Source: Moniliella sp. 'wahieum' (lineage: Eukaryota). Taken from it: a DNA stretch of 64,000 nucleotides. The DNA is taken from assembly GCA_003971905.1 (NCBI GenBank), contig RSEE01000012.1, positions 558,001-622,000 of the forward strand, given 5' to 3'. Made by a program: the position numbers and the translations under genes. This document shows positions 1-64,000 of the stretch, piece by piece (the stretch's first letter is position 1; each line of letters opens with the position of its first letter). The notes beneath the pieces were generated by a model. The model saw only the letters and a list, made by a program, of their open reading frames with translations. It searched no databases and was not told the origin of the DNA.

Positions 1-1075
1 AAGCTGCGTTACAGCTCCGCTACCAACATTGAGCATTCGCTGGAGCGGCATTCCGACTTCATCACCTTGGTTACGGGCGAATTTGTCGCGTCCGCTTTCA
101 AGGGTCAACCGGCCGGGGTTGGGTTCCACGACCGTGCTGGACGTGCGATCATGTGCCTTATGGTAGCTTGGGCTTTCCAGCTGCTCTATATCAATGGCGG
201 CGGGTCAATCAAGATCATTCACCCTATCCGTTACTCAGTCTACACTGTATTTATCTTTTCACTGCCCACATCCCCGTCGCCGCCCTCACCATTTGTGGTG
301 ACGGGATGGGGGAGATGATCAAGGAGAGCCATGCGTCAACCGGACTTCGTTGGCTCGTGTGCGAGTCCTTCGCGGTTGCGATGCTGGGCATGTGGGTGCT
401 GGCCATGATCGAGGTCGAGGAAGATGCGAAGGGGATACTCTGGATGCCCAAATGGCTACGCCTATTCCCCCGTCTCATCGCCATGACCGTCGCAGCCTTC
501 CTTCCCTTTACTTATCAGCTCCCTGCCATGCCCGAGGAAGGCGAAGAACAACAGGAGCTGGAGCTCACCAGACTCGTTCGCCGCGCCCTTGAATCCATTC
601 CAGGCGGTACTGACACCATTCAACATCACGGAGACGACCTTACCACCACCAAGTTGCTCGGCATCCTTACTGTCCTTTCTGTCTTCTGCTTAGTGTGGGA
701 ACTGGTGGGCGCCCTGAACGGTCCTAATGCGCCTGATGAGTCGGCCCACCGCACCTAATTGACCTTGCCTCTAGCAAACTAGGGGATCGCCACACCACGG
801 TCGCTGCGCTTCAGACACCGAAATGGAAGGGCGTACCAACTGTTTTGGAACCAGGTTTGTTCCACTTTGACTATTCTCGTCAGCGCGGGCCTGCGCCACT
901 TGCGGACGAGGCCGAAGCGTCGCGACAAGAAGATGCGCTCCAGCATCAAGCCCCTAGCCGAACGTCATTTCATTCGGCGCCCCCGGCCCCGCTTTCCTCC
1001 GAGCTGCCCAAGCCTTCGAAGCAAACGTCAGGCGAAGGTGTTGAGAACGCCGCGTCCGAAACTTCCGAGTGGTAG
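1..1075 (+). CDS. LtrA (low temperature requirement A)-like multipass membrane protein, 3' part only
   Basis: Frame 1 reads KLRYSSATNIEHSLERHSDFITLVTGEFV, resembling the LtrA-family EHxxERxxxFxxxVxGE motif, followed by several hydrophobic segments (ORFs 67..318 and 153..758). The 3' end is uncertain (758 or 1075). Confidence 0.55.
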
Positions 1076-1819
1076 GAACTGTGAGGAATTTGGAATGTCC
1101 AGGCTTGAGAGTGGCCATGTACCCGCGAAAGATCTGCCACTGATTCAGATGCACTGTGGCTCTCCCTTCTCTTCCACCCCCGCCTATTGGAGCTATTTCG
1201 TTCCTCACACCCTGCTTTCCGTCCTATACTGTCATCGTTATTCAAGCCTCTGTTTCTTGTCCGCACTTTGCGACGTTCTAATCGTTTGTCATTCACGTCG
1301 TGTTGTCGCTCTTTTTGTTTAACCACGAACTACGTTGTCTATAGCTGATAGGAGATTTGCGGAGATAGGTGTTCGACGGTCAAAACATACCCTTGAGAGG
1401 TCCAACGTCCACATCAATTTGTCCTTCATTCGCTTTCCAAGGGTAGTCGGAGCGGTGGCTGCGAAGCAGGCACACTTCCATGCTATACTCTTTGTATTGG
1501 TCCCGTCTCCTGGCCTAGTTAGTCCAAATGATGCGTCCACGACACATTGCATATTTCCGGATAAGAATGCATGCACATCATTATGGTGGGTTGGTTTTTC
1601 TTTGCCCGCTTGGGGATTTGGGCCTGGTTTGAGACTGTTTTTTCAAGGAAATCTGTCCCTCCCTCTTTGCAAACCAAGCAGGTTGGCACTACAAACCCCA
1701 AACGTAGGCGGGGAGAAAGGAGGGGGATCAAGAAATGCATGGTCCACACCTCGCTCGAGGTGTAGAACAACAGCTGAGGACATGAATTGCATCCCCCGCC
1801 TTTTGGAGGTGAAGTCGCT

Positions 1820-2278
1820 TTACTTGAGCACCTTCTTCTTGCGCAGCTGCGACGAGTGGCCGCACTTGCGCTTACGGCAGTTGGTCGCACGGGGAGGAAG
1901 GCGCGCGTAGCACTTGCGGCAAATCTGCTTCTCCACGTTCGTCTTCGACGCGAGGACCTTGAGCGATGGCTCAATGATACCACCCAGCAGGCTAGCGGAG
2001 AGAGGCGAGACCGGTTAGCCACACATCGTGAATCAAAAAACGGCAAGAAACTAGCGTGCGTACCTCAGCGACATGTGCAGGGTAGAGTCCTTCTGAATGC
2101 CGTAGTCGGCCAGGGTGCGGCCGTCAGCCAGCTGCTTGCCCGCGTAGAGCAAGCGCTGCTCCGCGGCAGGGATACCCTCGCGCGCAAAGTTGAGCGCCTT
2201 GACCGACTCGACAGTGGCCTCGGGGGCCACGGCGAGAGCCAGGGTGTTGCCCCGGACCGAGTTCACAAAGATTTGCAT
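1820..2278 (-). CDS. RPL40: Divergent ubiquitin-like domain fused to 60S ribosomal protein eL40
   Basis: Exon 1 (2278..2064) encodes [10 protein letters not shown]...[16 protein letters not shown]...GCTAAC...TAG intron spans 2063..1992. Exon 2 (1991..1820) gives (S)[56 protein letters not shown], which is the eL40 zinc ribbon. Confidence 0.92.
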
Positions 2279-2283
2279 CCCTC

Positions 2284-2395
2284 CTGTCGGCGGGGACGGG
2301 TTAGCGGGGGCTGGGCACGCAAGAGCAAAGGGGCTGGTGCTGTGCTAGAGCAGAGTGGGGCAGGGAGCGCACAGGGTGCGGTGGCGGGGACCTAC
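2284..2395 (-). other. Probable 5'-UTR intron of the UBL-eL40 gene
   Basis: Minus strand: AAG|GTAGGT donor at 2395, GCTAAC branch point near 2300, and CAG acceptor ending at 2284, 5 nt before the ATG. Confidence 0.6.
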
Positions 2396-3223
2396 CTTGA
2401 CTTGCTTGGTGGTAGATGGGCGGCAGATGCAGATGGGCGGCGTGCGTCTCGACTGGCGGCTGGGACGAGGGCGGAACGGGACACCGACTGGTGTCCGCGC
2501 GAAAATGCAGGCTGGGCTGGTGCGCAGCGGGCGAAGCGCAGAGTGCGCTGGTGCCGCCTCATCGTTCGTAATTATTGCGCCATCCCAACCCTAGTGCCTC
2601 CCATGGAGCTAGGTTCTCGAGGCTGAAATTGAAGGGGCTAGCTGCTGGGCAGGTCACGTGCTATGGGTGCCCATGCATGTGTGACTGTAACCCTCGGTGG
2701 CACAAGCGGGCGCAGGCGGGCGTGCTTGTGTACTCACCGCACCTAGTCACTGCCAGTCCTTGGTTGAAATGAACGTTTGAGCCGTTGATGCACCGAGGTT
2801 AGGCGCCCGCAACAAGGGCTTGCGGCATATCGTTCGTCGATCGCCTTTTCTTCTCTCCATCTCTCCTGTACCCACTGGCGGATGCGCTTGCTGCTATGAA
2901 CCTGGGAGGTGGGGGAGGCGGTCGCAGTGCCGGTGCTGTTGGGGTAGTGGGTGATGCGCTGCGCTTAATGGCATCCGCCGATCTGGCTGCCGAGCTGGCC
3001 GGGATTGCGCCTGACCGGGTGACCGGTGACCGGTGACCAAGCACGGAGCGCGAGTCAGCGTGTCGATACAAAAGACGACGCGGGGGTCGGATCGGTGCAA
3101 GTGGTGCGGCTGAGGGGTAATGCGATTGTTCTTGGTGTTCCCCCCCGTCCCCAGAAGAAGATGGCCAACACCCGCCCTTGGAAGCGCCCCCATCGCTTCT
3201 GGCTACGTCAAGCCCAGCCCATC

Positions 3224-4806
3224 ATGCGAGCGGCTGTGCGCGTCTCGACCGTGTCGCCAACGTTGGCCCTGCGCCGCGGCATCGCCTCCGCCGCGGTGGC
3301 GCGTGCGCCTGCTCCGGCACAGAACAAGTCGGACCAACCCCCCCCAGAACGCCCTGCCTGGGAGGTCAACAGTGCCGCCTATCTTGCCCGTCCGCTACCC
3401 TCGCTGCGGGAGTTGCGTGCCACCCTCTCACCGAGACGCCCTCCAAGGCGGTCCTCAGCAACCTCGAGCCTGCCTTCACTGCGGAGCCTGGTCCCTTTTT
3501 TGACGAGCACATGACGTTTGTCGGTGGTCGCCCGCGCCCTGGTATGACCACCTTCTACATGCGCGACCCGTACTTTGAGGGTGCCATGATCCGCACCAAC
3601 AACCTGCTGAGCGAGATGCAGCGTTGCCTTGAACTGCGTGGGATCTTGCGTGCGCGTGAGCTTCCGCCGCCGCCGGAAGAAAAGTACCGTCACAACACCC
3701 ATTGGGTCAATGTGGAGCTGGCCAGTGCTCGTCTGGCCGGTGCCAAGCCGGGGCATGAAGACAGCATTGGCAAGAACTATGTCACGTTGCGACGCTTCCA
3801 GTTTGTGGAACTACTGGATCGTCTCAAGGAGATTGCTCGCTACCTGCCCTACATTGCCCGGTGGTGTGCTTTCTGGCTTGCCGCCGCCTTTTGGGACGGA
3901 GCCGCACCCGTCGATTATTGGGCAAGAGGCCGCTTCGGACCGCGAGATTGCGTTGGCCAAGCAGTTGACTGAAGAGTTGGACAGGTTTGCTGCACCGACG
4001 ACAGCCATGGGCCAGGCGCGCAAGGCTCGGTTCAATATTGCGCTGAATGCTCCCTCGGACCCGGATGTGGAGGTGGTACGCAACCAGCCCAACCCGGGCG
4101 CCATCCTTCAGGCTCGCCGACCGGAGGACCGGTTTGCCAAGATGTGGACCATGGACGTCTCAGGCCGTATTCACAGCTCTGGCGCGCGTAAGCACGCCAA
4201 CGCGTCCGTGTGGATCGTGCCCTCGCGCACACGCGATGCACCCGGGCAAAATGGGCTGACGGTTGAGGCGCTGGAGCCGACGAGTGAGACGATGGCCGAA
4301 GCGGTTTTGAAGGCGCATGAGGGAGCAGCTGCTGAAGAAAAAGTCGACTCGTTCAATCCCTTGCCCCCAGAGCACATGCTCCGCACCGTGCCCCAAGGTG
4401 TGGGTTCAATTTTGGTCAATGGTGAACAGCTGGGTCGGTACTTTAGCAACTACAAGGACACGGCCTATGTGCAGCGTGCATTCAACGTCCTCGGTCTTGC
4501 TGGTGCCTTCAACGTGTATGCCCTTGTATCTGGTGGTGGCATGACGGGCCAGGCGGGTGCGATCGCCCATGGTCTGGCCAAGGCCTTGGTTGGCGCTGCT
4601 CAAGTCGGCTGGATCACCACCAAGTCCGCGCCCACTGGCATCACTCTCACCGCAGACCACAAGCCAAGGCCCAAGCCGAGTTGGCAGCTAAGATTCTCGC
4701 TGTTCTGCGTAAGGACGGTGTGTTGCGTCGCGACCCCCGCATGCCCGAGCGGAAGAAGACAGGCAAGCCTGGCGCACGCGCATCCCATACCTGGGTCAAG
4801 CGTTGA
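3224..4806 (+). CDS. MRPS9: Mitochondrial ribosomal protein uS9m
   Basis: Arg/Ala-rich presequence MRAAVRVSTV; S9 motifs SSGARKHANASVW, GSILVNG, VSGGGMTGQAGAIAHGLAKAL; C-terminus RRDPRMPERKKTGKPGARASHTWVKR*. Split over frames by indels. Confidence 0.88.
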
Positions 4807-5040
4807 GGACCACCACGTCCATACCGCAAAATCTATCCTCAAGTCTCCCCTGGCGTGTTATAGAGCAGTAGAAGCTGAGCGATCGAATCCATTGCCTGAA
4901 AGTTTACAGGTACTCGGGAGACACCTCTTGCTTTCCCTTATCTGGTTGTGGTTGCCGATTGTGGTACTCAACGAAGGACTTTTTCCAGGAAATGTAGTCG
5001 TGCTAATACTTATCGATCGTCTCATCCTCCTTTGACTTGT

Positions 5041-5790
5041 TCACGGCGCTAGCAGTAGTGGGAGTGGGGCAGTCTGCGAGTCTTGCCCGGCTGGAACATT
5101 CTCTCCCGTAGCAGTGGCAACTGAGGCCGTGGCGGAAGGAGCGGCGTCGGAAGCTGAAGTAGATGAGGCGGTGCCTGTGTGCCTTTGTCCTGTGTCGACT
5201 TGGGACGGGCCTCCATCGTAGAAAGCCTTAATTTTGGCGTATTCTTCCCGCACCATCTCCATCAGATCTTCAGCCAGGTCTTTGACTTCTTGGACTCGTC
5301 CCACATCAGGACCAGCGATATGGATGTGCATCTGCTCGCCTGATTCCCTACCAGTGCCTAACTCGATATACCCCGATGCCCGGCCCTCGATTTGGACCCG
5401 CGTCCCGGTCTCCTCTTGAATGTACTTGACAAACATGCCGCCCGGACCGACGACCTTGGATCGGACGTTGAACCAACAATGATGCGACTCGACATCTACG
5501 GGAACTTTGGCCTCAAGTCGGCGCCCAGGACGCGGGGCTTCGACCCGTACTGGTTCCTTGTTCATCAGCCCGCACCGCCCCCACCCCACGTCGCACCTCT
5601 TCCCGCGTCTTGGCTGTGATCTTGAGGAAGAGAGGCGGCTCGCCACCAGCAGGCGGCAGATGAACGGGAACGGTATCAAACCCCTATGTTGAAGCTTGAC
5701 TTGCGACCCCAGCTCTGCACCGGCACCTGCATGCAACTCTAACCTCTGCTTGGCCGGTTCCACTCGGTCCCTTCTCCATCCACGTCGCAA
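5041..5790 (-). CDS. KH-domain RNA-binding protein, KHDC4/BLOM7-like
   Basis: Second KH domain: FNVRSKVVGPGGMFVKYIQEETGTRVQIEGRASGYIE..TGRESGEQMHIHIAGPD. An alternative frame at about 5590-5640 gives EPPLFLKITAKTREEV, matching the first KH of this family. The start is unclear and the gene may be degenerate. Confidence 0.7.
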   Translation of the reverse strand: MRRGWRRDRVEPAKQRLELHAGAGAELGSQVKLQHRGLIPFPFICRLLVASRLSSSRSQPRRGKRCDVGWGRCGLMNKEPVRVEAPRPGRRLEAKVPVDVESHHCWFNVRSKVVGPGGMFVKYIQEETGTRVQIEGRASGYIELGTGRESGEQMHIHIAGPDVGRVQEVKDLAEDLMEMVREEYAKIKAFYDGGPSQVDTGQRHTGTASSTSASDAAPSATASVATATGENVPAGQDSQTAPLPLLLAP

Positions 5791-7155
5791 GAAACACGCT
5801 GGCGACGACGCTTGCCACGCCTTCGGTGCATGGGCTGATCCCCATAATCAAGGGGGTGCCACAGGATGTTCTGCGCACGGCTGCGCTAATCAAGCCCCCG
5901 TGCTCGGCCGCGCGCTACTCGCCTCGATTGCCACCGCTTCCCGCGCGCTACAGCAGGCCGAATCCCCTGGCCAATTGGCCGGGCGAACGGATCTGAGCGC
6001 AGAGCAACAGCCCGAGCTCATCACCACGTACGAACAGCACATGGCCCGTATCCACGACACCTCTTGGCAGGCCTTGCGGGACGCACACGAGCACCCTCTT
6101 GACGTCCTAGCTGTCCGACGGGCCCAGGAAGACGACTTCCCGCCCAACCTGCGAATTGAGCGAAGAGTCAAAGCCCAGTATCTGTCCTGGAAAGTGCGTT
6201 TTTCTGCCTCGATCCTTGCTGTTTGCCGAGCGGACAACCAAAGGCGACTCATTGTGCAGGTTACTGATACGTGTTTCTGTGCAGGTCAACGAATCAACCA
6301 AGAGAGATATCATCAAGTTGGTCAAAGAGAAGTGATCAGCTACACGGGATACAAATGCACCCGTTCGAACCACCTGACTCGCATCTGGTCGGATGGGACA
6401 CAAGCGCCAGCGGGAGCCGGTTATAACGAACGCTCCGCAAGCGGTCGCTTGGACACAGCAGGTTTTACTGGGATACAGAGGCGCGCGGCCCCAAGAGCCT
6501 CGAGCGGAACATCGTTGTTGCGTGGGGTTTTGTGCGTGATCTTGGGCGGCAGAAGGGATCCGTGCTCATTCATACATATGACCATTGGGTGCTAGCTGGA
6601 GGGACGGCTCCAGCCAAAAATGGGATCGGCGAGTACGCTCGAAAGCAACACGACTGGGAACAAAGGAGGCAAAAACGTCAAGGGCAAGACCACGGGGGTA
6701 AAGAAGACACGAGTGTGCACCTTGAAAGCTGGGGAGGATGTTGCGGCGCGTCAAACCATGCCACACACAGGACTGAACGCGGCGACTTGACCATGACCTC
6801 CATACCAAGATTGCCGTCAGTGTCTGATGGCGGGTGTAGCGATAGGCTTGGACGAGCCCAAACTGAAGAGGGATATGGCTGATCGGTGTTGACCGGTGCG
6901 TTGACGTTCAGTTATCGATTATCGGAATACCGAGTACCGGGTACCTTGAATACAATGTGGGGGATGGTGTATGCCAGAGGATGCAGTATGCCCCAGCATG
7001 CCCTAGTAACTAGATGGGGGGGACTTGTTCCAGCCTGTTCCAGCCCATCCAGACGGGAAGCCTGCCCAGGACGGCTGCTGCGATGGGGGTGCATGCGTAA
7101 CGCGTACACATATCCGCATCCATGACCGTCGTCGAGTCAGCAGCGTTGCCCTCGC

Positions 7156-7177
7156 TGAACGTTCAGCTGAACGTTCA
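7156..7177. repeat. 22-bp perfect palindrome TGAACGTTCAGCTGAACGTTCA within an AACGTTC array
   Basis: Read directly; the sequence equals its own reverse complement. Confidence 0.9.
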
Positions 7178-8341
7178 ACACGTTCAACGTTCTTTAGAAT
7201 GTTCAGCGCGTGCAGACTGACGCGCATAAAAAAGCGCAGGCTGTCTCGGTGTTGGCCATCGCTTACACAGAAGAATAAGCAGAGTGTACAAGGCGCATGG
7301 ACCGGGGGCCTCGCCGGCACCGCTGAGCGCGAGTACTGACTGAGTACGGAGTGAGTGGCGCTGAGCGGCCTAGAACCATTCCACGTTCCCCCAGAATGGG
7401 ATTGGCTTTTCGGCAGCCATGCCGAGGAGCAGCTCTCCTTCCACGTTCCCACAATGGATCGGCACTTGAGCCACCGGCAGCCACCGCACCCGGCCAGTGT
7501 GATGCCGCGAGGCCAAGTCGAATGCCAGTGGGGCAGTGCTCGCTCCACTCACCCCGAGTAGTTCGGCCACTGTGCGCTGGCGCGAGGGCCGGGTGGCAGC
7601 GCCCAGGTGGGGCGTAGTGCATAGTGGGGCAGGGTGGGACAGGGTAGGGCAGGACAGGGCTTGCTGCGGCCACGACGCAAGTGCACATCAGGCATTGCGG
7701 CATCGTGGCTTGGCCGAGTGCATGCCGCCGCAGCGTGCAGCGCCGTGCCAGGCCGTGCCTTGCAGGTGACTAGCCTCTGGCCACTCGCCACTGTGTCAGA
7801 GCTGCTAGGTACTGGCCTGCTCCGCCCCTGTTGTGCGCCCTGCTGCCTGCTACGCGCTAAACGCTAGACGCTGCGCCCCAGGCACACAACGCCCACCAGC
7901 GCCCACCCGCGCACCCGCGCTGTTCCGATCGCCATCGACCATCCGCCTTCTCCGGCCCGGGCACAGCGCCACACCCCATCCTCAAACTCAGCGCGCGCCA
8001 TGCATGGAGCGCAGCACGTGTGACGTGTGACGGGCGATGTGCGATGCGTGATGGTGCTGCGACACCAGCACTTGCATAGCCCCGGCCCCTGCACCGCGCT
8101 ACTGTCCAGCCCACCTTGCCGCACGCGCCCCGCAGGCACACTTGCGCGGTGCCTGCCCCGTCTCTCGCCGCCTCCACGGTTCGAGCCACGCAAGCACGGC
8201 CACCCACCCACCCACTCCCCCACCGGGTCTTCCTCTCCTTGCCAGCCACCCGCCACCCGCACCGCCTCCGCCTTGCCCATCCTCCACCAACACCTCCTCT
8301 CCTTCCTCCCCCCCCCAACGCCTCACGTTCTCTACCCGGCC

Positions 8342-9815
8342 ATGGTCCACGTTGCCTCCCTCGCCCTCGTTGGCGGCTTGCTGGTCGGCCAGGCCACCGC
8401 CCACCTTGGCCACGGTGTCCCTGGCCACCTCACCCCCCGCTTGAAGGCCGAGGCCGCCAAGCGCGGCATGGAGCGCCGCCAGACCTCCTACAACGACCAG
8501 ACCTGGCAGTCTGTTTCCGCTTCGGCCGCCGAGTGCGCGGGCTACAACTATGCCCCCGCTCCTCCTTTAGCTCTCACTTCCCCGAGATTTGGGAGATTGC
8601 CTCGATTGTGCCTTCTGACACGGAGGCACAGAACGTGTGGAAGCAGATCCAGTCTTCTGGCGCCATCCCCAACATTGCCCCCAAGGGTACCCCTACCTCC
8701 TCCGAGCAGGGCACCAAGTACGACGAGAACACTGACCCCGACTGCTGGTGGACTGAAACGCTCTGCACCAAGCCCAAGCACCCCAACCTCCCCGACGACA
8801 TCATTGACTGCCCTACTCCCTCCACCTGGGGTCTCACCTTTGACGACGGTCCCAACTGCACTCACAATGCCTTTTACGACTTCCTCAAGTCGAAGAAGCA
8901 GACGGCCACCATGTTCTACATTGGTTCCAATGTGCTCAACTGGCCACTCCAAGCCCAGCGTGGCCTGACCGATGGGCACCAGCTCGCCGCCCACACCTGG
9001 TCTCACCGCTACACCACCGCCCTCAGCAACGAGCAGGTGTTCGCCGAGCTGTACTACACTGTCAAGGCCATCAAGTGGACGACTGGTGTCACGGTGACCT
9101 CGTGGCGGCCGCCTTACGGTGACGTTGACGACCGTGTGCGTGCGATTGCGCACGCGCTCGGCCTCGACCATCATTTGGACCGACGACACGGACGACTGGA
9201 ATGTGATCCCGTACGTTTTCGACTATGCTTTGTCTCTGTCGTGGCCTGGATTCTAACCCCTTTTCTTTGTCTCAGTGGTGGCACGGCGCCTACCGCTCGA
9301 TCCAAGCCAACTACAACAGTATCATTTCCAAGGGCAAGGGCCCGGCTGCCACGGCTGGTGTTGTCGTTCTCACCCACGAGATCAACGCCCAGACGATGCA
9401 CATGATGATGTCCGAGTACCCTACCATTGCCGCGTCCTTTGACCACATTGTGCCCGTGCACGTATGCCAAAACAAGACCCAACCGTACCGCGAGGGCTCG
9501 TACGTGTACCCCAACTTTGAACAGTACATTGCCGGCACCATCATGCCCTCGGGTGTGCCTGATGCACCGACATTACCGCGTCGGCGGTCTCGTCGATCCA
9601 GGTGGGCGCCATCGCTTCCTCGGCGCAGCTACGCTGAGCATTTCTTCCTCGGCTGCCCCGTCCTCGGCGGCAGCTGGCGGCAGCTCTTCCGCTGCGTGGC
9701 GCAGGCGTCCCAAGGGGGCGAAGAACGACAAGGCGAGCGGTGCCGCTTCCGGCGTGGCGGCTGTCGGTTCGTGGCGCTGGCTGTTGTGGGCGGCGCGGCG
9801 GCATTGTTCGTGTAA
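8342..9815 (+). CDS. Secreted, probably GPI-anchored chitin deacetylase (CE4 / NodB homology)
   Basis: Signal peptide MVHVASLALVGGLLVGQATA; dibasic ERR site; CE4 motifs TFDDGP, HTWSH, RPPYG, DTDDW, VLTHE; intron about 9211..9275; Ser/Ala-rich tail with a hydrophobic C-terminus. Confidence 0.9.
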
Positions 9816-10780
9816 AAAGGGTTTCCAACTTGAGCCAGGACCTACGTTGATGGGATTGCTTGGCCTGGGGCCGTTGCTCTGCTCTGTAACGGGTTTGTGG
9901 CGGCCTTCCTGCGTGCTCCCTCCCCACCCTTTGGCTTGCGCACTCTCTTTCTAATTTTCTTGCGTCTGCTTTGTTTGCACTTTTTGCACCCTCTTCCATT
10001 TCCCCCTCCCACCCTTGGGGATCCAGCTACGAGCTGCGATCCCTTCGTATCCATCCTTTGCGTTCCCATCCATTGCAACTCATCCATCTCACATGGTGAT
10101 CTAGGTGCTAGAAGTATTACATACCGGCAATGCTATGGTTCTTGTTCTTGTGTCATCCATCGCGCACCAACAAGGTTCGTTGCTTGGGCCAGTGATGAAT
10201 GATCCATGGCCTCTGCCATCGGGAGGCATACAGGGGCCGGCTAGTGGGCCCAGACGAAGGGAGACAGATCGAAGCGTTAGCGCCATCAGATGTCACAGGA
10301 CTTTTGTTTGCGCTGCTTCTCCGACTATCCTTCGCCACACACCTCTCTGAGATAGTACCACCTTCCCTCAACCTCGAGCAGATTTCTGTCGACTAAAGAT
10401 GGCAGGAATCTCTTACAGATCCACCTGCCGCGCCGCTCGAAAAAAGCCCTCACGGGGCCAGCTCACTCGCATCATAAGGGTGCAACGCACTTTCCCAAGG
10501 GAGCGCGCCGCGCTGGCGCCCTTTTGGACCACACCCTGCCTAGTGTGGTAGTACCTCGCATCGGCTTATTCTGTTGTGACATGGGGGTGATACCGGTGGT
10601 CACTGGCCCAGGCTGGTGCCCTGGCTGGGGGCACTAGGCTGTTCCACTGCAAGCTGCACACCATTCCAGTCTATCTTGTCGTCACGTGACACGGGGGGCT
10701 CTGCCATCCTCAATCTCAGACGTCCCATCTGAGCTCTGACAGATCTGACATCTGACATGTGACGCTAGGCTCGACACGGA

Positions 10781-13700
10781 CTAGTGGCTAGTGACTAGGC
10801 CATAAGAAAGGTGCGACTGCTGCTCCCCGGAAGAAGGCTGGAAAAGCTGAGAGGCCAAGAAAACAAGCGTGGCAGCAACCAGCTCTGTCTGTCGCTTCTT
10901 GTCGGCTGCCCAAGCGAAGCGAACGGACGGAGGGACTGCATCATGCATCATCTTTGCAGCTGGGAACAGCAATGGGGGTGCATTGTAGATCACAGGACCA
11001 AAGCGGCCGTGGAGACGGGGAGGAGGGGGGGGGGTACAATTCTCCTCCAGGACCATCCGACTTGGCCTTGGCTCTCGCGTGGATTGCCGCACCAAGAAAA
11101 CGAGACGACTAGTTTCCACCTCGTCCGTGTCGCGTTTGCGACCCAAGGTGCCCAAAAACGTCCCGAACCGACGTAGATCGGGGAACGTGGGCGTCGCCTT
11201 GCCTCCGCCGACGGGGGGCGGCGAAGCGACGCCCATGCCGGCCGCATGGGCCTGGCTCTCCTCCTCCTCTTCTGAATGCGCATCCGAACCAAACACGCCC
11301 GGGAGAGAAAGGTTGGGAAGGCGGGTGTGCCAGTCGCCGCCGCCGCGGGAGGAAACGGCAGGTTCGGCGTGCCCGTACCGTGCCGTCGACGTCGTAGCAG
11401 CGGGAGCGGGCTTGCTCTGGTCCAAATCGAGCGAGGTGAAAGAGGCATCGGTGAGCCCTGCGCCGACGTCGGACGCGAGCATCGCATCAAAGCATCGGTC
11501 AATGTATTTTGCTCCAGCCGCCGCGCGCCGCGCAGCTCGAGCACTTTTTGAAAGTTGGCCAAGGACCGGTCGCCAATGGCCTGGACGTAGGTTTGTACCA
11601 GCGCCTCGGCGCCTTGGGCGCTCGGCACGCCAGCACCCGAAGCAATGCATCCACCCGGCCCCAGGAGCGCTCGAGCATACGCGTATACGACGCGAGCGCG
11701 GTGCGTGCCGTTTCGTCCCGCGGCGGTAGTTCGAGGAGCAACGTTCGGATCTCCAGTGCGTCCCGCCGCAACTGGCGTGCGCTGGATCGGACCGGACGCG
11801 CCAACAATCTCCTGGCCCAGTCGCTGGGTGATGCTGGCCATGGCCTTGTCGCACCAAACGCGAACGTGGCGTGCGCTCTGCACCTCGGTGCGCACCACCG
11901 TCGCAACAATTTCCAGTGCCGACGCTACCAGATCCACATACGTACTCGTCGGCAACGCGCGCAACCTCTCGTTCCGCTTCTTCTTGCGACGCCGTGCCGC
12001 CCTGGCTCGAGCCCAGCACCGCACTGCCTTCGTCCCGTCGGCCGCCTCTTCCGACACAGCCGTCTCCCCCGCCTCGTCGTCCCACCGACGCGACATGCTA
12101 TCCCGTCCGGGCGTGCGCAGCTGCGCCCAGGCAGGCTCAAGCGAGCCTTCCAAGGTACGGTCAGTGCATTGATCGCCTGTCCCACACACACGCGTCGAAC
12201 TGCTCCACCTCGGGTTCCAGCGAAAAGGAGGCAGCGGCCGGGCCCGAGCCCGAAGCGGAGCTGGGACGGGACGAAGACGAGGTAGTAGTGGCAGCAGGAG
12301 CAGCAGCGACAGCAGTCGTAGTAGCAGTAGCAGCAGCGGGGGTGGGGGCCAAGAGGGCTGCAATGCGCTGTTCGAGCTGTTTGGACGTTGCGGCACAGTA
12401 CGCGGCCGTGTTGAGTACTTTGGCTCCAGTATGGGCTTGGGCCAACACAGGCTCGCCGTGGGTCTTCTTCCCCAGCCAGATCGTCGGCACTGGGCGGATC
12501 GGAGAGAGCCGGAACGAGAACGTCGGTGGCATAGGCACGCAGGTACTTTTTAAACACCCCGGCCAAGTCGCGCAACAGCGCCGAAGGTGGCGCGCAGGCT
12601 TTTTGCTCGGCGGGGCAAGACGCAAGGCCTGGTCCAGCGCTTGGCGGTAAAAGATAAACAGTTCAGTAGAGGATGCTAAAACGGCCGCATCGGATTCCTT
12701 GCCCTCTTCTCCCGCTCCTTCATCTTGGTTCCATGCGCTGACAGAGGCCGTGGTCGACGTTGCAGAACGACCCGCCCCGCCACGACGGAAGGAACGGACC
12801 ATTCCACTTAGCGCGGTCTTGTGCATCGACAAAGATGGACAGGTAGGGCTCAAACACTGCGCTGATCCGTGGGATCGATACATTGCCACCCAAGTTGCTG
12901 GGTGCGGGGGAACAGGGCGTGCGATCAAAAGATCGGTAAACTGCAGCGAACAGCCGAGTCAGTACGGGGTCCACCCGCTAGGTCATAACAGGGGGGGTCT
13001 GAGAGAACGTACTGGCATATGGAATCGAGTTTGCATCTCATGTTCAAACTGAATGGTCGCCTCCATGGGTGCCAGCAGAGCAGCAAGTGAGCCGACTCTG
13101 TTCCCGCCGCAGCGCCGACTTGAGGTCATCGCGCGTGATTTGGGCAAACGCGGCGGTCAAGACGCGGTCCACGCGCCAAGGGGTAGTGCGCGGGTCCTTG
13201 GCTTGGGCCACGGACTTGACAGGCGCATCGCCATTTGCCAGCGCGGCTGTGGGACTGCCCGGGGCCGGGGTAAAGCGGAAGGCCACGGCATGCGCCTGGT
13301 CAAAGCGATCGAGAAGACGGCTGAACCAGCGATAGCGCTGCTCGGCGTTCTCCAGCCCACCCGCCTCGTCTTGCGGACGGAACAGACGGCGGTACTCGCG
13401 CAGCTGGGACGTCGCGTACCAGTCCAATACCCGGGCCGCTGATTGGGGCCCAAGCGCATCCAGAGCACAGGCAGCTGAGGGCAAAACGTGGGCGCGGCGC
13501 GGTGGTGGGGCCGTTGCCGCTACCACTGCCGCCTCCGAGTGGGTCGGCGGTAAAGGTAGAGGTGAAGAGAGCAAAGGCATCCTTTTCTAGCTGGCCTGCC
13601 AGCGAGTCGGCGGTGTGGGAAAGATTGGCAACGCGTTGGACCGAAGCCCACTTGGCCAGACTAAAGTCGTCCTGCAGCGCGCGAACTGCCAAGAGAGCAG

Positions 13701-14349
13701 GGGCGGCATCTGCGTACTGCTTGCCATTGGTATGCTGCGCCAGCTGGGCCACGCCCACACTAAACATCTGTAGCCGCTTGAGCGCAGTCATGGAGGCCAC
13801 CACATTCGCCTTGGCCACATCCATTTGCGGATGTCGGCCGTCAGGGCAAGCACTGCGCCTTCACTCTGTTGGGCAAGTTGGCGCATCGAGCCCAACGACG
13901 ACAGCAATTCGCCAGCTCGACTTGGGCGGCAGCCAGACGAGCGCCGACGCTCGACCCATCGTGCGCGGGAGCGATGGCGGCGGCATAGCGTGCCTCCAGC
14001 TGTGCAATCAGCTTGTCTTCCTGCTCGAGGGCAGCGCGGACGGTGTGCATAGATGCCAGCACCTCGCCCGACGACAGGGTCGGCGGGCCAGGGGGAGGCC
14101 GAGCGGGCGCACCGGGCGGGGAACCTCCGCCCGGCGTCAGTGCGCGCAGGGCCGCAGCAATGTCTGCGTCGGGGCCAGCGTCGGCGTCGGGGCTGACAAC
14201 AAGGCCCAGGGCAGGCCCCAGGCCCGGATCGAGGGGGGGGCGGTGCCGGGGGGGAGGGTGTCGGCGAGACACGGCGGAGGGGCAGGAGCAGCTCGATGGG
14301 CAGCTGGGCTGGCAGGGCGGGCGGACCGGGGGGGGGGGGAGGTGGCCAT
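10781..14349 (-). CDS. VPS53: GARP complex subunit Vps53
   Basis: Segments DVAKANVVASMTALKRLQM, QLREYRRLF..DEAGGLENAEQRYRWFSRLL, ISAVFEPYLSIFVDAQD, VLASSTELFIFYRQ, LNTAAYC..TSKQLE, ALVQTYVQAIGDRSLANFQKVLELRG. Multiple indels; both ends approximate. Confidence 0.85.
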
Positions 14350-14712
14350 CGGCGCTGCCGCGGAGCTCGCGCGGGGGGCTGGGGCTGGGGCTGGGGCTGG
14401 ATGGCGTCGGCGCTGGAAACGGCGATGGAGTCGGGGCGCCTGGAGGCGTGCGAGGGCGCGGAGGGACGGGTGACGCTCATCGATCGCCATGCAACGCTGA
14501 GGCTGGGCGCCAATCAATCGAGCGCTGGCCCCACCCGCCACGTCACACCCCACTACAACTTTCAAGCTTCACCTGCCCCACGTGAAATGTTCAGCTGCCT
14601 CGACGTGGAAGGGGCGCTGGCCGCGAAGGAAGGCAGACGCCCCGCGCCTCCGCCTCGGCCGCCGCCTCTGCCTCCACCAGCCGCCGCGACCCTGGCCGCA
14701 CCCCGCCGTGCA

Positions 14713-16143
14713 ATGAGCTCCTTCCGCTTCCTCGCGCTCGTGCGCCCCTTCATGGGCGTCCTCCCCGAGGTCGCCGCCCGAGCGCAAGGTGCCGTTCCAG
14801 AGCCGCGTGCTGTGGACCGCCATTGTGCTCGGTATCTTCCTCGTCTCGTCCCAGATCCCCTTGTATGGCATCATGTCCTCCGACAGCTCCGACCCGCTCT
14901 ATTGGATGCGCGTCATCCTCGCCTCCAACCGGGCACCCTGATGGAGCTCGGCATCAGCCCCATCGTCACCTCGGCATGATCATGCAACTCCTCGCGGGTG
15001 CCAACCTGATCGAGGTCGACTTTAGCCTCAAGGAGGACCGCGCTCTGTTTGGTGGCGCGCAGAAATTGTTTGCCATTCTCATCTCCTTGGGCCAGGCCAC
15101 AGTCTACGTCTTGTCCGGCCTGTACGGCCCGCCGTCGCAGCTGGGCGCCGGGGTGTGCTTGCTGCTCATTCTCCAGCTCGTCGTGGCCGGGCTGATTGTG
15201 ATTCTGCTGGACGAGCTGTTGGTCAAGGGCTATGGCTTGGGCTCGGGCATCAGCCTGTTTATTGCGACCAACATTTGCGAAAGCATTGTGTGGAAGGCGT
15301 TCAGCCCCACCACTGTCAACACGGGTCGTGGACCCGAGTTTGAGGGCGCTCTGGTGGCCTTGGTGCATCTGTTGTTTACGTGGAACGACAAGACGCGTGC
15401 GCTCAAGGAAGCCTTTTTCCGCGACCGGTTGCCCAACGTGATGAACTTGCTTGCCACGCTGGTTGTCTTTTTGGCCGTCATTTACCTCCAAGGCTTCCGC
15501 GTCGAGATTCCGATCAAGTCGGTTCGGTTCCGTGGCCAGCAGGGCCGGTACCCAATCAAGCTCTTCTACACTTCCAACATGCCCATCATGCTGCCAGCAC
15601 CTGACCAGCAACGTGTTTATCATTTCGCAAATGCTCGCTTCGCGCTTCCCTTCCAACTTGCTTGTGCGTCTGCTGGGCGTGTGGGAGCCCATGGAAGACT
15701 CGCCGCAGCTCCATGCTGTCGGTGGCTTGTCCTACTACCTCTCCCCCCCCACCTCCTTGACCGCGGCGGCCCAGGACCCGCTTCACACACTGGTCAACGT
15801 TGCCTTTACCCTGGTCGTGTGCGCTCTGATCTCCAAGGCGTGGATCGACGTGTCGGGATCCGGGCCGCGCGACGTGGCCAAGCAACTGAAGGACAATGGC
15901 ATGGTCATGGCCGGGCACCGGACGGGTCAATGTACAAGGAACTCAAACGGATCATCCCCACCGCCGCTGCCTGGGGCGGCGCAACGATCGGTGCGCTCTC
16001 GGTCGCGGCCGACTTGATTGGTGCGTGCTTGGCTCGGGCACCGGCATCTTGATGGCTGTCACCACGATTATACGTACTTTGAGATGGGCTTGCGCGAATC
16101 GGGCGGGCCAGAGATGAACGCGCTGGGCGACCTGATCGGCTAA
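14713..16143 (+). CDS. SEC61: Protein translocon subunit Sec61 alpha
   Basis: [104 protein letters not shown]. Frameshifted by indels. Confidence 0.97.
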
Positions 16144-16705
16144 CGGTGGCAAACGTACCCGTGCCCCGCAACAAAACACACTGCCCCAACTGCGATCTCT
16201 CGTTCTCTCTCTCCCCCCAAGCCCCATCCCAACCATAGAACCCTGACGGACGGAGGCCGAGCCTCCCAACCAAACTGCAATGGCATCTGTGATAGCGTCG
16301 TTCATTTCCAGCAGATGCGCTCCTGTTAAATGTCCAACGCCATGCAAGGAAGGAAGCACAAAATTGTCCAATATCCACTAGAATGAGGAAGCGAAACAAA
16401 GTGGCTTTTTTGGCCACGGACTCAGATCCAGAGCAGATCAACGTACGTTGATCAAGCTTCAAGCTTCAACGTTCAACGTACTCACGTTCAACAGGGTAAG
16501 TACCATCCCAAGCGGGGATAGACCACACCAGGGCACTAGGAGACAAAAAAAGCCAAGCCAGATCGCACGTACATAACCCCTCTGGCGCCAAAGTCGGCGC
16601 GACTGTTATACCGGCACGGGCTTGCGCCGTACTGGTAGACGAAGGCTGCCGTCGCGCGACGGAGGCAAAGAACCTTGCCGTGGCCTCGGTGACGCAGCGG
16701 CACCG

Positions 16706-18293
16706 TCAGGCTCGGACGACGCGGCCTCCGGCCGGCCTGCCGAACCGCGCTCGGGTCCGTCCGCACCCGACCAAGTCAATAGCGACTCTGTTGCTCCGAG
16801 TCGGCCGGAGAAGGCGCAAGAGGCGTATCTGCGGGCCCCAAGCCGTTGCCGTCCGGATGCGAGGGACCCGCGGCAGGACTGGAAGCGACCGCGTCGCCTG
16901 CCCCCTGGCTCTTGGAGCCTCCGCCTGGGCCGGGACGGCAGCCTGAGCTAAAGGATAGGAAGGGGGGTCGACGGATGGAGAAGGAAACGTAGATGCGTGG
17001 TTGGTAGTAGAGTAGGGCAAGTGGGAAGGCGCTCTGCCCGGCAAGTCAGCATCGTGGGAGAAGGATGGAGCCGCGGGGGCCGCAGGAGCGGTACTCTTTG
17101 GTTCGATCGTCGCCTTGTGGACAAAGGTGGTGGCCAACAACGTTTCCCATGCGTCCGCCCGCACTTCGCGGTTCAGCTTCGATCCGGGCTTGGCTGGTAA
17201 ACTGCGTTTGGTACTGTTCTCGGCGTGTTTGGATGATGGGATAGGCACTGGCCACGGCCAACACCACGTCAGGGCAAGCGGGCAAGATGTCAATGCGAGG
17301 TGTGCGTTCATGCCTGTCCAATGCGACCCAATCGGCGGTCAGCTCCTATCAATCAAGCGCACACCCAAAGGCCCATGGGGCACTCCAGCCGAGGTGCGGA
17401 CATACCAAAGATCATAAACCCATAGCTGGGGTGGTTCCCATCTTTGTCTGGCTGAACCGGACGGGAAAAGAGGCTGCCATGCAACACGCCCTTCCACGCC
17501 CAATCGCCCCACGGGGTAGTGAACTGATGCTTGCGTGTATTGATGCTCTTGCTCATCGTGCCAGTATGGCGCTCGGGCCCCGCCTGGCCCGGCTGGGCCA
17601 CGATGGTGATCTCAAACGGCCCATTCTTGTCGCCGGTCGCCTTGCGCACGATGGCCAACGGTTGTGCGCTGGGCAGCGAACGAAGCTCGACACTCCACTG
17701 CCATTGACGCACGGGCGAAGGGGAGGAAGAACGGGAGCGAGCACGCGCTTCGCTGGCGCCACCCTTGAGCTTGCGCAACAACGATTTGCCCCCCGACCTG
17801 GGTCCCACCGGACCACCTTCAGGCATGGGGGAACTGCCCTGGGAAGAAGGCGAAGCCGAGGGCAGGCGCGGGTTGGGCACCACACAAAACGCAAGGGACG
17901 GGGCGTCTGGGCTGGCGCCAGCCGCAGCTGCGCGGGTGGGCGTCTTGGGCGCCAAGCTTTCCCACTCCTCGCCGCCATCGTCGTAGGACAGGAGGGAGCT
18001 GGGCGGTTCGGCGCCCGAGGACACACTGCGGTGGTGGCTGAGAGGCACGCTGGGCGCGGCCATGTAGGGCGGGGGCGCGTGGCGGTCGAGGACAGGCATG
18101 GTCGCTAGCGGGTCCCGGGGGGGGGGGGCGGGCGGCGGGGGGCAGGGGTTGGCGGTGCGGCCGCCGGGCGGCGGAGCCGGCATTGGGGGTGGGGTCGATG
18201 AGGGTGCGGGAGCGGGTGGTGTGTAGCTGTCGAGTGGTCGAGGGCGAAGGAGAGGGTGTTGCTGGGGAAGGCGCGGGGCAGGCGTCGGTCCAT
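16706..18293 (-). CDS. Hypothetical protein with Pro-rich N-terminus
   Basis: ORF 17353..18564 has a globular-looking segment (WQWSVELRSLPSAQPLAIVRK...HQFTTPWGDWAWKG) that continues in ORFs 17046..17321 and 16706..17311. No family recognised. Confidence 0.35.
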
Positions 18294-19024
18294 GGCGGGC
18301 GAGGCGAGCGGTGGTGGGCAGCGCCGGGGGGTGGGAGCACGGACGAGGGGTCAAGTACTCGGTCTGGGGCTCCGCGGAGAGGCCCTGAGCGTGCTCGGCT
18401 GAGTGCTGCTGAGGCCCAGCTGAGCCTCGGCGCCACGCCGCTGCCAACGCCGACGCCGACGCCAACCGCAGCCCACGGCGCCTGGGCAGCCATGCTCCCC
18501 AGGAGCAGCGGGCATCATGCATCCAGCCCATGCGCAGCTCCGCCAAGCTCGCGCATGGCGGCACACCGGGCCTGGCAGACGCTCTGACGCGTGACCCGGG
18601 CCCGGGTTACGCGCAACCACGCGGCAGCGCAGGCTGCCCCCCCGCCCGCGTCGCCCCCAATCACCGGTCGACACGCCCACCCCGCGTCGGCGAGGACGCA
18701 CGGGGCGTCGTGCGTGTGGCGCTGCGCATGCAGGAGCAGGAACCCCGAGGCAACCCTGCTGTGGGACAGCTGGCATATGGATAGCAGCAACCTATGCAAT
18801 CAATCAATCAACGCCCGAGTGGTTCCTGGCCGTCTATGCATACTGCAACATTGCAACTGCCCCTGGCCTCATTCGGTGCAATCCCCCCGCCCACCTCCGC
18901 CGCTGGGTAGATAGGATTGGGATGGCCCCACAGCTTCAGGCCTTTGCTCCGCCCTTCACAGCGCGCCCGCCATGCAGTCCAAGTCGGTCCTCTCCACCCT
19001 CTCCGAAGAACGCACCTTCCCGCC

Positions 19025-19787
19025 ATGGCGCTCCTATCCGCCCTGTGGTCTGGTCCGTGCGCGCTGCACGTACGATACGCCCATCGCCCTGCAGATCCTC
19101 ACCCGCAAGGCCCCCGCCCCGTCCAGTACCCGCAACCAGGCCGATGATGCCCCCCCCACCCGTATGCGCCGCTGCGGTACTATGCCTTGGTGTGTCGATG
19201 CCGTTCTTGTTGCACCCGCAAACGCAATGGCCGCCTGGCTTCTGCACAGCACACTAACCCCTAATCCTTCTCCGTCCCCGCAGGAGGCCTCAAGCCAGCA
19301 GGTTTTGTTTAGCCTACTTGAGCAAGAGACAGGACAGAGCAAGAAACGTTTTTTTGTTCTCGTCGGTCCAGACGCTGTGCCTCTCTTCCACATCAGGCGA
19401 GACAAGGAAGCGGACACGGTATGGGAGGGATACGACTGCTGGACCCACGAATTCCTCTTCCGCATCACACCCGCCTTGGTTGATCCCAACAATGCGATGC
19501 ACGTCAAGTTTCGCAACTCGGCCGCTGTTGCCTGTCAGAAGGAGGACGCGCGGCGGGGAGTGGAACCGGGCACTACCAATCTGGGTCCACAGGAGGACGC
19601 CGATCCCCCCACCTTGCCTCGCCTAATCGACTTTGAGGCGGACTGGCCCATGCCATCGGAACGCGAGCCGGGAGGGTACGACCAAGGAGAAGTGCTGCCT
19701 TGTCTCCTGTCGTCGTGGCGTGCGCTGCATACGCGGGAACGCGTTATTGTTTACGCGTCCTTGTACCAAGTCGGATCGGCTGCTTGA
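19025..19787 (+). CDS. Hypothetical protein
   Basis: ATG at 19025 after a C-rich leader; probable intron about 19161..19283 (GTATGC...CTAAC...CAG); beta-rich segment QVLFSLLEQE..KRFFVLVGPDAVPLFHIRRDK. The 3' end is unclear. Confidence 0.3.
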
Positions 19788-20421
19788 AGTTGTCAGTGAG
19801 TGTGATAGCCTTCCTCCTGCGCCCGCCGGAGCCAATTCTAACATTAACAAAATCTGTTCCCCAGTTGCCCCCCGATTTGACTTGGCGTTTGGGGCAGTGT
19901 TGGGGATGATCTGCGCCATCCAGCAAGCAAGCACGTTTTTGTAACATCTCATTGCAGTCTGTGATACATGCCCAGATACCCGTTGTTTTTGCTGCGATGG
20001 CCGATAATCGATCGATAATCGATCAGACTGATTTAAGGGGCGGAGAGGCAAGGTGTGCGGGGGTGTATATATTGCGGGCCCAGGATCATACCCAGTCGAG
20101 TGGGTAATTATTCTTGCTTGGGAGAATATATACAGTGGCTGCTAGGGTTGCGTGGCTGTCGCCTGCCAGCCAGCCTGCTCGCCTCGGCTGAGCGGAGCAA
20201 CGCTGAGTACGCAGTTGGCTATGCTGGGCGCAGGGCAGCCCGCGGGCGCCAACACCTGCGAACGCCCGCCCCCACCACCGCCCCCGTGCCTCACCGCCTG
20301 CTCCCGCTCTCCCGCTCCCTCTCGCGCATCTCTCCCTCGCGTCCCTCGTGCCCCTGCGTGGACAGCGGCGTGCCGGCTGAGCTGGAGCCTGCGTCGCATC
20401 TGCCCGCCCCGCCTCAGCGCC

Positions 20422-23400
20422 ATGGCCGACGCCGCGGCCAGCGCGGCCACCGCCAGCGCGTCACCTATGTCCTCCCGCTGCCCCGCGAACTCGGCGGCTG
20501 GCGCAACTCCCTCGGCCCCACCCATGCCCCGCTCCCGCCCCCCACCCACACGTTTGCCGTCCCCCCGCTCGTCCACCCGCGACCCCGCTCGCCTCGCCCG
20601 TCGTGGCCCTCTTCTCATCCCCCTGCACCCCCTGACAGCACCCCCTCCGATGCCGAGTCCGATTCTACTGCGCCTCAACCCGACCCCGTGTCTGCCACAG
20701 CCCAGCCGAGGCCATCCCGGTCTCGCTCCTCCCCTTCCCACCCGCGGCACATGCTCCCTGTCACCTCCCTTGCCCTCGACCTCACCACCTGTGTCGAAGG
20801 TGCTGACGAGCATCCACCCGAGCCCTCACCGACGAGCGCATCGAGCAGGTCGATGACGTTCTTCCGCCATCTCTGGGCGGTGGATTTGCCTCAACCCGTA
20901 TGCGTACCCCCCAGCGGCCCCGCGGCCTGTTGTACACGGCTGGACGCGATGCATTGATTGCCTCGTGGCAGCTGAACCTGCCTATGACTTGGTCTACGGA
21001 CACCCAACCGGACCCCGCCCAGCCCCTTCCTATCGCCCCTGGCGTGTGACACAACCTTACTGGACCCTTCACCCCGTGGAAGCGCTCAGTGCTGCTGGTC
21101 CTCCTCCGGCACCAGATGGCTTACTCCGCCGTCCCATCTTCCGCCAGGGGATTCAAGCGCACTCGGAATGGGTCAACGATCTCCTGCTCGTTAACGGGAA
21201 TCAGACTGTCCTATCCGCCTCGTCCGACCGACTGATCAAGGCATGGAATCCCCACGACCCAGCCTCCCATTCCACCTCCTTTACCCTAGGTAGCCACGAC
21301 GACTTTGTCAAAACCCTCGCGGCGCCGGCCTGGCAACTGGGTGCCGGACAAACCCATACCATCTTCTCTGGCGGCTTGGATCGGACGGTCAAGATGTGGG
21401 ACATGAATGCCAACCCTTCCAGACCACGGACTCGTCCTCGGCCGTGTTGGGTCCAGGCCGTGGCGCAGACAATGCGTCTGTCCCCCAGCCCGTTCTCACG
21501 CTCAACCAAGATGTGGATGAGCTGCCGTCGTCGGTCTACAGTCTTAGTGTGAATGGAAGCGGGAGTCTGATCGGGGTGGGATGCTCGGCGAATGAGGTGT
21601 CTGTGTACGATACGCGGAGTCGGATGCGGGTGGCCAAGTTGGTGGGTCACACGGGGTATGTTCGATCGGTGCTCATGTCGGCCGACGGACGCCACCTTCT
21701 CTCTGCCTCCTCCGATAGCACCGTGCGGCTGTGGTCGATCGCCGAGCAACGTGCGCTGCACACGTTTGAACATCATTCCGACTCGATCTGGGCGCTGTAC
21801 TCGCGCGATCCGTACGAAAAGGATACTCTCACCTCGTTTTATTCGGCCGACCGCGTAGGCGATCTTTGCAAAGTCGATTGGTCCGATGCACCCGACATTG
21901 TGAGCGGCGAATGTATTTTGTTGGCACGCAATCGTCCTTCCAAGTTCAACCGCCGCGGCAGCCATGTGCCCATTCCGTTGGACCCCGCCGTTGGACCCCA
22001 TGGCCTTCCGCCTCCGCATCACGGACCAAGTCACCAAGGCATCCACCGCATCGTGGCTGCCGACGATGCGTTTGTCTTTACTGCTTCCGACACTTCCTCC
22101 TCCGTCTTGGCCTGGCCCGATGTGCCCAAGCACAAGGACCGTCTTGCCAAATACCCCGCCATTGCCGCCCGTGCCCTGTCGGGTGCCGGGGGGGGCGAGA
22201 CGAGCTGGGCCAAGCAGGCCAAGAAAGCAATGCAGACCACGGATATTTCGTCGGCCGTCGAGATGGCCGGCATACCAGCTTGCAGTTTAATCTCCTTGGG
22301 CGACGACCAGAGCCCCTTTGACGATCGCCCGGCTGCCGATGGGTCCAGCACGGTCGACCGATCGACGACGCGAAACGTGCGCCCATCCCCGGGGTCAATG
22401 TCCCTGCTGCGAGACGGGGCCCATTCGGCCGCGCCGCTGTTCCGGCAGCCGTGTGCGCGCGTGTCGGGTGGGGTGGGCTTGATCCGCAGTTCCATGCTCA
22501 ACGACCGCCGCCATGTGCTGACGATGGAACACGTGGCTCGGTCGGAATCTGGGACGTTTTGCTGGGCGTTTGCCTGGGCTTTTTTGAGCGCCGAGCGCTC
22601 ACCCAGCTCGCGTTGGACGAGGAGGCTCTGACTGGCTCCGCGCTCTTGACCTCCGTCGCGGCTCCCTCGGCTACCGACATGAGCCAAGAGGCCATCACGT
22701 CCCTCCTTACCCAGTCGCCGGCGGACCTGCTCGAGTTGATCCGAGACCGGATCGAAGGTTCGGATGCGGCGCCGGCGTGGTGCACCACCGACGTTCGCGC
22801 TGGACTCTTGTCGGTCCATTTGCAGAGCAACACCTGCTTTGACGCCGAAATGTACCTGGACGATGCCGCGTTTGCCAGCAAAGAGGGGTCCGAAGAAGAT
22901 ACCAGGGGTACGTTGCGCCCTCTTTCTCTCTTTGGCCGGTTGGGCTAGTCTGTAATTTTTTTCCCGTACTGACCAAGGACTGTGCTTGTTGGGCAGTCAA
23001 CATGGGCCGCTGGGTCCTTCAGAACTTGTTCAGGGGGTTCATTGAGCAGGAGATTCGCGCTCGCAGTGGCTCGTATCGTGGAGCACAGTTGAGACCTCCG
23101 ACAGTGACGCAAACAGACACACTGCAGCAGAGGAGCCCAAAGCGTTCTCTTCTAGCCGGGATGCCCCCAAAGCGTTGGCGGCGCCTTTAAGTGCTAGCTT
23201 GGCCATCCCGCCTTCCGACAGACAATGGTGCTTCCTCCTGGCTCGGATTGCGGGGAACCCACCCAATGGTCGCCTTACCGCCCCTCTGTCCAATTGGACG
23301 TCGAAGTCGAGATGAAGGCACTGCAAGACGCATGGCAAGCCGTGCTTCGCGCCCAAGCGGCCACTTTGCCTACAAATACGGCAGAAAAGCACAATGGTGC

Positions 23401-24672
23401 GGTAGGAAAGTTAATGCCAAGCGATCCGTGAGCGGGTCGGGGGGAGGATTCCTGTCCCGTTTCAAACGGAAATCCAAAGACTTTTCCACCGACAAGAAGG
23501 TTGTTGCCCCCGCTAGCCCCGCATCTCGCCCCTCATCTCGCCCCGCATCTCGCCCCGCATCTCGCTTTGAGAGTCGAAGAACGAACCGGTCCATGTGCGC
23601 CAGATCCGTGAGATAGTTTCCCGAGTCGCTTTGCTCTCTCCGCCCTTACCAGCCGGCTATGACGGCAAGGCTGACTCTACCCACCCTTTACTGGACCTGC
23701 CTCCTCTTCCCTTCCCCCCGGGGTGATGGTTCTGTTTGAGACCATCTCTCCCCAGGCTGGACAAGCGCTTCCTGCCTACCGTGAAACCACGGGCCGGATG
23801 GGGCAGGATGTGCCCTTGTCGAACTGCTAGCGTCGCCTCTGCTGCTTTCCCACTGCTCACCACTCCACCGAATCCCGATTCCGATTCTCCTGCCTCCGAA
23901 CCTGCCACCACGCTGGCCGGGACCAAAGACCCGGCCGCCTACAAAGCAGCCTTGCAAGAGTCTGTCACCCTGTTCCGCCGCCGCGTGGTCCGGATCAGTT
24001 TCACCCTTACTCCTTGGCATCCATTAGGGAGCCGAGGAGGCGTCGGATGGGCCGGCGTACCCCGACGAGCAGGCCCTTCCTGAACTTCCCGCCACTTCGA
24101 TCCGGTTGACGGCAACACAGATGCTACGAATGAAAAAGGTGGCCGGATACGTGCTGGAGCAATTATCGTCGCACAAGCAAGAGGCCATGCAACTCCTCCA
24201 GGAAAAGGAAAAGGGAATGAAACATGCCCAGACGGCCGAGACGCGCTACTGGGCTACGTTCAAGTTGCCCGCCCAGCATGAGGTGGTGATCCTGTGCAAA
24301 GATACTGTTGTCCCCCCGGACATGACGTTGGCGCAGGCCAGACGCTTTCTCTTCCGCCAGTCGGGCGACCTCAAGCTCCAGTACCGCCGCGCCCAGCCAG
24401 GCGAGGCCCTGCCATACTCCCATGGTTCGCCATCTCTGTCGCCTGCTGCGGGTTTGGCGCCTCAGCACAACCACTCCCGCGTGGCCACTCTGCGCTCTTC
24501 GCACCAGACTCTCCCTCGTTGGGACGCCCCTCCATCGGCCCTCCATCGCCGATTCGTACGCGCCTGCTCCCCCGCCTCCGACGCCACTACCAACACCGAT
24601 ACCGATGCCAAATTGGCCAACGGCCACAGCCCTCCTCCACTCACTGCTCCGATGCATCGATTGGATTACTAG
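20422..24672 (+). CDS. WD40-repeat deubiquitinase cofactor, WDR48/UAF1 (DUF3337)-like
   Basis: [91 protein letters not shown]...CFDAEMY, and C-terminal [11 protein letters not shown]...[35 protein letters not shown]. Confidence 0.88.
23519..23566 (+). repeat. 12-bp coding tandem repeat (CCGCATCTCGCC-like, about 4 copies; PASR/PSSR)
   Basis: Read directly inside the WDR48-like gene. Confidence 0.75.
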
Positions 24673-24939
24673 CAATCGATCCGCACACCTCCATCTGCCA
24701 CTTCCGACCCCCACCATGCTTTCCTTTTCCATCCGTTTTGCTCTTGCTGGCTTGGGTACCCAGACCGTTCCTTTCCAATTCTTCTTTTTACCGTTTCCTT
24801 CTTCTTATCCCCTCTCCAACCCCTCATGCTTTGTGTGTCCCTATTACTATCCATACCTTTCTTTTTTTGCCCTGCACCCCCTGTGTTCATTGCAAGCATA
24901 CCAAAAAAGAGATGGACACGAACCCAGAGAGCACTGTAG

Positions 24940-25949
24940 CTAAGGCAAGCGGATCGAGTCGACGCGGATGCGCGTGTACTGCTCTTGGTGTTTCGAGTGA
25001 CGCTTCCACTTGCGGGGCATGTGTCGCACCTTGATCCAGACGGGTGAGTGGGTATGTTCGACGACCGTCGCTTCGATCTGCACGACCGGTTGGGCCGCAT
25101 CCCCCACGGCGCCGGCCAGAGCGGCGGAAGAGTAGGGCTCGGACGGAGTGGCGCGATTGCCGATCAACTCGGCCTGTTGCGGGGTAAGCCCGATCAGCGC
25201 AGCGAGCGTGGCACCCTTGTTGGCAATGCCATCTACCGACGCTGCGTTGGCCTCCCAACTGTTTTCCTGTTGCAGGCCCCGCTCGACAGCAAATTGCATC
25301 AAGGACTGGGTCCCTGGGACCGGGCAGTTCGCGAAACGAGCCTGGCACACGCAACCGCAGAGCCTCCAGTTCGGTATTGCGCTCGGACAAGGGCAGCAGC
25401 ACATTGTCCGCCGTCTTGCGCAACTGCTTGGCTTGCAGCCGGTGGTGCGTCCGACGCCAGAGCGACTCTTGCGCTCGCAACACATAGTCCCTCGTACCAA
25501 TCTCGTGCACACGGTCCAGGTGCAGCACATCCCCAATGTGCACGTCCGTCATCCCGGGCACCGTCACCACGTCGCCCGGGGCAACGAGATAGGTCTTGCC
25601 CAAGAACGAGACGACGGCATAGAGGTGGGTACTTTGGGAGCGCAGCAGCTCGATGGCTGTTTGGCGCTCCACCGCCTCCAGACGCGTTTTTTTGTCCACC
25701 TTGTCGCACGGAACGCCTTGGCGGGCACCTTGTACCCAGAACGGCTCATGATGTACTCGCCACGCTCCAGCGCACTCGGCGTCACCTTGACCGCCTCGGC
25801 GTCGGTCTCAATCTCGTGGAGGATGAGGGGGGGGGGTGGGGGGGGGGTGTGGGAGGGCGGCAGCCGAGGTGGCCAAGGCGCGATGGGGCCTGCGCGGCCT
25901 GCGCGGCGCGCAGCATGGCGCCAGCGCTGCTGCGGGCGAGGAGCACCAT
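24940..25949 (-). CDS. Mitochondrial ribosomal protein bL21m
   Basis: HLYAVVSFLGKTYLVAPGDVVTV..MTDVHIGDVLHLDRVHEIGTRDYVL and VQIEATVVEHTHSP..IKV...KHQEQYTRIRVDSIRL (L21 family); Arg/Ala-rich presequence. Confidence 0.82.
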
Positions 25950-26436
25950 GGGATGCGCGCGGGACTGCTCGGGCCGAGTACGGAGCGGTGGCAGCAGGAA
26001 CAAAACGCAGCCTCTTGGCTGCCGGCTTCCAGGCCGCACCCACTTGCACCGAACCACCGCTCCTGGGGATGGGCGTGGGGGCGATGCATGATGGATCATC
26101 GACCAGCTCTCAGATTCAGATCGATCACATGATCAACGGGGCGGATGACCCATCGGATCGATGATCAATGAGGCGGGGATAGGGTTAGCCCATTTCTAAG
26201 CTCTTGCTGGCCAGCGGCTCGCCCATCTCACGTAAGGCGGAAGCGCTGCCACATGCACGGGGCGCCAGCCACTCCGCCAGTGTCGGCAGCGGGGACGCAG
26301 GCGTGCGGGCGGGGCACGGCGCCGGTGTGGCGGCGCCCGAGCGGGTGGGTGCGGGTGCGCCCGGCTGGACAGGGCGGGCAGGCCGTCGCTCCTTCTCTCT
26401 CCCCCACCAGCCCTGCTGTGCCCCGCCCTGCCTAGC

Positions 26437-28190
26437 ATGCTCGCCCGCCCCGCTGGCCTTGCTGGCCTTGCTGCGCGCGTCGCCCCGCGCGCTGCCCTCC
26501 GCGCCTCCCCCGCCATCGCCCTCCGTGCGTCCCCCGCCGCGCTCCCCTCGGCCGCTGTCGCCCGTGGGTACGCGACCAAGGCCGCCTCTGAGGTTTCGTC
26601 CATCCTCGAGCAGCGCATTGCTGGCGCCGAAAGCGGCTTTGATGTCCAGGAGACGGGCCGTGTGCTGAGTGCGTAGTTGTCTTGCTTTTCTCTCAACTTG
26701 GGTGTGTCCGCACGCGCGCCACCGTACTGACCTTGCTGCCTTTTCTTCCCATTGTGTTCCCTCAGCCATTGGTGACGGTATTGCCCGTGTGTACGGTTTG
26801 CGCAACGTGCAGGCCGAGGAGATGGTAGAGTTCCAGTCGGGCGTCCGTGGCATGTGCCTCAACTTGGAAGCCGACAATGTCGGTGTGACCATCTTTGGTA
26901 ACGACCGTAGCATCAAGGAGGGCGACTCGGTCAAGCGTACCGGCCAGATTGTCGACGTGCCCGTCGGCCCGGAACTTCTTGGCCGTGTGGTGGACGCTCT
27001 GGGTACCCCATTGATGGCAAGGGCCCCATCAACGCCACCACCCGCCGCCGTATCTCACTCAAGGCGCCCGGTATCCTGCCCCGTCGCTCGGTCAACGAAC
27101 CATGGCGACCGGTATCAAGCCCATCGACGCCATGGTGCCCATTGGCCGTGGCCAGCGTGAGCTGATCATTGGTGACCGTCAGACGGGCAAGACGTCCGTC
27201 GCGCTCGACACGATCCTCAACCAAAAGCGCTGGAACGATGGCGACGAGGAGAAGAAGAAGCTGTACTGTGTCTACGTTGCTGTAGGCCAGAAGCGGTCGA
27301 CGGTGGCCCAGTTTGTCAAGGTGCTTGAGCAGCGGGACGCTATGAAGTACTCGATTGTGGTTGCTGCCACTGCGTCCGAGGCGGCTCCGCTTCAGTACCT
27401 GGCTCCCTTCTCGGGCTGCGCCATTGGCGAGTGGTTCCGTGACAATGGCAAGCACGCGCTGATTGTGTACGATGACCTGTCGAAGCAGGCTGTCGCCTAC
27501 CGTCAGATGTCGCTGCTGCTGCGTCGTCCCCCGGTCGTGAGGCGTACCCCGGTGACGTTTTCTACCTCCACTCGCGTCTGCTCGAGCGTGCGGCCAAGAT
27601 GAACGACTCGCTCGGCGGCGGTTCGCTCACCGCGCTGCCCGTCATTGAGACGCAGGGTGGTGACGTGTCTGCCTTCATTCCCACCAACGTCATTTCCATC
27701 ACCGACGGTCAAATCTTCCTCGAGGCTGAACTGTTCTACAAGGGTGTCCGTCCGGCTGTCAACGTGGGTCTCTCCGTGTCGCGTGTGGGTTCGGCGGCCC
27801 AGACTAAGGTGTACAAGGCCGTGGCCGGTTCGCTCAAGCTCTACTTGCCCAGTACCGTGAGCTGGCTGCGTTTGCCCAATTCGGATCGGACTTGGACGCG
27901 GGTACCCGCTACACGCTGGAGCGTGGCGCGTCTCACGAGCTGCTCAAGCAGGGCCTCTTCCACCCGTCGGTGTGGAGATCCAGGTGCCGATCATCTATGC
28001 CGGTGTCAACGGTCTGCTCGACACGGTGCCGGTGGACCAGATTGTGGCGTGGGAGGAGAACTTCCGTGAGTTCCTCACCACCAAGCCCGACCTGCTCGCT
28101 GAGATTGCCAAGGGCACCATGACCAAGGAGCTCGATGCGCAGATCAAGGCCGTCGTGCAGGAACACGTGGCGGGCTTCTTGGCCAAGTAA
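26437..28190 (+). CDS. ATP1: Mitochondrial F1-ATP synthase alpha subunit
   Basis: Presequence; [16 protein letters not shown] across intron 26669..26765; Walker [53 protein letters not shown]. Confidence 0.98.
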
Positions 28191-28721
28191 AGGTGTGTTG
28201 GCCCAGCTGCCACCATGGACCCCCTACCGAGCAGCGCATGCGCATGCGCTCCCAGGCAATCCCAAAATAATGCTCTCGCCTCCAGCTTCAAGCTTCAAGC
28301 TTCACTAGTGATAGGCTGAGGTGACAGGACCCAGGCTGTGACAGAAGAGGTAGTTCACCCGTACACAGCCCGTTCGAATTGTCAGTACGTGCATCAGCCT
28401 GATGCATGATTCTTGATGCTGAGCAGCGCTGATTAATGATTCTGGAGGGTCGATGGGACGCAATAGGACAAAAAGACGCGCAGCGGAGTGAGCTAGTGAC
28501 TAGTGACTAGACTAGTGCTAGTGACGCGTGATGCTAGGACAGGCCAAATTGGGATTGGATGGAGAGCGGCACGTGCCAACGAATAAGACAGGCAGGACAG
28601 AGTGGATGGGCTGGGAGAAGGGAGAGTTGTGATCTTCAACATTGAACCACCGCAGTCGGCGTGTTCTTCTCGGCGGGTTAGGCAAGTGGTGGCCCGGGCG
28701 CGAGGCGCAAAAACGGAATGT

Positions 28722-28938
28722 TGTAAGACCGGAGGAACCCAAGGGATTGGGTGAAGAACCTCTGGAAATGTAGAGCAATGCAATCGCGATGGTGGTGGTT
28801 GAGGTCTAAGCCTTGTGCCACACCTAGAGACAGGGGTTCAGACAAGCCTGAGTATACACGTGGAGGCTTCGGAGGACAAATCAGGGGTGAAGGGTGATGA
28901 GGCGCCTTGGCCTAAGTACGGGACCACGGGTCCCAACA
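28722..28938 (-). repeat. 3' LTR (217 bp)
   Basis: TGTAAGACCGG...GGTCCCAACA on the + strand; direct repeat of 34092..34307. Confidence 0.95.
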
Positions 28939-29003
28939 CCCCCCGGGCCAAGGGAACGAAAGAAGCCCGTTGGCCATCAACAAAAGAAAAAGTAGAAAGG
29001 GGA

Positions 29004-32000
29004 TCAGCGCGAAGAAAGAGAAGCCAAATCGAAATTGTTACGCGCAGAAATGATCTTGGGAAGAGAAAGAGGTTTGGTGAACCAGTCAGGGAGATGGTGT
29101 GCACCTGGAGTGTAGTGGACTTTAATTTCGCCTCGGTGGATGCGTTCCCGCACCTCGTGGTACGAGACGTCAATCTCCCGTATTTTGCCTAGGCTGCCGA
29201 GCTTTTCGGCCAACGCTTTGGCAGCGGTGTTGTCAACAAAGAGCTCAATCGGGTGATTAGCCTTGCAGACACCAAGTTCAAACAGTATGTTGCGAATGAA
29301 TAGAGCATCTCGAAGGCCATCTCCCATGGCTAGGTATTCAGATGCTGCTGTGTTGCTCACACCTTGATTTTGGGACTTGGAGCCCCAGGATACAGGCACA
29401 CCGAAAACAAAAACAACATGGCCCGAAACGGAGTGAGAGTTGCTCTTGTCTGATGCAAAGGAGGCATCGGTGTGCAGCTCGAGTAGAGGGCGAGATCGGT
29501 TGGGTGTGAGGCACAAAGAGTAGTCAGACGTACCGGCGAAGAAACGTAATAGGTCCTCCGCTGCGCGTCGGTGGGCGGCGGACGGGTCGTCCATAAACCG
29601 CGCTAAAAAGGTAGCCGCAAAGAGGGCATCAGGCCGGGACATACGAGCCGCCCACAAGCTGGATCCGACAATAGAACGGTAGGCACGGTGCTCGTCTCGA
29701 GTGGCACGCTTTTCGTGTTCGGGTCGCTTGGGAGGCGGAAGTTGGTGGCCGATTGGAAGGTAGCGGGGCCGTGAGGTGAGGTGATATGTCATGCGCGGCA
29801 AGCGTCTCAGCGATGAATTTGGGTTGGCTGATGTACAGTCGTCCATCGATACGGTCGTATTGGCAGCCGAGATGGAAACGTAGGGGGCCGTTGGACTTAA
29901 TTTGGATGCTGCGCCTTAATTCCACTAAGAATTCATCATACGCTTCTTGGGACCGACACGCGACCAAAAAGTCGTCAGTGTGGACGGCGATTAGGATCAG
30001 GCCAAGAGGTTCGGTGCGACGACGTATGAACAGGCAAGGCTCTGATTTTAGGCTAGTGAAGTGGAGTCGGTCGCAAAGGAAAGTGCGGAGCCAATCTCCA
30101 AAGTTGGCCCCGCTCTGGTGCAGGCCATAGAGACTTTTCTTGAGTCTCCAGCAATGACCGGGCGCTTCTGGGAAGAAGGGGGGTGGTCGAACATAGACGA
30201 GCTCGTTGATATCGGCATAGAGGTAGGCAGCTTCCACATCGGCAGAAAATAAGTGGAGGCCATCAGCTTCGGCCAACGCAATTAGCGTGTTGACGGCAGC
30301 AGTACGAACGGCAGGAGCAAAAGATTTCGCCCATGTGCCAGGAACTTGCCGGTGCCCTCCCACAACGTAGCGGGCACGGTACTTGAGGAAGTTAGCATCC
30401 GCATCCGTCTTAGTACCTATGACCCACATGCCGGGAAGGGGTTTGATCCCTGGGGGGATGGGTACAACTTCCTTCACGTCACGCTCGTCAAAACGCCGAA
30501 GCTCGAGGCGCATTGCCTCGAGTACGCCATCAAAGGCAGGGTGACCCACCAACTTCTTGATGTTCTTGGGGGCCACCGGGACCCCATCGGTGGTCAGTAT
30601 GACCTCGGTGTCACTTGCCGCGGATTCGATTGCGAGTGCGATGGGGGGCGAGCTTGGCTCCGAAGCAGGTAGCATGGATGTGTCCGGCGCTGGTCCGAAA
30701 ATACTCACCAAAGCCTGCATTCCTAGGGCGGAGAGGGCGGCCGGGTTGCCAAAGATGCTAGGGGCCTTGTTGACGAGCAGGGAAAAGGTGCCATCGCGCA
30801 AATTGTCGTTGGCTGGAATGGACAGGTCGAGGGTGGAGCGTTGATACGCGCTTGGCGAACGGGATTGCGACGCACGAGTGGGGACGGCTGTATCGGTCAG
30901 GGGCACGGTCACGGGGGCGAGCGTGTCGGTGGGGAAGAGAGGGGAGGGGGATAGGGCGGGAGAGGAAGGGGAAGTGGAAGAGGGAGGGGAAAGCAGGACT
31001 TGGTGGCCAGTGTCAACGGCATCTTCTGTGATAGTTTCATTTTCTTCGGCTTGCTTTGCCTGGCGTTGTGCCATGCCTGCGGGGTCAGATGCAACAGGTT
31101 GGGGGGATACATGTGGGGGGTTGGAGTTGGTGGGAGTGGGGCCAGGCTCTGAATTCTCATTTTCGTTGGCTTGAGCCGGGCGATGTGCCTCATTAGTATC
31201 GCGGGTCAGTTCATCTATCGCAAAACGCACACGCCGGGGTGGGGAGCTGTCTGACTTCCCACCAGCACCCATTTCTCCGCCCCCCCGCACCTCTCCGCCA
31301 CCAGCAGGGACAAGGGGGTTCAGATGAAAGTGCGTGGGATATTCGGTGGTGTACGGGACATGTGTCCAGGTGGACGGCTTTTTCCAACGGAATCCAACTT
31401 GGCCGTCGTCCTGGTGGATGGCAAAGAGCCACCCTTCGAACCGCGGCCGTGCCCGTAACCCACCAACATTGCTGGGACGGCCCGCGGACCAAGTTTGCCG
31501 CCCTCGCGTTGGTTGGGCAATAGGTGCAGGTAGGCAAGAGTGCCAAAACCGCGCATGCGAAGGGAGGGTTTGAAGCCATGGTACCGGACAAATCGGCTGT
31601 CCCCACCCAGTGCTTTCGGCGGCGACTGGTTGTGTGCATATGTGGCCGCCAACAAGCTGTGTTCCCACCACTCGTCGGGAGTCAATCTGTTGGCGATTAC
31701 CATGAGTCGAGCGCGATCCGTAATCGATCTTATGGCGCGTTCGGCGACCCATTGGACGCACTTTCGCCAGGATTGGTGCGCTCGCTCACTACTCCCAGCT
31801 CGCAGTAAAACTCGTCCATTGCGGTGGTGAGTTCAGGCGCATTGTCAGAGCGGACCGTCTGAAGGGGGCGGTCGGGATGTTGGCGATGCTCGCGCCGGAT
31901 GAAGGCTTGAAGTTCGGCTGTGGCATCACCCTTGGACACCAGGGGTAGCGTCCAGGTATACCGCGTAAAGTCGTCGACAATGATAAGGGCGTAAGTATGA

Positions 32001-32709
32001 CCCCGCCGCCTTGGCGGGATATGTCAAGGACGTCGAGGTGGAGGAGAGAGAAAGGGCGAATGGTTCGGATTGGGCGTCCAGTCGTGGCGTGGGGTGGGGC
32101 AGTGGCTCTGCTTAATGCGCATGGTGCACAGTGCCACGAGGACCGGACTAAAGCGATGTCGCCACTGTTGACCCGTTCGAATGCTGGGTCATCCGACGTG
32201 AGGGATGAAAGTTGATCTAGAGGTGCATGATTCCATCGGATGTGGGCGTTTTTCACCTTGACCAGGGTTGCATCAAGGTTGAGTAGCGAAGTGGCGCTGT
32301 TGGCTGTGGCTGTCGTATTGGGCGCCAGAGTAAGGGAATAGCTTGAGTCGGCGGCGAGACGAAAAGGTTCGCCGTGTCGTCCGAGATAGAGACCATGGCC
32401 ACCTGGAGGGATCCAGCTGCCAATGCCTGCGATAGATAGATGGTAAGCGCTGAGCAGGTTGGTCGGGAAGGTGGGGCAGTACAAGCTGCCGGGTAGGTGG
32501 ATGCGGATAGGGGCTCCGTTCTGGGTTTGAATGTACATAGAGATGGTGCCAATGCCTTCAGTGTATGCGATCTGTCCGTTTGCCACTGCTATGGGCTCGC
32601 GGTGTGGACGAAGATTGATAAACGCACTTCGTTCATTGAATACGGATGGTCTCGCACCTGAATCGTGTTGCGCAGGGAGGTTGGCTGGCTTAGGGCCTCC
32701 CGCGCTGTC
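29004..32709 (-). CDS. pol: copia Pol (protease, integrase, RT, RNase H)
   Basis: HDSGA protease motif; AHIRWNH...CAPC integrase zinc finger; LLHLDV and VRSDNAPE catalytic motifs; RT motifs KYRARYVVGG, DVEAAYL, LKKSLYGLHQSG, VHTDD; RNase H motifs HTDASFA, WGSKSQ, VDNTAA, PDWFTKPL. Several indels. Confidence 0.93.
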
Positions 32710-33985
32710 CTAGTAGGGGTGAGGAGGGATTGTGGACACGACAGACTCCGTTTCAGTCGATGTGGCTGACTCGGGTGGTGTAGTGGCTGCCATAGGGGTT
32801 ACTGCATGGGCAGATGAGGTGGTCTGGGCTGTCGTAGCCGGCCGGCTAAAGTGGCCGCCACGTTGGCCACCACGGTGACTTCCTCTGTACCCGCTGCCAC
32901 CTCGGCCTCGTCCGCGGCCTGTCACCGTACTGCTTGTTTGGCTGTGCGACGTGGCTTCCGAAGGGGCCGTACTGGAGGGAGCTGGGCTTGAACTGGAGGT
33001 ACTGCCGTAGTTGGAGCCTTTGAGTTCGCTCACTGCTCGGCGCAATTCGGCGTAGCTGCTGTTACGATGGAGGTGCAACCACCCCTGATCAGTAACGCCT
33101 TTCCGTAGCATCTGTGCTAGACCAATCTCGTCCAGCTTGGACTTGGACGTCATCTCGTACTGGGTTACCGCCACAGTGAACTCATTCAGGTATTGGCGGC
33201 CCGACTTGGTGCCCATTTTGAGAGTGAGAACCTTTATGAGGATATCACAGATCTCAGTGTCTGAAACGGTGCCGTACAAATCACGCAGAGCATGATAGTA
33301 TGCAGACCCTAGAGCCGGCGTGCCATCGCCGGTGATCTGCTGGACGACGTCGGAGTCTATCCACGGGAGTAGAATGTTGGCCAAGTGAGCGTCCAGTTCT
33401 GCGTTATACCCGTCCAGGGCCTTGCCCTGTTCCAGATGCTCACGCGCTCCAGGGATAATCTGGATACGAGGGAGGAAGATCCGGGTCCATAACCAAAACG
33501 AGCTGTTGTTGTGGAAACGCTCGTGGTACGGCACGTTGGTGCGAGTGGCACTACGGAGGAGCTTGTCGGGAGTCAAAGCCCACGGGTTGTCGTCGACGGC
33601 CGGAGTTGACGATAAGGCACCTTCGTTCTTGCTAGCATTGGGTGGATTCTCACATGATAACATGACAATGGCTTCTGTGGTCGTCTTTTCGCTGTACCCA
33701 AGCTTGATACCAGTGTCCTGTAGCTGTTTGAGGGTGATGTGTTCGGGAAACAATTTGAACATGTTGCGAATGCGGTCGGCGAGGGTGGCGAGTCGTTCGC
33801 GGTGTTGTCGGGGCCCACGGGGGGGGTTGAGGTGTAGGGGTAGATTCACGCGATGGTGTCAGCGGCGGGGAGGCGTGGTCAACTCCGACGGGAGTGGTGC
33901 TCTCTTCTGCGGCGGCAGTTGGTGAAGTAGGGGTTGAGGAGTTGAACCAAGACTCCTGAGTCTGAGAGCTCATGATGCTTGCCAT
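32710..33985 (-). CDS. gag: copia Gag
   Basis: ORF 32710..33849, probably starting at ATG 33985 across an indel; gag-like core (YYHALRDLYG..LKMGTKSGRQYLNEF) and an RGG-rich C-terminus; ends in a TAG that is in frame with pol. Confidence 0.8.
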
Positions 33986-34091
33986 TAGCTTACGCAGTTC
34001 GAGCAAGCGCTTGTGGATAGGGCCGGCAGCGGAGGACCGAAGAGTGTAAGAGTGGAAGGCTCAGGGCTGAGCGTCAAGAGGATTGTAACTC

Positions 34092-34307
34092 TGTAAGACC
34101 GGAGGAACCCAAGGGATTGGGTGAAGAACCTCTGGAAATGTAGAGCAATGCAATCGCGATGGTGGTGGTTGAGGTCTAAGCCTTGTGCCACACCTAGAGA
34201 CAGGGGTTCAGACAAGCTGAGTATACACGTGGAGGCTTCGGAGGACAAATCAGGGGTGAAGGGTGATGAGGCGCCTTGGCCTAAGTACGGGACCACGGGT
34301 CCCAACA
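34092..34307 (-). repeat. 5' LTR (216 bp)
   Basis: Direct repeat of 28722..28938, followed by the TSD AATGT. Confidence 0.95.
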
Positions 34308-35646
34308 AATGTGGAACGGGCAAGCAAGAGCTGGTGGCCAGGGGCCGGTGGTGCGGCGGTGCGGCGGTGCAGCCGGGGTGCCGGGGGGCGGGGAGGCGAG
34401 AGATGGTTGATGGCGAGTGGCGAGTGGCAAATTGCAAATACCAAGTGGCGCCAGGACGCAGGATGCAGGAGGCAGGACCCGTCTACGTACCACGCACCGG
34501 TAGTTAGTTATAGTTGGTAGTTGTTCGACTGGGTCTTCTGGGGTCGTCTTGGACCGCATGGACCGCCTGGGCTGTGAGAATCTGAGAGAGGGTGGGGTGG
34601 AGTCGCAAGAGGTGTGACAGGCGTGACGACGGTGACAGGGAGGGTGGACTGGTGAGTACAGTGGGGAGCCCCAGTGGCGAGTGGTGTGACATGCATGTGA
34701 CATGTGAAGCTTGCAGCTCGCTTGAAGCTTGGCAGCAGCAATGGCCAGCATCCGTCCGGCTAGTATAGCCCTAGCGGCTACTTTTGTAGTTGAACGCGTA
34801 GCTACGCAGCCAGTTGGGTCGGACGTTGAACTTGAACTTGAACACGCTGGCCACAGCCAGTCGGAGCTGTGCAGTTGTGGCCGAGCGATCGAATCTTAGA
34901 TCGTGGGTGTTGATCGACTGGGGCCGAAGCGACAAGCATTAAGCATGGGCCATCTGCGGGCTGAATCTCCCGCAAGCTGTATGCCTGCTAGGGCTAGGCA
35001 GCTGGAAAAGCTTCGCATGGCATCCTCGGACATGCCAGGCGTCCCACGGGGCAGTGCCGGGGGCGGCTCGTCTGCGTGCTGCGTGCGTGATGTCACCAGA
35101 GGCAGGGACATGTGACAGTGACTAGTGACTAGTGACATGTGATCGTGACTGGTGACGGTGACAGGCAGATCTGGGCCCGCAGTGCCTGGTGCTGGTGCCG
35201 GGGGAGCAGTGGCGAGGGGCGCGTACCTGGTCGCAGCCGAGGCTGCAATTTCAACGCGCAGGTTAGCTTAGCCGTTGGCGGACACGCTAATCAACGTTGA
35301 TTGCTGAGTGAGTCCAGTGTGGATGCAGGAGGAGCAGCAGGCGAGCATGTGGTCGGTGGATTAGCTAAGCGGGGTGTGGTGCTGTGCCGGCGCTCGGGGT
35401 GAGGCGAAGCAGGATGCTGGAGGGAGGCGCACACGCTGGATGCGACGCTGCGCAACAGGCCTCTCGCAGCGCACGCAGAGCCCTCGGTGCAGCACCCGCA
35501 CTCGCACCAGACTCTAGCACGCCCTCCTCGTCCCCCCGACCCACACCAGCCCACGCCGCCCGCCCGCCCCCACCCCGCCTCCTCTCTCCCGCGCCCCCGC
35601 ATGGCCTGAGCACCCTTGCCAGCACCCCACCACCCTCTCCACCGCC

Positions 35647-38600
35647 ATGCCCACTGCCCCGCCCAACCCCCCGACCCACCCACTCCCCCGCTCTTCGCCC
35701 GTCCACTCGCCCCGTGCGCGCCGCCTCGACCCGCTCGATCCTCCCGACCCCCTCGACCCGCCGCCCGCCCCACCGGTCGCTCCGCCGCCCCTGTTCCGCC
35801 GCCTGCTCCCGCGCCCGCTCCAGCTCCAGCTCACCACCATCACCACCGTCGCCGCGGATTGCTGGACCGCATCCGACACCCTTCCAGCGCCCATCACGTA
35901 CGTTCTCCACCCCGCCCCTCCCCCGCCACTGCGTCGCGAGCGCATGTACGCTGACGGCTTTCCCCAGTCCCCCAGCCCCCTACCGCCTCCGATCTCACAG
36001 GATCCTTCGCGCCGCACAAGCCAAGAGGGCAGCATCCGTTCCTTCTCTCGACCACTTCCATCCTCAAACGAGCCCCACCGCCTCGCTTACCTCCTTTCCA
36101 TCAGTCGCCGCGCTCCCGACGCCCTTGGCCCCGAGATGGAGGCGCCCGCACGTCCTCTCGCCCCCATCCGTCTCCTGGCCCCACTCATCGCCCATCCTCC
36201 GCGCCCACCCATCGCTGACCCGCCCTCGTTGAGCGCGTTGACCCGACTTGGACCTGGCTCCGGGCTCCCTCCACCCAGACGACTCGGCGTCGTCCGACCC
36301 AGCTACTATCGCCGATCGCCGCGCCACCATATTTACCCACCCGCCCCGGTGGACCGGCAAAAGAGCGCCCCGCCAACGAGTCAAGAGCACCTGTCCTCTC
36401 ATCGTGGCGTCCCCTCCAGTACGCCGCCTCCCGTCCCAGGGCCAGACTCGATTGCGAGTCACGACCAAGCGTCAGAGACATTGGAGGAGGAGCTAGCTCC
36501 GATCCCCATTACCACTGTTCTCACCGGGTCTTCGTCGGATTCCTCCTCGTCGCCTTCCCCTTCCAGGCGGACGTAATGCGGCGAGTGCGCTGTTGTGCCC
36601 CACAGCGCCTCTTCATCGGAGCAAGGCCGGAATAGCACCTCGAAACGCACCAAGTTCCACATTCCGCGCCTTTTTGGACGACATGGCAAGCAGCATGACC
36701 ATCCCGGCTCGAGGGAGCCCACTCTTCCCGCCGCGATTCCCCATCTATCCACGAATTGCATCAGTCCCAATCCACCCTTCGCTCAAGGGCAGCAAACGGG
36801 GCAAGACCGGTACCGGTACCCCTCCAACCAAACGGCTGAAATCGCCGCCCCCTCGGCATGCCCACCAGTGTTGGTCTTGATGTGGAACTAGAGGGTACAG
36901 AACGCTCAAAGCATGTGCGCCCCACGCCGTCGTTTCGCAACCTACGTCTTCCTCTACCAGCCAGATCCCGAGGCATCGGTTCTTCGAGCCAGACGCAGCT
37001 CAAACCGCCAAGTAAGCCGCAACTGGTCCCCCAGGGCAACCCTTCAGTCCTCTATCGATTTTGGTAAGTGGTCATGGGACGAATCTCACCCATTCCGGGT
37101 CGTCTCAGACGCAGGCTACCCGTCTACGACCACTTTGGGGCTGATCAATCGAGTGAAGTGGCCCCCCTATATGCCCCCACCTCCTCCAGCCCGGCCACTG
37201 CTGCCGCGTCATCGCTTCAGCCGAGCCCAAACCCGTCCCGGGGTCATATTTCAACTGAGCATACAACATTACCTGCGCCAGTCTGCCTACCGTCTCTCAC
37301 CCCGTCTGGTGGCGAAGTTCCCCAGCCTAGTCCTCACCCGACCTGACCAAGTTGCCCGCAAAGACCATGTTTGGTGCGGCGACGGGTGGCGATCCAACTC
37401 CGACTCGCGACCTTCAGCTTCGCCTCTTGCAGGATCTTCGTCGCTCAACGACTTCCCGCTCGGGCCGGACTCATCACGCCGCTTGCGCGCCAATGCCCCA
37501 CGGGTATCCCCTCGTACCTCATGCCCATATCGAAGCAGTGCGCCTACCTGGCATCCACCTCCCCTCTTCGGAAAAGGAGGATGCTGTCTTTGTCGCTTCC
37601 CCTACAACGCATCGGGATCAGGTTCCAGACCAACTTGTTCTTGGGACCAGGCATCCTCCATTCCTCGCAATGCGTCTCCTAGTGCCTCCAGACAACGCGA
37701 GGTCGTACGTCTGACGCAGCATGCCTGCCTCATCGGGAGCTCTGGCACCAGAAACATCCAGGTCGCGCACCTTCCAATTGGTCCGCTCGGACAGTTGGGC
37801 TGTCGAACCTTTGTGAACAAAAGCGGCAGTGGCCCTTCCTCTCTGGGCAAAGTCACAGGTGCATCCACCTGGATGGCGCCCCCATCTTGGGCAGTGGAGT
37901 TGGACGTGCCGACGCGAGGGCGAGCGCCTGCGTCCAGTTCCGCCTCCGCCGCGGGGGGCGAGCCAACAGCGATGGGAACGTCTTCCTGGATGGCACCTGA
38001 CTCGTGGGCTGTTCAGGCTGATCAAGGAGTTCGAGACCCAGGCGACTCGGACGAAGAAGACTCTCCTCGGCCGCGGGGATCGTTCGAGCCCAGCCCGGGC
38101 AGGACTGGGTCTGGGTCTCAGCCTCAGGAGTCGGCTTCGGCTCCTCTTACTAACCCATCCGCCCACAACGGTCGCCCACGAAGGTCTGACTCATCGGGGC
38201 GCGACACGTTAACCTCCCTTCCTCTTCGCCAAAATCGTCTCCAATCTGGACGGAGTCAGTCGCATGACCGACTTCCCCGGGAAAACATCGCACCTGGAAA
38301 GGACTCCATCGTGCCCGCCAACGGCACCTTCAACTCAAGTGTTGGCTCCTCTAAGACGCCTACGCCTCCTCTCTCGCGATCGAGCACGCCTACATCCTTG
38401 TTCCCCTTCCAATGAGTCAGGCTCGGTCCACCGCCCTTCGAACGCAGCGTCGACGACCACCGGTCTCTCGACCCGTTCCGACCTTGACTCGGTGGACAGT
38501 GTGGAGGAGATGCTGGATCCGCTTTTGCGATCCCAGGCGGGCAGGTCGCGTGGACGGGCGGAATCGCCATCGGGTCACCCCTCTGCCGAGTCCTCCTTCT

Positions 38601-41600
38601 CCATCTTCCGCCGAAAAGAAGAGCCAGGCGAGTCAAACACACGGACCAGTGCATCTGCCGATGGCCGCCTGGATTCGGTGCCCTGCCCAAACCCCACAGC
38701 AAGCCGACTGCCCCCGCGGGTAGTCAACTCGAGAGGAGGAGGCGGTGCGCTGGCGGCAGCGTCCGGTGCGGTGGGAACAGCGGCATCCATCTTTGGTCTG
38801 CGCACGGGATCGCCCCGGGTTCTGGGTCGGTACCATCACCATCACCACAACCGCGACCGCGATCGCGGGGACCGAGATCGTGAGCGGACGGGATCCGAGG
38901 CGAGTGGGGCGGGTCAGCCCATCTCCACCTTGTCTCCGCTGCCTGGGCGCATCGGGATCCAACGCGTCGTCTTCGCCTCGCCAAGGCCTTCACCGCCCCC
39001 TCATCCCACCGGTTCCAGCGGGGGGAGTGGTGCAGCGCTTCACGCTCTGGCCAACATGGGGTTGGGAGGCAGCATGGGTTTGGCTGGAATGGGAGAGCAT
39101 GCGTTTCCGGCGGGGCCACCGGCCATGGGACACGCCATCCTTGCTCCGCCCCACTTGGGTGCATTTGGGAGCAAGAATGGTCGCGACGCGGCCTCGATCC
39201 ATTCACAGCAGTCGGTTGGTGCCATCAGTGCCCATACGCCCCCGGCATCGGATGAGGAGGACTTGCTGAGCATGTACCGCCATGTGGTCCACGCCAAGGA
39301 ACCTGTCCGTCGTTTAGGCCGCTCTTCCACCTCTGCCTTGAATGCGAACGCATCGGACGCTGCATCTACCTCGAGTCGATTGACAAAACTCAATTTGGTC
39401 CGCATCTACCGGCCGGACGGCACGTTCGCCACGCTCCGTCTCACGTTGCAAAACACGACGGTCGAGTGCAAGGCCATCATCACGCGCAAAGTGTCGTTCA
39501 TGTCGGCCACCACCTCGGCGTATCGTCTTTTTGTCAGAGACAAGGGTGCTGGTATGTCTATAACTGCTTTCCTGGCCGAGTGCATGGGTGTGTGTGCCTG
39601 ATTTCTAACCTGTGTTGGTACCGCGAGAACGTCCTGGGCCCAAACGAGAAGCCTGCTTTGATCCAACGCCGGCGTTTGATTCAAGCCGGGTACAATGACT
39701 CGGACGGGCTGGAAGATATGGGGAAGGAGGATCTGTCCTACTTTATCAAGTTTATTTACCGCCCCGACTTTGTCCCCACGTTCGATTCAGAGAGCTTTGG
39801 GAACGACAAGGCTCACTACACTCATCTTGATGTGCATGGCCGCAACCTCGAGATGGTCCCCATCTTTCTATATAAACACGCCGACTGGATTGTCTCGCTG
39901 GACTTGTCGGGCAATCCCATGTCGGATGTGCCGGCGGACTTTGTACAGATGTGCACTCACCTGCGTCGGCTTCGGCTGCCAACTTGGCGCTCAAGCGGAT
40001 TCCCTCGGGTGTGCGTGTCTCGGCCTCGATCACTCATCTTGACCTGAGCAACAACCGCATCCTCCAGCTCGAGCCATCGCTCGAAGGGTGCCGGGCGCTG
40101 CAGTCGATCAAGCGCTGAACAACCGCCTGTATCAACTGCCGCCCTGGATGCCCAGGGTGGAAACGTTGCGCTGCCTCAACCTCTCCAATAACCGCTTTGA
40201 CACTCTCCCCCATTGTCACTTCGCTGTGCAACCTGGCGGAGCTGGACCTCTCCTTTAACAGCATTCGTCAACTGCCCCCCGAAATTGGCCAGTTGCAAAA
40301 GCTGGAGCAGTTGATCCTCGTCGGCAACTCGATCGAAAACCTGCCGGACCAGATGGCCAATCTGGGCAACCTCCACACGATCGACTTGCGCCGCAACTTG
40401 GTTCACGATGTCAGCATCCTCTTCCACATGCCGCGGGTGAATGTGGTCAAATGCGGGCACAATTCCATCCGCCACTTTGAAGCGACGCTAGGTGAGCGAA
40501 TGCGGATTCTTGAAGTGGGACAAAATCCCATGACCAAGGTATCCTTGGGCGCCTTCTCGGCATCGGACTTGACCAGCCTCAACCTGAGCTCGACCAACAT
40601 GGCCCGGTTGGACGAAGGCCTGTTCCGTCTGTTGCCCTCCCTCACCGAACTCATCCTCGACCGCAACCAGTTTGTTACCCTTCCCGACTCGCTGGGGGAA
40701 CTGGCCAACTTGATCGTCTTTAGCTGCAACAACAACAATTTGGCCACCCTTCCCGACTCGATCGGAAACCTACGCAAGTTGACCAGGCTCAACATTCAGA
40801 ACAACAACCTCAAGCGTCTTCCGGCCTCCATTTGGAATTGTGCTTCTCTCTCACGCTTGAATGCCACATCGAACTTACTCGAAGCGTTTCCCCTTCCGCC
40901 CCTTGTCTCGCGCCCATCAACGGCAACCCCAGCTACCGGCTCCATCTCGTCCAACCCTCTCGACACAGCAACCGAGACTGTTCCAGGCACCGCTACCGAC
41001 TCGGACCGGAAGGGCTCAGTTGGCTCGATCCAGGTCCACGCGGTGGTGCGACGATGGCGAGCTCGGTGGAGGATGTGCGTCCGTTGGCCAAGAGCTTGCG
41101 CCAGTTCCGTGCCGGAGACAACCATTTGGCCGACGATGTGTTCACCATTCTGCATCTCTTTACCGACCTGGAAGTGCTCAACCTCAGTTCAACGAGATTT
41201 ATGAGGTGCCCCCCAACACGTTGTCCCAGCACAAACGGCTACAGGAGCTGTACCTATCCGGGAACAGTCTGACCAGTGTCCCGAAGACCTGTCGCAACTG
41301 CGTGAGCTCAAGGTGCTCTTCTTGAACGGAAACAAGCTCCAAACCCTGCCGGCCGAGTTGGGACAGATGACGGCCTTGGTCGAGTTGGATGTAGGGAACA
41401 ACAACCTCAAGTACAACATTGCCAACTGGACGTACGACTGGAACTGGAACAACAACCCCGAACTTCGGTATCTGAACCTTAGTGGCAACCAACGCTTTGA
41501 GATCAAGTCCAAGATCCTCACCCTCAACGGTCGTCGAAAGAATATCTCTGACTTTGGGGATTTGCATTCGCTTCGCGTGCTGGGCCTGATGGACGTTACG

Positions 41601-43971
41601 GTCGCTGCCCAATCGACCCCCGACGAGCTGATCAATCGCGGGTGCGCACGTCGCTGTCCAAGGTGAACCACATGTCCTACGGCATTTCCGATGCGTTGGG
41701 GGACCGAGACGAGTTGAGCACGGTGGATGTGGTGGTGCCCATGTTCCGCAAAGTAGAAACGGAGGCACTGTTGGCCATGTTTGATGCGCGCGGCCAAGTG
41801 TCGTGTGGCGGCAGCAAAATCTCGCGCTTTATGGCCGAGGCATTCCGATCCAGTTTGAAAAGCAGCTGGCACTCATGGGCCCAGGCGGGGACGGTGCGAC
41901 GGTGGAAGATTGTCTGCGTCGGTCCTTCCTACAGCTCAACAGCCTCTTTACCGATATCATTGTTGAGGAGCACAATCGTCGCAAGTCGGACCTTCGTAAC
42001 GTGGAGCTATGGACGACCATCTTCCCGTCAAACGGTTTGATGTCGCATCCACGCCCGACTGGGCCGAAGGGTGCTCGGCGATCGTGCGTACATTGTGGAT
42101 CATACCCTCTACATTGCCAACGCTGGTGATGCATTGGCGGTCCTGTCGCACAATGGCGGACAGGCCGAGCTGATCGCGACCAAACATGATCCTTTTGACC
42201 GCAACGAAACCCAACGCATCCGTACGGCCGAGGGGTGGGTATCGCTGGGAGGCTGTGTCAACGACAAGTTGGAGGTGTCACGTGGGTTTGGGTACTACAA
42301 CCTGTTCCCAGTTGTCAATGCCGCGCCCGCGGTGCACAAGGTGCAGCTGTCCGACTCGCACGAGTTTGTGATCATTGCCAATCGGTCGCTATGGGAGTTC
42401 CTGTCGTACCAGACGGCCGTCGACATTGCGCGCATGGAACGAGACGAACCAATGATTGCGGCCCAACGGCTCCGAGACCTGGCCATCTCTTACGGAGGGG
42501 ACGAAAGTATCATGGTTATGATCCTCTCGGTTGCCGACTGTTTGGCAACCGACGAGGCTTTGACCCCCTCGCAGCGGAAGTGATCCGTCGCCAACGCTTT
42601 GGTGGTGGGGCCAGTCTGCCTGCCGACCGTACGCTGGCCCGGCTGGAACGTGAAATCCCACCAGCCCATTGGTCAGATTGCGCTTGTATTTACCGACATT
42701 AAGAACTCGACCCACCTGTGGGAAACCAACTCGGGTATGCACACGGCCATGCGCATCCACAATACCCTCTTGCGACGACAGTTACGTACCGTTGCGGGCT
42801 TTGAAAGCAAGGTCGAAGGTGATGGCATGATGGTACGTCCCTACGCCCACTTGCTGTGCTGTCCCGCTGAGCAGATCAACTGACCCAACACTGTTTTCCT
42901 ACCTCCTTTCAGGCCAGTTTCTCGTCCGTTGCCGCAGCGCTACTGTGGTGCTTCAACGTTCAGATTGGGTTGCTGCACGAGGACTGGCCCCAAGAGCTGC
43001 TGGAGAGCGAGGATGGGAAAGAAATCTGTGACGAGCACGGCAACGTGATCTACCGTGGACTCCGACTCCGCATGGGCATTCATTGGGGCAGTCCAGTGTG
43101 TGAGCCAGACCCAATCACGGGGCGGATGGACTACTTTGGTCCGATGGTCAACCGCGCCTCGCGGATCGCCAGCGCGGCTGATGGCGGCCAGATTTGCGTG
43201 AGCAATGACGTGGTGCAAGAGCTGAGCGACACGATTGGTGTGTTTGACAGCTCGAACCAGATCCGCGCGATGGACGATGAAGATGAGTATCCAATGGCCA
43301 ACGTGAGCCGCGACGTGGTCCTCCTGCGTCGTATGGGCTTTGGCATCACTGAGATTGGATTCCGCCGACTCAAGGGGCTGGAGACGCCTGAGCTGCTTTA
43401 CCTTGTCAACCCGCGCCATTGATGGGCCGTTTGAACAACGATCGGACACTCCAGATGGAGGCCCATCCGGCTCGCGTGTTTGAACCAACGGTGCAGCTGT
43501 TGAACGCGCGCAGTTCGTGAGATTGGCTTGTTGTGTCTGCGGATCGAGGCGCTCAGCAACGGTCGTCCCTTCCCAGGGATCATGGCGATGCACGGGGACC
43601 AGGCACGGATGCGGTACATTGAAGGTACCGTATCCATAAGCCCGAGTTGCTCGTCTGTATGGTCATGACGATGCGTCGGACGAAGAGTTGGCCTTGGTCC
43701 TAGTCCAGCTCACTGTCCGATTGTCCAATGCGGTGGCCAAGATGACGCTCGACTTGGTGGTGCGCAGCATGCCGCGTATCACGCCCCCTTCCGATCCTGC
43801 CGGCTGGAATATGGGCATTCCCATCACGACTATGGAAGAGCCGCGCAGGTGAGTGGCGGCATGCCCGCACAGTCGGGCGAAAGCACGTCGCAACAGTCGG
43901 ACGCGCTGGGCATGAACCTCATCGAGCTGCAACACCTCGTTCGTCACCTCCAAAACCTCACGCAACTTTAA
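35647..43971 (+). CDS. CYR1: Fungal adenylate cyclase (RA, LRR, PP2C-like and class III cyclase domains)
   Basis: RA domain LVRIYRPDGTFATL..LGPNEKPALIQRRRLIQAGY; many LRRs; NLKYNIANWTYDWNWNNNPELRYLNLSGN; PP2C-like LYIANAGDALAVL; catalytic VFTDIKNST, KVEGDG|M (intron 42833..42912), RMGIHWG, MDYFGPMVNRASR. The start is uncertain because of a long low-complexity N-terminus and indels. Confidence 0.93.
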
Positions 43972-45328
43972 TGTAGCCTCGGTGCTAATGCAAAGGCTGA
44001 TGCGCCTACCAAGGTTGCGGATGCTTCACAGTCTGCGTGCTCTTGCTGTACAGGCCACCGGCCGGCCACCCTCACGCCCTCTATTTATCCCCTCTCGTCC
44101 TTCCTTTTCCTCCCTTCCTTGTTTTCTCCTTTTCCTCCCTTTCTCTTGTTTTCTTCGTTTTTTTCTCCTTGCTCTCGTCCTTACTTCCGTGTCCGTTTTG
44201 TCGTTACCGATTCGATGTGGATGCTGTGGCAAAACCTTTGGGTTGGCGCGCACGATGAAATGGCCTCCCCATGTTGTCGACCTATGCTTCTCTCGCATGA
44301 TCCATTTTCGCCACTCCCACATGATAATGCTACGCGTGGACAAAGTGTAACGAGGCGTAGAATGGCAGACCCATTTAGTCAGGGTGTGATAGATGATTAC
44401 CTCTTGCCTGAGCGCCTGAGCGAAGCAGTCGGTGGTGGGCAGGTGGGGTGGGTGGGCACGGGCAGATGGTCTTGCTTTGAGTGGCGCCGTACTTGCCAGT
44501 AGCCATGCCCATCTGGGTGGCTACCGGGTTTTCACGGATTGTCGATTACGTGGTAGCAATCATTAATCACCATCCTACACAGGCTTGTGACATGTGACAT
44601 GTGACCATGTGACCGCTGTGCCATCCCCTCGCTTCGTCACTTCCTTCATACCACCCCCACCTCTTCGTTCTTCGTTCAACTCGTTCCCCCGTACTCACTC
44701 ATCTGCTTGTGTTAGTACAGACCGCACCTTCTGCCTGCCCTAGTACGTGACTAGTACGGCACGGCATAGATGGTGGGGGGAATGCGTTGTGGTGGCGCCT
44801 ACCCGTTCTTTTAATAGGATAGAGCAGAGCCGGGGTGTGAAGAATGCGAAGGCGAGGCTTGACGCGTGAGAAGCTTGACGCCGGAGAATAGTACAGCGAG
44901 GGCGACCAAAGAGAACAACCATATACAACCAGGCAATGATGACGCAACAGGGTCAGTAGACCACGGGGTACACCAATCCGTCTACTCTCCATAACCCCAC
45001 AAAGAATAGCCGCGTGATTCGATCCATAATTAAGGGCCGCCAGCAATCATCCACTGAGCAGTATCCCCCCCTCTCTGGATTGCATTTCCTACCTATCTAC
45101 TTGATCGAAAGCCAGCAAGCATTGCACGAGGCCATTGGTAAACAAAGGATGAAGTGAACTGATGGGGACCGAACATTGGCGCATGGCCGGTGCCTAAACT
45201 CAGCCCTCGCTCACAAGCACAGACCTGCTCATCATGATCGTCCATGCCCGTGGTCTTGCCAAAACCGCTTTCCCTGCTCGTTCCGGCGTCCTTGCCGCTA
45301 TCGTCAAGGGAAACAGCACTGCAACGCT

Positions 45329-46005
45329 CTAAGGAGCGTACGTGCTGCCCTCGGCGGGCTGCGGTAGCTTGCGATTGGCTGGCAGCGCCATCTCCCTAAC
45401 AACAAAGAATACATAGGATCAGTGTTTTGCCCGGCATAAATCGAGGGTGGTTATAACTCACTTGCGCAGCTCGTTGAGTACCGTCTCAATTGTGTAGTCT
45501 CTCCGCCACGATGACAGAACATTCACACTCTTCGGGTCCACCTGGGCAGCCATCCTCGGGTCAGTCACTTTAGTTATCTAAACCGTTTTCACGCACCTTT
45601 CCATCAGTCGAGTTGATGCCGGGAAGGTTGATCTTGGTGAGGAACGCAACGGTAGGCGGGTCATCCGGGTAGTTGGGGCCACAGTGAATCCTGAGCGAGT
45701 AAATCCGGTTCTGATGCACCGAGTGGGGAGGGCCAATGATGGTGCCGTTCCAGTTGGACATCAGCATGTCAGACCGTCGTCCCGCCCGTAGCTCAGAGTT
45801 CCATCACCCAAACCCTTCTCGCCCTTCTCTAGCTCCTCGAGAAGACGAAAGTTACGCGGGACTGGCCAGAGACAAGGTCAGGAAAGGCGTCGTGGCCAGG
45901 GATTGAACTCAGCGAACAGCTGAGACGGCGGGAACATGGCCAATAGAAGGGCGGCGCCAATATGTGGCCATCGCCGGGCAAGATAATGGACGTACCCTTG
46001 GCCAT
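45329..46005 (-). CDS. MMS2: Ubiquitin-conjugating enzyme variant Mms2/UEV1
   Basis: Spliced product [98 protein letters not shown]; three GT-AG introns. Confidence 0.95.
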
Positions 46006-46232
46006 GATGATGTGGACAGCGACAAAAGCGGTGGTGTGGTGGCAGTGCAGGGAGCGGGACGGCCGCGGCGGATGCGCCGATGTGGCTATGGAGCTGCGGC
46101 CAGCAATGGGCCGCGGTGGGTAGAGAGATGACGTAAGGGTCATCGGCAGCTCTCGGGACCGATCATCGATCATCGATCACCGACCATGCATCATTCACCA
46201 TCATGCATCATGCACCGTGTGCGTGATACAGG

Positions 46233-46274
46233 ATGCATGATGCATGATGCATGATGCATGATGCATGATGCATG
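46233..46274. repeat. (ATGCATG)x6 heptamer tandem repeat in the MMS2/TIM22 divergent promoter
   Basis: Read directly. Confidence 0.95.
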
Positions 46275-46717
46275 ATGTGGCTCGGTAGCGTGTTTCAACT
46301 TTCAACCTCAGCGGTGCAATTTGCCACATGCCATCAGCTGGGTAAGACACACGGAGCGGCCCACGATGTGGAAAATTGCAAATGTGTCTCCACCAGCACC
46401 TAAAACCCAGCCAGCCCAAAGGGCCGCTGGGCCGAAGACCAAACGCAACCAACCGGGTCCTGTACATCCTTACCTGTGGTGCTGCTTGGAGAAGTATTAC
46501 TTGCAATACAATGGCAGGAAGGTCCTCAACACAAACACGGATGCCCACCATTCCCCCTTCAATCGATAATCCGGCTCTGCGGCGAGGCCCTCGCGAGCTG
46601 TCCAATATGTGGACGTGGGACACTGAGGCGGAATTGGGCGGAAGGTGTGCGAAATTGTTCTCGCATGCGCTCTGCTCCACCTGACCCCTGGCTTGTTCCA
46701 CCATCCCCATCCCCCCG

Positions 46718-47359
46718 ATGAATTCGCCATGGTTAACGCCCGTCTACGTTCCGGGAAAGGAACCTCTACCCCCTGGAGTCAATGAGGAAGACCGTGCTCA
46801 GCTGCAGCAACTTGAGTACTGGTCCAAGTTTGGAGCTGGTGCCATGGAAAGCTGTCCCGTCAAGTTTGCCATTTCAGGCGTCGCTGGCTTTGGTCTCGGT
46901 GCCTTTTTTCAGCTCTTCTCCGCCGCCCTCAGCGCCGATGATCCAATGAGGAGAACCAATCTCTACCTTCAAGCTCAAGCTGCTGGACTTCCTGAACCCA
47001 AGTTGAGCACAATGGACCAGACCAAGGAATTGTTCAAAGACACCGGCCGCCAAATGTGGCGCTCGGGTAAGGGGTTCGCCAAGATTGGTGCCCTCTACTC
47101 GGGAATCGAGTGCTGCGTCGAAGGATACCGGGCGAAGAACGACATTCAGAACTCAATCATCGCTGGTGGTCTTGCAGGCGCAATTCTCGCCCGCAACTCG
47201 GGAGTAAAGGCCATGATCGCTGGTGGTGCTGGGTTTGCTGCCTTTTCGAGCGCTATTGACCTCTAGTATGTGTCCCTCTTCTCTTTTTTTCTTCCTGTTT
47301 TCCATTTGCTAACACGAATCACGTCCAGTCTCAGGAGAGAGCCCGCAGATGAACCATGA
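46718..47359 (+). CDS. TIM22: Mitochondrial inner membrane translocase Tim22
   Basis: AMESCPVK..SGVAGFGLGAFF, SGKGFAKIGALYSGIECCVEGYRAKND, GAILARNSG..GGAGFAAFSSAIDLY; intron 47266..47328, then LRREPADEP*. Confidence 0.95.
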
Positions 47360-48945
47360 GGCCCGGGGGCTGAGGTTCCCTTTCCTCCGACCCGCGCTGG
47401 AACGTCTGGCCCAAAACCAGACTAAAAGGATGGGTCATCGTTGCGCTGCGCCCCATATACAAACGCCGAATTACGATTGTAATTGAACGAACAAGACACG
47501 TCATGATGCTTTCTGACAATGCTGACTGTGTGGGTATTTCCAGCCCCTACAGGGTAAAATTGATCTAGTTCATCTCGATTTCACTGCTTCTGTACCTTGC
47601 CTGTCCCACCCTGCCGTCCATTCCTGCGAGTCCATCGTCATTGAATGACGTCTTGAAATGCCAATATCATATACATCACGCCCTAGTATTTTTGAGGTCA
47701 TTTTGGCGGGAATAGCAATACAGGTACTGAAGGCGACACGATAACCGAGGGAACTAAGAGTGTGAGGAATTCTCATGGATCTGTGACAATCACTGGCAAC
47801 CTTGTTCTCCAGAGGGGAGTGGCATAGCTGGTGGCCCTTTAGTAGGAACCACTGTAACACAGATAGCTCTTCTGTATCAAAATAAGAATGTTAGCAAGGA
47901 CATTTCCGCTGTGGTCCACATTACTACCAACTGATCCATGGGGCAGTGGAATATATACACACTTTGTTTCCACAACGTTCAACGTGTCCCTCACAGGCCT
48001 CACAAGTCCATCGTTGTGTTGAAGTAATCGGATCATGTTGTGCATAATCAACAACATGGACCACGGGGTGAATCTTCTCAAGGCAACCAGTACTCCAACC
48101 AGCTCCAAACATCTCCTGACGCTGGTTGGCCGCTAGAGGCAGAGATGGGAGCAAATACAATGGGGGGTCGAGTGGGTCGTGCATCATGCTGGGCGTCGGC
48201 CTCTGTGTTGTTTTGTTGGCGAAGCAAAACCGACAGCGATGGTTTGTTGTCTGATGGGGAGCAAAACGGGAGAGGGAAAATGAGCTTCCGCGGTCATATA
48301 TAACGAGAAGAGTGTAACTTTAGCAGAGGCGGACCGTGCTGAGATCTGAGATCCGCAGGTTCCGAGATGTGGGGGCAGCCGTCTGTGTGACGAGATGATG
48401 CATGATAACGGGTTGCTAGTTGCTATGGAGATGGTCGATGATCGATCAATCAAGAGAATCGATAACTAAAAAAGTACACAAGAACCGCTTTTTAATCATT
48501 TCAATTGGACCAACGGCAGCAGAGGCCGAGTATAGGTTGGACCCTGATGCCTTGGGTCGTTTCCATGCCCCCCCCCTTTGTGTCGTAGGAGTACCAACCA
48601 TCAAGATGATTTTCCGGTCCGCGCCACAGTAGCTGCTGCGGCCTCAACGAATATTGCCACCGTAAATCACATCTATCTTGTGCACCAAACGAGCGGAGTG
48701 AAAATGCTGAAGCAGTTCTCACAGAAAAGCGAAGGGAGAGGTCGCAAGTATAAGATCGGGGCCGTATGATACCTTATTCTACGTATACTGTGTGCTCGGA
48801 GCCCCCGCTGCAACAAGATCTGGTTTTCTCTACTGGCCCAGTTATTATCCCAATATTCTCGTACTCGGAGCCTCCGTGCTGAAAGCGCTGTTGTAATCTG
48901 TTCAGCCTCCTACTGAGAGGGCCCCAGGCTCATAGCAATTGCGAG

Positions 48946-51900
48946 ATGTGCGCCCCCCGTTCTCTTCCACAGCACCACATCCTCTGTTTTGTTACCTCCA
49001 TACCCCAGGCTTACATCTCTATCAACAGTGTAGAGTACGATGACCGGGTCCTTCGACCGTATTCACCCCTCCTCTCCCACCGCCTGTCCTTTCTCCAGGT
49101 GCACCCCCCTTCCCCCCACCAGATTGATCCGCTCGTGTCTACTCTTTCTCTTGAAACGGCTGAGAGCGACGAAGACTTCGATCCTTGTCCAGTTCAACCC
49201 TTACCCGTTTGTTGGGGATCACCCAAATGGGACGCGTCGATCTTTGACTCCCTTGCCTCCTCATTGGGAGGAAAGGATTCGTTTCGCTTCCTCCAAGATC
49301 CATCCTCCCAGGGGCATTGGACACAAGACCAATCACCGACACAGCCCAACCGCATCGGTCATCTCGACACCACTGAGTACGAAGGATATGAACTATTCCA
49401 GCTCTCAATCTGACCACTACATTACATGGCATCCTGCGCGCCGTACCACCTTACGCACTATTGACGGAGCATCAAGCTCGGATGAGTCCGTTTCACCCAA
49501 GGGGTATTCGCATAAGAAAGGAGAGGAAGTATTTCCCAAGCGAAGCTCGCGTCAGATTCGCTTGTCCTGATGATCCTACACGCTCACAGACGGGCAGTAA
49601 AGGGGTTCTAGCAGCATGTGGTGGTGGTGGTGCAGGAGGGAAAAACAAAACGTCAAAGGGTACTTTCTATCTGTGTACCGATACCTCCCCCGCAGCAAGC
49701 ATTTTAAGATTCTTCTCCCTGCAATCTTGGTCTCCATTCTACGCGGCTTGGCTCCACCAGTTATGACTAAACTGTTGGGTGAGGTATCAAACGCTATGTC
49801 CCAGTTTTGGAAAGGCGAGCAAGATGGCTCTGGATTCTGCCCGGCCCCCTCTCAGTCCGGAGGCACGTGCTGCAATTCGAGCCGCCTGCGCTCACCAACT
49901 CAATGCTCGTGTTCGGACGGTTTGTGCAATTTTTGCTGCCATCTCCCTGGCTGTGATTGTGCTGGGTGTTCTAGGAACGACACACTGTGGATTCATGCGG
50001 TGAGAACGTGGGGAAATCGATTCGGCTCCTCTCATTTGATGCTTTGACACGCAAACCCATGAGCTGGTACGATGGAGACGGCAGGTGCCTCGTCCAAAGG
50101 GCCGATACCAAAGAAAAGAGTAAAAAAGGCAATGAGGAGTCCAAAGGGAAACCTGAATCTATGGGCCCATCTGGAGCTGGCGGTATGATGACTCGTTTTG
50201 TTCGGTGCGTCCCGTCCCCACACCTGTCTTTAGGAGTATATAAACCTACTGACTTGAACTTTCTAGAGACACGGATGAGATCCGTATCGCAGCAGGGGCA
50301 CCAATGGGGCAAGCGTTGCAGCAAATCTCGACTATTGTTTCTTGCTTGGCCGTGCTCTTGCCTCATCTTGGTCTTTGGCGCTGGTTGTTCTCTGCTCGTT
50401 CCGTAAATATGATCCTCACTGGTGTCACCTTCAACTAGGAGCTCCTTGGATCTTGAAAGAGCGCAAAATGGTCGAGAAGGCTCCGGTCATGTCGAACGCA
50501 CCGTCACTGCCATCTCGACAATCAAGGTTTTCAACACCCAGCAGGAAGAGGCTTCACGGTTTCAAGCTCTTCTGGTCCATGCACGAAAGGTGTATCTGAG
50601 GTCGACTTTAATTTGGTCGGGAAGGTTTGGCCTGACGGCTTTACTCACATTCACCATGTTCGTCAAGGTTTCTGGTACGGTACCTTGCTTGTTAAGCAGG
50701 GGAAGATGTCGCCTGGGGCTGTCATGACCGTTTTTTGGGCTGCTCTTATGGCTTCGACTCGGGTTGGGACTCTTCTCCAGTTGGTTGGGACGCTTCATCG
50801 CGGCCAGATTGCTCTAAGACGGATCCAATCCTGGTTTGAGCGTGAGCCAGGGTCCTACGACCCCACTCCGTTTCTTGAAGGGAACAGGATCAGCCTGTGA
50901 CCGCTTATCCTCTACGGGAATAGGCCGTGAGCATCCTTCTTTGATCTTCGCTGGTGCTTTGCCCCCCACAATTTGCCTTGGCGAAATCGTATTCCACGGT
51001 GTCAACTTCCGCTACCCAACACGACCTGAAGCGTTAGCCCTGCAAGACGCTGATATACGCATCCCGTCGGGCAAGGTTACCTGCCTGGTTGGCCGCAGTG
51101 GGAGCGGGAAATCGACTGTGGCAGGGATTCTCCTCTCTATGCCCCCGAACAGGGATTTGTATCCCTTGATGGGCGCCCTCTTTCGTCGCTTCCGTCTCAT
51201 TTCATGCGTTCCAACATCGCCGCTGTGACCCAGGTACCAGTGGTGTTCAGTATGTCAATTAGAGACAATATTGCCCTGGGTGCATGTTCCGGTATGTCGG
51301 GCCGGGATGCAGCCATGGTGCAAACGGTACCGCATGACCGGATTGAAGCTGCGGCGCGCGTCTGGCTTTGCTGCACGACTTTATCATGACCTGCCTCAAG
51401 CCTACGATACATTGGTTGGGACCGGGGGTATCTCGCTTTCGGGGGGTCAGGGTCAGCGTTTGGCTCTAGCCCGTGCTGTGCTGTGCTGATCCGGCTGTAT
51501 TGATTCTCGATGAGGCTACCTCCGCCTTGGACGTGGCCTCACGGTCTTTGGTACATGCCGCTCTGAACCAGACCAGAAAGGCCGCACCACTATTGTCATC
51601 ACACACTGTCCCAAGTGGAAGGAGGAGAATATTTACGTCCTGGACCAAGGCAAGGTCGTTGAACATGGCAAGTGGGACTATCTTGTGTCTCTCCCCGATG
51701 GGGTGTGTGCCCAAATCTTTTCGACTGCCATCCAAGACGGGCCACCTCCGCCCTCGTCGATTGTTCCAGATGTTTTCCCACCTTCCTTCCTCTCGCTGGA
51801 AGAGGATGAGGAACAAGATGGGGACGAAGAGAGCGAAGATGATGATCTGAGTGAGCATGATGTGGAGGTGTGGGGTCGGGCTCTGGAGTTAACTGTGGGA

Positions 51901-54035
51901 CAGAGGGCGCAACCACGGAATAGTATGCGCAACTCTTCCCTGTGGATTCGTTCTAGGATGGAGCCTCGCCGAGCTCCACCGTCCCCCTGACACGAGTCAG
52001 CGTGATCTCCTCGGCGTCGGAAGGTTCTTATGCCAATGACTGGGATGTTATTAATATGGCAAAGGCGGGGTCGATGAGCCGGTCAAGGCGTAGTACCGCC
52101 GCCCTTTCTCGGAGGAGGAAGGGTGTATCCACTATATCGACCATTTACGAGGATGGTGGGGAAGTGCAGAATGGTCCCTCCACTTCCAGCCCCCCCGAAC
52201 CAGCTCCCACTGCAGTATCGGGGAAAGACCGTCGGTATGGGGATCGATCAAACTCGCAATCAGGCAAGTTCCCAACAAACCCGTCCTCTTTTTGGTCTGT
52301 TGGCCACAGTCATTGACGGTCTCGCGGCTCCTTCATTTTCGCTTGTCCTGGGACGCTTGATGGCGGATGGGCGGAGGCTTGCCCATCGCCCACTCAACCA
52401 TTTTGACCATGAGCATGGCGCTCTTGGGGCTGGCCATCGCTCGAGGTCTCGCTACGTTTGGACGTTATATGCTGCTCGAGTCGGCTGCCGACGAGTGGGT
52501 CAATTCGCGTCGGCTGCAGGCTTACCGTGCTATTTGGCCCAAGACAAATCGTGGTTCGATACTTCCTCCTTGGCTTCATCACAGAAAATCACAACGTGCA
52601 TCGCCAAAGATGCCGAGGACGCACGCAAGCTCATCGCGTTTGCATTGGGTGAACTGTTGAGCTCGGCGTGCCTGATGACTGGGTCTTTGGTGGTGTCGTT
52701 TGCGTTTGGATGGCAATTAACATTGCTGGGATTGGGTTTTGGGGTGCTCTTCATATTGATTTTTGGGTGGAATGCACAGGCACTGGCACGAAGCGAGGCT
52801 CGCAACAAGCTCCTCAGAAGAGTGTTCAAAGGGTCTCTTTCTCCTTGTTTCGCACATCCGCGCCATCCGCTCCATGGCTCTCGAGCCCGTCTTTGGCACC
52901 ATGTTCAGCGAAGCTGTTGGGGCAGCCTACCGGGACGCAATGCGCACTGCACCACTAAATGGGTTCGGCGGGGGCGCTGCTGAGGGGATGCAGTATCTAG
53001 CCGAGGCGGGGATCTATGGCCTAGCATCCTTCCTCTTGTCCCGGGGGACCTGTGATCTTACGCAGGTCACAACCACACTCAATGTGCTCATCTTTGCCGT
53101 CAGCTTTGCCGGACAAGGCGCCATCTACATCCCCCTTCTGTCCAAGTGCACTAGAGCTCATGTGGACCTGGAAAGATTGGGCTCTCTCCTGTTGGCCAGG
53201 TTCCGAGGCCGAGGGCGAGCTAAGCCCTGCTATGATGCAAGGGGGTCCAGTTCCGGGACGTTGCCTTCTCCTACCCCGCTGCACCTCAAGTTCCTGTGCT
53301 CAAAGGTGTCAACTTGACCATTGCGCCAGGGGAACGCGTAGCGATTGTGGGCAGCAGTGGATGCGGGAAATCAACGATGGCCGCGCTGCTACAACGTCTG
53401 TATGAGCCAACCAGAGGGTCCATTCACTTTGATGGGACTCGCTCCAATCAAATTATGGTCCGCTTTTTGCGGGATAAGCTGGCAGTGGTGAACCAAAGCC
53501 CCGATCTGTTCCCTGGGTCGATTGAGGAGAACATTGCCTATGGTTCAGCCCACATGGTTCTTTCCAGCAATGCTTCCAGTTGGGAGCTGTTCCCGGCAAA
53601 GGAGGCCTTGGACAAGGCGACGCGGGAAGCCCTCGTGTTGGACTTTGTTGCGTCTTTGCCCGACGGACTCAAGACAGTGGTGGGCGAGCACCAGACGGCC
53701 TTGTCGGGGGGACAAGCGCAGCGTGTGGCGTTGGCACGCATGCTGGCTCGAACGGAGGCACGATTGCGTGTCCTGGACGAATTCACAGCTGCCCTGGATC
53801 CAGCAACCCAGATGGGCGTTCTGGATTCCGTCTTGTCTCGATCTACCTTGCCGAGAAGGGCAAAGATCGAAAGACGACGGTTGTTGTGACACACAAGGTG
53901 AACATTATGCGGCGGTGCGACCGTGTGATTGTGCTGGATCAGGGGCGGGTGGTGGAGCAAGGTCCGTTCGATTCGCTTTTGGCGCGTGGGGGGGCACTGG
54001 CTCATTTGGTTGCCTCAAACGAGGCAGAGCAGTAA
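48946..54035 (+). CDS. Full-length ABCB transporter, Ste6/Mam1 (lipopeptide pheromone exporter)-like
   Basis: TMD-NBD-TMD-NBD layout; Walker [10 protein letters not shown] and GSSGCGKST; signature LSGGQ twice; Walker [11 protein letters not shown] and [18 protein letters not shown]. Start uncertain, many indels. Ste6 orthology is inferred, not tested. Confidence 0.8.
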
Positions 54036-54440
54036 GAGACTGGGAAGTGTATAATAGCTATCGACTGAAGTACCGCAACTTGGCACTGATGAACGTCTTC
54101 CATAATACCTCATATGATCTTTTCTTAGTTACTGTGCGTCTTTAGTACGCATTATTTTCTCGGATTGATCTCTGCTTGGCTTGTGAGACTTCATGCACGA
54201 CCGGGCATGGCCTGATGTGCGGAGAGGTGCAATTAGTAAGCTGTCCCGTAGTAGGAGTCCTACATGCGCCTAGATGTGTGGAAGAGAGAGATCAATATGA
54301 CGAGGGACAAAACAAGTTGCCAGTGAAGTTTGGCGTGTAAATAGAGACGGAGAGACGAGGGGGGGGTATGGACATGTTGCCGCAAAAGTGCTTGCAAATG
54401 GCCTGCAGTACATCAAAAAGGGGGGAAAGGAAGCGGCATC

Positions 54441-57400
54441 CTACGCACGGATTACCGTTCGACCGTCAGAGGCGGGATGGGGCCCGGGCTGATCATTGTC
54501 CGTCAACTTGGTTGCCACAGAAGGGGAGACTTTGTACCCCTTCGCTCGGACGAATCCAAGCGAAGATTCCAGGTCGGTGGCAGAGTCCTCGCCTGGAGTG
54601 ACATGGGACAAGGAAGACAGTCTACTTTCTGGTGAGAGGGAAGGAGGTTGGGTTTTGGCCCGGTTCAGGTGCGGATGGGCGGGCTTGTGGGAGCGCAGGC
54701 GGTTGCTCATCCCCTTTGCCCCCTTGGACCGGCCTGACTTGCCTGCTTTTTTCGGTTTGTTTCCTCCGTCGGTCTCGTCCGCTGCATCCTCTTCAGAGTG
54801 CTGGAAGGTGAGGGCACGCATAAAGTTCTCCACCTTGCGATGTGCACCGCTTCCCATTGAAGTGGCAGGCACCGAGGAAAGAGCATCGTCCCGCTCGGTC
54901 TCGGCGAACGTTTCCTCTGTCTCAGGGGGATGTGCCGACTTGGTCAACACTTCTTCCGATGCGCCCGGGCCTTTGCGAGGCTCCTGCCCCTCGAACTGGG
55001 CGGTACTGGGTGGTTCAGGTGAGCGCTTTGCAGTAACATGCCTCGCCGTGGCTGCTGCGGTAAAGGAAGAAGTAGCAGCCGTGAGGGCCAAGGAGGAAAA
55101 AGTGCCGAAGGAAGTGGTCTTTTTGCGTTTGGGTTTCACTGCAGCGCCAACCTCCACCACCTCCTCCCCCGTCGAAGGGAAGGCGACCGAGCCGGAGAGG
55201 GTAGAGGTTGAAGTGTTGCCCGAGTGGGGAGGAGTCACTTCCGCCTTGGTGCTGGAACCACTGCCACGGAAACTGAGCGCTTGGCGCATGTTGCTAGAGA
55301 ACGACCGAGAGCCATGCCAGGTGCCCATCTCGTCGGCGTTGTAGTGACCGCAGCCGAATCGGACGCGGTGCGGTCTGCAGCGGTCAAAGGAGCAGGAAGA
55401 GTGGAGTGAGATGCAGGCGGGGTGCGATCCCCGGTTCCGCCATGGGAGGGTTTATGCCTGCGACGAAACGCCATGCGCCAAGAGGAATCGGTTGGTCCCA
55501 GTGTAGAGGAGGCAATCTCGTCGACAGCGTCGGGAGTAGCTGTGCCGGAGCCGGAGCCGGATCCCAAAGCGACCATGGGCGGCGCTGAAGACTCAGTTGC
55601 AGCGTAGTGCCATTATGCTCACTTGTCCCAGCCCCCTCAGGTCCGGTAGACGCAATGTCCAGGACCCGCATCTTGGCTGATGGAGTATTGCTCAGTAGTG
55701 CAGGCTCACCCGCTGATTTGCGTCGCTGCAACCGGGCCGCCGCTGCCGCTGCTCCAGCACCCGCGCTAGATCCACCCATGATCCGCCCAAAGCCTGTACT
55801 GGACGCGGCAACAGCGTGGGTCGAGTTGAGGTAAGGCGTGAACGGCCAATCGCCGCCCGGGCCGTAGCGCCCAATGCCGATGCCGTCGATGTTGGAGTGG
55901 AGGCGCCCATCAGGAGCTGTGCAGGAGAGGCAACACCCAAGTGAACCCCACTGCCACTAAAGCTGCTGCTTCCCGTTCCGTTGTTGGTGCCCCGGCCTGG
56001 AGCGGTATGCACAGCAACCGAACTGGCCGACATCATCATATGCTTGTCGATGGAGCTGCACTGGGCCATAGTAGACATTTTGATGAGGCTGTCCACCGAG
56101 AAACCAGGGCTGGAAACCGCGCCTTGACTCGGGTGAATGTGGCTCGAAGAACTTGTGCTCCTCTCCGTCGGCGGGCGAGGAAGGGGCTTGTGTGCCGGAT
56201 CTATTGGCACCACCGGGGGTAGATCAGGTTCGATAGAAGAGTGAGAGAAGAGCGCATGATTGAAGAGTGACAAAAGGGGATCAGGGGGCGGTTGCTTCCC
56301 TTCTTTACTCTCTCCTTGCTGGAGATTGTTTCCCCCGGCGTGGCTGAAGCAGGTCGAGTCCCAGAATCGAGACCGAGCAAGGGAAGACTACACGGGTACT
56401 CTTTAGGATTCAGTCGGCCTGGGTGATCTGGATCGGCAGTCAGCTCGATCTGGTGGTCTAATGTGTCCAGCCAGAGATCTCTCTCCTTTTCGTTTACTGC
56501 CATCATCTCAAAATGATGATCCTGGACCGACAGGCGAAAGCATTTTGGCGCACGCGACTTGAGCAAATCATCGCTGATGTACGGCCATGTCGTAACGGTT
56601 GCTTGCGAGAGGGGGAAAAAGTGGCGGATATCGTAGGTGCCTGATTTGCGCACTTTAGCCATAAGTAGGAATTCGTCGAACAAGACGAGGGATAAGTATT
56701 TGTACCGCACTGGTGCCTCGGCAGGGGCGACAGTAACATGGTGATAAAATATTTGTAATGGCCCAGCAAGAACCACGGGGCCCATCCGACGCACAACCTG
56801 TTGGGGTAGCATGGGGTTGAGGCCCATCCGTACCATCAGCATTTTTGCCAACAGCTCCCGCTCGCGCCGACGCCCCGCGTCATCAACTTGGGCAGCAGCA
56901 ACTTTGACAGCGGCAAGAGCGTCTTCAAGCTTGGAATGAGCCTCGGGCATCTCCGAGGCATACTTGAGCATCGATGTGAGCACCAAGCGATAAAGCATGA
57001 TGCGCTGGATGGGCTTGACGAAGAAATCGTGGAAACGCAGCATAGGAGTGGAACGGGCCGTGGGCTAGTTTCAGATGGCGAAGGGGAGGGTGTGGATGCC
57101 GCAGACGCGCCCCGAATGTTGGTTGGGCGGCTGGGCGCCACTTGCACAGTATCGGGCCCCTTCTTACCCAGGGCAGCCGGGTCGGAGCTGCGGTGCGAAG
57201 ATGGTTCGCTGGAAGCTTGCGTCGAGTTACCCCCGCGCCTATGCCTGAGGTCACCATACTAGCTGAACCCGAGCCCGATCCTGACCAAGAGTCAGTCGCC
57301 GATGGAGGAGTGTTGGAACCCAACAGGTCGACTCCGCCGGGTTGAGGTCGTGCGCTGCTTCCTCTTCCTCGGCTGCGGCCCGAGCGCGGCGTTGCTCGGT

Positions 57401-59743
57401 CGCCACTGCGCGCTTGTGGACCGCCTCGTACTGCCATCGAATGAGGTCCGAGCAGGCTGTTTCATAGGCTGCCCAATCGCTCGACCTCCGATCTGCTTCA
57501 TGCACAAGCTCGAGTGCCTCGGCATGGCGCGCACAGTAATGCTGATATATAGACAATTGAGGCGCCTTGTAGGAGCAATTGGGGTCAGTTGCCTGGTTGT
57601 GTCAGGAGAATAGAAAAGAAACGTACAATCTTTAGCAGCTCCTCAGCGACTTGGACGGTGGCTTGATCGAGGTTGGAGCTCATAGCCAGTTCTAACATCG
57701 TTGCCTTCCGTCCCACTGGTTCGGCTTCTCCCCCCATACTGCGGGTACGGCGATGGGCTCCGGAACCTTTGCTTGCCGAGGTTCGGGATTTGCCGTGAAT
57801 GGGGCCTTTGGGCTCACGAATGCCATTGTTGGTTAAAATCCGGTCGAGTTTGGCGGAAAGCTGCTGATGCAGGCGAAGAAGCTCTTCAGCGTTACGGCAG
57901 ACCATCTCGAGTTTGAGGCTCTGTTCGTTAGCGTCGGTGCTGGCCTTGAAGTAAGGAAGACGAGGTAAATTTTCGAAAAATACAAGCACAAGGATGGCCA
58001 GGTCGTCGGCATAGGTTCGTTCCGTGTCGACCAGTTCAGTGAGAAGCGAGCATCTTGAGACGCCGCTGTTGATGGGATGCTGCACTTTGTCCTCCTCTAC
58101 TGGTAGTTCCATACCAGGTACTGGGTCAAGTTTACGCACAGAGGGAAAAAAAGGCTTGATTCCCGCCGTTTACAGTAGGGGGAGCAGAGGGGGTCCGCGG
58201 CGACACAATGGTCGGTAAGGAGGGAGCCCACCCAGTTTCCTTGTCCACCGTTAGCGGGGAGGGCAAGTGAGGAAAAGAAAAAGGTGTAGGATTAGTCCCC
58301 TGCACAGTGGTTCCGGCGGAGCAGAAGGGGGTGGCGAGTCCAGAAAAGACATATCAATCTGGGGTGCGGCTCCCCATCCTCATCGTCATCCTGATTCGAA
58401 GCTACACGAGCCCGTTGCGGCCATGGTGTAACAAGAGGCGGAGCATTGCGAATTGAGCCAAACGAAGCTGTGGAAGTTGCAGGAATAGATGCGGTCGACA
58501 TAGCCAGCTCATCTGAAACATGCGGCGAGTGGGGAGCCATGTCAGCTGTCGCAGCAGTACTCGTGCTGGAGGTGGCGGTGGCAGTGCTCCCACGACGCCC
58601 CAAACTGGATTTGCCACCCAGACTGGCCTTCCTCTTATGACTGGTTGGCGTAGCAAGCTACACCGAAGGAAGGGGAAGGCGAGTCGGCAGGGGGCGAGTA
58701 GAACAGTGAGTCCCCCGAGATCAAGAATGTTCAGATCGAGCGAGAGGAAAGAGGATGGGGTGGGTCCTTCCGATCCCGTATCGGCAGTTGCAAGCGGGCT
58801 GGCGAGTCGTGATCCTCGAAAAGGCAAAGGCTCCCTGTCAATCGAACCCCAAAGCTGACATGCAGCTCGACGAATTACTACTGGAGGCAACGAATTTGAG
58901 GGGCAGGAGTGCGCAACACGTGTTGTTAGCCGGCTTTGATGTAGTGGGTGAGGTGACCAGCGAGGCAGGCAGACGTATCTAAACAAAAGTTGTCAGTGGA
59001 CCAGGGATCAGAGGAAGAGAAGGGGGAGGGGAGGGAGGAGTAGAATAGGGGCCGTACTCTGCCAGGCGCAGGACTGAGGCGGCTGCGCAGCTTTCCGCTT
59101 CCAGGTCGCGACTTCCCTGCGCTCACCCCGATCCCGAACGCGTGTCGCAATCGGGATGCGCTTCGACCTGCTGGAGGTAAAGGGGGCAGCTGGGCGACAG
59201 CAGGAGAAGATGGAACTGAGCGCTGGTAGGAAATACCCTTCAGAGGAAGAGGAGGCGGCTGGTCCGTATTTCGTTTGCGCTTCTTCAGCTGCAAAAAGCG
59301 AGGGCATGCTTTTCACTCGACGAGCAACAGCATGGGCGGTATTGCCGGTGGATGATGTAATCAGAGGGGTAGTTTGCTCTGTGGTCTCAACGGCAGGGGC
59401 AGGGGCAGGGGCAGGGGCAGGGGCAGGGCAGGAGCGTGGTTGTATTAGCAGCCACGGGAGTTCGAGTAACGCCTCCTTTGACGTAGGGCGTTTGCCTGAA
59501 CTGAATCGGCCTTAGCCTTGGGGGAAGATGTTGGGGCTGGGGTAGATAGGTCTTCAGCCGAGATGAAGCCATCGTCGGGCGAGGGAGGGACGAGGAAGGT
59601 GCTGGAAAGCGGGGAGGGGAAGGGCTGCTCCCCCACTGCCGAGAGGGGTGAAGGTGAAGGTACAAGGTCAGGCTGCTGAGGCAGTGTATGGTCCGTGGAA
59701 GGGGGGCAGAAAACAGGCCACTAACAGCAGGCGAGGCAGGCAT
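54441..59743 (-). CDS. RhoGEF (DH-PH) protein with long disordered flanks
   Basis: DH CR1 LLTELVDTERTYADDLAILVLVFF, IYQHYCARHAEALELV, CR3 DFFVKPIQRIMLYRLVL, then PH-like YLSLVLFDEFLLMAK...EKERDLWLDTL. Ends approximate. Confidence 0.85.
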
Positions 59744-60066
59744 GCCACGGGGGGGGGGAGGAGGCCCTTGCGCTGTGAGTGGCGGTGGCGTTGGGCCGGG
59801 TACGGGTGCTCGGCGGGAGGAGAGGGGGGAAGGGCTGGCGCATCGTGGGCATGGGCATCATCATCGTCATCATCGCCTCCAGCATTGGCAGTAGGAGCAG
59901 AAGCGGTAAGCTCACCTCCCCTGTTGACGGCGGGGCCGGGGGCGAAGGGGGGCAGGAAGAAGAGGGCGGAGAAGAAGGGCGGGTGCCCTTGGGGGGCTGG
60001 CCATCTCGGCGAGGGCGGGAGAGAGTGTGGCGGTGGGAGAGGGCAGAGGGGTGATGTGTTTGAATG

Positions 60067-60285
60067 GGACGGATGAGATGGATGGGATGTACGAGATGGA
60101 TGAGATGTATGAGATGGGATGGATGGACGAATGGAGGGACGGATGGAGGGACGGATGGATGGACGGATGGATGGACGGATAGACGGAGGGATGGGCGGAT
60201 GGGCGGATGGGCGGATGGGCGGATGGACGGATGGACGGATGGACGGATGGACGGATGGACGAATGGTCGGAATGAATGGGATGGG
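60067..60285 (+). repeat. Imperfect tetranucleotide microsatellite (GGAT/GGAC/GGGC)n
   Basis: Read directly, upstream of the RhoGEF start. Confidence 0.9.
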
Positions 60286-62231
60286 TTAGGCGCCAACAGA
60301 TGCCAGCTGCCCACAGTCGATCGGCCAAATCCCAGCGCGAAGCATCCACAGCAAAGCACAGCCGCCCAGAGCTGGACTCAGACACATCTCAGAACCGCTG
60401 TATGAGTAACCCAGTACCTGAGTCTCAGTACTCCATACTCGTCTGCGCTGCACTGCCCAGCTGCCACGGGGCGACGCAGCGCAGATACACTGCGCTGGTG
60501 CGTGCGCTTGCCACTCCCACTGTGGATCACGTGGTGGGTTCCCCGTTGCCGGGTGCCCGTCGTTTCACACTGCATGGCCAGCCGATGCCTGCCGGGGCTC
60601 TGTCGCGCTGCTCGGCTGGTGGAGCCGCCTGGTGCATGAGCATGACACAGACCCCGCGCCAGGACCGCCCAAGGCCCGACGCCAGCCCAGCGCCAGCCAG
60701 CGCCCCCTGCGCCGCCTTGCTCGCCTGGACGTCTGATACATGATGGATGATACCGATGATGCGTGATGTGCCCCTCGTGGACCTCGCCAGTTTGCCGTCT
60801 GGCAGCTCGGAATGCCTGCGTGTCTCGTCCTCTGCACGATCTGCACCCTCTTGCGACGCAGAACCAATGACGTCAGGCACCGTGCGCTTTCGCTTTCTCA
60901 GATCTCAGATCGCATGCATCATGCATCATGCATCTGCAGACGGCCACAGCATCCGTCGCCGATTGTTCACATGCACACGACCGAGTTCCAGTTACTCAGT
61001 TGCTCATACACTCAGCACTACTGGGTTCCTGAGCGACGTACTGAGCACAGAGTCTGACTCAACTGAATACACTGAGTCTGGGTACTGAGTGAGCCCGGAG
61101 GACTCTGCATGATGCATGATGTACGATCGGTGTTCGATGCTCGGCGTCCCCCCACAGAGAAAACCTTTTTCAAACATATATCTACGTTGGAGTTCCACGT
61201 CGATAACCTAAATGAAGAGCATGGGCGCAAACCTGCGCAAACCCTTTTACCAGCCAAGAGAGGTTGGACGTTACGCGTTACGTCGGTGTTATTACGCGTT
61301 ATTGGTGCACGTCAAAAGTGGGTGTCGTCGTGAAGTCTTTTGTAAAATGACAGGTGTGTAATCAACCAACGAACTTCAATGCAGAGGTGTTGAACTAGGT
61401 GGCTCGTGCCTTGGCCAAGGTCCTTTCAGTTCCTCCTAGGCCTAGGAGTTCCGCTGTTTTCCATCTCCTGTTTTCCTCATTGTCCCGCAGCTTAGCCCCT
61501 GACGGCGACTCGCTGCATAGCTAATCGAAAATGATGGTGACAAGGTTCCAGACAGATAAATGTGAGGACTACGTACAAAATAAGGTGGACAAGGCTCACA
61601 AGATTGTGCACAAGAAATTTCGATTAGCTGCTTGATGTTCCTCGTTCCTCTGTACTAGGCGTTGCTGGTTGCCACACCACCATCACTGCCAGTGCGATTG
61701 CATTACCCTCGAGGACCACCAGGACTCCAGGTCTCATCAGAGCGCGTACTGTTTTCTTCTAGTCATAAAGTTCGACATGTTTTCTATACAAAAGTTCAAC
61801 TACTACTACTACTATGATTCCCCTCAAGGCCTCACACTCGGCCTTGGGCCGCACTGAGGCCATATACTTGCACAGGTCATGCATAATCAAGGTTCCTCAG
61901 TGCTTCGGTGGCTCTCACTCTGCACACACTCATCTGCACCACAATTTTCGCCCTCTTGAAGACCACGACGTGGTTTGAACCCCGAATGCGCTTTCCCCTG
62001 GCATTTTCCCTTTTTTCGAGGAGATAGCAGACAAGTTGTAATACACGCGCCCCAGTGGCAAGCCGGGCCAGGAATTCCAGGGGACCCCGAAAGGCGAAAG
62101 GGGATGGTTATAGCTCCGGACCAAGGCACATCAAGCGGATCATGAATGGAAGAGAGAAGAAAAGGCAAGGGAAGTACACTAAGCGACCGAACATACTACA
62201 AACACTGTATGGGAGATGTCAGTTGCCGAAC

Positions 62232-64000
62232 CTACGCCTCTGCGTCTGGTTCCGCTTCCGCCTCGCCCGACGTCAGAAGAGGTTCTGTCGCCGCATCAAC
62301 AGGCACAGCGTTGCCTGCCACAAGACCAACAAGGACTGGCCAATAGGTCGCCATGAGCGCCTTGAGCGGGACCGAGACCGCCAGCACAGCTGCCCCCCCA
62401 AACAGGGCAACGGCCCACCCGATGGGCGGTGCATCCCATTGTGGGTCGTAGGGGAAGGGTGCATCAACAAGTAGCACGCCCCCACCCACACCAGGGGGCC
62501 GGACAAGCTGGATACCACGGTCGAGGACGTGAACGGCTGGGAGCCCGCTCTTAGACGGGCCAGTGGCACCCAGCACCCCGATAGCCACCGTTTGGTTCGC
62601 AGGTACGGTCGGTGGTGTCCATGCCCCAGTTTGCACCTCGCCTTCCACAGGAAGGATACGGATAGAAAGTTGATTGAGCCGGTGATTCGCACATGTGCCC
62701 CATGTCGCTCCGTCGGTCAAATCCACCGGTACCAGTGAAGCACGCTCAAAGGCGCTCGGCCCATCTCCTGGCGGTGCCGGGGGCCAAACTTTCTTCTTTC
62801 CCCATTCAACGGGGGCGTCGACCGGAGCACAGTCCTCCGTCGCACCGGGGAGCTTGAGAATGTGTCTGGAGACAAACGATTCTCTTTCCTCCGAGTTGTT
62901 GCGAAGCAGGGCAAGCAAATCGGGCGTGAATGCTCGTGAAATGGGGGACACCACAACATAGGGCCTGGGCAATTCAGCAGGTGAGGCAACGGTGGAGTTG
63001 TATGTCAACCCGAGAATGTGGGCAAATCGTGTTGTTGCAACCATCTCATGCATCTCAACCAGACCTGAAGAGAGTAACAAGTCCGCCTGCAAAAATGAAA
63101 GGAATGGTTGGTTTACCACAGCAGATAACAAGAGAAAAGTGAGAACAAAGGACGTACGATAGTAACGGTCAAGTTAGCGGGAAAGATGAGAGTGTCACCA
63201 AGTGTAAGGGTCCCGCGTTGGTGAGAATGTCATGTACTCCTTCGAGGTTGGCAGATCGATCCCACCTCTCAGGGGTGAAGACCTGATGACTCGGGGATGT
63301 AGCCGGGTCATTGGGCTCCAGTGTGACAAGAGTGAGGTTTCCCCCTTCCAAGGTAGGATAGGACTGATTCGCAGCCGAGACGAACGCGAACGGCTGTTGA
63401 ACACTCGATTGCTTCTTGCCTGGTGAGTTGGGCAGCTGAGGGAATCGGGACGTGTAGACCACGTCATGCACAAACGTCGCTTGGATTAAATGATCCAGCT
63501 TCCCGTCACATGGACCAATGCGTTACGGAACAATTCACCCAATGTGGAGGGGGATATGCCTCATCTCGCGGGATCAGCCCCGTGACCCTGTTGCTCTGAA
63601 GGAGAAGGGCCTCGGTCTGATTGGCCGCGGCCAGCCAAGCACCGAATGTGCCGATCGGAACAGGGGACCGGCTGGTACTAATATCCTTCAGTACCTCGGA
63701 CACACTCCCAGGCGGAGTGAGAGCATCCTTCAACAACCAGACCACATCTTGCCTCGCTCCTACCAGCAACGGCTCCATCGTCTGCACCTCTCTCCCGCCA
63801 AATGTGATGGTCGTCGTCAGGGGAGACGTCTCCCCAGCTTGCACACGCACATCCAGCCGCTGCCTTTCTCCCCCAAGACCAGAAGGACGCAGTTCGGTCG
63901 TTACTAGGCGCCGCGTCGTTCCCCGACGAGTCAAGTTGGCTAACCCCCACCCGGTAGGGAGGAGGTGGTACTGCAACTGCTCTTTCTGATCACCAAGGGC
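62232..64000 (-). CDS. Fasciclin (FAS1) domain membrane protein, 3' part only
   Basis: FAS1-like motifs LQYHLLP, VTGLIPRDEAY, YVVVSPISRAF, SRHILKLP, VHVLDRGI; C-terminal hydrophobic segment IGWAVALFGGAAVLAVSV. Runs off the window end. Confidence 0.65.

Follow-up and report, generated by a model that had tools for sequence, protein, structure and literature searches.

A strongly diverged, conserved ubiquitin leader on ribosomal protein eL40 in a small basidiomycete clade

In Moniliella sp. 'wahieum', ribosomal protein eL40 is encoded behind a ubiquitin-derived leader that matches canonical ubiquitin at just over half of its residues, and closely similar leaders occur in three other assemblies. 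We read this as a working eL40-precursor gene in which ubiquitin, in an ancestor shared by a small group of basidiomycetes, escaped near-invariance before a new sequence became stably conserved, the leader probably serving as a cleavable cis-chaperone that the ubiquitin E1 would not charge (probability about 0.6). The gene structure, the divergence, the conservation in relatives and the predicted fold underlie this reading; cleavage, a chaperone role, loss of E1 charging and supply of ubiquitin from other genes are what it would entail. Ubiquitin is the classic example of a protein that can hardly change, and the copy made from an eL40 fusion gene normally contributes to the ubiquitin supply of the cell.

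The gene lies on the minus strand of the window, by which we mean the whole 64-kb stretch of DNA analysed, and has two exons (2278..2064 and 1991..1820) separated by a 72-nt intron (2063..1992). Joining the exons by coordinates gives a 128-aa product, a 76-residue ubiquitin-like leader connected through Gly-Gly to a 52-residue eL40, and reproduces the leader sequence of the preliminary description. Its features are:

2064..2278, minus strand: exon 1, from the ATG at 2278 to base 2 of codon 72 (71 complete leader codons and the AG of the next), with the 3' end CAC ATG TCG CTG AG.
1992..2063, minus strand: predicted intron of 72 nt, phase 2 within codon 72, with a GTACGC donor, a CTAAC branch site at 2018..2014 and a TAG acceptor.
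1979..1991, minus strand: start of exon 2, comprising the third base of codon 72 (AG/C, Ser72), Leu73, Leu74, Gly75 and Gly76, with presumed cleavage after 1979.
1823..1978, minus strand: eL40 coding part, 52 codons beginning IIEPSLK, with all four cysteines of the CxxC...CxxxxC motif present and a match to Pfam Ribosomal_L40e.
1820..1822, minus strand: stop codon TAA, by reading of the sequence.
2284..2395, minus strand: candidate 5'-UTR intron of 112 nt (GTAGGT...CTAAC...CAG), ending 5 nt before the ATG, a prediction only.

Introns in the 5'-UTR are common in ribosomal protein genes. Pfam assigned exon 1 to ubiquitin (PF00240, 76.9 bits, E 9.9e-22) and exon 2 to Ribosomal_L40e (PF01020, 99.5 bits, E 9.9e-29), scores that place both domain matches far beyond chance. 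The two domains, with the Gly-Gly junction in the spliced frame, bear out the initial claim of an eL40 fused to a degenerate ubiquitin.

The predicted intron has a pyrimidine-rich tract after CTAAC, the TAG/C boundary at 1992/1991 brings the frame back, and read-through would meet three in-frame stop codons. A different acceptor restoring canonical ubiquitin, named in the preliminary description as a possible explanation, was looked for in the locus sequence, and no alternative GT/AG pair that keeps both the frame and the GG-IIEPS junction was found nearby. We likewise rejected an alternative splice restoring LRLRGG, as there is no second in-frame GT...AG pair and codon 72 reads AG/C. The codon-72 intron site is common to 13 of the 120 related Ub-eL40 records listed, which read through an intron there, and sharing it with other basidiomycete Ub-eL40 genes marks this gene as the ancestral locus type, not a retrocopy. 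Where relatives read the intron through in frame, a Ser arises from AG plus C or T at the exon-2 boundary, which implies CG/C or CG/T (Arg) in their spliced codon 72; the R72S change may therefore be explained by one first-base change in that codon (CG/ in the relatives, AG/C here).

The same intron affects public annotation. Models that read it in frame (P0127, P0136, P0146, P0158, P0160, P0171, P0177, P0184, P0199, P0201, P0208, P0236 and P0238) have 13-21 spurious residues before LRGG, and further public Ub-eL40 models start within the intron, so that they seem to be without ubiquitin.

Codon usage is the same across the fusion, with GC3 at 85% in the leader half and the eL40 half alike and 2% of codons A-ending; the eight neighbouring ORFs have GC3 of 59-76%. 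This bias weakly suggests a highly expressed gene, and its equality in the two halves indicates no relaxation in the leader half. The gene would be a working one for the eL40 precursor, its expression and splicing being predicted from sequence signals. Other parts of the window gave matches of different kinds: a 707-aa open frame at 29629-31752 (minus strand) matches a Ty1/copia-type reverse transcriptase (RVT_2, 128.8 bits) and represents a copy of a retrotransposon lying some 27 kb away from the eL40 gene, 3710-5035 (plus strand) has a Ribosomal_S9 match (63.2 bits), which we would guess to be a mitochondrial ribosomal protein, and 14865-16052 (plus strand) matches SecY/Sec61 alpha (154.6 bits).

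Against the canonical ubiquitin contained in P0125, which we take to be the same as yeast ubiquitin, the leader is identical at 42 of 76 positions (about 55%), with 34 substitutions and no indel. The substitutions are concentrated in residues 1-40 (24 of 34) and include K6N, K11N, K29L, K33R, L8V, I44L, V70S, R72S and R74L. Three of the seven lysines are present (K27, K48 and K63) and K6, K11, K29 and K33 are gone; the hydrophobic patch is V8/L44/S70 in place of the canonical L8/I44/V70, and the tail reads LSLLGG in place of LRLRGG. R42, G47, Q49, H68, L71, L73, G75 and G76 are retained, as are F4 and I36. The identity, the lysine losses and retentions, and the patch and tail changes first reported for this leader were all recovered in this comparison.

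The predicted structure is that of ubiquitin. An AlphaFold2 model of the leader, built from a nine-row alignment, has a pLDDT of 93.2 and the strand and helix order of ubiquitin, and its best Foldseek matches in the PDB are ubiquitin chains (TM 0.93, rmsd about 1.2 A, about 59% identical). In a PDB sequence search with the leader, all 60 matches listed are ubiquitin or ubiquitin-derived, two of them Affilin variants. As the 60 PDB sequence matches listed and the best Foldseek matches are of ubiquitin type, the leader domain is a derived ubiquitin. An assignment to NEDD8 was rejected, with none of the 60 PDB sequence matches listed being NEDD8.

The gene has the 76-residue beta-grasp domain, the eL40 directly after Gly-Gly and the codon-72 intron position of a Ub-eL40 precursor, and its ubiquitin part, at 42 of 76 against canonical ubiquitin, is far from the near-identity that such precursors normally have. 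The leader lacks several marks of a conjugatable ubiquitin, namely Arg72 (Ser72 here), the full set of seven lysines and the L8/I44/V70 patch. It also departs from FUBI, being fused to eL40 and not to eS30, 76 residues long and 55% identical to ubiquitin; the description 'FUBI-like', applied to it earlier, holds as an analogy only, for this is a derived ubiquitin on eL40 without the 2-residue deletion. What it does match is a divergent UbL40, that is, a diverged ubiquitin on eL40 with the fold retained (as defined in PMC10457151), the fold in this case being a predicted one.

Orthologues of exon 1 were found in three separate Logan assemblies. In a leader-only search scored against proteins of 53-170 residues, P0285, P0289 and P0292 were 90, 87 and 87% identical to the leader, and every other match among the 120 listed was at most 64% identical. 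A search with exon 1 that included longer proteins returned mostly polyubiquitins among the 120 matches listed (42-62% identity), with no orthologue among them, and a search of JGI metagenomes found no exon-1 orthologue, the 8 loci recovered all being canonical-like (identity 58% for matches spanning the full length and 72% for those limited to residues 33-71). Like the window gene, the three orthologous gene calls end in ...HMSLR and then run into non-coding sequence, which places their intron at the same position. The comparison covers exon 1 (residues 1-71), outside which lie residues 72-76, and the read-through Arg of the orthologues is compatible with either CG/N or AG/N at codon 72.

Across the window leader and the three orthologues, 54 of 71 exon-1 positions are invariant, K48 and K63 among them. 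At the 32 exon-1 positions where the window leader is derived, 30 are non-canonical in all four sequences and 21 have the identical residue in all four. A maximum-likelihood tree of 16 leaders places the four in one clade (support 90/92) on a stem of 0.5 changes per site, with tips of 0-0.094 and three canonical ubiquitins at 0-0.012. The long stem and short tips indicate that most of the change preceded the split of the four lineages and that the resulting sequence was retained afterwards, so that a burst gave way to constraint. The Ustilaginomycotina relatives Moesziomyces, Sporisorium, Pseudozyma, Parajaminaea and Malassezia have canonical ubiquitin in their Ub-eL40 genes, so the diverged leader belongs to a narrower clade.

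It is hardly credible that errors of assembly or sequencing, or the decay of a pseudogene, account for the gene. Its 34 substitutions come without a frameshift or stop, its splice signals are intact, the predicted fold is confident and the same pattern recurs in three independent assemblies; the derived residues shared with orthologues refute both artefact and decay, and the earlier remark that indel noise does not explain the divergence stands on the same grounds. As far as sequence can tell, the gene is real and maintained.

A second explanation is that this is a specialised or redundant paralogue, a copy that drifted after duplication with a canonical Ub-eL40 gene also present in the genome. 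The eL40 half offers it some support. Although this half is 46/52 identical to the eL40 of Ustilaginomycotina and Cryptococcus, it carries rare residues: among 118 relatives, V15 occurs in two, K47 in none and V50 in none. A search with the eL40 exon gave basidiomycete Ub-eL40 proteins as best matches, at up to 89% identity, and the eL40 half is mid-range among the matches listed, where 113 of the 114 scored have scores of 44-52 against P0130 and the remaining one 38. Against drift after duplication stand the intact copies with shared derived residues in three other assemblies, the strong codon bias in both halves, the retained ancestral intron and a search of the 64-kb window that found no second ubiquitin or eL40 gene. 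We consider a paralogue unlikely.

On the preferred reading, the ubiquitin of the eL40 fusion would have lost its near-invariance in the ancestor of a small basidiomycete clade, where a new sequence then became fixed, with the beta-grasp and the Gly-Gly directly before Ile1 of eL40 retained. Because both of these are kept, the leader would still act as a cis-chaperone, aiding the making and folding of eL40, and would still be cleaved off. In yeast, the ubiquitin of Ubi1 is reported to be needed in cis for productive eL40 expression, with SUMO (Smt3) a partial substitute (PMC6721733), from which it follows that the chaperone role needs a beta-grasp leader and not the exact ubiquitin sequence. 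For FUBI-eS30, removal of the leader is described as obligatory and cleavage as dependent on the di-glycine (PMC8354635).

Removal would fall to a deubiquitinase-type protease, possibly one adapted to the new tail. USP36 is described as holding ubiquitin at three patches (F4, I36 and I44) and in pockets for L71 and L73, with glutamates contacting R72 and R74 (PMC10611586). Among these contacts the leader has F4, I36, L71 and L73; position 44 is Leu, and R72 and R74 are gone. With F4, I36, L71, L73 and the Gly-Gly kept, and Leu at position 44 as in FUBI, the leader is probably still cleaved.

After release, the leader would not be charged by Uba1 and would stay outside the ubiquitin pool. The ubiquitin E1 strictly required Arg72 in a phage selection (PMC3731359), which upholds the earlier statement that R72 is a key residue for E1 specificity, and Ser72 predicts that charging by Uba1 does not occur. 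Ser72, Leu74, Ser70 and the possession of three of seven lysines together suggest that the leader does not join the ubiquitin pool, which would be supplied by other genes, polyubiquitin and Ub-eS31.

It could be argued instead that the leader, once cut off, goes on working as normal ubiquitin does, with Uba1 charging it and conjugation following. Laboratory scans report that single changes are tolerated over most of the ubiquitin surface (PMC4862753), and the changes here are mostly in the N-terminal half, with the 24 of 34 in residues 1-40 noted above. R72S, however, removes the residue strictly selected by the ubiquitin E1 (PMC3731359), V70S and four lost lysines are among the 34 changes, and the ubiquitin of the relatives Moesziomyces, Sporisorium, Parajaminaea and Malassezia is essentially unchanged, so strong selection on ubiquitin persists in the group. 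We regard ordinary function as improbable. One observation does run counter to the preferred reading: most of the positions sensitive in yeast ubiquitin scans (R42, I44, K48, G75, G76, L71, L73 and I36; PMC4862753) are retained in the leader, I44L being conservative, and with K48 and K63 also kept, some conjugation-type constraint may be acting.

A related proposal is that the leader has become a new ubiquitin-like modifier, activated after cleavage by an E1 other than Uba1, the NEDD8 E1 being a candidate, and then conjugated. It draws on the retained Gly-Gly terminus, K27, K48, K63, R42, H68, L71 and L73, and on the conservation of the leader since the burst. According to PMC3731359, the NEDD8 E1 rejects Arg at position 72 and accepts Ala, Leu, Ser and Gln, and it also tolerates varied residues at 71, 73 and 74 of ubiquitin variants with Ser72, so that at position 72 a Ser gets past the gate of the NEDD8 E1 and not past that of the ubiquitin E1. 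Requirements of folding and of recognition by the protease, on the other hand, account for the conservation equally well, and the link to the NEDD8 E1 is drawn from a single residue, position 72 of the window leader. Conjugates of such a modifier would also look unusual: with Arg74 missing, trypsin would leave a long remnant on targets instead of GG. The preliminary description had offered two readings, a non-conjugatable folding or assembly leader and a new ubiquitin-like protein. Conservation, predicted fold and the loss of Arg72 favour the former; the latter survives as a rather doubtful option.

Diverged eL40 leaders are not confined to this clade. Among the 120 eL40 matches listed, 82 had the full 76 residues upstream, and in 55 of these 82 canonical ubiquitin was matched at 70 or more of the 76 positions. 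The remaining 27 are mostly gene-model artefacts, in which for example an intron was translated or the start misplaced, and several are truly diverged; the list is enriched for oddities, since identical canonical proteins collapse into few clusters, and gives no estimate of frequency. The diverged leaders are:

P0233, Microsporum canis: 41/76 identical to canonical ubiquitin, tail LDLPGG.
P0173, Synchytrium microbalum: 46/76 identical to canonical ubiquitin.
P0188, Synchytrium endobioticum: 45/76 identical to canonical ubiquitin.
P0147, Pleurostoma richardsiae: 62% identical to canonical ubiquitin, 74 residues, tail FSLRGG.
P0176, Biscogniauxia marginata: 70% identical to canonical ubiquitin, 74 residues.
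P0124 and P0165, metagenome records: 72% and 57% identical to canonical ubiquitin, tail LRLLGG.

Two Sordariomycete leaders have a 2-residue deletion in common. The leaders of Microsporum, Synchytrium, Pleurostoma and Biscogniauxia sit in the same fusion as the window leader, are 54-70% identical to canonical ubiquitin and have tails that are sometimes altered. They are 47-57% identical to the window leader, no closer than canonical ubiquitin is, and occupy separate long branches in the tree, so the fungal divergences look independent. No description of diverged fungal eL40 leaders turned up in the literature searched, and the possibility that this divergence was already documented lineage-wide, raised with the first description of the gene, was in that literature not borne out for fungi. 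A survey of fusion architectures is described as having admitted ubiquitin domains only from 80% identity to yeast ubiquitin upwards (Martin-Villanueva et al. 2021, PMC8122580), a cut-off by which cases like this leader would be missed.

A bolder hypothesis would join these observations. In it, the eL40 leader of the basidiomycete clade is a ubiquitin-like protein of its own, the equivalent of FUBI in fungi, cut by a protease that does not need Arg72 or Arg74 and invisible to Uba1; with its GG end, K48 and K63 present and Ser72 perhaps opening it to charging by the E1 of NEDD8 or by some other E1, it would mark proteins, and eL40 leaders would have escaped several separate times in fungi. We hold this whole to be a long shot.

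A fungal clade in which 45% of the leader has been replaced and the residue required by E1 is gone amounts to a natural experiment, one that separates the duties of the leader towards eL40, to fold and be cut off, from the duties of ubiquitin as a modifier. With the other fungal cases, it suggests that such escapes are commoner than the literature states; repeated fungal escapes, if true, contradict the published view of extreme rarity. There is a practical side as well, in that both the gene and whatever the leader might modify would be misread by annotation pipelines and by di-Gly proteomics built on canonical ubiquitin.

Several known systems bear comparison with the gene. Yeast Ubi1/Ubi2 and human UBA52 have in common with it the 76-residue beta-grasp, the GG and a 52-residue eL40 starting IIEPSLK, and its intron position is as in other basidiomycetes; it differs from canonical Ub-eL40 in its 42/76 identity to canonical ubiquitin and its LSLLGG tail in place of LRLRGG. 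FUBI-eS30 (FAU, in holozoans) likewise has a degenerate GG leader on a ribosomal protein that must be cut off, and FUBI is reported to be poor in lysines and to carry Leu where ubiquitin has Ile44 (PMC8354635, PMC10611586). FUBI, however, is described as a 74-aa protein, 36% identical to ubiquitin, of an old separate family and on eS30 (PMC10611586, PMC8354635), whereas the window leader has 76 aa, is 55% identical to ubiquitin, derives recently from it and is carried on eL40. NEDD8/Rub1 also has a residue other than Arg at position 72, described as a gate keeping the modifier off the ubiquitin E1 (PMC3731359); the window leader differs in being fused to eL40, and its PDB sequence matches listed are of ubiquitin type in 60 of 60 cases, with no NEDD8.

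Parallels also exist in protists. The rule that the ubiquitin of Ub-eL40 is nearly invariant, assumed when the gene was first noticed, holds as a rule and has exceptions, in Giardia, in two Plasmodium lineages (PMC10457151) and in the further fungi listed here. Divergent UbL40-encoded ubiquitin was formerly reported from Giardia only, and Dalhuisen et al. (2023, PMC10457151) added the Vivax and Ovale lineages of Plasmodium, in which roughly 15% of sites or more differ and most lysines remain, and asked whether such escapes are more widespread. The UbL40 ubiquitins of Giardia lamblia and Plasmodium are likewise fused to eL40, have likewise escaped conservation and likewise keep the predicted fold (PMC10457151); the window leader, in contrast, has 45% of its sites changed, has lost four lysines and both tail arginines, and belongs to a fungal host. 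The escape of eL40-fusion ubiquitin from conservation has therefore already been published for protists and can be seen in fungal proteomes that are public, and the window leader is an unusually extreme case of it.

Follow-up and report, generated by a model that had tools for sequence, protein, structure and literature searches.

Ty1/copia retrotransposons usually encode Gag and Pol in a single gag-pol ORF and use splicing, as in Drosophila copia and plant copia elements, or employ +1 frameshifting, as in Ty1. In-frame stop codons at the gag/pol boundary are known from gammaretroviruses and a few retrotransposons. In MuLV, gag and pol share one frame, the UAG is followed by G, and an RNA structure begins 8 nt past the stop; readthrough yields an excess of Gag and rare Gag-Pol (PMC3159437, PMC4178896). 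The gag and pol of the copia element Tca2 (pCal) of Candida albicans share a frame that is interrupted by a single stop, 3' of which a structure is predicted. The Tca2 junction alone gave no readthrough in S. cerevisiae (PMC2194720), and the mechanism may be non-canonical, with none accepted so far. The Ty1/copia element VdLTRE5 of Verticillium dahliae has an organisation that its authors call 'rarely observed', and lacks the CARYYA motif (PMC3441728). The fission-yeast Ty3/gypsy elements Tj1, Tcry1 and Tosmo1-3 contain an in-frame Gag/Pol stop that is conserved across related elements, and transposition of Tj1 reportedly requires it (PMC10085805). Leaky stops can also be stimulated by stem-loops positioned 6-12 nt past them, a class documented for alphaviruses, tobraviruses, furoviruses and Drosophila kelch and headcase. 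These stems often contain a 1-nt bulge, and compensatory changes together with conservation at synonymous sites support them (PMC3159437).

The element described here lies on the minus strand of a 64-kb stretch of DNA, referred to as the window. It is a real gag-UAG-pol copia element, and its host is an Ustilaginomycotina-like basidiomycete. Its features are:

28722..34307, minus strand: complete Ty1/copia LTR retrotransposon of 5586 nt, delimited by direct repeats, LTR alignment and target duplication
34308..34312 (5' side), with its twin at 28717..28721, minus strand: 5-bp target-site duplication ACATT
34092..34307, minus strand: 5' LTR of 216 nt, TG...CA, differing from the 3' LTR by one G of a GG pair only
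33763..34048, minus strand: upstream gag-like stretch with homology to the sister gag P0002 (residues 71-160)
32713..33762, minus strand: gag ORF of 350 codons, counted from the main frame's first ATG, with 70-71% identity to P0002 along its entire length
32710..32712, minus strand: TAG that separates gag from pol within one frame and is followed by G; P0002 terminates one residue before it
32670..32705, minus strand: predicted hairpin with a 6-bp core from +8 nt, in which a 4-bp GCGC/GCGC extension would leave a 4-nt spacer
32653..32664, minus strand: protease active-site motif DSGA, 15 codons past the TAG in the same frame
29007..32709, minus strand: pol (PR-INT-RT-RNaseH), followed by TGA at 29006..29004, with six frame changes relative to the sister pol P0047
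28722..28938, minus strand: 3' LTR of 217 nt, TG...CA

The TG..CA LTRs, the 5-bp duplication, the integrase preceding the reverse transcriptase, and an RT of the RVT_2 family identify the element as Ty1/copia. Pfam detected Pol_BBD, then SH3_retrovirus on the C-terminal side of the integrase, then RVT_2 (E = 3.5e-37), and the order PR-INT-RT-RNaseH was also confirmed by tblastn of the proteins P0006 and P0024. A purine-rich tract ending in GGGGGG is located directly upstream of the 3' LTR. The aligned LTRs differ by 0 substitutions and one single-base indel, and the insertion is therefore young. The host Sec61-alpha is 90% identical to its counterparts from Jaminaea, Testicularia and Ustilago, which places the host among the basidiomycetes. 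The superfamily, the youth of the element and the basidiomycete host had all been proposed in the first-pass annotation, and are borne out. No further copy was found by blastn and tblastn in the 64-kb window, where the matches were the element itself and its LTR pair. A scan of bacterial and archaeal genome contigs with P0047 returned 44 pattern matches, none of which was confirmed.

The gag frame is open from 33858, has its first ATG at 33762, and is terminated by the TAG. The C-terminal part of gag is RGG/Ser/Thr-rich and ends in STIPPHPY; no Pfam family and no CCHC knuckle were found in the ORF. The upstream gag-like stretch is split between two further frames, single nucleotides being deleted at 33822 (in a C8 run) and 33787, and the window copy lacks the first 70 codons of the sister gag. 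A single in-frame stop separates gag from pol, and the frame is unchanged across the junction. The codons after the TAG read GAC AGC GCG GGA GGC, and the ORF that bears the DSGA motif matches Pol_BBD with E = 4.3e-9. The frame past the TAG is open to 31792, and hence in frame with the ATG-started ORF 31789..32586, exactly as the TAG had first been placed. The accompanying claim that the TAG is the only interruption applies up to DSGA, but not beyond, where pol changes frame six times. The window copy contains no ATG between the TAG and DSGA, so that a protease-containing pol cannot begin at its own AUG. An internal AUG start was rejected on this ground, as the first ATG after the stop, at 32586, lies past the active site. 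The pol ORF ends in TGA and Sec61-alpha in TAA, and the two are thus uninformative on the use of TAG by the host. A search for a suppressor tRNA nearby gave no tRNA genes in the 64-kb window.

A sister element is represented by two proteins, which we infer, from the equal length of their contigs, to be encoded on one 5549-nt Logan contig. P0002 is a gag of 507 aa, identical to the window gag in 246 of 350 residues (71%, BLASTP). The alignment pairs its C-terminal residue with the one that precedes the TAG, and the two proteins share their final eight residues, STIPPHPY. P0047 is an uninterrupted pol of 1210 aa that contains PF22936, PF00665 and PF07727 and shares 1142 of 1205 matched codons (94.8%) with the window copy. 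It begins with MPANLPAQHDSGA, seven codons past the position of the stop; the matching codon of the window copy is AAG (Lys), and the start position is not conserved. The position of the stop is conserved in the one close relative with a readable junction (1/1, P0002/P0047, at the protein level only). A second, more distant pair, P0004/P0006, is truncated and uninformative on the junction. Among the 44 proteins of 757-2410 aa found via the RT region, two are close relatives, the pol-only P0047 (96%) and P0006 (55%), and the remaining matches are at most 35% identical. No fused gag-pol form of the element's family was present in the protein databases searched. In a separate set of 44 more distant copia proteins, 13 are uninterrupted across the junction; an open junction is the copia default.

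The window copy and the sister differ by 100 amino acids in 347 gag codons and by 63 in 1205 pol codons. Under neutral decay, 4.6-5.3 nonsense codons would be expected in gag and 2.3-2.6 in pol, about 7 in total. Apart from the shared boundary stop, none was observed, and both ORFs are therefore maintained. Judged from the aligned proteins, the stop does not represent a nonsense mutation private to the window copy, because the sister gag ends at the same residue and the sister pol is separate and intact. The first-pass annotation had raised the case of a sense codon in sister copies; the termination of P0002 at the aligned residue instead favors a programmed stop. The identity of 71% in gag versus 95% in pol switches within about 14 codons of the stop, and the window element and its sister may thus be recombinants. 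The stop may be conserved over a shallow (5%) divergence only.

The window copy as assembled contains eight frame breaks. Relative to the intact P0047, the breaks in pol are 1-nt deletions in G runs at 32003, 31746 and 31435, a compensating pair at 30882/30829, and an insertion of 4 nt at 29778, which is unlike a homopolymer error. The host gene Sec61-alpha has seven frame-breaking indels in 1.43 kb relative to an intact 478-aa homolog, several of those displayed being located in short G/C runs, in a tally that covered indels. Since Sec61-alpha is essential, most of the frame breaks in the element are probably assembly errors, and those in pol are no proof of a dead copy. The window assembly is rich in single-base indels, and its frameshifted genes should not be read as pseudogenes.

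The TAG is followed by the 8-nt spacer GACAGCGC (32709..32702), five of whose eight bases are purines. The core of the hairpin is formed by GGGAGG (32701..32696) and CCTCCC (32680..32675), which enclose a 15-nt loop (32695..32681). The stem can be extended by GCGC (32673..32670) pairing with GCGC (32705..32702) past a bulged T at 32674. The pairing is present as originally described, and the 8-nt spacer assigned to it applies to the 6-bp core, which alone has -8.6 kcal/mol and starts from +8 nt, but not to the 10-bp bulged stem, which starts from +4 nt. In RNAfold, the MFE structure and the centroid are both this hairpin, with -17.9 kcal/mol for 48 nt, and it persists in a 116-nt fold. Nevertheless, the hairpin departs from chance only modestly, ranking within the top 1.7-5% in four controls. 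Equally good folds were obtained for 8 of 200 dinucleotide shuffles (z = -1.97), for 43 of 1703 45-nt windows within the element (2.5%), for 4.6-5.0% of the 7107 windows per strand in a comparison across the whole window, and for 50 of 3000 synonymous recodings of the 15 codons (1.7%), fractions that are generous because the stem was sought after the TAG had been seen. Statistical support for the stem-loop as a candidate signal is marginal. A pairing of the 15-nt loop with the 70 nt that follow, which would make a pseudoknot, was not found, so that in this defining respect the signal is not MuLV-like. The best loop duplex, of -5.0 kcal/mol, was equalled or beaten by 91.7% of 1000 shuffles, and the pseudoknot was rejected. 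A search of Rfam gave no match at the junction and three sub-threshold chance matches in the LTRs. A contribution of the predicted hairpin to readthrough is a tentative possibility, to which we give clearly less than an even chance.

The junction resembles that of MuLV in the common gag/pol frame and in the UAG-G, since TAG GAC conforms to 'UAG then G', and its structure also starts 8 nt past the stop if the 6-bp core only is considered. However, the MuLV signal depends on a compact pseudoknot as well as on particular bases in the spacer and in loop 2, whereas the window element has a predicted simple hairpin with no second stem. Furthermore, MuLV is a retrovirus, and the element is a fungal Ty1/copia retrotransposon known here from sequence alone. 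Tca2 is likewise a fungal copia element with same-frame gag and pol split by one stop and with a predicted structure 3' of it. It differs in its UGA and ascomycete host, compared with UAG and a basidiomycete host here, and no sequence relationship between the two was seen beyond the superfamily. Tca2, cited in the first-pass annotation as a precedent for readthrough, is a weaker one than presented there, given the outcome in S. cerevisiae quoted above (PMC2194720). VdLTRE5 differs in having a UGA stop and an ascomycete host, and the available text of PMC3441728 reports no 3' structure for it. Tj1, Tcry1 and Tosmo1-3 are gypsy elements with a short, strictly conserved GAA-TGA-CT context and no structure, in contrast to the UAG-GA and hairpin of the window element. 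The UAG-GAC matches neither of two short sequence contexts described for readthrough, CARYYA (PMC3441728) and UGA-CU (PMC10085805). Like the members of the 3' stem-loop class, the window stem starts a few nucleotides past the stop and has a 1-nt bulge; the stems of that class have 10-14 or more bp and spacers of 7-12 nt, whereas the stem here has 6 bp with a spacer of 8 nt or 10 bp with one of 4 nt. With the usual copia elements, the window element shares its class and the same need for more Gag than Pol, but it has neither an open junction nor a change of frame between gag and pol.

Rather than a random defect, the stop is probably an inherent and leaky part of the element, an arrangement that is uncommon but known, and readthrough is the likely mechanism of pol expression. 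We hypothesize that gag in this copia family naturally terminates at the TAG, and that selection retains this stop so that most ribosomes yield Gag only. A small fraction of ribosomes would decode the UAG via a near-cognate tRNA and produce a Gag-Pol fusion, whose Pol part would begin, 15 codons further downstream and still in the gag frame, with the protease. The process would be in-frame stop-codon readthrough, comparable to that of gammaretroviruses and a few retrotransposons, for which two candidate stimulators are the G that follows the UAG and the GC-rich hairpin with its 6-bp core at +8 nt. We consider this proposal, taken as a whole, reasonably probable. The programmed readthrough put forward in the first-pass annotation is thus supported in part, by the shared frame and the conserved stop; the hairpin statistics are weak, and no pseudoknot was found. 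We also speculate, while regarding it as rather unlikely, that a retrovirus-like module, composed of UAG-G and a GC hairpin at the mRNA entrance of the ribosome, arose independently in this basidiomycete copia lineage. The pyrimidine-rich, strictly conserved STIPPHPY codons upstream would then be part of the signal, and the module would be a boundary for swapping gag cassettes between elements. Such exchange would explain the 71% identity of gag versus 95% of pol.

Possible, if doubtful, is that the stop is real and conserved and that pol is expressed by basal, context-independent leakiness, or by a non-canonical bypass or separate route, and not by hairpin-stimulated readthrough. A separate route has been proposed for Tca2, comprising dispersed signals, an internal promoter and non-AUG initiation; the Tca2 junction is insufficient for readthrough and an internal promoter is present there (PMC2194720). 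The weak hairpin statistics and the missing pseudoknot point the same way, and the sister pol P0047 was called with a start codon seven codons past the stop. However, Lys occupies that start position in the window copy, which has no ATG ahead of DSGA, and the common gag/pol frame suits readthrough, although it is also the copia default. It is improbable that the TAG is a nonsense mutation of a dead lineage, which arose once in a defective master and reached both copies as non-autonomous elements mobilised by others. The eight frame breaks of the assembled copy, the absence of the first 70 codons of the sister gag, and the 13 of 44 distant copia junctions that are open would fit such an origin. 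Against it stand the intact sister ORFs of 507 and 1210 aa, the lack of any other nonsense codon despite 163 amino-acid differences (about 7 expected), the position of the stop exactly at the gag/PR boundary, and the similar frame breaks in an essential host gene, which are likely assembly errors.

Fungal splice-donor consensus includes G at +5. Removal of an in-frame intron ending at the TAG from some transcripts, with TAG|G as the 3' splice site, would join gag to pol. ATCCCTCCTCACCCCTAC-TAG|G resembles a pyrimidine tract with an acceptor, the gag tail is fully conserved only in the eight codons that form the tract, and an in-frame GTAACC is located 93 nt (31 codons) upstream of the TAG. This candidate donor, however, has no G at +5 and is not conserved, as the sister codon encodes Leu and is unable to begin with GT; we consider splicing very improbable. 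Least credible of all is a base-call error in a poor assembly. The assembly is error-prone, as the seven frame-breaking indels in Sec61-alpha demonstrate, but a TAG requires a substitution, whereas the Sec61-alpha tally covered frame-breaking indels. Moreover, P0002, from an independent source, stops at that residue too.

For Ustilaginomycotina, the group to which the host belongs, there is a report of programmed readthrough in host genes (Stiebler et al. 2014, as cited in PMC10085805). In-frame gag/pol stops are rare in Ty1/copia, and Tca2 is the best-studied fungal case. The element described here would add to it a second fungal copia family of this kind, unrelated to Tca2, whose stop is common to an intact sister. 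If readthrough takes place as proposed, the element, with its simple candidate hairpin, would provide a tractable system in which to study the control of a copia Gag:Pol ratio through readthrough.

The LTRs of the element, 216 and 217 nt long, start with TG, end with CA, and are flanked by the 5-bp duplication ACATT. Their sole difference is one G of a GG pair. The Pfam domains are arranged in the Ty1/copia order of Pol beta-barrel (protease region), retroviral-integrase SH3-like domain, and RVT_2 (E = 3.5e-37), in line with the copia identity assigned in the first-pass annotation. The 64-kb window contains no second copy of the element. Its features include:

3611-5032, mitochondrial-type ribosomal protein S9
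8080-9402, polysaccharide deacetylase
14713..16140, plus strand, Sec61-alpha, an intronless host gene
21294-22628, WD40 protein
24890-25807, minus strand, mitochondrial-type ribosomal protein L21
28722..34307, minus strand, complete LTR retrotransposon, 5586 nt
29007..32709, minus strand, pol
32713..33762, minus strand, gag; frame open from 33858, first ATG at 33762, ending at the TAG at 32712..32710
52078-52980, ABC transporter fragment

The best named matches of Sec61-alpha, from Jaminaea rosea, Testicularia cyperi, Kalmanozyma, and Ustilago species, are 90% identical, which points to an Ustilaginomycotina-like basidiomycete host. The ORFs at 38213-41204 (plus strand) show a weak similarity to an RA-like domain that stays below threshold (E = 9e-4; 20 bits, cutoff 27 bits), with leucine-rich repeats after it, a layout that may resemble that of fungal adenylate cyclase.

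Past the TAG, the gag frame continues as DSAGGPKPANLPAQH-DSGA, with the protease motif DSGA at 32664..32653. The first ATG past the TAG is at 32586, beyond DSGA, and none precedes the active site of the protease. Eight nucleotides past the TAG begins a stem of GGGAGG (32701..32696) with CCTCCC (32680..32675) that closes a 15-nt loop; pairing of GCGC (32705..32702) with GCGC (32673..32670) across a bulged T can lengthen it. The sequence details described in the first-pass annotation all hold. The hairpin is both the MFE and the centroid structure (RNAfold, -17.9 kcal/mol). Its statistical standing is modest. Equally good folds arise in 8 of 200 dinucleotide shuffles and, when the encoded peptide is recoded synonymously, in 50 of 3000 sequences; within the element they arise in 43 of 1703 windows, and across the whole 64 kb in 4.6-5.0% of 7107 windows per strand. 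The proposed 8-nt spacing holds for the 6-bp core, which has only -8.6 kcal/mol; the full 10-bp stem, if formed, leaves a 4-nt spacer. The suggested likeness to MuLV extends to UAG-G and the 6-bp core at 8 nt, and ends at the pseudoknot: a second, pseudoknot-forming stem was not found, the best pairing of the loop with the next 70 nt having -5.0 kcal/mol, equaled or bettered by 91.7% of 1000 shuffles. Rfam has no match at the gag/pol junction.

An exhaustive HMMER search of 1.84 billion representative proteins with gag read through the TAG into PR-INT (587 aa) gave 44 matches, two of which are gag relatives: the 507-aa gag P0002 and P0004, a truncated 224-aa gag fragment. Residues 163-507 of P0002 align to query residues 2-350 and end exactly at the end of the window gag. 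The two gags have 246 of 350 residues identical (BLASTP), including the last octapeptide, STIPPHPY. P0002 is also the sole match at 322-1028 aa in a word-indexed search of a 5.8-billion-protein set. A search with the RT region, limited to proteins of 757-2410 aa, a range that would admit fused gag-pol, gave 44 matches: P0047, an uninterrupted 1210-aa pol that is 96% identical in the RT region; P0006, 55% identical and beginning inside integrase; and others at most 35% identical. None of them is a fused gag-pol protein of this element's family. P0047 starts MPANLPAQHDSGA, its first residue lying opposite the window Lys (AAG) 7 codons past the TAG. P0002 and P0047 each have a single Logan contig of 5549 nt listed as their source, a length close to that of the element, so the two are very probably parts of one gag-stop-pol sister element, known here as protein sequences. 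The sister gag ends at the same residue, which argues against a nonsense mutation private to the window copy, the alternative raised in the first-pass annotation. Thirteen of the 44 HMMER matches are copia proteins that are distantly related (25-36% identical) and uninterrupted across the junction; an open gag/pol junction is the copia default and counts against readthrough.

The window gag has no match in Pfam, and instead of a CCHC zinc knuckle there is an RGG/Ser/Thr-rich tail. It carries an RGRGRGGSGYRGSHRGGQRGG stretch, kept in the sister gag, that may be its nucleic-acid-binding part. P0002 and P0004 have in common a conserved 70-residue N-terminus (MSWI.TY...) without a counterpart in the window, where homology to them begins 43 nt past the 5' LTR (region 33763-34091, minus strand); in the window lineage, the 5' end of gag has seemingly been lost or replaced. 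Candidate gag starts are MASIM... at about 33985 and MFKLF at 33762. Many in-frame indels, together with one 53-nt stretch read in a different frame, distinguish the integrase-RT linker (30830-31150, minus strand), a fast-evolving, low-complexity spacer, from that of the sister.

The window copy is not intact as assembled. Relative to P0047, pol lacks single bases in G runs at 32003, 31746, and 31435, its frame breaks at 30882/30829 form a compensating pair, and 4 nt are inserted at 29778. In the upstream extension of gag, single bases are missing at 33822 (C8 run) and 33787, and the single LTR difference is likewise a one-base indel. Sec61-alpha, compared with its intact 478-aa homologue P0091, which is 100% identical over the searched region, contains seven frame-breaking indels in 1.43 kb, and several of the displayed sites fall in short G/C runs. 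An essential single-copy gene cannot be so broken; therefore, the assembly is indel-prone, at what seems to be roughly one error per 200-700 nt, and most frame breaks in the element are probably artefacts. Because of these errors, apparent pseudogenes in the window should be distrusted.

In a frameshift-aware alignment, 1142 of 1205 matched codons of pol are identical to P0047, and 100 of 347 gag codons differ from P0002. Given how many missense differences there are and which codons the element contains, neutral decay is expected to yield 4.6-5.3 nonsense codons in gag and 2.3-2.6 in pol, the latter slightly inflated by those of the 63 pol differences that fall in the 53-nt stretch read in different frames. 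Neither gag nor pol has a nonsense codon other than the common boundary stop. Both frames have thus stayed open while the stop between them was retained too, the hallmark of a functional gag-stop-pol arrangement. A nonsense mutation common to a dead lineage is improbable, given that the sister ORFs are intact and that nonsense codons are missing. The pyrimidine tract and TAG|G could instead end an intron, which is very unlikely, as the possible in-frame donor, 93 nt upstream, is a weak one and its codon is Leu in the sister. A base-call error is extremely unlikely: the TAG is a substitution-type feature that an indel-prone assembly cannot explain, and P0002 confirms the stop independently. Identity to the sister jumps from 71% (gag, 32713-33762) to 95% (pol, 29007-32709) within about 14 codons of the stop, which suggests either unequal constraint, with gag evolving much faster, or exchange of the gag module by recombination at the junction. 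If gag was exchanged, conservation of the stop is shown only over shallow divergence.

On the reading with the best support, Gag terminates at the UAG, which a minority of ribosomes would read through. Readthrough is consistent with gag and pol being in one frame and with the lack of an ATG before the protease active site. Most ribosomes would end at the UAG and produce Gag, and the minority would produce Gag-PR-INT-RT-RH. The UAG-GAC context differs from all the short contexts given in PMC3441728 and PMC10085805, which counts against readthrough. The stem-loop class of Firth et al. is described with spacers of 6-12 nt and stems of 10 bp or more (PMC3159437); the hairpin, with a 10-bp stem at 4 nt or a 6-bp core at 8 nt, is weaker than the examples given for that class, and is a plausible stimulator of this kind. 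Of the hairpin-aided programmed readthrough originally proposed, the stop common to the sister gag and the open frames stand, and the hairpin has modest statistics and no pseudoknot stem. A conserved stop with a bypass that the hairpin does not stimulate is a less likely alternative.

MuLV is a reported precedent for gag-UAG-pol readthrough (PMC3159437; PMC4178896), and in Tj1 and its relatives from fission yeast the in-frame stop is reported to be essential (PMC10085805). The element resembles this class in its putative in-frame leaky stop, which would set the Gag:Pol ratio. It does not carry a MuLV-type signal, since the defining pseudoknot was looked for and not found. Copia precedents with a gag-pol stop are Tca2 (PMC2194720) and VdLTRE5 (PMC3441728). 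Tca2, already invoked in the first-pass annotation, is weaker as a precedent than presented there: its junction alone is reported as insufficient for readthrough in S. cerevisiae (PMC2194720), a warning that a stop and a predicted structure do not guarantee canonical readthrough. In full-text searches of an open-access library we found no described basidiomycete copia element with a gag-pol stop, which is not a claim of absence from print. Both Tca2 and VdLTRE5 use UGA, whereas the element uses UAG and resides in a basidiomycete. Among copia elements, it joins these two as the rare gag-stop-pol kind.
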